Assembly: GCF_036365525.1 (NCBI RefSeq) | Contig: NC_090395.1 | Coordinates: forward strand, 65,187,326-65,251,325 | Length of the DNA stretch: 64,000 bases | Reading direction: 5' to 3' | Source of the DNA: Heterodontus francisci | Taxonomy: Eukaryota | Part shown: positions 1 to 64,000 of the stretch, in pieces | Layout: the number at the start of each line of letters is the position of its first letter | Numbering within the stretch: the first letter of the stretch is position 1 | The notes under the pieces: model-generated | Databases searched by the model: none | What the model was told of the DNA's origin: nothing | What the model saw: the letters and a program-made list of their open reading frames with translations, nothing else | Translations under genes and position numbers: made by a program

Positions 1-225
1 GGTGAGTTGAAGAGACTTAGCAGTTGGCAGGAAAAAAGACAGAAGCGCAAGGAGAGAGCCAACTGTGTAACAGCCCCGACAACCAGTTTTATCTGCAGCA
101 CCTGTGGAAGAGTCTGTCACTCTAGAATTGGCCTTTATAGCCACTCCAGGTGCTGCTTCACAAACCACTGACCACCTCTAGGCACTTACCCATTGTCTCT
201 CGAAACAAGGAGGCCAAAGAAGAGG
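1..225 (+). mobile_element. RTE-clade LINE 3' end
   Basis: Encodes the C-terminal zinc finger FICSTCGRVCHSRIGLYSHSRCC, stop at 169-171, short 3'UTR ending in gaag repeats. Confidence 0.8.
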
Positions 226-372
226 AGATAAATTTGCTGAACCATCAATGGAGCCGATTCTATTTTTAAAAAATTATACGACACATCCGTAAACCCAGTA
301 TCATACTTAACATCCATCAAATTGTAAGAGTAAGCAATCTTTGGAGTTTCTGTTTGCCTACTATGAAAGGCA

Positions 373-593
373 TGTTAATTGTATATTATTTGAGTGTTTA
401 GTTGTATTCAGGGGTGGGCCTTTACTGGGGATTCACTTCTGCTCCTATAATATATGGGAGCAGACTGAAAGTGTGGTTGTTGTATTTAGACATACATATT
501 TGTAGTGTGTGTCTCAGCAATTAAAAGCTTATAATTGTGTAAAGACTGGGCTCCAGTTCTATCCTTCACTGCCTGGCTATCTGAAATAGAACA
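373..593 (+). mobile_element. Probable short solo LTR
   Basis: TGTT...AACA termini, TATA-like ctataatata, ATTAAA, imperfect flanking duplication aggca/agtca. Confidence 0.45.
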
Positions 594-1399
594 AGTCATA
601 CTTAGAGACATACCCCACTTTCTTTAAATCTAGGGAGCTTAACTGAAGGTTGGCAAGAATCAAAGCAAAGGCACCCTCAAGTATACCCATGAATCCTACT
701 GGAATTATTGCATCTAAAACCATGCAGTTTACCATAATGTTGTAAACGTTCTGCTGTTTCTCCAGCTAGGATCATAGTACCTATTGGCTCGCTGGGTTAC
801 CTGAAGCTGTGTGCCTGCACTGTTGGATCTTCTGGCCACCAGTCTCGGTGAATTCCAACAGTTTTACATTGGGTTTTCTGCTGGCTGCATGAAATCAGTG
901 TTTCCAGGATCCTTTGTCACAAATGTGGTTCCCTTCCAGTGTAAAAGCTGCTGTAGCTACTCCTGCAAATGTGCTATTTTACATATACCTTTATAGGCCA
1001 CTTCTGGGAGTGGATTCAGTTTTTTTTTTAAGGGAAGAAAGTATCTCAATCTTTGGGAGGGGTGGGTGGAGGGTGGTCACGGTGACAGTGTGGAGAGGGA
1101 GAGCTGGTATATGGGGATGAGATCTGGTAAGAAATTGGTTGAGTGTCTATATGTGTTGATGCCTTTTTCTCATTCCAGTTACATAACATAATATTGTGGC
1201 CAAGACTTGAAATTTTAACAAGAATCATAGAATGATTCAGCGCAGCATTGTGTATTACGAAGCAGCAGAATGATTAGTGCCAATCATTTAACATTATCTC
1301 TATTATATAACAAGGTTTGTATTGGCACAAGACAGTATAAAGAAAGCACGGAAGCATGGCACCACTAAATCTCCTCAAATTGTCTTCATTGTGTAAGTG

Positions 1400-2243
1400 A
1401 TTGAGGAAGATATCAATGGACTGGTTAGCTGGGTGGAACAGTGGCAAATGGAGTTCAGTCGGAGAAGTGTGAGGTAATGCATTTTGGGAAGTTTAACAAG
1501 GCAAGAAAATATGCCATAATGGTAGGATACTGAGAAGTGTAGAGGAGCAAAGGGACTTTGGAGTGCATGTCTACAGATCCCTGAGGGTAGCAGGACAAGT
1601 AGATAAGGTGGTAAAGAAGGCATACAGGATACTTGCCTTTATTAGCAGAGGCATAGAGTATAAGAGCTGGGTGGTTATGCTGGAATTGTATAAAACTCTA
1701 GTTAGACCACAGATGGAGTACTGTGTGCAGTTCTGGTCACCACACTATAGGAAGGATGTGATTGCACTAGAGAGGGTACAGAGGAGATTTAGGAGGATGT
1801 TGCCCGGACTGGAGAATTTTAGTTATGAGGAAAGATTTGAGAGGCTAGGGTTGTTTCTTTGGAACAGAGGAAGCTGAGGGGCGACCTAATTAAAGTGCAG
1901 AAAATTATGAGGGGTCTAGATAGAGTGTATGGGAAGGTCCTATTCCCCTTGGTTGAGGGGTCGAAAACTAGGGGGCATAGATTTGGGGTAAGATGAGGAG
2001 ATTTCGAGGGGATTCGAGGGAAATATTTTTTACTCAGAGGGTGGTGGGAATCTGGAACTCACTGCCTGAAAGAGTGCTAGAGGCAGCAACCCTCATGACT
2101 TTTTATAAAAAAGTATTTGGATATGCACTTGAAGTGCTGTAACCTACAAGGCTACGGACCAAGAGCTGGAAAGTGGGGTTAGACCGGATGGGCTGATTGG
2201 TCTCCTTTCGTGCTGTAAATTCCTAAGATTTCTATGATATTCT
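1400..2243 (+). mobile_element. CR1 LINE 3' fragment
   Basis: ORF 1563-1877 LYKTLVRPQMEYCVQFWSPHYRKD is the CR1 ORF2 C-terminus; ttctatga tail. Confidence 0.9.
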
Positions 2244-3199
2244 GTATCTTAATACCGTAGGATTGTCATTTTGATTTGCCTGCGGGTTAAAGTGGGGCAT
2301 TAAATGTAGTAAATATAAAATGTACTGAACCCAGTTGATACGGAATGTGTGTCGAAGTATATCTGCACACCTGGTCTAAATTGTTTTTAAAAATTAAAAA
2401 AAAATTCCAGGCATAAGTTTTTCAGAAGTCCAATTAGTAAAACCTGTACACCCACTGATATGTAGATCTAATGTTATTAGAGCTCAAAGCAAAGCAGTTA
2501 CAATGGACTATAGAAATGGAAGATGTTGATAGTCGATTGCACAGAGGTAGATTTAAATAAAGCTTTTATCATTGTGGATTTGGTGACAAATGACTGCTGA
2601 CCAAGCTTCCTTTGCTCAGCAAATTAAGCAGTAAAAGCAAGGGATTAAGTTTAGGATTGTTGTATTTCAAGTTGCTGTGCTTCAAAATGAGAGAGCTTGC
2701 AGGTGCACAAAACATATTTAACATTGCTGCAATATTTGTTTTTCCACGCTCCTATTTAATTGTATTTTGGCTCTGGGGCAGTCCTGCAAATGTTATAAGT
2801 AAGTCCATGTGTTGTGTTGTCCTGTCCTGTCTGTCCCACTGATGCTCTTGAACCAGCTAATGACCTGTAGCTCATGAATATCAGGTTTAAGTGTCTGTGT
2901 TTATTTATGGAATAAAATAATTTATTTGCATTTGCTTCTCCATTTGCCCAGTAATTGTTTTAAGTGTGATGGATATCGATCCAAGGGACTAAAGGGCACT
3001 GGATGAAAGAGATTTATGAGTAATGCAGAAAAAAATAATTTAATCCCTCGAAGTTCTTTTCTTCTCCCACCTCTATCCTCCTCCAACTCCCATCAGTATC
3101 TATTTTGAAATATGTCACTGTGCACCTTAATTTGGTGGCAGTGAAACAATCTACTGACAATTTTTCAAGCAACCTGCCAAAATAAAACCTTCCGATCTT

Positions 3200-3711
3200 C
3201 TGCAAACTTGAGCTCATCCAAAAATAACCTGCGCATGTCCTAATTTGCACTAAATTGTGTTCATTTGTGACCACTGTGCTCGCTGACCTTTATTGGCTCC
3301 TGGTCCTACAGCACCTCAATCTTAAAAATCCCCTCCTGTTTTAAATCCCTCAGTGGCCTCGCCCCTCCCTATCTCTGTAATCTGCTCTAGCCCTACAATC
3401 CTCTAAGATATCAACACTCCTCCAATCAGCCTCTTGACCATCTGCGATTTTAATCATTTCACCATTAGCAGCTGTGCCTTCTGCTGCCTGGGCCCTAAGG
3501 TCTGGAATTCCCTCCCTAATCCTCTCTGCCTCTCTTCCTCTCTTTTTTCCTTTAAGACATCCCTTAAAACCTACCCCTGGTGATGACCAATGGTCAGCTG
3601 CTCTAATATCTCCTTGTGTGGTTCAGTATCAAATTCTGTTTGATACTGCTTCACTGAAGTGCCTAGGGATCTGTTTTGATAAAGATACTATATAAATGCA
3701 AGTTGTTGTTG
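3200..3711 (+). mobile_element. L2 LINE 3' fragment
   Basis: Degenerate L2 ORF2 end and tail ...ataaatgcaagttgttgttg; related to 50795-51740 and 62100-62350. Confidence 0.75.
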
Positions 3712-4058
3712 CATGGGAATTGAACCAAAATGTAGAGTTGAATTGACAAACAATGCATTGATCTAATGACTGTGTTTGCTCATGCTAACTTAGCTCCCCA
3801 ATGCTTTCTGATTCTTTAACTTTTCCATGTCCATTCTGCACCCCACTCTCTCTCTTCCCCTCCCCCCCCGGCCCAGCCTCCCAACCACCACTGCCAACTA
3901 CATTGGGGGGGTGCAGGGAAATGCATTCAGCATATGGTGAGGAGAAAAAAATGTGGCCGCAGGTTATAGAATCTTGTAGTAAAATCGCTGTGATCTGTGA
4001 GAATCCTGACCAATAGTTTCTATCAGTTGCAATGAAAATGTGTTCTAACAACAGTTGG

Positions 4059-4087
4059 TACGTGGCTTAAACCAACATGACTCAGCA
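4059..4087 (+). promoter_or_regulatory. Candidate intronic HRE (TACGTG) + ARE/MARE (ATGACTCAGCA)
   Basis: Motif match only, in non-repetitive intron sequence. Confidence 0.3.
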
Positions 4088-6194
4088 AGGGTGCCTAACC
4101 AACTAAGGTAATCAACGGATATCTCCAGCACTCCTATATTGGTGTCAGAAACGCTGTCCAACCCAAGGCTTGTCTTCAGCACTGAAATTCTAGCCACACT
4201 AATGGTGCGTTTATATGTCCACTTTAGCTGCAATGCTAAAGTCAGTGTGTAAATGCTGTGTCAGATCACTGATTGCACTCGGACTGTAAAATTGAAATCT
4301 ACAGCTGCAGGTGCCTTACTGCAGTATAAACGTGGTCTTCATGCCAATAGTGAGCTCCAGAGCGTTTGGCTCAGTTTGCTGCATTCAACATAAAAGCATC
4401 GTAAAAATATTGATACTGAGACTGCCCAGTTCACCGTTACCAAACCCCACCCCTCTAAAAGAGTAGAAAATTTTTCATAAGGCTGACTGGAAAGTAATTG
4501 AGAAATGGCACACATGAGTAGTAGAAAAATATTATTTTTAAAGTAGAACTTGCTGAGAAAATATTGTTTTTTATACACTGGTTTTATAGCCAGCTGTGGT
4601 TGCTGAAAACTAAAGCTGCTTTTGCATTTTCCTTAAGAGGATGTTTGCTCAATTTGCTAAGACTGGTGATTGGGAGGATCTGGCTTTTCTTAAAGAGGAC
4701 CTGGTCTTTCCAGAAGCTGGCCTTGGTGAGGCAGGCAAGTTTATATTGGGGTTGTCACCAGGTGCACAAGACGTGCAGGAACCAGAGGTTGCCGCACCCT
4801 CTACGGTGAATGTAAAAAGCAGCTGTATGCAATCTGAAATTGCGTGGGCCCCTCTTCCCACCTGCTGTAATGACACAACAGCATAACATTCTTGTCAAAT
4901 TCCTTCAGGCATAAAGGGTAACCTACTCAAGCGTACCTACCAGCATCAGTCAGAAAATTGTGGTATTTCAAGTATTGGCAGTTGTATTACTGACCAAAAA
5001 TTTAAATTCAAGTGAAAGTTTGGTAAAAGTTGGCAGTTCATTTATGTTCAGGACTGTGTGTAGTGGTTTGTGCACATGACTTTTATACTTTCATGCCATA
5101 TAGTAATAGTAGTTTGGCAAGTATTTTTATATGCAGTAACAATATATTCAGAATAATAATTTTAGTGGCCAACCATTTTATAATGGCCATTTTATGGACC
5201 TGGATTCTAATTGTGTTGAGCACAGGACAGTTTAGACAGATGATTGTTGTACCCTCCCGAGGTATATTTACTGGCCCTCGTTTGGAAATGACCTTCTTTC
5301 GGCAGTGAGTAGCACATCCTTCTTTGGGGAGGAACAAGAGGATGATTTAACCACTTGCTTATCCCAGCTTTGGGCAGCAACACCGATAAATTTCCTGAAG
5401 TCGTCTGGGGCCCAGACTGTGCTGCTGTTTTTGCTGAGGGAGAAAGAATAATGGAGAATAAAAAAACAATCAGGTTCATTTCATTACTGGAACAGGGAAA
5501 GTTGAAATTCTGAAGGTGATCTTGAGAGAAAAAGCTTCATGTGAACAAAGATTATAGGTTTAATTTTTTTTAAAAGCCAGGAAAGTGTATATGGAGATGC
5601 GTTAGTTATAATTGCACCTTTTGAACATCTGCGTGGTTTGTATAAGCATAATTAATTTTGCGGATGTTTTGAATTAATCCCACAATTCTAACTGGGCAAC
5701 TAGTCACGTTCTTTCAATAGAAGATCTATTGCAATATAAATGAGTATGAATCAGCTAGTTCTGTTTAGCTGAAATTCCTTTAACGAAAGATGATAGACTC
5801 CCTGTTTTTCTTTGCAGTTAATGGCACTTAAATGAAACTACTGGAATATGTGGCTTTCAAACATGCTGTCTGAGAAAGTGCTTTTGCTAATGGGCCTTTA
5901 ATTAATGAGATACAAACAGTGATTTTCTGTTTTTCATTAAAAGGAGGACCTCTCCCCAAGGACTCTTCAAACTTGTGGGCAGTTGTTATTGGGGATGAAC
6001 TATTCCTTCAATCACATGTTCTTTTAAATTAAACTTTTTAAAAGGGTGAATAATGTTTGTCTTTTTTGTTCCTAGCATAACGTTATCTCAAGAAAGTCTT
6101 CATTTACTTAAAATACTTCGTCTGCTTATGTAGTAATGTGTAGCTCTGTTTAAGTCTGATGTCTATAACACACTAAATGAGCCAAGATAGCACT

Positions 6195-6332
6195 CTGAGT
6201 TTGAGCTGGATTGAGTACCTAATGTCGGTGAACAATCCAGTACAATACTGTGGCAGTGGTGTGTTGTTGGAGATGGCGTTCTTCAGAGAAGATTAACCTG
6301 AGGTCCTGCCTGTTCAAGGTGATGTTAAAGAT
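6195..6332 (+). mobile_element. Degenerate Deu-domain SINE fragment (SacSINE1/AmnSINE-like)
   Basis: cagtacaatactgtggcagtggtgtgttgttggagatggcgttcttcagagaagattaacctgaggtcctgcc...gatgttaaagat resembles the Deu core as recalled; not aligned. Confidence 0.55.
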
Positions 6333-6790
6333 ATAAAGAAGACAAAAGGGATGGTATTGTGGAAGGACAATAGCAAATGGACTGGTGATAAGGAGCCTAT
6401 TTTGTCTCGACTTATCTGAAAAGTTCCTGAAGTACAGAAGATCTTCAATTAGAAAATATTGCCATTAGCAGTACTTCTGTGTTTTAATACAGTGTAATCT
6501 TTACATTTTTTTAAACTCCATTTTTGTCAGTTTGGTAAAATTTCCTTGCTAGTACCAAATAGCTATCATTAAATGAATTTAATTGTGTTGGTCTTTGTAA
6601 GCTTAGTAAAATGCTTTCACCCATGAAATGTCATCAGCTGATCCTTTTAGATTCTCATACTGAATACTGGAGAGTGTAGTTCATTGAGTTACCTTTCCTG
6701 CAGTGAAGTTTTTTTCAACTTGTATTTTGCAAATGTTAATCTGATAATTATAGAAAATCTGCTTGAAGTCAGTGGAACTCACTCAGTTGA

Positions 6791-29510
<22,720 letters not shown>

Positions 29511-32381
29511 ATGGACCAGAGCTACAATGATTGAAAGAAGGACCAAGTTGTCTGAAACCTCAGTAGAAGAATGTATAGTAGGAGCCAGCCTAGCTGTTTA
29601 AATGCTCACTAAATGTATTTGAAGAGCATTTCTGCACTCCTAGGCATTTTATTTCTTTAACAGCCTGGTTTTTTGCTTGCATTTTCTTTTCTATACTCTT
29701 CCAATTATAAATGAGTGTTTTGATTTTCTAATTTACTGCCGAGAGATGTAACTGTCCTATTATATTGTGACAGCACAGTCTCCATGAAATCACTTGAGCC
29801 TGTATATGATTGATGTGCAAACAAATAGTACTGTAATAATTTAAAAAAAATCTTTATTTGTTTGCTTTGTTGTTCCTGTTTTGTTTTAGTCCAAGACCTG
29901 AGCTTTAAGCTCAGTTCAAAATGTTCCAAAGGATCCTCTTGTTTTAACTATATTTTTTAAACCTTTTCTTGGCGGCAATTGAAACCTCATAGAGTCATAG
30001 AGACCTGTTTGGTAATTGTCAATATAGTTGCATGATACTCATGTCTTTTCAGGAACCAGTGCTGACTATAATAAATGATGAGTATCAACTTTTAAACAAA
30101 CCCAATTCAGTACTAAAACAGCTGTAAATATCACTCTGTAGCCAAAAAAATGTGAATGGTTTTGTTCATGCAGAATTTGAGTTCACGTCTCTTTTCATGC
30201 AATGCTAGCCTTACTTATGCGCTTTAATAAATTGACGCCACTAGATAGTACACTTCAGGACACAAATCATTTTCAATCAGGCAAAGAAAATTAGAAGCTT
30301 ACATCTGCCGGTTTAACAGGGAACGTAATTTTAAGGTGTCAGTATTCTAATTCTAGACTATTACATTTTGACAGAATCATATTAGCAAGTTTTGTCATAA
30401 GATAGTGCCAAATGGAGTTTGTGGTGACGAGCACTAATCGCTGGTTGAGTTTTGATGGTTTCATATTCCACAGGCACTTGCTGTATACAAACAAAACATT
30501 TCAGTGATTACGTACTATTTGTGACAGGGATTTTTATTTTGTCAATGCTTTTTTCTGGACCATGAACAAGCACTGGATTTTGATGGTGACCTCTATTAAT
30601 ACTGTGGGTTTTATGCCAATGAGCCTCTAAAGTTGTATACCCAACAGTGGGACCAGAAAATACTTTCACTCCAGTTACAAAGAAAAAGATATATTTAAAA
30701 AAAAATAAAAAATTTAAAAATCATTGTAGAAGCATGAAGGATTTTTCAATCAAAAAAGCTTCTGTATTGTCTTATGGGAATTGACCTGGGTGAGAGTGAC
30801 ACTGATTTGTTAATTTCGGATGTACAATGCAGCATCTGATACAGAAGCATAAGTGAGAAACATTAGTATTTTGAATGGTGAAGTCTGTTTCCTGTCACCT
30901 TATGTTCATTTGTTTAAAGTTAGATTATTAAATAGGAAGGAAGGGGGAAAGTCTCCCTTGCAATATTTTCAGGACTGCTAGTGTCTCAATTTGGAGCAAT
31001 ATGTGCAAAAGGAACTTAGTATATTTGATTTGTGATGCAGATTTCACATTCAGACCATCATGCCTATGCCAACTATTGGAAAGTGTTATCCAATTAGTCC
31101 CATTGACCCTCATTCTATCTCCATCGCCCTTCAAATTTCTCCTTCTCAATTATTTAGCGAATTCCCTTTTGAATCTGCTTCCATTTTAGGCAGCATGTTC
31201 CAGGTCAAAAGAACTTCCTGCGTTTTAAAAAAAAAAACTTCTCATCGCTCCCTCCCTACCAACCCAAAACATTGATCTGGTTCCCTTTCTCAATACATTT
31301 GAATAAATTTACGTGTTTTTTTAAATCTGTAGCCACCACCACAAAAATAGATGGGTTGTTAAATGTTGTTCTGAGATAGCAGCAAAGCTAATTGCTATAT
31401 GAGTATGGAATGAATTGGTCCATTTTAACAGTAGGATATTGATCTTGCATCTGTCCTTGTTGGGGAGGGAGTTGTTGGATCTTGCTTCAGCTGCTAAGCA
31501 GAACACTTTTTTTGAGAGCTCCATCTCATGCAGGTAGGGCAATACCAGGAGCAGTCTTACCAGCAATGCATCTTCTTACTGCCAATGATGGAAGATCAAT
31601 TGTTGAGAAGTCTAATGCACTTTGTCCTGGGAACTAAAGTAGGAAAACAAAGCATGGTGATGAACACTAGTTGACCAGTCTTATTTTTAAATTAGGAACT
31701 CTTGACTATACTGATGTGAGCTGAGCGATGGCACTGTAGCTCCAACTTGCATTAATTTAACACATGTAGCCATTTTTCTGAAACAAAAACAAGTGTCACC
31801 GAGGAAGCAGATGTGGCCATTTTTCTGCTTTGATTGCTGGGCTATATATATAATGAGCTCATTGCAGCCCCATATCATTGCCAACTTCAGGTAAATAATT
31901 CCTAAAATGTCATCTTAATAGCTGGTAATTAAACTTTTGCCCCATGAGTATTGAGGTCTAACATTTGATAAATGCTAATAGAGTAAGGCCATGAGACTGA
32001 AAACTTGCAGTGTGAATCTAACAATATTAACAGGCAGTAGCAGATAATAAGTGGTTCTGTTTTGACCATAACATCTTATTTTCCAAAACTGGTAAGATAT
32101 CTCCTGCAGAAAAGAGAAGAGGAGGAGAGAAAATTGATAAGTTCAACTTGATGTCAAAAGTTACCACCATTCTTAATGTGGAAATGGAAGATCTAGTCGC
32201 TGCTTTTTAAATATGAGTATCTCATGACGGTCCAAACAATTTTTTGTAAACAGGCATTTCCCTTAACTGAGTGCTGCCATTAACAGGGTTTAGCTGTATT
32301 TACATTTACAGTATTGGTGGAGATAAGCCTGGATAGCCGCTGCTTGTTATGTAGTATTGTAGAATTTGTGTATTATGTCTT

Positions 32382-32387
32382 AATAAA
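32382..32387 (+). terminator. Candidate polyadenylation signal AATAAA
   Basis: Preceded by TGTA motifs and followed by U/GU-rich sequence (tttgtgtttg). Confidence 0.45.
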
Positions 32388-32509
32388 TGTGGAAATTCAT
32401 GTTTTAATTTCAAAAACTTAGAGACCTCAAATTATATAATTTGTGTTTGAAAGCAGACATGCTAAACAATGAATTGTCTTCCTTTTTAAACACCCCAAAC
32501 ATTAATCTA

Positions 32510-32800
32510 CAATAAAAACAGAAAATGCTGGAAACACTCAGCAGGTCAGTCAGTATCTGGAGAGAGACAGTTAATATTTTAGCTCGATGACCTATTATCC
32601 GAATGGGAAGATATTAAGCAAGTGCAGAGCTGGGGGGAGAAGGACAATTACAAATAGAAGAGAGCAGTATTAGGGTAGAGGACAGAAGTGATTCAATGTC
32701 AAAATTGATGAATGTCAAAAGATAAAGTTAGGTGATAATCAGACAGAAGACGGATCCAGAGGGGATGTAAATGGCTACAGCAGAGGAGGAGGGAAACATG
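32510..32800 (-). mobile_element. Old Penelope-like terminal fragment
   Basis: aaaacagaaaatgctggaaacactcagcaggtcag motif. Confidence 0.65.
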
Positions 32801-34049
32801 GAAAATCTGACAAAGAAAGGAAAGCTCCCATGGCCTAGGAGTGTGACAGAAGAAAGGCAAGGAAACCCCAGGGGTTCAGACTTACCCATCCATGTACAGA
32901 TGGTGTTCAGAGACAGACAATGAGGTGGTCTCGTTGAATGTCCACTCTGTATCCTAGCATGCATCAAACTTTGCCCAGTCCCCCTCATAAGAGGGCATGT
33001 TGTGGCTACAGAGCAAGTTTGAACTGCATAATTCTTTGAAGACTGTGTATCCTCATCAATTTATATGACTGCGAAAGAAACACAAAAGATGTACTAATTA
33101 TATCTGCCTATACACTTCAGCCAGTAGACGGACATACAATTTAATTTTGTAGTTATTTTGAAGGACTGTAAAAAGGTTACCAGCTGGCTGCTACAGTACT
33201 GTTAAAATCTGCTTTCAAGATAATCAGTACTTTTCTTGCTACATCTGTGATTGGAGATTATTTTTATGAACATTTCTTTATGCTTCAAGGAATAGGGTTT
33301 TGTTTTCTTGTATTGAAATGATGTTCCTTGCTTCAGCTTAATTATGGGATGTACAACTCAGACTGTACCTGATTTGCTCATGATAGTGATTTCTAGTTGG
33401 AGTAAGGTTTTTGCATTCTTTAAATAGACCCAGTAATTATCCCAATGGAAAACAAAGATAAGCTAATCCAGCAAAGATGTTTGCTGTTGCAACAAACCTT
33501 ACAGCCAAAGAACTCAAATATTTCTTGCTGGGAACAGGTGTTCCTTATACAGTTTGGCACAGTTGAGTGGGGAAGGTTAATGAAGAACGAACCAGGAAGC
33601 TGGTGTATTTTATTTTTTGTTCTTCCGTGTCCCCTGTACTGAATTAAAGGAAAAGTAACTCTATATTTATGAATCGCCAATTCAGCCCTTTCCCGCTGAG
33701 CTCTGCAGAGATCTATCTCTAGTAGTATGGGAATCAATGCATTGAAGAGACATGGCAGGATAATTCTCTACAGCAGGTGCAATCTGTAGCATGGGGATCC
33801 ATGTTTGTGGTGTTTCAAGTGACAACGATTTTGCACAGATTTTCATTTTGCAGCCATTGCTGGCAAAATTTGGCACACAGTTGGAAAGTTTTTCATCCCA
33901 CTCCCCCCCCCCCCCTCAACCACCCTCTGCTAGCCTCTCGAGACTAAACTCTGTCTAAGTAAACAGTGATGACAATTCAGTGGACTCTCTGGGAATCTTC
34001 TCTTTTACTTGACTTCAATGGTTTTTCTCCACCCACGGACACTCAGAAT

Positions 34050-34270
34050 AAGAACAGCATAAGAAATAGGAGCAGGAGGCGGCCATTATGTTCCCTTGAG
34101 CCAGCTTCGCTATTCAGTAAGATCACGGCTGAAATTCAATATCAACACCAATTCACTATCCTTTCCCATATTCCTTGATTCCCTCAGTGTCCAAGAATCT
34201 ATTGATCTCAGTCTTGAATATACTTAGCAACAGAGCATCCACAGCTGTCTGTGGTAGAGAATTCCAAAGA
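34050..34270 (-). mobile_element. CR1 3' tail fragment
   Basis: ataagaaataggagcaggag...ggccatt is the reverse complement of the tail type seen at 12900-12945. Confidence 0.75.
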
Positions 34271-35971
34271 AAGGAAGTTTATAGAACTCAATGAACTAGC
34301 TCTGTAATTGACTATAATTTTTTTTAAAAATTAACTTTAAAAATTAACAGGATGGGTTTCTTCATGTGACTACATATCTGCAGTGGTATGTAACAGGTCA
34401 TGGGATGTACCAGGTGGGTGATTCTCTTTTATAAGTCTGTTTTCGATCAGAAATCACCAATGCTGACTGACCATAAGCAGCTAAATAATACACTCCCTAT
34501 CATTTGATGGTCCAGTGAAAATCCAAGTTAAATACTCATTTATGGAAGGTAGGCAAAGATATTAAGAATCAGGAGAAATTAGTTTTAGGAGTTATGTGGG
34601 CTTTCTGGAATTACCATTTTCTATTAAGCATCATTAACATGTTACATGTGGTAAATGTGATCATAAGCTAGCAGAGATGGGAATATGGCCCCGAGGGAGC
34701 TGTGTTGGTTTTGGTGTATCTGTTGTTACTGACCCATGTCAAATCTTAATGGAGACCTATTGAATACTTTAAGGAGATGCAAAGAGGGATAAAGAAATTC
34801 ATTGCCTTATATATTCTACAGAATTTTGATAACATTAAAAAGGACGAATACTTGCTTTTGTTATATGTTGATTACAGCTACTTTTGTGGTCCCCACCACT
34901 TGCATCACACATAGCAGTGACAAAAAATACCGGGTTTGTAAACATTGCTGCATACTCCTACCATATGCTTTACTGCAGCCGTTTGTAAATTTAAACATTC
35001 AGAATTTGTTCTTTTTATGAATTTTCTTTCCATAAGCTCCTGCTCAATGTTTTGATTTTGTCCCCGGCCCTAAAGCAGTGTCTTTAAGAAAGAACAAAGT
35101 GGAAACAATTAAGGCAAATCCAGAAGTAAATCAAATAACATTCGCAGCACAAAATCTCTACTGTTTTAAGTTTTGTATACCCTTCACAATAATGAAAACT
35201 TGTCCTTTTGTGATTTAAACTATAATGGATGTATATATAAGTGGGAAACTAGCTTGCTGGTAGCAGTCCATTTATATGGGTTGATTTCATTTGTGATGAA
35301 AGACTTGTGATTCATTACCACTTGTAATGCGTGTGAATTACACACATATCGTGGCTTGTGGAAGAACAATTAGTACAAGAAGTAGTGCAATATCCTGTTA
35401 GTTAACTTCTAAAAACCTGCAGAATTGTAACTGTGAACTTGGTGACCAAACCTTCTCTGAAAGTTTGGACTTTTTATACTGGTGTATGTTGTGCTTTGGA
35501 TGAATATAAACCGTGACCACTGAAGCCAGAAGGTGTGAATGGGGGAAGGACACTGCCATGGGTGGATTGATCATTGTGGTTTTCTGTAACCACAGCAGTT
35601 TGAGACAGTAACATATTGTCACTGAAGTATGGTGTGACCTTTGTCCAAATGCAAAGTCATTGTCGTCATCTGGACCGGATATTGGATTTTATAGTGTGTT
35701 TAAAATAGGTAGTGCAGTTTCTTAACCAGTACTACTCATTGTTTTCAGTCTGATTTTTCAAAGGGTAAGGCAATTGCTTGAACAATCTAAAAGGTCACTG
35801 GGTGAACCAGCAATGTGGAGTCTTACTCAATTTCAGCTAATTAAGAAATACTTGATACATTCAAAGTAGAGAACACATATTGTTCTACATATTATTTGAT
35901 AATTTTCTATTGCATACAACCTTTTTCATTGCTGTACTGAGGACTAGTAGATGGAAAATGTCATTAACCTT

Positions 35972-35977
35972 AATAAA
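35972..35977 (+). terminator. Candidate distal polyadenylation signal AATAAA
   Basis: TGTA upstream and GU-rich sequence downstream; lies at the end of the repeat-poor tract. Confidence 0.45.
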
Positions 35978-36160
35978 GGTCTTCTAAACAACCGTCAAGT
36001 TTCATTCGCACTTGTCTTTTCCGCCTCGTCGAAAAGTTTGTGTTTTTCATTTGTTGTATATTATTTGTCCGTTTTGCTTCAATACTTCGACGCTGAAGGT
36101 CATCCCATAATCGAAATGGAAGTATCCTGTTAATCTCTGATCGTAGCTCTGTTTCAAGTT

Positions 36161-36273
36161 CCAGTTCCCAAGAAGGGTCACTGACCCGAAACGTTAACTC
36201 TGCTTCTCTCTCCACAGATGCTGCCAGACCTGCTGAGTATTTCCAGCATTTCTTGTTTTTATTTTAGATTTCC
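36161..36273 (+). mobile_element. Young Penelope-like terminal fragment with hammerhead motif
   Basis: ccagtt-CCCAAGA-agggtcactgaccc-GAAA-cgtt-aact...; near-identical to 39745-39849 and 52155-52290. Confidence 0.85.
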
Positions 36274-36891
36274 TATTGCCCTGACTGTACTGTCTCATGT
36301 TCACTGCTCACCTACTGCAGCATAAATCTGTTGGTAGCTTTGTCCATTGCTCAAGCAGCAACTTCATGAATGTAATACATCGCAAGATTGACATCAGGTT
36401 AAAAAGAAAAGTTATAAACCTTATTGATTCTGAAAGCTAAAGCTAACATATTTTAATACTATTTACCTACAGAAGCAATAACAATTCCGGTAACTCACTG
36501 GGCATAGAGTGCTTTGGGATATTTTGAGAGACTTAAAGCACTATATAAATCCAAATTTATTTTATCTTAATTTTACTAAATTTGTTTAAGAAGCAAGTAA
36601 CTTTGTTGATTCCTTTGCAAATCATGTCAGTTTGTTTACACTTGAAATATTTTTGTTCTTCCTCCCATGGGGAATTTGCAGTATTTATTCTTCCCTCCTT
36701 GAAACAAATTTGTATGGATGTAAAAAAGTTTATTTTCCCTACACAGTAGATTTGTAGTTCAACATTTTAAGTTTATAAGCATCTTGCCAGCACAAGCATA
36801 GTGACCCAAAGCCTGGTCCCCAATAATGCTGAACTCAGAATTTATTAATTGCCCTATATGCATTTTTAAAAAAAAGCATAGTTTAATTATT

Positions 36892-39849
36892 ATTCTGATC
36901 TGACCCCTTGCCATGTATTCACTATACCCTCTGACCTTCCCCTCTCTGACGCTGACTTCTGTATTCAGCAAAGGACTCAGTTTTATCCCCTTACATCCCC
37001 ACCTCAATGAATTCTGTGCTCGGCATGACGTTGAGCTCTTCTTCCGTCGCCTTCGCCTCCGGGCTCACTTCTTTGACCAGGAGTCCTCCCCCCGAACAGC
37101 GGACCCGTTCGCTCGTCTCCAGAATTCCCCCTCTACCTGGACCCCTTCCTCTTGCCTCTTACCCGCTCTTGATCTTTTCATTGAAAACTGCCAGCGAGAC
37201 ATCGGACGTCTCAATTTCTCTGGCACCCCCTCCCCCCCCCTGAACTTGCCGCACTCCATTCTCTCAGGTCTAACCCCGACATTGTCATCAAACATGCAGA
37301 TAACATGCTGTTGTTGTCTGGCGTACTGACCTCTACCTTGCAGAGGCTCAGCGCCAACTCTCAGACACTTCTTCATACCTCCCCCTGGACCGTGACCCCA
37401 CCAGCGAACATCAAGATACTGTCCACAGAACTGTCACTGATCTCATCTCCTCTGGAGATCTTCCCTCTACAGCTTCCAATCTCATAGTCCCGCAACCCCA
37501 GACAGCCCGCTTCTACCTCGTCCCCAAAATCCACAAACAGGACTGTCCTGGCAGGCCCATTGTTTCAGCCTGTTCCTGCCCCACTGAACTTATTTCTTCT
37601 TATCTTGACTCTATCTTTTCTCCGCTGGTCCAGTCTCTTCCCAACTACATCCTCTTCTGATGCCCTACGCCATTTTGACAATTTCCAGTTTCCTGGCCCT
37701 AACCGCCTCCTCCTTCACTATGGACCTCCAATCTCTCTACATCTCCATCCCCCATCAGGACGGTTTGAGGCCTCTCCGTTTCTTCCTTGAGTAGAGGTCC
37801 AACCAGTCTCCATTCACCGCCACCCTCCTCTGCCTGGCTGAACTTGTCCTCACATTGAACAACTTCTCCTTCAACTTCACTCACTTCCTCCAAGTAAAAG
37901 GTGTTGCTATGCGTACCAGCATGAGTCCCAGTTATGCCTGTCTTTTGTGGGATATGTCGAACATTCCTTGTTCCAGTCCTACTCGGGCCCCTCCCCAAAC
38001 TCTTTTTCCGGTACATTGATGATTGTATCGATGCCGTTTCCTGCTCCCGCCCGGAACTAGAAAACCTTATTAACTTTGCTTCTAATTTCCACCCTTCCCT
38101 CACCTTCACATGGTCCATTTCCGACACTTCCCTTCCTCGACTTCTCTGTTTCCATCTCTGGGGATAGGCTGTTTACAGATATTCATTATAAGCCCACGGA
38201 CTCCCACAGCTACCTCGACTACAATTCTTCACACTCTGCCTCCTGTAAGGACTCCATTCCATTCTCCCAGTTTCTCCATCTCCGACGCATCTGCTCTGAT
38301 GATGCTACCTTCCACGACAGTGCTTCCGATAAGTCTTCCTTTTCCCTCAACCGAGGATTCCCCCCCCCACTGTGGCTAACGGGGCCCTCAAACATGTCCG
38401 GCCCATTTCCCGCACCTCTACCCTCACCCCTTCCCCTCCCTCCCAGAACAGCGACAGGGTTCCCCTTGTCCTCACTTTCCACTCCACCAGCCTCCAGATT
38501 CAGAGGATCATCCTCCTCCACTTCCGTCACATCCAGCGTGATGCCACTACTAAACGCATCTTCCCCTCCCTTCCCCGACAACATTCCGAAGGGATCGTTC
38601 CCTCCGTGACACCCTCATCCACTCTTCCATTACCCCCACCACCTCGTTCTCTTCCCACAGTATCTTCCCCTGCAATCGCAGCAGGTGTAATACCTGCCCA
38701 TTTACCTCCTCTCTCCTCACTATCCCAGCCTCCAAACACTCCTTTCAGTTGAAGCAGCGATTTACTTGTACTTCTTTCAATTTAGTATACTGTATTCGTT
38801 GCTCACATTGGGGAGACCAAACGGAGATTGGGTGACCGCTTTGTGGAACACCTCCGCTCAGTCTGTAAGTGTGACCCCGAGCTTCCGGTTGCTGGCCATT
38901 TCAACACACCCCCCTGCTCTCATGCTCACATCTCTGTCCTGGGATTGCTGCAGTGTTCCAACGAACATCAACGCAAGCTCGAGGAACAGCATCGCATTTA
39001 CCGATTAGGCTCACTACAGCCTGCCGGACTGAACATTGAGTTCAATAATTTCAGAGCATGACGGTGCCCCCTTTTTATGCTTAGTTCTTTTTTCTTTTTC
39101 CTTTTTTATTTGGTTATTTTATTTTAGGTTTTTCAGTTTGTTTCCACTGTACTTACTGTTTTGGTTTTTTTAATGTATTTTTTCATGTTTGTGCTTGGAG
39201 TGCTCTGCTTTGCAGTCATTTGCGGCACAGTGGTGCAGTGGTTAGCACTGCAGCCTCACAGCTCCAGCGACCCGGGTTCAATTCTGGGTCCTGCCTGTGT
39301 GGAGTTTGCAAGTTCTCCCTGTGTCTGCGTGGGTTTTCTCCGGGTGCTCCGGTTTCCTCCCACAAGCCAAAAGACTTGCAGGTTGGTAGGTAAATTGGCC
39401 ATTATAAATTGCCCCTAGTATAGGTAGGTGGTAGGGAAATATAGGGACAGGTGGGGATGTGGTAGGAATATGGGATTAGTGTAGGATTAGTATAAATGGG
39501 TAGTTGATGGTCGGCACAGACTCGGTGGGCCGAAGGGCCTGTTTCAGTGCTGTATCTCTAAACTAAACCCTATCTGTACTAACGCTTTGGCTTTCAGCAC
39601 ACCATTAACATACCGTTCACCTTTGTTCCATGACCTTCTGGTCAGCTATTCTCTGTGACCTTGTCCTATCAACACCTTCACCTTTGTTATCTCTTGCCCC
39701 ACCCCCGCTTTACTTGCTTAAAACCTTTTACATTTCTAATATTTGCCAGTTCTGAAGAAGGGTCTCTGACCTGAAAAATTAACTCTGCTTCTCTCTGCAC
39801 AGATGCTGCCAGACCTTCTGAGTATTTCCAGCATTTCTTGTTTTTATTT
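36892..39849 (+). mobile_element. Penelope-like retroelement (RT + GIY-YIG endonuclease), 5'-truncated and frameshifted, 13-bp TSD
   Basis: SKGLSFIP, FYLVPKIHK...GRPIVS, FFRYIDD, YKPTDSH, LGDRFVEH...LEEQH..YRLGSLQPAGLN*; TSD TAGTTTAATTATT at 36879-36891 and 39850-39862. Confidence 0.93.
39222..39567 (+). mobile_element. V-SINE (HE1-like) nested in the Penelope 3'UTR
   Basis: Near-identical to the 17615 and 45911 copies; ctaaactaaa tail. Confidence 0.92.
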
Positions 39850-41171
39850 TAGTTTAATTATTGTTGCATCCCTCAATTGTTTGTAAATTTTCTGACTGGT
39901 TGGCATGTGATATGGGTCATGTTGCACTTTGAATGGTGCAGTTCCATGACAGCATACTTCCCCATTCATTTTCTCACCATAACCCTGAAAATCTCTTCTC
40001 TCTCCCAAATCTTATCAGCTGCGCTCCATCCTTGAGCCAACGGAGAACACAAAAACTTATTCCCCAAACTTTTCCAATACCAACTTTGACCCAGTAACTA
40101 GGACTCATGGGTGTTAACTACTCTACCCTCCCTGTTCTTTTCTCCGTATAAGTAAAGCTTGCTGCCTTGAAGGCATGGTGCTGTGGGAAATTACAGGTGT
40201 GAACCAATGTCATGCAATTCTGACCATAATCCTGTTTATGGATCAAGGCTGGTGCACCAACAGGAAGGAATGAAATGGCCACGGGAAGTCTGCCTCTATT
40301 TTAGATGGTTTTTTTTCTTTATAGTAAGATCATTTTAAACAAGGCATTTGCATGCTTTATAGAATAAACATCATAAAAAGTGACGAATGCTCCTCAGACT
40401 AAACAATGGCGAAAAGTGAACTAGAAACCACCACAGTAAATAGATTCAGAGAGACATTGATATCACTTCATGGAAAGGAAGGGTCAATGCTACCCCATCC
40501 ATTCCTATTTTTCTCCTTACTAAGATCTGAAGACCACGTTTTCTTGAGTAAAGGCAGCATAATTCAAAGATCCTACTACAGCTGGAGTGTACTTATGGTT
40601 CATTTAGTTGGCCAGGTGTTTGTTCACTGAGCTACTATAGACTATCACCCGGCCATTTTCAGGCAGTTCCAGAACGGTGTTCCAGAAAGAATGCTTAGCC
40701 GGATCTGTAAAAGCTCCCAAGGTCCTTGACTTACTTGATATACCACTTTGACAAGCTTCCCAACTTATGACACAATCCAGTTCAATGAAGTACCTTCATG
40801 CATAAAGATAGATGAGAACAAAATGATGCAAAAAGCAGTTTATTTAAAATATTTTCACACATGGTATACTATATCAAAATAATGAACTATTCAATGAACA
40901 TAATTTTCATGACCAAATCTAAAGTAAATGTTTTTGTATAGGGTTATATCTGATTAGTAAATGAAATTGTATATCTTGCAGATATAACATTAAGTCAAAG
41001 TTGTTGACCAAGTGAATTGGATCCCACTAGTACCCTAACCTTTGCAAATTACCTAATTTATTTCTTCTTAGCAGTCTGTTCCAAATATTTCTTTAAAGAA
41101 GCTCATGTAAAGTACATTTGGGACAGATATCATCAATTTAATTTAGAGTCTTTTGGTCCTACTGTCCTGCT

Positions 41172-44100
41172 TTAGAGTCATAGTCACAGAGCCATGCACA
41201 GAAACAGGCCCTTCGGCCCATCGTGTCTGTGCCGGCCATCAAGTCCCATTTTCCAGCACTTGGCCCGTAGCCTTGTATGCTATGGCGTTTCAAGTGCTCA
41301 TCTAAATACTTCTTAAATGTTGTGAGGGTTCCTGCCTCTACCATCACTTCAGGCAGTGTATTCCAGATTGAACCACCCTCTGGGTGAAAATTCTTTTCCT
41401 CAAATCCCCTCTAAACCTCCTGCCCCTTACCTTAAATCTATGCCCCCTGGTTATTGACCACTCCACTAAAAGTCTCTTCCTATCTAACCTATCAATGCCC
41501 CACATAATTTTGTATACCTCAATCAGGTCCTCCCCTCATCCTTCTCTGTTCTAAGGAAAACAACCCTAGCCTTTTCAGTCTCTCTTCATAGCTCCAGCCC
41601 AGGCAACATCCTGGTGAATCTCCTCTGCACCCTCTCCAGTGCAATCACATCCTTCCTCTAGTGTGGTGCCCAGAAATGTACACACTACTCCAGCTGTGGC
41701 CTAACTAACGTTTTATACAGCTCCATCGTAACCTCCCTGCTCTTATATCCTATACCTCGTCTAATAAAGGCAAGTATCCCATATGCCTTCCGAACCACCT
41801 TAACTACCTGTGCTGCTTCATTCAGTGATCTATGGACAAGTACACCAAGGTCCCTCTGACACTCTGTACTTCCTAGGGTCCTACCATCCATTGTATATTC
41901 CCTTGCCTTGTTAGTCCTCCCAAAATGCATCACCTTACACTTCTCAGGATTAAATTCCATTTACCACTGCTCTGCCCATCTTACCAGCCCATCTATATCG
42001 TCCTGTATTCTAAGGCTTTCCTCTTCACTATTTACGACACTACCAATTTTCAAGTCATCTGCAAACTTACTGATCATACCTCCTATATTCACGTCTAAAT
42101 CATTAATGTACGCTACAAACAGCAAAGGTCCCAGCACCGATCCCTGTGGTACACCAATGGTCACAGGCTTCCACTCACAAAAACAACCCTCGACCATTAC
42201 CCTCTCCTGCCACTAAGCTAATTTTGGATTCAATTTGCCAAATTGCTCTGGTTCCCATGGATTCTTACCTTCTTAACCAATCTCCCATGTGAGACCTTTC
42301 CCCTAGTATAGGTAGGTGATAGGAGAATTGAGGGAAGGTGGGGATGTGGTAGGGAATATGGGATTAATGTAGGATTAGTATAAATGGGTGGTTGATGGTC
42401 GGCACAGACTTGGTAGGCCGAAGGGCCTGCTTCAGTGCTGTATCTCTCTATGACTCTTAAGTCCATGTAGACTACATCAACTGCTTTACCCTCATCTACA
42501 CATCTAGTCACCTCCTCGAAAAATTCAATCAAGTTTGTTAGACATGATCTCCCCCTGACAACGCCGTACTGACTATCCCTGATTATTCCCTGCCTCTCCA
42601 ATAGTTTCCCAACCACTGATGTTCGACTCACCGGCCTGTAATTACCTGGTTTATCCCTGCTACCCTTCTTGAATAATGGTACCACGTTCGCTGTCCTCCA
42701 GTCCTCTGGCACCTCTCCCATGGCCAGAGAGGATCTGAAAATTTGTGTCAGTGCCCCTGCTATTACCTCCCTTGCCTCACACAACAGCCTGGAATACATC
42801 TCATCTGGGTCTGGGGATTTATCCACTTTTAAGCCCGCTAAAGCATCTAATACTTCTTCCCTTTCAATGTTAATATGTTCAAGTATATCGTAATCCCCCT
42901 CCCTGATCTCTACACCTACATCATCCTTCTCCACAGTGAAAACAGATGAAAAGTAATCATTTAAAACCTCACCTATGTCCTCCGGCTCCACACACACATT
43001 GCCATTTGGTCCCTAATGGGCCCTACTCTTTCCCTGGTTATCCTCTTGCCCTTAATATATTTATAAAATGCCTTAGGATTTTCCTTTATATTGACTGCCA
43101 ATGTTTTTTCATGTCCCCTCTTTGCTCTCCTAATTACTTTTTTTAAGTACCCCCTACACTTTCTATACTCCTCTAGTTCCTCCGCTGTTTTCAGCGCTCC
43201 GAATCTGCCACAAGCCTTTTTTTTTCCTGATCCAATGCTCTATATCCATTGACATCCAGGGTTCCCCGGACTTGTTGGTCCTACCCTTCACCTTAACTGG
43301 TACAGGTTGGCTCTGAACTCTCATTATTTCCTCTTTGAATGACTCCCACTGGCCTGATGTAGTCTTTCCTACAAGTAGCTGCTCCCAGTCCACTTTGGCC
43401 AGATCCTGTTTTATCAAATTGAAATTGGCCTTCCCTCAATTCAGTACCTTTATTTCTGGACTGTCTTTGTCCTTTTCCATAACTACCTTAAATCTTAGAG
43501 TTATAGTCACTATCCCCGAAATGCTCTCCCACTGATACTTCTACCACTTGTCTGGCTTCATTCCCTAGGATTATGACCAGTACTGTCCCTTTTCTTGTAG
43601 GACTTTCTACGTACTGGTTCAAAAAGCTCTCGTGTGCATTTTAAGAATTCCTCCCCCTTTAAGCCTTTTGCACTAAGACTATCCCAGTTGATATTAGGTA
43701 AGTTGAAATCCCCTACTATTATTACCCTATTATTTTTACACCTCTCTGAGATCTGCCTACATATCTGTTCCTCTATCTCTCCCTGACTGTTTGGAGGCCT
43801 GTAGTACACGCCCAGCCATGTGATTGCCCCCCTTTTGTTCTTAAGTTCTACCCATATGGCCTCATTTGAGGAACCTTCTAAGATATCATCCCTCCTTACT
43901 GCAGTAATTGACTCCTTGATCAACAGTGCAATACCACCTCCTCTTTTATCCCCTCCCCTATCACGCCTGAAGATTCTATACCCTGGAATATTGAATTGCC
44001 ACTCCTGCCCCTCCCTCAGCCATGTCTCTGTGATAGCAATAATATCGTAATCCCATGTGCTATTGATCACTCAATTCATCTGCCTTATTAGTAAGACTCC

Positions 44101-45655
44101 TTGCATTAAAGTATATGCAATCCAGCCTTGCATTTTTCACTTGTGCCTTAACAGATCTATATTTGCTCTGCCTTCCAGACTGACTCAGTTTCTCTTCTAT
44201 ATTTGGCTGTTCCTCACCCCCGACTGTATCTCCACTCTGTATCCCATCCCCCTGCCAAATTAGTTTAACCCCCCCCCCACCCCCTCCCCCTCCCACAACA
44301 GCACTAGCAAACCTCCCAGCAAGGATGTTGGTCCCGTTCCGGTTCATGTGCATCCTGTCCAACTTGTACAGGTCCTACCTTTGCCAGAAACAGACCCAGT
44401 GATCCAGGAACCTAAAGCCCTCCCTCCTGCACCATCTCCTCAGCCACGCATTCATCTGCTCTATCCTCCTATTCCTATACTCGCTAGCATGTGGCACCGG
44501 GAGTAATCCAGAGATTACAACCTTTTGAGGTCCTGCTTTTTAATCTGCTACCTAGCTCCCTAAATTCTTGTTGCAGGACTTCATCCCTCTTTCTACCTAT
44601 GTCGTTGCTACCAATGTGTATCACGACCTTAGACTGTTCACCCTCCCCCTTCAGAATGTCCTGCAGCCGCTCCAAAACATTCTTGACCCTAGCACCAGGG
44701 AGTTAACATACCACCCTGGAGCCTCGTTTGCGGCCACAGAAATGCCTATCTGCACCCCTTACGATAGAATCCCCTATCACTATAGCTCATCCACCCCTTT
44801 TCCTCCCCTGCTGTGCAGCAGAGCCCTCCGTGGTGCCACGAATTTGGCTCTTGCTGCTTTCCCCTGGGAGGTCATCTCCCGCAACAGTATCCAAAGCGGT
44901 ATATCTGTTTGAGAGGAGGATGGCCACAGGGGACTCCTGCACTACCTGCCTGCACCTACTACTCCGTCTGGTGGTCACCCATCCCTTTTCTGCCTGTGTG
45001 ACCACCTCACTAAACGTGCTATCCATGATGTCCTCAGCATCGCGGATGCTCCACAGTGAATTCACCCGCAACTCCAGCTCCGTAATGCGGGTAGCCAGTA
45101 GCTGCAGATGGATACACTTCCTGCACACATGGTAGTCAGGGACACTTGCAGTGTCCCTGATTTCCCACACAGCACAGGAGGAGCATATCACGGGGCTGAG
45201 CTCTGCTGTCATGACTTACCCTTAGATTAATTAGTTACTCCCTTAATTAAAAAATACTAATTACACTAGGGGCCTTGTTCTACCCACTACAATCTAAAGT
45301 CCTTAATAAGTTGCACTGAATTTAAAAAAAACACTTTAGTATTACTCACCTTATGACTAGAGGTTTTTTCCAACAAAAAAATTTCCCCTTTTTTAAAGCT
45401 AATTAAATGCACTAGCAGCTGCTACTCACCCAACCAATCACCTTGCAGATTTCCTGTGATGTCACTAAGTTTTTTTTTCGAGTCTCAGCGCGCACCGAGA
45501 GAGAGAGAGAGAGCAGGTCCGCCAGCTGCCGCCGCTCCTGTCATCAGGTAAGTGAGGGCCTCGAGCCACACGCTCTCTCTTTTACAGCTCCCGCTCCGGA
45601 TTAGCTTCCGCCCAGGTCCGCCAGCCGCCGCCGCCGCTGTCTTCAGTTAAGTGAT
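41172..45655 (-). mobile_element. Near full-length CR1 LINE (5'UTR, ORF1 zinc finger/esterase, ORF2 APE endonuclease + RT), inactivated
   Basis: ORF1 MTAELSPVICSSC..C..C from 45212 with HIGSND esterase; EN IIAITETW, YYRPP, GDFN; [16 protein letters not shown]; several frameshifts. Confidence 0.95.
42300..42456 (+). mobile_element. 5'-truncated V-SINE nested in the CR1 RT
   Basis: cccctagtataggtagg...gtgctgtatctctatgactct; antisense to the host. Confidence 0.88.
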
Positions 45656-45755
45656 TTAATAGTAAGGGATTAACTTGTGCCATTTAAAATAGCAGTTCAT
45701 TTTTTATACATGGATGGAGCTTCCCCAATTTTACTAAGTGCTGCTTTTCTAAACT

Positions 45756-46900
45756 TTTTTTTTCCAAAATATACTTTATTCATAAAAATCTGTAAAAATT
45801 ACATTACCAGTTTCAAACTGCACGAAGTCAAAAAATACAAACAGTGCAAAGGAGGTCCGTTTGCTTCATTACAATCATGAGTTGCCTCACAACCCTTCCA
45901 TTTCACATTTAGTTTAATTTAGTTTAGAGATACAGCACTGAAACAGGCCCTTCGGCCCACTGAGTCTGTGCCGACCATCAACCACCCATCTTATACCAAT
46001 CCTACACTAATTCCACATTACTACCACATCCCCACCTATCCCTATATTTCCCTACCACCTACCTATACTAGGGGCAATTTATAAAGGCCAATTAACCTAT
46101 CAACCAGCAAGTCTTTGGCATGTGGGAGGAAACCGGAGCACCCGGAGGAAACCCACGCAGACACAGGGAGAACTTGCAAACTCCACACAGGCAATACCCA
46201 GAATTGAACCCGGGTCGCTGGAGCTGTGAGGCTGAGGTGCTAACCACTGCACCACTGTGCCGCCCATTTGTCATGCCAATTACATTTTTACATTTTACAG
46301 CAAATGAAAATTTTTCCGATACAGTTCGAGGGGTTTCCCATGGATTCAGCCCCTCAGTTCACTATGGAGGGAGGACCTTATACAGTGGTCTTTCTCCATT
46401 GAGCCTTTGCTGCGGCTGCCCCAAGCCTTAGTGCGTCCCTCAGCACGTAGTCCTGGACCTTGGAATGTGCCAGTCTGCAACATTCGGTCGTGGACAACTC
46501 TTTGCGCTGGAAGACCAGCAAGTTTCAGGCAGACCAAAAGGCATCTTTCACCGAATTGATAGTCCTCCAGCAGCAGTTGATGTTTGTCTCGGTGTGCGTC
46601 CCTGGGAACAGCCCGTAGAGCACAGACTCCTGTGTTACAGAGCTGCTTGGGATGAACCTCGACAAAAACCACTGCATCTCTTTCCACACCTGCTTTGCAA
46701 AGACACATTCCAGGAGGAGGTGGGTAACCGTCTGTTCCCCACAGCCGCGGAGGGGGCAAGACTTTGGGCGTGCAGGAAGGATCTGATGGGGAGGACTCTT
46801 CTCACCACCAGCCAAGCTACATCTTGGTGCTTGTTTGAAAGTTCTGGTGATGAGGCAATCCGCCAAATGACTTTGGCGGTCTGCTCGGGGAACCATCTGT
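45756..46900 (-). mobile_element. L1/Tx1-clade LINE 3' fragment with poly(A) and 11-bp TSD
   Basis: CPLRGCGEQTVTHLLLECVFAKQVW (zf-RVT); AATAAA plus poly(A) on the - strand; TSD TTTTCTAAACT at 45745-45755 and 46901-46911. Confidence 0.9.
45911..46264 (-). mobile_element. V-SINE (HE1-like) nested in the Tx1 3'UTR
   Basis: Full head-to-tail copy; TSD cattt at 45906-45910 and 46265-46269. Confidence 0.92.
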
Positions 46901-48199
46901 TTTTCTAAACTCTAGAACCTTTTTAAAAAGGTTCTATTCATGGGAAGTGGGGTATTGCTGGCAAGGCCAGCATTTATTGCCATCCCTAACTGTCCTTAAG
47001 GTGGTGGTGAGTCACATTCTTGAACCCCTGCAATTCTTGTGTAGGTTCACCCACAGTTTTTCTTTGAGCTTCTTTAAATAATTTTGTTGTTTTTAAAACA
47101 TCAAAGAATATGATTGGAAAGAAGGATTCAACCAGACCAGAAAACAAAAGCATTACTTTCTCTGTAATTTTTGATTTGTTTCATGCATACAAGCCCCTCT
47201 TCTTGCCTCCCCCATTTTCTTTAGTCTCATAGTCTTCAGGTGAATTGAGACTCTGACTTATCATCCCCCTCCAATAACATATATACAGTTCTCTTAACCT
47301 TTAGTCTCTTCCCTGCCCCCCAACTAAAACATCCAGATACAGAATAATTTTCAGAACCCTGATAAACTAAGGTTCTGGTAATTTACAAGGTCTACTAAAA
47401 GAATATTTCTCAGCAACTTTGCAAACCACTTAAATTCAACAAAATCAGATGCCAAACAAAACCAATCCACTTTTTAAAAAAACATTTTCAACTTAGTGCA
47501 TCTTAATGACAGGAAAGTTTAACTGTCTTAGACAGAAGATGCTGGAAATACAGGAGGCTAATAAGAGCTGAAGGACAAAGGCAATGATGCAACATCCGAT
47601 GAGGTTCAAAGGTGAAGGATGTAATGAAAAGAAAGGTACGTGAGGTAGATCAACAACAAAATGGACTTAATAGTTGTTTCTGGTTCAAAATTCTGTGTTT
47701 TTCTTGGCCTATTCAAAACTCGGATGGGATGCAAGCAACTCTAATCCCTGCCCTATCCCCCAAACTGCAACCCCATCTCTCTTGTTCTTTACGTTTCAGG
47801 GAGTTCTCCAAATCTATGTGGAAATTTTTGCACGTTGTGATTGAATTTTCCATTGCCAATTTTTGTTCCTAATGTGGGTTCAGAGTTAAACTCTTGATGC
47901 TTTACAAAAAACATTAACAAGGGTGCATTTGGTGTTTTTGTCATTCTTTCTCTTCACTTGCCAATGAAATCCAGCAAAAATGTGGAATTTTTTTTTGTTC
48001 TGTCCGGGAAGATTAAGAGCACAGGGAGAATTCAAGTGAAAATAAAGAAAAATAAAATTTCAAAGTGCATTCAGACTCAGAAAACCTGGTTTTAATAGAT
48101 CTCTGGCATACATCTTATTTCTTGTAGATCAATTATTAAGAATAATTTTGGAATGCTTGAAATACAAATATATATAGAAATGATGGAATATTTATAGGG

Positions 48200-48378
48200 C
48201 AGGTCTGGAGACAAAACAGTGTTTCAGGTCCATGACCTTTCATCAAAACTGATGAAAAGTCGTTGGCCTGAAACATTAACTCTGTTTCTCTCCACAGATG
48301 CTGCCACACCTGCTGAATATTTCCAGCATTTTCTGTTTTTATTTCAGAATTCAGGCATCCGCAGTATTTTGCTTTTAT
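48200..48378. mobile_element. Penelope-like terminus with head-to-head inverted duplication, in the receptor 3'UTR
   Basis: gtttcaggtccatgacctttcatca-aaac-tgatgaaaagtcgttggcctgaaac inverted repeat. Confidence 0.8.
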
Positions 48379-48416
48379 AATTATAGAGCACTTTTTAAAC
48401 TCAAGATGTAATTGCA

Positions 48417-48588
48417 CTAGGATCTGAATGCCAGTGTAGAATATTCAACTGATTCTGAAGAATTGATCTTGATATCTCTCTTTTCCTTTTCCAAATCCTT
48501 CAAATTGGTGTAAGTTGCAGAACTTCCCTCCGTTTGAGCAGAAGGTTGAATGGTCACAGTGGAATAAATGATCGTATCTTCAGCTTCC
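48417..48588 (-). CDS. Receptor terminal exon EAEDTIIYSTVTIQPSAQTEGSSATYTNLKDLEKEKRDIKINSSESVEYSTLAFRS*
   Basis: tttaacag| acceptor, phase 2. ITIMs IIYSTV and VEYSTL plus an ITIM-like/YxN motif ATYTNL. TAG at 48419-48417. Confidence 0.85.
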
Positions 48589-51500
48589 CTGTTAAACTAA
48601 AATAAATACACCATTTAAATGCTTGAAGCTCTGTAAAGGTGATCCAACAAAGTATGTACATTGAGCTAATTACATTTCAATCAGAAATCGAGTCAGTTTC
48701 AATGCATATATTAGCTGGCTCTGACATTTAGCATTTCCAGCAGAATTTGGTTTGCACCCTGTTTTGTTTCTATCAAGTGGATTGTTCTGGACCTCTGTTC
48801 TCCAGTATATTGACAGCTTGCTGATTTTAAATGATTGAATATCATTAAAAGACTGGAGATTTCACTATGAAGGAAATCTTGCATGAAAACTATACTGCTT
48901 TCATTTTGATGTATAAAGCATTATGCTGGTGTAATACTTTAAAGTGAAGGTGTTGGGTTGGCTGAGCACTGCAACAAAGTGCCATCACCATGGTGGGTGA
49001 GTGTACATGAGCACATAGATGTACATACAGCAGAAGTGTGGTAAATTGTGTGAGCTCTTTGAGCAGTGTCACAATCATCCTCTCCTCTTGCTTCAGGGGC
49101 CTTTATGAAAAGTGCCAATCTGCGTGAATATGCAGTTAAAACTGAGTCTAGCAAAGAAGCTTGCATTAAGCAGCAAGACCAGCTGTGCAGATACATTTAG
49201 CTTGCATCTCAGATCATTGCTGTAACTGTGTCAGTGGTATAGTAGATCTGTATCTCTTCTATATCTCTAATATGATGCATGTATCAACATCAGCTTTTGT
49301 GCACTGTGTAATATATCACTAGAAGTCTTATAATTATTACACAAGCCCAGCGATGATAAGCACAGAAAAGAGTCATAGATTTCCATGACTCTAAGCTTAA
49401 TCTATTAAAATCTGTATTGGCAAGGGTATACTGTGGTTGCTTTTCTGAGTAGAAGGAAAAGAAGAAGCAACAGAAAAGTTGGCATAGGCTGATATAAAAT
49501 TGGCGAGAATGGTTTGTAGGATGCCGATGAATGCATATGTGGGTAAGGCAGAGGGATAATTCTAAAAGTACAAACATTCATAAAGACCAGCTGACCCAAT
49601 AAACCTGTCCCATACTGATTGCCCACAGTGTCTCATAGATGCCCAGTTTTGAGCTGCTTGATCTGTTCTGAACTTATCACATTTGGCACGGTGGTAGTGC
49701 CATGCAACACGATAGCAGGTATCGTCAGTGTGTAGAGGGAGCTTTGTCTCCATGTGGATTGTGCGATGGTCACTCGCACTATGCTGTCATGGATACATGC
49801 ATCTGCAACAGGTAGATTGGTAAGAGTGAGGTCTGATAGGTTTTTCCCTCTTGTTGGTTCCCTCACCACCTGCTGCAGGCCCAGTCTGTCAGATATGTCC
49901 TTCAGGAGTCAGCTCGTTCAGGCAATAATGGTGCTTCCGAGTCACTCTTGGTGATGGGCATTGAAGTCCCCCATCCAGAGTACATTCTGTGCCCATGCTA
50001 CTCAAATAGCCTATCCACATTATTTTAAAAGACTTCAATGATATCTCCCCCCAGTCAGTTCATTTCTAGCTATGATCTTTGAACTCAGAAGCAAGAGTTC
50101 TAACCACTGAACCATGGCTGACACCTGCTCTCAGTTCCTATTGGTCTCAGTATTAAAAACAACCAACTTACTTTTTAATTCACTACCCTTACTTCAAATA
50201 CCTAACTCAGATTTTAGTTCTTAAAATGAAGCTTTTGTTAAAATACATCTTATGAAAATGCAACAATAGTGCTGTTTGTGCTTAAATTTAACAATTACTG
50301 ATCTACTAAGTGTAGAATAATTGAGAAAATCCCCAGAGTTTGCAACAGTTCCTTGAACCTACCTTTGATATTCAGCTGTTGTCATAATATCACCAGTTTG
50401 TATTTCATGTTTAATATAGATTTACTTTTATTCTCTCTCTTTCTTTCAGTGCCTGTCTGGCTTAACAACCTAGAAAATGACTCTAACTGTTCCTGTCTGT
50501 CACTTGCAATAAACTCAGTTCCATCTCTAGAAAAAAGTCCCACCGGCCATGGTACCTAAGGGTCTTTAAACTGAGATCAACCTTGTGACCCTCTAAAGCT
50601 TTTCCAGGACATCTATATCACCTAACATGTGGGTGAACCAACATTTGGACACTGTATTCTAGATGGGGTCTTACCAAGGTCTCGTACAAGGATTGTATAT
50701 TGTTTTAAATTTTGTACCTGATCAATGCATCCTAGGAGTCTCTCTGCTTTTGTTATAGCCTCATGGCATTGGTAATGAACCTTCAAAGCTTTAACAGCAA
50801 CAATAAATTGTATTTATAGAGCACCTTTAACGTAAGAAAATATCCCAAGGCCCTTCACAGGAGCATTAGAAAACAAAATATGACGCTGACCAGATAAGGA
50901 GATATTAGGTCAGATGACCAAAAGCTTGGCCAATGAAGTAGGTTTTAAGGAGTGGCTTAAAGGAGGCAAGTGAGGTAGAGAGGCAGAGAGGTGTAGGAAG
51001 GCAATTCCAGAGCTCGGGGCCTAGGTGACTGAAAGTACGGCCACCAAAAGTGGAGCGATTAAAATTGGGATGCTCGAGGCCAGAATTAGATGAGCATGGG
51101 TATCTCGGAGGGTTGTAGGACTGGAGGAGATTACAGAGATAGGGAGGGGGCGAGGCCATGGAGGGATTTGAAAACGAGGATGGAAATTTTAAAATCAAGG
51201 TGTTGCTTGACTGGGAGCCGGTGTAGGTCAGCAAGCACACGGGTGATAGGTGAATGGGACTTGGTATGAGTTAAGACACAGGCAGCAAAGTTTTGAATTA
51301 CATCAAATCTATGGAGAGTATAATGCGAGAGATCAATGAGGCATGAATGAGGGTTTCAGCAGCAGATGAGCTGAGACAGGGGTGAAGTCGGCAATGCTAC
51401 ACATGTGGAAATATGTGGTCTTAGTGATGGCGTGAATAGGAGGTCGGAAGCACATGTCTGGGTCAAATATGACATCAAGGTTGCGAATAGGCTGGTTTAA

Positions 51501-54500
51501 TCTCAGACTGTTGCCAGGGAGATGCTTGGAGTCAATAGCTAGGGAACGGTGCTTACAGCAGGGACCAAAAACAATGGCTTCAGTCCTCCCAATATTTGAT
51601 TGGTAGACGTTTCAGTTCACCCAGTACTGGATGTTGGGTAAACAGTTTGATAATTTGGCAACAGTGGAGGAGCTGATAAAGGTGTGGTGAGGTAGAACTG
51701 GGTGTTGTCAGCTACATGTGAAAACTAACTCTCTGTTTTCGAATTGACGTGCAATGACACTAGTTCTTTCTCTCACTTGACTGCATTTGCAACTCCACGT
51801 AATGCACCCATGCTTGATCTGATCCCGATCCATAATACTCCATTTATTTCTATTAAGTGACCTGTCATTGCTTCATCACATATAGATTTGCTTGTATTCT
51901 ATTTTTCATCTCAATATCTCCATCACATAAAGATGGCAGAAAGCAACAGCTTTAACACAAATCCCTGTTTGACTCCACGAGTAACTGATCCGCACTTAGA
52001 AATAGTGTCACTAATAATGGTCTTCTGCCTACAAAGATGCAACTAATTCTATACCAAACCCCATATCTACCCACTGATCCCATGCAACTGTATTTTGTTA
52101 GAGTCTATCATGTACACCTTGTCAAAATCTTTGAAAACCAAGGTATCCAATTACAATAAAAGCAAAATACTGCGGATGCTGGAAATCTGAAATAAAAACA
52201 AGAAATGCTGGAACCACTCAGCAGGTCTGGCAGCATCTGTGGAAAGAGAAGCAGAGTTAACGTTTCGGGTCAGTGACCCTTCTTCGGAACGCTGACGCCA
52301 TTGCCGGGACAGACATCCACGTGATCGGGAGGGGGAGTCGACCCACCCTGGCTATTTAAATGAGCTGCCGTGCATAGCTTCAGCACCCCAAATGCAGGGA
52401 GAGAAGAATTGGCCAGAATTTCTGCCCCAGATGCTATCCAGTAATTCCTGTTAGATGTTCTATTCGTGGACATTGGGTGCGAACAGGATAAGCCTTGGCT
52501 GTGGTACCCACTGCAGTTGATTAGCCTGCTGATATTCACTGCCTAGGCTTGTGTGAAAAACGGCCAATTGGCTGAGGTGCGAAAGGGCAAACAGTGGCAA
52601 TTGTGTTTTAACAAAGCGTCAGTGTCTTGAGAAGGAGGGGGAGAGAAAGGAAATAAAGAATTGAGTGCCTGTAATTTTGTAAACTGCATGGAATTACTGC
52701 AAATTCGGCTACGGTGGTGAATGCTGGAATGAAATGACTCAGGATCTCACACGATATTTTGTTCCATTGGATGGTGAATTTTAATGGAGTTCCCTCTCTC
52801 CCCAATCCCATGTGTTGGAATGGAAAGATTGCTTTAATCATTATACTTCTCATTAAATTTTTATATTGCTTATACGTCAAATAAATACCTACAAAGTTGT
52901 CCAAAATAGGTTTGGTGCGAGGGGCGAAATGTTCTTGGTTGGGTCACAATCCCAACGTCGGCTACAATGCAGGGTGGGGAACTCTGAATTGGCTGTGGCG
53001 GGATGTTGGTCGCAATCTTCCTGGAGGCGTTCAATTAAGAATCCGCCTCCAGGAGCCCCATCCCATTAAGGGCAGACCATGGAAGCGGGAGGTCCAATAG
53101 GAGGACTTGCAGCAATATCCGGTTGGCAGTCCCACTGGGAAAGGTGGGGGATACTGAGGCAGGCAAGAGGCTGTGACGGTGCCTCAAGATGGAGGCGCTC
53201 TCTGCAGCATCGGAAAAAGTTAAAGATTGCGCATGGCCACAGTTGTAAGGCCATCAATGTGAAAGTGGAGCCCCTCCACAGGAAGGCCTGCAGCCCCGGC
53301 TGTGGCCGTCGCATCCCTGTGGATCTGTGCTGGAGTGGAGGCGTAGATGGACACCCCCCCGGCTCTAATTGCCTGCTGTCTCCAGCCTCAATGGGGGATG
53401 GTGTGGTGGGGTGGGGGGAGCCCTTCTGCTGTTGGGAAGATCCCGGCTGCTCCATCACCTTTCCCCCAAATGGCACCTTAATGAGCCTAATCGACTACCT
53501 GCCACTGCCTTGCAGGTAGCTTCTGCCACATAGACTCTGCCTTGGGCAAGAGCGCTTGGAAGTGGGAGTGCATCTGATAGCCAACACAACGCACTATTTT
53601 GCAGCTTTACTCCTAGTTCTGCTTCCTAGCCCTCCTCTGCGGAACTGGGTAAATATAGCCCATCTATGTGTCTCTGATTAGAAAGTAGTTATTTTCTATT
53701 TTATATCAATTTTAATATTGTACTATTGCACTGTTCCATTTGCCTATTTATTTCAGAAAAATGTTTTCCTTGCTACTTACCCCCATTTCCGGTTGTTTTC
53801 GGCCTTTTCTTTCTCCGTATAAATAGAACCAGCACAGCTGCGAGGATGATGTACCATATTTTTTGGGCAGTATTACTAAAATATTGAAGTAGAATAGTTG
53901 AAACTAAGGCTTTGTACAGACAATAAAATAAGGGAAAACAATGCTTAGTTGTTTGAACTAAATAGAAGAATCGGTCTTTACTGTAATTATCCCTGAGCTA
54001 TGTTCTGGTGAGACTAGCTCTCACTGAGGGTGCACTGCAGCAACTTGCCAAGGCTTCTTGGACAACACCTTCTAAACCTACGACCTCTACCTCCTAGAAG
54101 GACAAGGACAGCAGGTGTATGGGAGCACCATCAACTTCAAGTTCCTGTCCGAAACACATTATCCTGACTTGGAAATATATCACCATTCCTTCACCATTGC
54201 TGGGTCAAAGTCCTGGAACTCCCTACCTAACAGCACTGTGGGAGCACCTTCACCACATGGACTGCAGCGGTTCAAGATGGCGGCTTATCTTCATCTTCTC
54301 AAGGGCAATTTGGGATGGGCAATAAATGTTGACCTAGCCAATGATGCTCAGATCCAATGAATGAATAAAACTGAGTGTTTTCCATGTTGGAAGGAAATCA
54401 GAAGAAAGTAGTAATGCATATCTCTCATAGGATTGCCGAATAAACCATTATTGCTAGGGCCTGGAAAAATTCTGCTTCCTGATTTTTGAAATGATTGTAT

Positions 54501-57500
54501 TAAACGGGGAAACAATTAACAAGAATTATGAGGAAATGTACAGCACTATGAAGGATGTGTGGACTGTGGTAGGTTTAAAGACGTCAGCATTGCTTAGCAT
54601 AACTCGTGAGGGCAGCAGAATTATTTATTGATTGTGACTTCAATCAAAATGACTCAAAAATTGTTATTTTGAAGACAACTATTAAATCTTACCTTGTGAT
54701 ATTGCTGGGATCTGTTGGCCTTCCGATTGTCACTAGGAGATTTGTTAAAGTAAACAAAACACCTCGATAAATAACTGATCGCAATCCACAACACAACTTT
54801 TATCTTCATTAAAACTTACATTACTTAAGAAGATGAACGCGATGGACGTGTGGGGGCGGGTGAGCGGCAGAGGGGACATATTTTATTCAGTCTGAACATT
54901 GGCTGATTTCATTTCCTTAGGCCAATTGGTCAAATTCTGGATGAATGAACAAAGATGGATTGACCAGACTTCTTTGTCCTTCCAAATCCGCTACCTCTAC
55001 TACCTAGAAGGACAAGGGCAGCAGATGCATTGGGAACACCACCACGTGCAGTTTCCCCTCCAAGGCACACACCATCCTGACTTGGGACTATAATCGCCGT
55101 TTCTTCACTGTTGTTGGGTCAATGTCCTGGAACTTCCTTCCTGCCAGCACTGTTGGTGTACCTACACCCCAAGGATTGCAGCAGTTCAAGAAGGCAGCTC
55201 ACCACCATCTTCTCAAGGGCAATTCGGGATGGCCAATAAATTCTGGCCTAGTCAGCGATGCCACATCCCATGAACGAATAGTAACAAAAAATGCCATGTA
55301 ATCTTGTGAAAAGGCAGTCTGAGGAAAAGCTGGATTCAGTTAGTGGGAGAAATGACACACGCATTTTATAAAGGGGCTAACAGTGTTAGAGACTCAACAC
55401 TCTGTGAGGTGTAGCACAACCTTTCCATTTATTTTTATGAAGGTACTAGTGTACGTTTCTAAACTGTTTCTGGACTTTTATCCCATTTTTCTATGTACTT
55501 CTGGCCTGGCGCCACTGTTAAGAGGATGGGTGAACAGCTTGTTCTGAGACCACCATCAATGATCACTTTAATCAGCCACCAGGGGCGGAATTTTCTCAGC
55601 TTTAAAAGTTTCCAGACACTGGGTCCAATTCCAGGTCCTGACCCCACTCGCTTCTGCAGTACGCCTTCCAAAGCAATCTTATGGGAGATGGTCAATTAAG
55701 AGGCTGCTTTCACATTCACCATCCAATTAAGGTTGGCAAGCAGGGTGCTGAGGCAGGAGGCCCAATGAGAGAGCCCCGAGCACAGGATGCCCAGCAGCCC
55801 CACAGGAAGAGGTGGGGATTGGGAGGGCGCCTCAAAATGGAGACGCTCTCGAAAGCCTGCTGGAGGGCCAGTCCTCTTGCGCTTGGTGTGCTCTCATTGG
55901 GCTTCCTGCCTCGGCAACCCACTTGCCATCCTTAATTGGATGGTGTATGCAGAAGCGGCCTCTTAATTAGCTGTTAGAGCCATCAGTGTGGTGGGGGGGA
56001 GCCCCTTCACAGGATTGATTGTGGCCGCAGCTGGAGCCCTTTCATCCATACAGCTCAGTGATTGGGGGATTGAGAGGAGGCTCCAATGGCTCCTGGGCCT
56101 GCTGCCAGGAGGCCGCTTCCAAGTAGTTGCTGGGCACCGGCCTCAGTGGTGTCCGGCCCGACACCAGGAACATGCCGGCGGCTTCTGAAAATGGCCCCTA
56201 AATGCGGCCTTTAGGTGTCTGAAACCACCTAGATATGACTCCACCCTCTGATACTTTTCTCCCCTGTGTAGGGAAATACTACTCAATTTCTCGCTGGCCA
56301 GTGTGGGAAAACTCAAAATGGGAGAGAATTTACGACAGAGCTGCGTCAATATATTTGCCACTGAATGGAGCTGCTCTCCCTCCCCCCATAAACTGACTGA
56401 GATACAGCACTGGACCAGCGACTGAAATAAACAGGAATAATCCTGTCTTCATTGACTTCCCATCCTCACATTGTATTCATTGAAAGTGATTCCAACACAT
56501 GTTTTATGTCCAGGTTAAGATGTCAATTAATCTAAATTTTTTGAATTCTATGTCTTGCCGCAAACAATAATATAATTAAACTTTATCGTACAATATGTAT
56601 GAGCGACATACCATCCTGACTTGGGAATATTATTTTGTTCCCTCACTGTCAGTGGGTTAAGATTCTGGAACTCCCTACACCAGAAGGACTGCAGTGGTAC
56701 AAGAAAGTAGCTCTCTACCACCTTCTCGAGGGCAATTAGGGGTTGGGCAATAAATGCTGGCCTTGCCAGCGATGCCCACATCCCACGGCTGAATGAAAAA
56801 AAAAGATGCAGAGATGTTTCCACTTACTGGGGCGGTGGGGGGTGGGGGGGGGGGGTGTTGCGAGGTGGCAGTGGGCAGTGGTGATGGTGGTGGGGAACCA
56901 AACCTAAGGAATTCAGGGAAAAAAGTTCTTTACCCAGAGAGTTGTTGGAACGTGGAACTCACTACCACAAGGAATAGTTGTTATGAATCGCACAGATGCA
57001 TTTAAGGGGAAGGGAGATGAGGAAAGGAATAGAAGATATGCTGAAAAGGTCTGATGAAGTAGGGTGGAAGGATGCCCATGTGCAGCATAAGCACTGGCAT
57101 TTGACCCATTGTTACATAGAGCTTACAGCACAGAAACAGTGAATTATCACAATTTTATATTGATTCTTACCTTCAGCAATTGTCAGGACTTTAACCTGTG
57201 TGATCTCTATGTCAAGTATTTTTTCTCTTCCACACCAGTACTCCCCTTTATCTCCTTTACTAACGCTGCTCATGGTAACAGCAAAATTATGATCATTGTT
57301 AGTAGTGATTGAAACTCTTCCATTATACAGACTTCCTATAACTCCATTAGAGCTGGCTATAATGGTGCACTTATCTTCAGAGGTTACTTTACACAGGAAT
57401 TTCTTATAGTATTTATACTGCTTTGAGTACAGACATGGTACAGTGGTGGCATTTCCCATTATGCCATTGACCTCTGATAGGATTGGTTCCCAAGAATCTG

Positions 57501-60500
57501 TTGGTGAATGAAAAAAAGTCATTAAAATTTCAAAATGCGGAAAAACTGAACATCTTGCATCGCACAAAATATAAACTTAATTAGCCAAATGTTGAAAATG
57601 TCAAAAATCTTTTCTATTCTTCAAGTACGAAGAGCATTATAGAGCCATAGAGCCCAGTGTAACCACTGACGGCCCATGTGTTCACTTTCTGCCCATTCTA
57701 ATACTATATTGTGTATATTTTTCACAATATTTCATATGTTGGTCCAAATTTGGTAAATCCTCTCTGCTTTCTGTAAATGCGGTGCAAACACTTAACATGT
57801 TAGGGTAACATTTCTAAATAGATAGGTAACTCCATATATAGTACAAGTCAAGAAAGAGACCTGTGGATAGTGTTGGTTATACACTAAAGATATGCAAGCA
57901 ATGTTAGGTTGTTATTTATAAGTCAGATAGAGTTTTAATGTGTATTGCTAGAAGCTGATTTTTTTAACTGTATGCAAGTGGATGGGTTTGAATGAGTTAA
58001 AATCTTGCCCATTCAGTTCAAAATGGACTATGCAAGGCTGAGTTCATTCACCCTTGAAGTATTGAAGGTGAAGTCAATGGAAAAGAAAATTAGGAGGCAT
58101 GGGAAACAGGCTGCCGATTCACAATCACCCATTTTGTGCTATTGCCCAAGACCAATTGCATCCCCATTTGGGCCTGAGTTCATTACTGCCCGTAGCCGGA
58201 TGCAATCTGTGCAGCATGAAGAATGGAGAGGCCCATGGATCTTCCTAAATTAGGGGAGGGGAGGAGGAGGTGATGATTGAAGGTTGTTGGGGGAGGGGGT
58301 GGTGGTGTAAGCGTGGACTTCATGTGTTTGCAGCCTTAATGTGGCGGTAGGAGGAACAGGGCTGCAGGCTTTTCCAAGGCCTCCACTTACCCGATTAGGC
58401 TGCTGTAAAGCCTTTAGTCGAAGCTTGAAGTAACATGCCCTCCAACTTGTTTTGATGAAGTGACACCAATGGGTCACAGAAGATTCATTTCAATATTGAA
58501 ATGACGACTACATTCATTTCAGGCAGCTGCCATTGCTGCTTTATAAAAGGGCGCACTGAATTAAACAGTATCCCAGACAGCTGGAGAAATTAGCGATGTT
58601 TTACTATGGAGATCTGGAGGTTCTAATGGAATTTAAAAAAATTCTTTCATGGGATGTGAGCATCGCTGGCTAGGCCATCATTTGTTGCCCATCCCTAATT
58701 GCCCTTGAGAAGGTGGTGACGAGCCGCCTTCTTGAACCACTGCAGTGCCTCTAGTGTAGGTACACCCATCATACTGTTAGGAAGGGTGTTCCAGGATTTT
58801 GACCCGGCAATAATGAAAGAATGGTAATCCACACCCAAGTCAGGATGATGGGTGGCTTGGAGGGGAACTTGTAGGTGGTGGTGTTCCCATGCATCTGCTG
58901 CCCTTGTCCTTCCAGGTGGTAGAGGTTGTGGGTTTGGAAGGTGCAGTTGAAGGAGCATTGCTGCAGTGCATCTTGCAGATGGTACACACTGCTGCCACTG
59001 TGCACCGATGGTGGAGGGAGTGAATGTTGAAGCTGGTCGATAGGGTGCAAATCAAGCAGGCTGCTTTGTCCTAGAATGTGTTGAGCTTCTTGAGTGTTGT
59101 TGGAGCTGAACCCATTCAGGCAAGTGGAGAATATTCCATCACACTCCTGACTTGTGCCCTGTAGATGATGGACAGCCACTGAGGAGACAGGTGGTGAGTT
59201 ACTTACCACAGAATTCCCTGCCTCTGATTTGTTCTTGTAGCCACAGCATTTATGTAGCTAGTCCAGCTCAGTTTATGGTCAATGGTGACCCCCAGGATGT
59301 TGATAGTGGGGGATTCAGCAATGGTAATGCCATTGAACGTCAAGGGGAGATGGCTAGATTCTCTCTTGTTTGAGATGGTCATTGCCCGGCACTTGTGTGG
59401 CGCAAATTTTACTTGCCACTTATTAGCCCAAACCTGAATGTTGTCCAGGTTTTGTTGCATGTGGACATGGACTGCTTCAGTATTTGATGAGCTGTGAATG
59501 GTATTGAACACTGTGCAATCATCAGGCAACATCCCCATTTTCTGACCTTATGGTAGAAGGAAAGTCATTGATGAAGCAGCTGACGTTGGTTGGGCCTAGG
59601 ACACTACCCTGAGGAACTCGTGCAGTGATGTTCAGGGGCTTAGATGTTTGGCCTCTAACAGTCAATATTTCTTTGTGCTAGGTATGACTCCAACCAGTGG
59701 AGAGTTTACCTCCTGATTCCCATTAACTTCAATTTGCCTAGGATTTCTTGACACCACACTTGGTCAAATGCTGCCTTGATGTCAAGGGTAGTCACTCTCA
59801 CCTCACCTCTTGAATTCAGCTCTTTTGTCCTTGTTTGGACCAAGGCTGCAATGAGGCCCGGAGCTGAGTGGCCTTGGCGGAACCCAAACCTGCATGGTGA
59901 GCAGGTTATTGCTGAGAAAGTGCTGCTTGATAGTACTATTGATGATTCCTTTCATTGCCTTGATGATGATCGAGAGTAGACTGATGGGGCGGTAATTGGC
60001 TGGAATGGATTTATCCTGCTTTTTGTGGACAGGACATACCTGGGCAATTTTCCACATTGCCGGGTAGATGCCAGCGTTGTAGCTGTATTGGAACAGCTTG
60101 GCTAGGGGCGCGGCTAGTTCTGGAGCACAAGTCTTCAGTACTACAACCGAGTTGTCGTCGGGCCCCGTAGCCTTTGCTGTATCCAGTGCCTTCAGCTGTC
60201 TCTTGATATCACGTGGAGTGAATTGAGTTGGCTGAAGACTGACATCTATGATGCTGGGGACCTCAGGAGGAGGCTGAGATGGATCATCCACTTGGCACAT
60301 CTGGCTGAAGATGTTTGCAAATTTAAGATTTGTAGAATTATGAGGGAAAGGATGTCTAAATAGGTTGATGGAGATAGTTAGGAATGGTAGGATGAGAGGT
60401 TATTATTTGATGCATAAACATTCCTAGTATGTGCTGCATTGTGCACAGGGAGCATGACAATAGCTGAGTAAGCTGAGCTCATATTATGGCCCACACAGCC

Positions 60501-62416
60501 CCCTGAAGAACAACAGTCCTGGTGTTATTGCAACCAGATCACATTATCAGCCCTATAATCTTTTGAAAAATTCTTACCTGTGAAAACTTTCAGTAATATA
60601 ACATCTGAAATACTGATAGAAGTCTCATGTTTTGGTCCACAGAAGTAAGTTCCTGTGTCTGTCTCCTGAAGTTGTGTTATGGTAACAGAAATCAATCCAT
60701 TGGCATTAGTGATCGATGTTCTTCTGTCATAATTCCTGTCCATATATTTGTTTGTGCTCATTATAATATTGCACCAAGTTTTGGAATTTGCTTTACACCA
60801 GATTACAGAGTTTTGGATCCCTGCCTGTGGACATTCCACAGTGACTGTTTCTCCCACTGCAGCTTTCACCACTGTTGATGCAGTTTGTGTCCGCAAAGCT
60901 GTTGGGTGAAATTTAACATTTTAAGAAAGCTGGAAATATCACAACGATCAATTTTAGTCAATCCTTTTGGCACATCACAGATAACAAATGCAAATGCTTC
61001 ATCAGGGGGCAAAAGAAGTCCTGAAAGGGACTGGAATCAGAGAATCTTACAGAAGGGACCATTCAGCCCTTCGTGCCTGTGCCAGCTCTTCGAAAAGCTG
61101 TCCAACTTAATCCCACAACCCAACTCTTCTTCATAACTTTGCACATTAGTTCTCTTCAACTGCCTTTTGAAAATTCTTATGGAATCTGATTCCACCGCCC
61201 TTTTAAGCATTCCCGATCATAACAACCTTACTTGGGAAATAATTTCTCCTGCTGTCTCCTCTAATTCTTTTGCCAGTTATTTTATATCTATGACCTCTGG
61301 TTACCTACCCACATACCAGAGGAAACAGTTTCTCCCTATTTGCTCTATCAAAACCCTTCATAATTTCAATACCTCTATTAGCTTTCCCATTAACCTTCTC
61401 TGCTCCAAGGACAATAATACCAGCTTCTCCAAATAACTGAACTCCCTCATCCCTATTATCATCCTGGTAAACCTCTTCTGTACCATTTGCCAGGGCCTTG
61501 ATATCCTTTCTAAAGTGCAGTGCCCAGAATCGAACACAATACTCCAACTGAAACCAAGCCAGTGATTAGTAAAGGTTTAGCATGACTTCTTGTTTTTGCA
61601 TTCAATGGCTCGATTAGCAAACCCAAGTATTCCATAACTGCCTTACCATCTTGCCCTGCCATGTTCAAGGATTGTAAATATGCACCCCAAGCTCCCTCTG
61701 CTCTTACATCCCCCACAATATTGTACCATTTAGGTAATACTGCGCCTCCAAGTTGTTCCGGCCAAAGTGCATCACTTCATACTTATCCACATTAAATTGT
61801 ATCTGCCATGTGCCTGCCCATTTTGCCATTCTTTCTACATCCTCCTGTTACTATCCTGATTTTCACCCTACCAGATAGACAGTGATGAGGTTGGCAGACT
61901 GGCTGCCACCATTATTTAAAGGGGCCTTCCCTTGCATGGCAGGAGCAAGCACATGTTTTGTGCAATAGGCCTCTTTGTTATTCAAATCGTACTTACCCAT
62001 TCACATTCTTGTAATGTTCGACAGTATTCCTCCGTTCCCCTCCCTGAGGGAACTCGCTATTAGTATAGCTCAAATTTCTGGTGCATTGTCTCCTCCCTTT
62101 GCCTCACCATTGAGGGCTGCATTTTCAATTAAGTCCAACTTTCTGGAATTCTATCGCTAAACCCCTCCTCCTTGTCAACTCGCTGATCTCCTTTAAGACC
62201 CTCTTTAAAGCCCATCTCTTTTACCAAGCTTTTGGTCACCCCCCACAAACTCTCCTCCTTTAGCTCAATGGCTGTATTTCTTCACTCCTCTATGAAAATC
62301 TTTGAGACATTTTTCTATGCTGAAGGCACTACATAAATTCAAGTTGTTGTTTCAAATATATCATTGATAATCTTACTTGATATCAAAGTGAGGAACAGCA
62401 GAGCAATGAACTTCAT
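48417..62416 (-). CDS. CD300/pIgR/TREM-family (CMRF35-like) receptor with two IgV domains and an ITIM-bearing terminal exon; the cytoplasmic junction is unresolved and possibly disrupted
   Basis: Leader 62416-62377, IgV1 60898-60578, IgV2 57497-57171, stalk 54732-54693 and TM 53875-53781 splice in frame with GT-AG sites. ITIM exon is 48588-48417. Confidence 0.85.
49632..50000 (-). mobile_element. CR1-clade LINE endonuclease fragment
   Basis: GDFN and VREPTRGKNLSDLTLTN on the - strand. Confidence 0.8.
50363..50469 (-). pseudogene. Putative cytoplasmic exon, apparently frame-disrupted (..GTERKRENKSKSIL / HEIQTGDIMTTAEYQ)
   Basis: cattttctag| acceptor and AG|gtaggt donor. The 3' end is in the correct phase for the ITIM exon, but all three frames contain stops. 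Confidence 0.45.
50795..51740 (-). mobile_element. L2 LINE 3' fragment inserted into an older CR1 remnant (about 50520-50790 and 51745-52150)
   Basis: ORF 50905-51240 RSTFGGRTFSHLGPELWNCLP...LASFKPLLKTYF is the L2 C-terminus. Confidence 0.85.
52155..52290 (-). mobile_element. Young Penelope-like terminal fragment with hammerhead motif
   Basis: The - strand reads gtt-CCGAAGA-agggtcactgaccc-GAAA-cgtt-aac...ttttgcttttatt. Confidence 0.88.
52920..53661. mobile_element. GC-rich MITE-like element
   Basis: ggggcgaaatgtt...aaatatagccc ends; caattaag/cttaatg internal motifs. Confidence 0.5.
53781..53875 (-). CDS. Receptor transmembrane exon NTAQKIWYIILAAVLVLFIRRKKRPKTTGNG
   Basis: ttttag| acceptor and G|gtaagt donor; hydrophobic run followed by the RRKKR stop-transfer cluster. 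Confidence 0.85.
54035..54368 (+). mobile_element. CR1-clade LINE 3' fragment (further copies at 46940-47060 -, 54980-55280 +, 56605-56800 +)
   Basis: AGSKSWNSLPNSTVG...HLLKGN 3' end shared with the 62618 element. Confidence 0.85.
54693..54732 (-). CDS. Receptor stalk exon VTIGRPTDPSNIT(S)
   Basis: ctcctag| acceptor and AG|gtaaga donor; phase 1 to 2 bridges IgV2 and TM exactly; P/T/S-rich with an NIT sequon. Confidence 0.8.
55583..56336. mobile_element. GC-rich MITE-like element
   Basis: TIR gggcggaattttctc / gagagaatttacgac; internal inverted repeat accatccaattaagg / ccttaattggatggt. Confidence 0.65.
57171..57497 (-). CDS. Receptor IgV domain 2 (DSWEP...VPCLY...KKFLCKVTSEDKC...GRVSI...DKGEYWCG...LTIAE)
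   Basis: 327-nt phase 1-1 exon with 4 Cys and the GRVSI and DxGxYWCG motifs. Confidence 0.93.
58640..60320 (-). mobile_element. CR1-clade LINE, RT to 3' end, in a receptor intron
   Basis: KATGPD, NYRPISLLS, VPQG, DD motifs; frameshifted. Confidence 0.92.
60578..60898 (-). CDS. Receptor IgV domain 1 (TLRTQ...VGETVTVEC...WCKANSKTWC...DTGTYFC...LKVFT)
   Basis: 321-nt phase 1-1 exon. Canonical V-set Cys/Trp/DxGxYxC plus the extra C-x7-C pair typical of CD300/pIgR/TREM. Confidence 0.93.
61040..61850 (-). mobile_element. CR1 3' fragment
   Basis: EYCVRFWALHFRKD on the - strand. Confidence 0.8.
62100..62350 (+). mobile_element. L2 3' tail fragment
   Basis: Same tail as the 3500-3711 region (ataaattcaagttgttg). 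Confidence 0.7.
62377..62416 (-). CDS. Receptor exon 1: signal peptide MKFIALLFLTLIS
   Basis: ggaaccATG Kozak context, hydrophobic core, phase-1 A|gtaaga donor that joins IgV1 in frame. Confidence 0.88.
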
Positions 62417-62617
62417 GGTTCCAGCGAAGGTATCCACAATTTCCAGTAACCTATCTCTGTGTTGGTCAAAGGATTTGTACTGAATCATTTACTTTCTCGT
62501 AGAATTACAGATATCTTCCCTGTATTGCATAGCATAAGAAATATTGACAAATCCTACTGTTTCACAACTTGTGTGTGTAGACATCAACAGTTGCAGTTAT
62601 GTAAAGATTTTTTTTAA

Positions 62618-64000
62618 AATTCATTCACAGGATGTGGGCGTCGCTGGCCAGGCCAGCATTTATTGCCCATCCCTAATTGCCTTTGAGAAGGTGGTGGTGA
62701 GCTGCCTTCTTGAACCGCTGCAGTCCATGTGGGGTAGGTACACCCACAGTGCTGTTAGGAAGGGAGTTCCAGGATTTTGACCCAGCGACAGTGAAGGAAC
62801 GGCGATATAGTTCCAAGTCAGGATGGTGTGTGACTTGGAGGGGAACTTGCAGATGGTGGTGTTCCCATGTATTTACTGCCCTTGTCCTTCTAGTTGGTAG
62901 AGGTTGCGGGTTTGGAAGATGCTGTCGAAGGAGCCTTGGTGCAGTGCATCTTGTAGATGGTACACACTGCTGCCACTGTGCGTCGGTGGTGGAGGGAGTG
63001 AATGTTTGTAGATGGGGTGCCAATCAAGCGGGCTGCTTTGTCCTGGATGGTGTCGAGCTTCTTGAGTGTTGTTGGAGCTGCACCCATCCAGGCAAGTGGA
63101 GAGTATTCCATCACACTCCTGACTTGTGCCTTGTAGATTGTGGACAGGCTTTGGGAAGTCAGGAGGTGAGTTACTCACCTCAGGATTCCTAGCCTCTGAC
63201 CTGCTCTTGTAGCCACGGTATTTATATGGCTACTCCAGTTCAGTTTTCAATCAATGGTAGCCCCTAGGATGTTGATAGTGGGGATTCAGCGATGGTTAAA
63301 TGTCAAGGGGAGATGGTTAGATTCTCTCTTGTTGGAGATGGTCATTGCCTGGCACTTGTGTGGCACGAATGTTACTTGCCACTTATCAGCCCAGGCCTGG
63401 ATATAGTCCAGGTCCAGGTCTTGCTGCATTTCTACACATTTCTACACAGACTGCTTCAGTATCTGAGGAGTCTTGAATGGTGCTGAACATTGTGCAATCA
63501 TCAGCGGACATCCCCACTCTGACCTTATGATTGAAGGAAGGTCATTGATGAAGCAGCTGAAGATGGTTGGGCCTAGGACACTACCCTGAGGTACTCTTGC
63601 AGCGATGTCTTGGAGCTGAGATGATTGACCTCCAACAACCACAACCATCTTCCTTTGCGCTAGGTATGACTCCAGCCAGCAGAGAGTTTTCCCCTTGATT
63701 CCCATTGACCTCAGTTTTGCTAGGGCTCCTTGATGCCATACTCGATCAAATGCTGCTTTGATGTCAAGGGCAGTCACTCTCACCTCACCTCTTGAGTTCA
63801 GCTTTTTTGTCCATGTTTGAACCAAGGCTGTAATGAGGTCAGGAGCTGAGTGGTCCTGGCGGAACCCAAACTGAGTATCACTGAGCAGGTTGTTGCTAAG
63901 CAAGTGCCGCTTGATGGCACTGTTGATGACACCTTCCATCACTTTACTGATGATTGAGAGGAGGCTAATGGGGCAGTAGTTGGCCAGGTTGGGTTTGTCC
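62618..64000 (-). mobile_element. CR1-clade LINE, RT to 3' end, running off the window
   Basis: ORF 63442-63942 [27 protein letters not shown]. Confidence 0.93.

What the first reader, a model, noticed from the sequence alone, without database searches (positions are those of the whole stretch)
48417..53875. The ITIM tail cannot be reached in frame: inhibitory-to-tailless conversion or early pseudogenisation
Seen: the TM exon ends in phase 1 and the ITIM exon starts in phase 2. Direct splicing gives GKLKIRSFIPL*. The obvious intervening exon (50469-50363) gives GC* from its strong acceptor, or GTERKRENKSKSILNMKYKLVIL* from the internal AG at 50454-50453. Adding one nt in the AAA run near 50411 would restore ...SILKHEIQTGDIMTTAEYQREAEDTIIYSTV. 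Known: activating or decoy members of paired-receptor families (e.g. short-tailed KIRs) arise from inhibitory ancestors by tail truncation while ITIM-coding DNA persists. Inference: this is a recent truncation, a polymorphic allele or an assembly indel.
Basis: partly seen in the sequence, partly recalled or inferred. Interest (0 to 1): 0.7.

Follow-up and report, generated by a model that had tools for sequence, protein, structure and literature searches.

The report
Shark receptor exon absent from assembly
This shark immune-receptor gene only looks tailless: its spliced transcripts carry a 41-base exon that the genome assembly lacks, which keeps the likely inhibitory tail in frame, so it is an ordinary receptor whose real oddities are that missing exon (likely a deletion allele or an assembly loss) and a membrane anchor shortened by eight residues.

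Summary
The gene is a two-V-domain pIgR/CD300-like receptor on the minus strand. The last exon starts at 48596 in phase 0, not 48588 (contigs, orthologues, two paralogues). Its 'middle exon' 50469-50363 is not spliced in; it lies in a 457-bp segment copied on C11 with the same spacing, so no base is missing at 50411. Spliced contigs from runs with the assembly's sample label leave the TM exon into a 41-nt phase 1-to-0 exon homologous to the linker of other sharks, keeping the ITIM tail in frame (6 of its 41 letters unseen). A 25-mer of that exon is absent from the window and from G000 (control found). So the assembled sequence lacks an exon: a deletion haplotype (about 0.55) or an assembly loss (about 0.35); unresolved. 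No direct TM-to-last-exon contig was laid. Found in passing and real: an in-frame 8-codon TM deletion (14 uncharged residues versus 22-26 in 10 other species). Low interest.

The parts
62377..62416 (-). Leader exon (coding part, ATG at 62416), phase 1 donor
   Evidence: Sequence; matches P0003/P0007
60578..60898 (-). Ig V domain 1 exon
   Evidence: Pfam V-set E 5e-14; spliced contigs X6, X9, X10 (tables 5, 8)
57171..57497 (-). Ig V domain 2 exon
   Evidence: Pfam V-set E 7e-10; contigs X5, X6 with 0 other letters
54693..54732 (-).
   Evidence: Joints 54732-57171 in 4 of 4 runs and 53875-54693 in 3 of 4 runs (table 5)
53781..53875 (-). TM exon, 95 nt, phase 2 to 1; lacks 8 codons of the hydrophobic core near 53817-53828 (14 uncharged residues)
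   Evidence: Contigs X5, X6 carry the same 95 nt; alignment with orthologues
48597..53780 (-). Interval that should hold the 41-nt phase 1-to-0 linker exon; the exon is not in the assembly, exact place unknown
   Evidence: Loose end before 53777 in X5 and X6 (table 7); length bookkeeping; 0 matches in window and G000
50072..50528 (.).
48417..48596 (-). Last exon, phase 0 start (FNREAED...), two consensus ITIMs (IIYSTV, VEYSTL) and one non-consensus tyrosine motif (ATYTNL), stop at 48419-48417
   Evidence: Contigs align through 48598; 67-80% identity to five orthologues over 97-100% of it

Best explanation
The gene is a transcribed, likely inhibitory pIgR/CD300-like receptor (leader, V, V, stalk, TM, 41-nt linker exon, ITIM exon) whose spliced transcripts keep the tail in frame through a linker exon that is absent from the assembled sequence, likely because the assembled haplotype carries a deletion or the assembly lost the piece. 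Shown: exon order, phases, the linker exon in contigs, its absence from G000, the 8-codon TM deletion. Inferred: that ligand binding leads to phosphorylation of the two ITIM tyrosines and recruitment of SHP-1/SHP-2-type phosphatases (established ITIM mechanism, recalled); that the 14-residue helix still anchors the protein but probably less stably or with more retention in ER/Golgi; that the exon is missing through a real deletion (about 0.55), an assembly loss (about 0.35) or a collapsed near-identical copy (about 0.1).
For: One 844-nt contig of X5 runs from the last exon to V1 with 174 letters between 48598 and 57171: stalk 40 + TM 95 + 39 unplaced + 2 shared = a 41-nt exon, phase 1 to 0. 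Its letters at the TM donor are the same in X5 and X6 (table 7) and read by hand as ..IENTEPPIK.., against GNNENPEPPITVSK (P0009), GNNQNPESPITISK (P0029), GKNENPESPTLTSK (P0030), each a 14-codon linker before F(D/N)RE. The next paralogue has TM phase 1, a strong-site 53-nt phase 1-to-0 exon and a phase 0 last exon. Depth bookkeeping in X6 leaves room for one spliced exit from the TM exon (353.2 versus 353.1; second junction about 0) and X5 has one. Exons match the assembly with 0 other letters in X5/X6, and the locus is single-copy in G000, so the contigs are from this gene. 25-mer of the exon: 0 matches in the window at 3 mismatches, 0 in G000 at 0 and 2 mismatches; a window 25-mer as control was found once. 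Six orthologous linker peptides find no convincing match in the intron's six frames (best scores 21-31 of self scores 69-77; 5 of 6 within shuffles).
Against: 6 of the 41 letters were not seen (one uncertain among the first four, five near the end), so one codon is unread; the last codon cannot be TAG because alignments stop at 48598. The runs are labelled RNA only by guess (their CT..AC joints show splicing); X5 and X6 are one sample and one study; contigs drop rare variants. The two RefSeq-named isoforms (P0007 ...GNGV, P0003 ...IRSFIPL) both skip the linker, and whether reads support those joints could not be seen. In X6 depth falls from 740 on the TM contig to 353 on the junction contig, which the laid contigs do not explain. 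The DNA run X1 gave no cover over the TM region, so the cause of the absence is untested. One linker (P0010) scored above 100 of 100 shuffles at 48799 (score 31 of 72), taken as chance among six tries.
Confidence: 0.85

Rival explanations
1. Segregating exon-deletion allele that is expressed: the assembled haplotype really lacks the linker exon and splices TM to 48596, making a tailless membrane decoy (...GNGV*) beside the inhibitory allele.
For: No N in the window; P0007 has exactly this end; the stop would lie in the last exon, so exon-junction decay is not expected (established rule, recalled); contigs differ from the assembly at 47793 (X5 and X6) and 53898 (X6), as if read from another haplotype; depth halves after the TM in X6.
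Against: No direct TM-to-last-exon contig in X5 or X6, although 30-letter overlaps were laid and depths add up without it. No DNA evidence for two haplotypes.
Confidence: 0.2
2. Pure assembly loss: both chromosomes carry the exon and the reference dropped a piece of this repeat-rich intron; RefSeq's tailless isoforms are forced models.
For: Only linker-bearing exits from the TM exon are seen in two runs of the same sample label; the intron is full of high-copy repeats (table 2).
Against: No gap letters mark a loss; low-depth intron contigs match the assembly over 48569-49337, 51493-52168, 52261-52811 and 52874-53810 with 1 difference in all, so any loss is confined to the unbridged parts.
Confidence: 0.35
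3. One reading: 50469-50363 is the real middle exon, broken by a recent 1-nt loss near 50411 (truncation, pseudogenisation or indel error).
For: It has the best donor of the intron by a rough weight matrix (6.2) and its 3' part is open into acceptor 48588.
Against: Intron-level depth; same spacing in the C11 copy, which lacks the AG and has GC for GT; no exon-specific conservation (p 0.28); no likeness to orthologous linkers (scores 7-15); wrong acceptor and phase.
Confidence: 0.02
4. The gene is decaying for another reason: the 8-codon TM deletion leaves a helix too short for the plasma membrane, so the protein is secreted, retained or degraded and the later loss of the linker exon is neutral.
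For: 14 uncharged residues, best 19-residue hydropathy 1.69 versus 3.08-3.49 in 7 orthologues; 12-14 residues is about the minimum for insertion (PMC4796907, Discussion); plasma-membrane TMDs are longer than ER/Golgi ones (PMC2928124, passages).
Against: The helix is almost wholly I/L/V/F/W and followed by RRKKR; V exons, stalk and last exon are open and expressed; the deletion is in frame.
Confidence: 0.15

Closest known systems
pIgR-like / CMRF35-like (CD300-like) receptors of sharks and rays as named by NCBI (P0009 Heptranchias, P0029 Pristiophorus, P0030 Carcharodon, P0005 Mustelus, P0002 Scyliorhinus, P0010-P0013 rays)
   Same: V-V-stalk-TM-linker-tail layout, about 40-60% identity, near-identical tyrosine motifs, 14-codon linker in three of them
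   Different: TM is 8 residues shorter than in all 10 other species with an ITIM-tailed TM form; linker exon missing from this assembly
Mammalian CD300a/CD300f and pIgR ectodomains
   Same: Best solved-structure matches: pIgR E 3.5e-38, CD300f (CMRF35-like molecule 1) E 7e-11; extra Cys-x7-Cys pair in both V domains (motif recalled; seen in P0007)
   Different: Two V domains; ITIM-type tail like CD300a/f rather than the sorting tail of pIgR (recalled); ligand untested
Modular domain immune-type receptors (MDIR) of clearnose skate
   Same: Cartilaginous-fish multigene family similar to CD300/TREM/pIgR with activating and inhibitory members (PMC3031540, passages); this cluster has 16 V hits within 0.65 Mb, ITIM tails and Arg-bearing TMs
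   Different: No MDIR sequence was compared, so orthology is untested
Short-tailed KIR and other tail-truncated paired receptors (recalled)
   Same: A deletion allele here would also leave ITIM-coding DNA out of frame
   Different: No charged TM residue, so no adaptor coupling expected; the tailless form was not seen in contigs

Membership tests
CD300/pIgR-like Ig superfamily receptor | V-set Ig domains most similar to pIgR/CD300 | tested here: met
CD300/pIgR-like Ig superfamily receptor | Second disulfide (Cys-x7-Cys in C/C' strands; feature recalled) | tested here: met
   P0007: WCKANSKTWC and LCKVTSEDKC
CD300/pIgR-like Ig superfamily receptor | Type I layout: leader, ectodomain, one TM helix | tested here: inconclusive
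   Layout present, but the TM has only 14 uncharged residues; insertion untested
ITIM inhibitory receptor | (I/V/L/S)xYxx(L/V) motifs in frame in the cytoplasmic tail (consensus recalled) | tested here: met
   IIYSTV and VEYSTL in frame through the 41-nt exon in contigs; not in frame through canonical sites of the assembly
ITIM inhibitory receptor | Phosphatase recruitment and inhibition | not testable with these tools
   needs cell assay
Activating member of a paired family | Charged residue in the TM | tested here: not met
   IWYIILAAVLVLFI has none; paralogues L035, L036 have IFRW
Tail-truncated (decoy) receptor | Transcripts that end the frame after the TM | tested here: not met
   No such contig in X5 or X6; contigs can drop minor forms
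True pIgR | Binds and transcytoses polymeric Ig | not testable with these tools
   Name is by similarity only; ITIM tail argues against
MDIR | Orthology to skate MDIR2-4 | not tested

The most novel reading that the evidence does not exclude
A shark CD300/pIgR-like inhibitory receptor caught mid-change: a recent 8-codon deletion has cut its membrane helix to 14 residues, and a segregating deletion of the linker exon yields a second, tailless decoy allele, so one animal would carry an inhibitory and a signal-dead form of the same receptor.
Probability: 0.2. Interest if true: 0.45.

Novelty: new member of a known kind. Interest (0 to 1): 0.2.

Why it matters
Mainly as a correction: the reference and both RefSeq-named isoforms lack the tail, so this gene would be scored as tailless in surveys of shark paired receptors although its transcripts encode both ITIMs. 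If the missing exon is a real deletion allele, it is one more small case of tail loss in a paired-receptor cluster, here in a cartilaginous fish. The natural 14-residue TM helix is a ready test of how short an anchor a surface immune receptor tolerates.

Tried and rejected
Enumerated AG..GT segments in the TM-to-tail intron for phase 1-to-2 (319 candidates) and phase 1-to-0 or 39-43 nt exons with a rough recalled weight matrix: none fits the transcribed exon; the top scorers lie in repeats. Weak in-frame routes (acceptor 48583, score -5.9; micro-exon 50375-50363, acceptor -4.3; a donor 4 nt downstream of the TM donor, -3.3) were not seen in contigs. C11 region (40 kb): no pIgR-like gene (one tblastn hit E 0.05). 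No RNA holder is on record as RNA in the run search. Table 5 showed 15 of 551 joints and table 7 showed 24 of 3917 loose ends, so it could not show or exclude a direct TM-to-last-exon joint. Two look-ups of earlier findings returned nothing. Three literature searches on shark pIgR-like/CD300/MDIR receptors (6, 6 and 8 papers listed, listings only except PMC3031540) showed no paper on this gene; the library lacks most subscription papers. No structure prediction was run: it would not bear on the question.
Full report
The gene. The minus strand holds a leader exon (62416-62377), two Ig V-set exons (60898-60578, 57497-57171; Pfam), a 40-nt stalk exon (54732-54693), a 95-nt TM exon (53875-53781) and a last exon ending at 48417. 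Two proteins in the public collection are this locus, named pIgR-like isoforms X1 and X2 of Heterodontus francisci (P0007, P0003; 100% to the V2 exon, contig length equal to C25). Best solved-structure matches are pIgR and CD300f. Sixteen of 17 V-domain hits in G000 lie within 0.65 Mb on C25, with two more ITIM tails and two Arg-bearing short-tailed TM exons: a paired-receptor cluster. The gene's TM, V2 and last exons are single-copy in the assembly.

Check of the observation. But its acceptor is wrong. Contigs of X5, X9 and X10 align to the last exon through 48598, i.e. acceptor 48596 preceded by an exon ending in AG (table 8). From 48596 the exon reads FNREAEDTIIYSTV in phase 0; orthologues read K|FDREAED and the two paralogous last exons start in phase 0 at the same position. 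With this acceptor the direct join gives GNGV*, the end of P0007, and stalk-to-last-exon gives the end of P0003.

The proposed middle exon is not one. 50469-50363 lies in a 457-bp segment 85% identical to a place on C11 that holds no receptor gene. Identity is 97 of 105 inside and 302 of 342 outside (p 0.28). The C11 copy has neither the AG nor the GT and has the same spacing around 50411, so no base was recently lost there and no assembly indel is needed. Contig depth over that bin is at intron level, and its peptide scores 7-15 against six orthologous linkers.

What the transcripts do. An 844-nt contig of X5 (depth 136) spans last exon to V1 with 174 letters between 48598 and 57171; stalk and TM take 135, leaving a 41-nt exon with the shared AG, phase 1 to 0. 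Laying X5 and X6 on the TM region shows the same loose letters at the TM donor (table 7); read by hand in the TM frame they give ..IENTEPPIK.., two codons and xAG, matching the 14-codon linkers of Heptranchias, Pristiophorus and Carcharodon. Six letters are unseen. The neighbouring paralogue has a 53-nt phase 1-to-0 exon in the same place. In X6 the depths in three bins are fully accounted for by the TM contig, the stalk contig, two intron contigs and one junction contig of depth 353; a second spliced exit has depth about 0. X5 and X6 carry the sample code of DNA runs marked as a possible source of the assembly, are RNA by guess only, and count as one sample and one study. X10, from a related organism 97-98% alike, also has an in-frame total (65 = 41 + 24).

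The exon is not in the assembly. A 25-mer of it has 0 matches in the window (3 mismatches allowed) and 0 in G000 (0 and 2 mismatches), while a window 25-mer is found once. The window has no N. Whether the assembled haplotype has a deletion or the assembly lost the piece could not be decided: the DNA run gave no cover there. For a real deletion: no gap letters, RefSeq's X1 joint, non-reference letters at 47793 and 53898 in the contigs. For a loss: no direct TM-to-last-exon contig, which an expressed deletion allele should give. My rough odds are 0.55 deletion haplotype (expressed as a tailless form: 0.2 overall), 0.35 assembly loss, 0.1 collapsed copy; these are judgement, not computation.

The oddity that is real. 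The TM exon lacks 8 codons (the GLLILxLx stretch of orthologues). The uncharged run is 14 residues against 22-26 in the ITIM-tailed TM forms of 10 other shark and ray species (of 37 proteins held, isoforms counted once per species, charged-TM and tailless forms and one TM-skipping isoform left aside); best 19-residue hydropathy is 1.69 against 3.08-3.49 in the 7 compared. X5 and X6 carry the same short exon, so it is not an assembly error. X10 is 24 letters longer and differs at 53817 and 53828, either side of the deletion point, so the loss is probably recent; the inserted letters themselves were not displayed. PMC4796907 (abstract, opening text and Discussion read) puts the minimum for insertion at about 12-14 strongly hydrophobic residues; PMC2928124 (passages) shows plasma-membrane TMDs are longer than ER/Golgi ones. 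The helix is therefore predicted to be borderline: probably inserted, helped by RRKKR, perhaps poorly displayed.

Mechanism and comparison. The transcribed product works most likely as a CD300a/f-like inhibitory receptor with two consensus ITIMs (mechanism recalled, untested). It is not an activating member (no TM charge). MDIRs of skate are the nearest described cartilaginous-fish family (PMC3031540, passages), but orthology was not tested. Three searches listed no paper on this gene; supplements were not opened.

Verdict. The claimed conversion is not what the transcripts show; the reference lacks one small exon. Ordinary receptor, one annotation correction, one modest TM oddity. Interest 0.2.

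Noticed in passing
window 53817-53828 (TM exon): In-frame loss of 8 codons from the TM helix, present in assembly and transcripts, absent from 10 other species and probably from the related organism B.
   Followed up: yes
window 50072-50528 and G000:C11:16012108-16012565: A two-copy 457-bp segment, 85% alike, ending in what reads as a SINE head and sitting inside an old CR1-like LINE with similar 15-16 nt stretches on both flanks (possible transduction with target-site duplication; repeat types recalled).
   Followed up: partly
X6 junction contig at 53777: It ends 29 letters into the linker exon, as expected if another exon ending in G (V2 or stalk) also joins the linker: a TM-skipping, possibly soluble isoform like Mustelus P0004.
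   Followed up: no
G000:C25:65296797-65296880 and 65321267-65321359 (L036, L035): Two TM exons with an arginine (IFRW) and almost no tail: likely activating partners in the same cluster.
   Followed up: partly
G000:C25:65265559-65270700 and 65384670-65392580: Two further ITIM-tailed paralogues with normal-length TMs; the second's linker exon was not identified with confidence.
   Followed up: partly
window about 5000-28500, + strand: Exons of an adenosylhomocysteinase-family gene (Pfam AdoHcyase and AdoHcyase_NAD), tail to tail with the receptor, bounding the cluster on this side.
   Followed up: no
window 47793 and 53898: Single-letter differences between contigs of X5/X6 and the assembly (3' UTR and intron), usable to phase alleles.
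   Followed up: no
window 49620-50005: What reads as an internal LINE endonuclease fragment with no 3' end, butted against the cut CR1-like copy (recalled, unsearched); it lies in a part not bridged by the listed contigs and is one candidate place for the missing piece.
   Followed up: no
P0001, P0002, P0005, P0012: Orthologues vary from two to eight V domains through tandem repeats of the V-V unit.
   Followed up: no

What the first reader, a model, noticed from the sequence alone, without database searches (positions are those of the whole stretch)
48417..62416. Shark two-IgV-domain CD300/pIgR/TREM-family receptor with ITIMs, directly downstream of AHCYL1
Seen: leader, two V domains each with the extra C-x7-C disulfide pair, stalk, TM and an ITIM exon. 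Known: the extra pair marks the CD300/TREM/pIgR/FCMR/FCAMR superfamily; two V domains is the layout of teleost pIgR and pIgR-like proteins; a bona fide pIgR has generally been reported as missing in cartilaginous fish. From memory, chicken chr26 carries AHCYL1, PIGR and the TREM cluster, whereas the human downstream neighbour of AHCYL1 is STRIP1. Inference: this may be a chondrichthyan member of the ancestral pIgR/FCMR/TREM linkage group and a candidate Ig-binding or inhibitory receptor.
Basis: partly seen in the sequence, partly recalled or inferred. Interest (0 to 1): 0.75.

Follow-up and report, generated by a model that had tools for sequence, protein, structure and literature searches.

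The report
Horn shark two-V-domain inhibitory receptor gene
This is a real, expressed shark immune-receptor gene with two antibody-like outer domains and an inhibitory tail, belonging to a receptor family already described in cartilaginous fish and already listed, with an incomplete tail, in the public annotation.

Summary
A minus-strand gene (62416 to 48417) encodes a leader, two V-set domains that each carry the extra C-x7-C pair, a 40-nt stalk exon, a transmembrane (TM) exon and a last exon with two ITIMs.

It is the Heterodontus francisci RefSeq gene "polymeric immunoglobulin receptor-like". Both RefSeq isoforms lack the ITIM tail.

Transcript contigs from one sample join the TM exon to the ITIM exon through about 41 nt that keep the frame. 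Those letters are not in the window. Their translation matches the corresponding exon of the orthologues.

Ten tail-bearing proteins from eight other chondrichthyan species, chimaera included, keep both ITIMs. The horn-shark hydrophobic TM run is 14 residues, against 19-24 in orthologues.

Against solved structures, V2 is nearest CD300 and V1 is nearest NKp44/FCMR. Neither is specifically pIgR D1. The neighbour is an AHCYL1- or AHCYL2-type gene, convergent, and the paralogue is unresolved.

The scan noted CD300/pIgR-like (MDIR-like) receptor genes before, on other DNA 133-560 kb beyond this window (unchecked).

Verdict: a new member of a known kind. An inhibitory receptor is likely. Ig binding is untested.

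The parts
62377..62416 (-). Exon 1: start codon (ATG at 62416) and signal peptide (MKFIALLFLTLIS), donor GTAAGA, phase 1.
   Evidence: Orthologues start at the same Met. RefSeq models start at an upstream in-frame ATG at 62488.
60578..60898 (-). Exon 2: V1, a V-set domain with canonical Cys22/Cys86 and the extra pair Cys34-x7-Cys42 (numbered in the 106-aa in-frame exon translation).
   Evidence: Pfam V-set E 5.1e-14. PDB hits to pIgR, FCMR and NKp44. Cys positions. Splice sites.
57171..57497 (-). Exon 3: V2, a V-set domain with Cys21/Cys88 and the extra pair Cys35-x7-Cys43. It is the more conserved of the two domains among orthologues.
   Evidence: Pfam V-set E 1.8e-09. PDB hits to CD300LF, CD300A and pIgR D1. 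Tree distances. Cys positions.
54693..54732 (-). Exon 4: 40-nt stalk exon (VTIGRPTDPSNIT), acceptor CTCCTAG, donor GTAAGA, phase 1 to 2. It ends in AG.
   Evidence: tblastn with the RefSeq protein P0151 and sequence reading. Its terminal AG explains why the RNA contigs lie 2 nt past the TM exon acceptor. My first coordinates were 2 nt off and were corrected.
53781..53875 (-). Exon 5: transmembrane exon (NTAQKIWYIILAAVLVLFIRRKKRPKTTGNG). The uncharged run is 14 residues, with Lys at its outer edge.
   Evidence: RNA contigs of X2, X3 and X4 lie on 53877-53777 without gaps. Translation. There is an 8-column gap against 7 of 7 orthologues in A1. Run lengths.
48417..48596 (-). Last coding exon with stop codon. 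ITIM 1 IIYSTV is at 48572-48555, the YTN (YxN) motif lies between, and ITIM 2 VEYSTL is at 48449-48432. The stop is at 48419-48417.
   Evidence: RNA contigs lie on 48598-48319 with 0 other letters. Orthologue tails align at 64-67% identity.
48319..48416 (-). 3' UTR, about 98 nt. AATAAA is at 48343-48338. Contigs of X1 and X3 end at 48320/48319. The UTR runs into a highly repeated SINE-like element.
6917..28511 (+). Context: the 3' part of an AHCYL1/AHCYL2-type gene (exon fragments at about 6.9, 14.1, 15.6, 19.8, 20.6, 21.4 and 28.4 kb), convergent with the receptor gene.
   Evidence: Stop-free segments. PDB matches to human AHCYL1 (3mtg) and AHCYL2 (3gvp) with near-equal scores in 2 of 3 exons tested.

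Best explanation
This is the horn-shark orthologue of a two-V-domain, ITIM-bearing receptor of the double-disulfide V-domain group (CD300 / pIgR / TREM / NKp44 / FCMR). The receptor is conserved from chimaera to sharks and rays.

Shown:
- A seven-exon gene: leader, V1, V2, stalk, TM, a roughly 41-nt cytoplasmic micro-exon, and the ITIM exon.
- It is transcribed and spliced so that the two ITIMs are in frame.
- It would encode about 347 aa. This is summed from exon lengths. The joined protein was not built or searched.

Inferred mechanism: one or both V domains bind a conserved ligand at the cell surface. Src-family kinases then phosphorylate the Tyr of IIYSTV and VEYSTL. SH2 phosphatases (SHP-1, SHP-2 or SHIP) dock there and damp activating signals in the same cell, as for CD300A and CD300LF.

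The ligand is unknown. I rate a conserved non-Ig ligand, such as a lipid (by analogy with CD300 and, from recall, zebrafish PIGRL), as more likely than immunoglobulin.

The gene sits next to an AHCYL-type gene. According to unchecked scan notes, it lies at the edge of a large cluster of related receptor genes.
For: - Exon structure and phases.
- V-set domains with C-x7-C.
- Family similarity: pIgR, CD300LF, CD300A, NKp44, FCMR, TREM2 and TLT-1 all appear among the PDB hits.
- Identity with RefSeq XP_067913482.1 and XP_067913483.1 of Heterodontus francisci. tblastn gives 100% over the V2 and TM stretches and 97-98% over the V1 and leader stretches, where the only differences are single residues at the splice junctions. 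The stalk stretch is identical over its 13 exon residues.
- Contigs in X2, X3 and X4 (one sample, one study) skip 53777 to 48598 with 35 extra letters. With the ambiguous ends this is 41 nt, which restores the ITIM frame and reads GNIENTEPPIKISK.
- Orthologues have GNNQNPESPITISK, GNNENPEPPITVSK and similar at that place.
- Unique intron bins have depth 0 in X2-X4, so these runs are RNA.
- Both ITIMs are present in 10 of 10 tail-bearing orthologue proteins checked, from 8 species.
- V1 and V2 each form chondrichthyan-only clades (37 and 35 leaves, support 0.77 and 0.98) in a tree of 537 domains.
Against: - The micro-exon letters are not in the 64-kb window on either strand: 0 matches with up to 1 mismatch, and no shared word of 11 or more. 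For the assembled haplotype the ITIM frame is therefore not demonstrably reachable.
- Both RefSeq isoforms lack the tail.
- All RNA evidence comes from one sample.
- The leader-V1-V2-stalk junctions were not seen in reads. They rest on splice signals, contig length and the RefSeq model.
- The TM hydrophobic run is only 14 residues, against 19-24 in 9 orthologue proteins. Stable surface anchoring is therefore uncertain.
- The two ITIM tyrosines are 41 residues apart. From recall, that is wider than in the classic tandem-SH2 docking pairs.
- No ligand, phosphorylation or cell-type data exist.
Confidence: 0.8

Rival explanations
1. The copy in this window is a tail-less or secreted allele, or an early pseudogene. 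The micro-exon has been lost from the assembled haplotype, so this copy can only make the RefSeq-type products: X1 (TM plus a very short tail) and X2 (TM exon skipped, frameshifted end, soluble). The ITIM-bearing transcripts would come from the other haplotype, another individual, or a near-identical copy elsewhere.
For: - The 35 letters are absent from the whole window.
- Joining the TM exon directly to the last exon shifts the frame and stops after about 12 codons (reading; RefSeq X2 ends LTGKLKIRSFIPL).
- There is a horn-shark-specific 8-residue TM deletion, and YFC replaces YWC in V1, against 7 of 7 orthologues in A1.
- X1 contigs show 2 single-letter differences from the window within the laid stretch (52352 in this intron, 53898 just upstream of the TM exon), so a second haplotype or individual is in the data.
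- The earlier first-reader note s1-873672 proposed this.
Against: - The spliced contigs match the window's flanking exons with 0 of 280 and 1 of 101 other letters.
- No second Heterodontus protein of this group turned up in three protein searches.
- A small assembly omission or a heterozygous indel would explain the gap equally well.
- All other exons are intact and the gene is well expressed.
Confidence: 0.3
2. It is the long-sought cartilaginous-fish functional counterpart of pIgR (or of an IgM Fc receptor). The V domains would bind polymeric, J-chain-containing IgM, and the receptor would transport or sense it.
For: - The highest summed sequence and fold scores are to tetrapod pIgR ectodomains (275 bits; Foldseek E 1.7e-16).
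- V1's nearest non-chondrichthyan tree neighbours include D1 of turtle and bird pIgR-named proteins.
- V1 matches FCMR at 47 bits.
- The two-V layout is that of teleost pIgR (PMC9321927 passages).
- Sharks have J chain (PMC10801876 passages).
Against: - The summed scores are inflated by five target domains. Among single-domain chains CD300LF (63) beats pIgR D1 (47 and 43) for V2, and NKp44 (55) beats FCMR (47) for V1.
- Pairing with teleost pIgR domains is crosswise.
- The tail is a conserved ITIM tail, not a transcytosis-type tail.
- PMC10801876 (passage read) states that J chain in elasmobranchs serves only IgM polymerisation.
- The tree held no CD300, TREM, NKp44 or FCMR references, so it cannot favour pIgR over them.
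Confidence: 0.08
3. It is simply one more fast-evolving member of the lineage-specific MDIR / CD300-like multigene expansion, without a conserved individual function.
For: Scan notes list many CD300/pIgR-like and MDIR-like genes 133-560 kb beyond the window's end on the same piece (unchecked). Scyliorhinus and Mustelus show extra copies or isoforms, and Mustelus has a duplicated V1.
Against: Architecture, the micro-exon and both ITIMs are kept in 8 other species including a chimaera. V1 and V2 clades contain only this group, and distances roughly follow sharks, then batoids, then chimaera. This is the pattern of a conserved orthologue, not of birth-and-death turnover.
Confidence: 0.12

Closest known systems
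RefSeq XP_067913482.1 / XP_067913483.1, 'polymeric immunoglobulin receptor-like' isoforms X1/X2, Heterodontus francisci (P0151, P0001)
   Same: It is the same gene. The leader, V1, V2, stalk and (in X1) TM exons are those of the window.
   Different: Both models start at an upstream ATG (62488) and lack the micro-exon and the ITIM tail. X1 stops just after the TM exon. X2 skips the TM exon and ends in a frameshifted LTGKLKIRSFIPL. RNA contigs show an ITIM-bearing form.
Chondrichthyan orthologues named 'pIgR-like' or 'CMRF35-like molecule' (Pristiophorus P0004, Heptranchias P0162, Carcharodon P0164, Scyliorhinus P0166, Hemiscyllium P0167, Pristis P0153, Mobula P0174, Mustelus P0163/P0165, Callorhinchus P0173)
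   Same: They share the leader, V1, V2, short stalk, TM, micro-exon and two ITIMs. Identity to the horn-shark RefSeq protein is 36-61%.
   Different: Their uncharged TM run is 19-24 residues against 14 here. Mustelus has a third V domain (a duplicated V1). These are automatic predictions, and no functional study was found.
CD300LF / CD300A (CMRF35-like molecules), mammals
   Same: They have a V domain with the extra disulfide and are the best single-domain PDB match of V2 (63 and 53 bits). From recall, they carry ITIMs in the tail that recruit SHP-1/SHP-2 and they sense lipids.
   Different: They have one V domain and a longer mucin-like stalk. Orthology was not tested, because no CD300 sequence could be put in the tree.
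pIgR (tetrapod, five or four domains; teleost, two domains)
   Same: Tandem double-disulfide V domains, and the highest summed sequence and fold scores. The teleost form also has two V domains.
   Different: From recall, the pIgR tail has no ITIMs and drives transcytosis. Per-domain scores do not favour pIgR D1. The best domain pairing with teleost pIgR is crosswise.
Skate MDIRs (modular domain immune-type receptors) and zebrafish PIGRL proteins
   Same: MDIRs are a cartilaginous-fish multigene family of activating and inhibitory receptors resembling CD300, TREM and pIgR (PMC3031540 passages). Zebrafish PIGRL form a multigene family beside a single two-Ig pigr gene; the Cx7C motif is stated in print for that pigr gene (PMC9321927 and bioRxiv 10.1101/2022.04.21.489081 passages). 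That PIGRLs carry ITIMs and bind phospholipids is recalled only; Kortum 2014 is not held.
   Different: No MDIR or PIGRL sequence was available here, so similarity was not measured. This gene looks like a conserved single orthologue and not a variable family member.

Membership tests
Double-disulfide V-domain group (CD300 / pIgR / FCMR / FCAMR / TREM / NKp44) | V-set Ig fold | tested here: met
   Pfam V-set E 5.1e-14 and 1.8e-09. In the AF2 model the ten-residue blocks covering both domains average pLDDT 71-95.
Double-disulfide V-domain group (CD300 / pIgR / FCMR / FCAMR / TREM / NKp44) | Second Cys pair, C-x(6-9)-C, after the first canonical Cys | tested here: met
   C-x7-C occurs once in each domain. 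The motif range is as described in bioRxiv 10.1101/2022.04.21.489081 (passage). Disulfide formation itself is not testable here.
Double-disulfide V-domain group (CD300 / pIgR / FCMR / FCAMR / TREM / NKp44) | Significant sequence similarity to several member families | tested here: met
   pIgR, CD300LF, CD300A, NKp44, FCMR, TREM2 and TLT-1 all score E 3e-07 or better.
Bona fide pIgR | N-terminal domain of pIgR D1 type, closer to pIgR D1 than to other families | tested here: not met
   V1's best single-domain hits are NKp44 (55 bits), FCMR (47) and TREM2 (41). pIgR D1 chains match V2 (47 and 43 bits), below CD300LF at 63.
Bona fide pIgR | Cytoplasmic tail with sorting/transcytosis signals and without ITIMs (recalled definition) | tested here: not met
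   The tail has two ITIMs, conserved in 10 of 10 orthologue proteins. pIgR sorting motifs were not searched for.
Bona fide pIgR | Binding of polymeric Ig and expression in mucosal epithelium | not testable with these tools
   The tissue of the RNA sample is coded. There are no binding data.
Bona fide pIgR | Conserved synteny with the PIGR locus | not testable with these tools
   No vertebrate genome collection is available. The only neighbour in the window is an AHCYL-type gene. Scan notes held no PIGR-region genes.
CD300 family | Single V domain followed by a stalk, TM and either ITIMs or a charged TM | tested here: not met
   There are two V domains. ITIMs are present.
ITIM-bearing inhibitory receptors (functional class) | At least one (I/V/L/S)xYxx(I/V/L) motif in the cytoplasmic tail, in frame with a TM segment in the mRNA | tested here: met
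   There are two motifs. The frame is joined by RNA contigs through the 41-nt segment. The caveat is that this segment is not in the window.
ITIM-bearing inhibitory receptors (functional class) | Tyr phosphorylation and SHP-1/SHP-2/SHIP recruitment | not testable with these tools
   This needs cell experiments.
Skate-type MDIR family | Sequence relatedness to MDIR1-4 and membership of the clustered multigene family | not tested
   MDIR sequences (accessions listed in PMC3031540) could not be fetched. The cluster context rests on unchecked scan notes.

The most novel reading that the evidence does not exclude
This deeply conserved two-V, two-ITIM receptor, sitting at the edge of the shark double-disulfide receptor cluster, may be the chondrichthyan representative of the lineage that later gave pIgR, FCAMR and FCMR. 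It would work as an inhibitory receptor for polymeric IgM, which would be the oldest Fc-type receptor for antibody. A second strand: horn sharks may carry a natural presence/absence polymorphism of the 41-nt micro-exon, switching the same gene between an inhibitory, a tail-less and a secreted form.
Probability: 0.1. Interest if true: 0.75.

Novelty: new member of a known kind. Interest (0 to 1): 0.33.

Why it matters
If the reading is right, cartilaginous fish keep one conserved, ITIM-signalling, two-V-domain member of the CD300/pIgR/TREM group. That contrasts with the fast-changing members around it.

A conserved receptor of this age (the chimaera-shark split) is a practical starting point for asking what the ancestral ligand of this receptor group was, lipid or immunoglobulin.

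There is also a practical point. The public horn-shark gene models miss the inhibitory tail, because a 41-nt exon is not in the reference sequence. Surveys that count inhibitory versus activating receptors from annotation alone would misclassify this gene.

Tried and rejected
- **Word-based search with the V2 segment.** The search for homologous proteins on the 154-aa V2 stop-free segment found nothing. This is the length window and word filter, not absence. The exhaustive search then found 1180 relatives.
- **TM acceptor at 53909.** I first took an acceptor at 53909 for the TM exon because it kept phase 1 from V2. RNA contigs and the RefSeq protein showed the real acceptor at 53875, plus a separate 40-nt stalk exon. 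The first idea was dropped.
- **Hunt for the micro-exon in the window.** Exact and 1-mismatch pattern search, words of 10-16 letters, blastn-short, and tblastn with orthologue proteins all drew a blank.
- **AHCYL1 versus AHCYL2.** Three exons against human 3mtg and 3gvp scored 64.8 vs 64.9, 62.0 vs 60.6, and 81.3 vs 72.1 bits. The last gap reflects a shorter 3gvp construct. Residue differences point both ways, so this stays unresolved.
- **Profile search for named bony-vertebrate references.** One search returned only chondrichthyan proteins (21 of 8000 candidates scored). The domain tree therefore has no CD300, TREM, NKp44, FCMR or FCAMR rows. For that tree, 40 of 577 domain hits covering fewer than 76 profile positions were dropped.
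- **ESM Atlas.** It gave only generic V-set clusters, with pIgR-like and FCAMR-like rows at 0.92 for V2.
- **Fold search.** It ranks pIgR ectodomains first, then scFvs. It does not discriminate within the group.
- **Scan-note searches for AHCYL/STRIP/CSF1 and for IL10/MAPKAPK2/FCMR.** Neither found anything.
- **Papers not held.** Flowers et al. 2021 (Eur J Immunol 51:2590; I saw only reference-list entries) and Kortum et al. 2014 are not held. From recall only, Flowers et al. describe this superfamily in sharks and chimaeras as a single cluster syntenic with the human PIGR locus. If so, the linkage idea is already in print. I could not read it.
- **Supplements.** No supplementary files were opened.
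- **Retroelement guess.** Pfam found nothing in 3 of 3 long plus-strand stop-free stretches at 37.3-39.1 kb, which I had guessed to be a retroelement.

Full report
**What is in the sequence**

The finding lies on the minus strand. Two long stop-free segments (60920-60528 and 57576-57115) are V-set domains, with Pfam E-values of 5.1e-14 and 1.8e-09.

The exons, with splice signals and phases read from the sequence:
- Exon 1: 62416-62377, ATG, MKFIALLFLTLIS, donor GTAAGA.
- V1: 60898-60578.
- V2: 57497-57171.
- Stalk exon: 54732-54693, 40 nt, VTIGRPTDPSNIT.
- TM exon: 53875-53781.
- Last coding exon: 48596-48420, stop at 48419-48417.

Each V domain has four cysteines, including one C-x7-C. The last exon has IIYSTV and VEYSTL, both ITIM-type, with a YTN between them.

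A profile of the orthologous V domains matches only these 2 of 781 stop-free segments of 40 aa or more in the six frames of the window. There is therefore no third V exon and no second such gene in the window. That profile includes this gene's own sequence, so only the absence of other matches is informative.

**The neighbour**

Plus-strand exon fragments between about 6.9 and 28.5 kb belong to an AHCYL-type gene. Three exons compared with human AHCYL1 (3mtg) and AHCYL2 (3gvp) gave 64.8 vs 64.9, 62.0 vs 60.6 and 81.3 vs 72.1 bits. The last gap comes from a shorter AHCYL2 construct, and the residue differences point both ways.

The two genes are convergent, with about 20 kb of repeat-rich DNA between their 3' ends. 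'Downstream of AHCYL1' is thus right in position but not shown in paralogue identity.

**Identity of the gene**

An exhaustive phmmer search with the V2 exon found 1180 proteins at E up to 0.001. The best hit, P0001 (E 7.7e-74), is RefSeq XP_067913483.1, 'polymeric immunoglobulin receptor-like isoform X2' of Heterodontus francisci. Isoform X1 (P0151) is in the same cluster.

By tblastn the V2 and TM stretches of P0151 are 100% identical to the window. The V1 and leader stretches are 97-98% identical, and the only differences are single residues at the splice junctions. The stalk stretch matches over its 13 exon residues. The gene is therefore already in automatic annotation.

Neither RefSeq isoform has the ITIM tail. 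X1 ends just after the TM exon. X2 skips the TM exon and ends in a frameshifted LTGKLKIRSFIPL.

**RNA evidence and the missing micro-exon**

The run search gave four runs of one sample and one study. I laid them on 48300-54200.

- In X2, X3 and X4 the unique intron bins have depth 0. One contig per run skips from 53777 to 48598, so these are transcripts.
- X1 also covers the intron at depth about 5-10, against about 500 on the last exon. This looks like pre-mRNA.
- The spliced contigs carry 35 letters between the two exons.
- With the 4 + 2 letters at the ends, which fit both the window and the insert, the inserted piece is 41 nt. That is exactly the length class needed to pass from phase 1 at the TM exon to phase 0 at 48596.
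- In that frame it reads GNIENTEPPIKISK without a stop.

These 35 letters occur nowhere in the window on either strand. There were 0 matches with up to 1 mismatch, no shared word of 11 or more letters, and no blastn-short or tblastn hit. The first-stage note that the ITIM tail cannot be reached in frame (s1-873672) is therefore right for the window's letters and wrong for the transcripts.

Contig lengths fit the full model. X3's 1187-nt contig leaves 45 nt of 5' UTR once the exons are summed. It ends at 48319, 18-19 nt after an AATAAA at 48343-48338.

The upstream junctions (leader-V1-V2-stalk-TM) were not seen in reads. They rest on splice signals, on this length fit and on the RefSeq model.

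**Orthologues**

Searches with the sawshark protein P0004, and with an alignment, found only chondrichthyan proteins (17 and 21 hits). Seven full-length orthologues were aligned with P0151 (A1): Pristiophorus, Heptranchias, Carcharodon, Scyliorhinus torazame, Hemiscyllium, Pristis and Callorhinchus.

- All seven have leader, V1, V2, short stalk, TM, a micro-exon-sized block and the ITIM exon. Examples of the block are GNNQNPESPITISK, GNNENPEPPITVSK and GKNENPESPTLTSK.
- The horn-shark RNA-derived peptide shares 9 of 14 residues with the sawshark block. This is independent support that the 41 nt are the true exon.
- Both ITIMs are present in 10 of 10 tail-bearing proteins checked, from 8 species.
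- The horn-shark TM exon has an 8-column gap against 7 of 7 orthologues. Its uncharged run is 14 residues, against 19-24 in 9 orthologue proteins.
- The RNA contigs match the window there without gaps, so the short TM is real. This confirms the first-stage note s1-873779.

**Which known family**

Single-sequence and profile searches of solved structures hit pIgR, CD300LF, CD300A, NKp44, FCMR, TREM2 and TLT-1.

The very high totals for pIgR (275 bits) sum several target domains. Single-domain chains compare as follows:

| Domain | Best single-domain matches (bits) |
|---|---|
| V2 | CD300LF 63 and 60; CLM-6 58; CD300A 53; pIgR D1 47 and 43 |
| V1 | NKp44 55; FCMR 47; TREM2 41 |

Against the two-domain teleost pIgR, V2 pairs best with D1 and V1 with D2.

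I built a FastTree of 537 domains from 176 proteins, after dropping 40 short domain hits. In it V1 and V2 sit in chondrichthyan-only clades of 37 and 35 leaves, with support 0.77 and 0.98. The sister of V1 is a coelacanth four-domain protein (0.85). The sister of V2 is unresolved (0.09). The tree contains no CD300, TREM, NKp44 or FCMR rows, because none could be fetched, so it cannot decide between those families.

The AF2 model (mean pLDDT 75; the ten-residue blocks covering the V domains average 71-95) finds pIgR ectodomains first by Foldseek (E 1.7e-16), then scFvs. The ESM Atlas gave generic V-set clusters.

My conclusion is that this is a member of the double-disulfide V-domain group, not assignable to pIgR. 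The name 'pIgR-like' is an annotation habit.

**Literature**

- Akula et al. 2014 reported no PIGR homologue in sharks (PMC4016189, passages).
- Skate MDIRs are described as a cartilaginous-fish multigene family of activating and inhibitory receptors resembling CD300, TREM and pIgR (PMC3031540, passages).
- Zebrafish has one two-Ig pigr gene, for which the Cx7C motif is stated, plus a PIGRL family (PMC9321927 and bioRxiv 10.1101/2022.04.21.489081, passages).
- Flowers et al. 2021 and Kortum et al. 2014 are not held. What I say of them is recalled.
- I found no paper on this particular orthologue group in searches. That covers only the held library.

**Context from the scan**

Notes on the same piece list CD300/pIgR-like and MDIR-like receptor genes 133-560 kb beyond the window's end. 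Two of them were followed up as known-family members. I did not check them. If they are right, this gene is the terminal member of that cluster, next to the AHCYL-type gene.

**How it most likely works**

Shown: the architecture, the in-frame ITIM tail in transcripts, and conservation across Chondrichthyes.

Inferred: ligand binding by the V domains, ITIM phosphorylation by Src-family kinases, and SHP/SHIP recruitment that damps activation, as for CD300A and CD300LF.

The ligand is open. V2 is the more conserved domain (tree distances 0.43-0.66 among sharks, against 0.62-1.0 for V1) and it is CD300-like. For that reason I lean towards a conserved non-Ig ligand. Ig binding stays possible but unsupported.

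Two features could weaken signalling in the horn shark: the short TM, and, in the assembled haplotype, the missing micro-exon.

**Verdict**

The gene is real and expressed. It is a new member of a known kind, already annotated but with an incomplete model. The unexplained item worth a follow-up is where the 41-nt exon is in the genome.

Noticed in passing
between window 53781 and 48596 (minus strand intron): The roughly 41-nt cytoplasmic micro-exon seen in RNA contigs of X2, X3 and X4 is not present anywhere in the 64-kb window. Possible causes are an assembly omission, a heterozygous deletion or another locus. It remains unexplained.
   Followed up: partly
window 62488-62417 (minus strand): The RefSeq models start at an upstream in-frame ATG, adding 24 residues before the signal peptide. 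Orthologues start at the Met of 62416, and contig length suggests a 5' UTR of only about 45 nt, so the upstream ATG is probably not in the transcript.
   Followed up: partly
window 48139-48380, also 52043-52436 and 36097-36264: A SINE-like repeat with very high RNA depth (up to about 480,000 summed word depth) recurs here. The receptor's 3' UTR runs into one copy, and the AATAAA at 48343-48338 lies within that span and appears to serve as the poly(A) signal.
   Followed up: partly
window 43561-44070 (-), 63445-63999 (-), 11274-12092 (+): These are LINE fragments. The first is an endonuclease domain (Exo_endo_phos, E 1.1e-11). The other two are reverse transcriptase domains (RVT_1, E 8.7e-25 and 7.1e-22). 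They lie in the intergenic region, upstream of the receptor gene, and in an AHCYL intron respectively.
   Followed up: yes
window 36900-39100 (+): Long overlapping stop-free stretches lie in a region of strongly negative GC skew (-0.23 to -0.31). All 3 pieces tested gave no Pfam match. I guessed a retroelement, which is unconfirmed.
   Followed up: partly
window 28491-28511 (+): The AHCYL-type reading frame stays open for 6 codons beyond the ...NYYRY end of the human proteins before the stop.
   Followed up: no
proteins P0002, P0163, P0165 (Mustelus asterias); P0008, P0166, P0168, P0169 (Scyliorhinus torazame): In Mustelus the V1 domain is duplicated, giving three V domains. One isoform (P0165) keeps the ITIM tail without a TM run. 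Some Mustelus, Scyliorhinus and Callorhinchus proteins of the group carry a different TM and tail (W..RW-type) without ITIMs. This may indicate paired or alternative forms.
   Followed up: no
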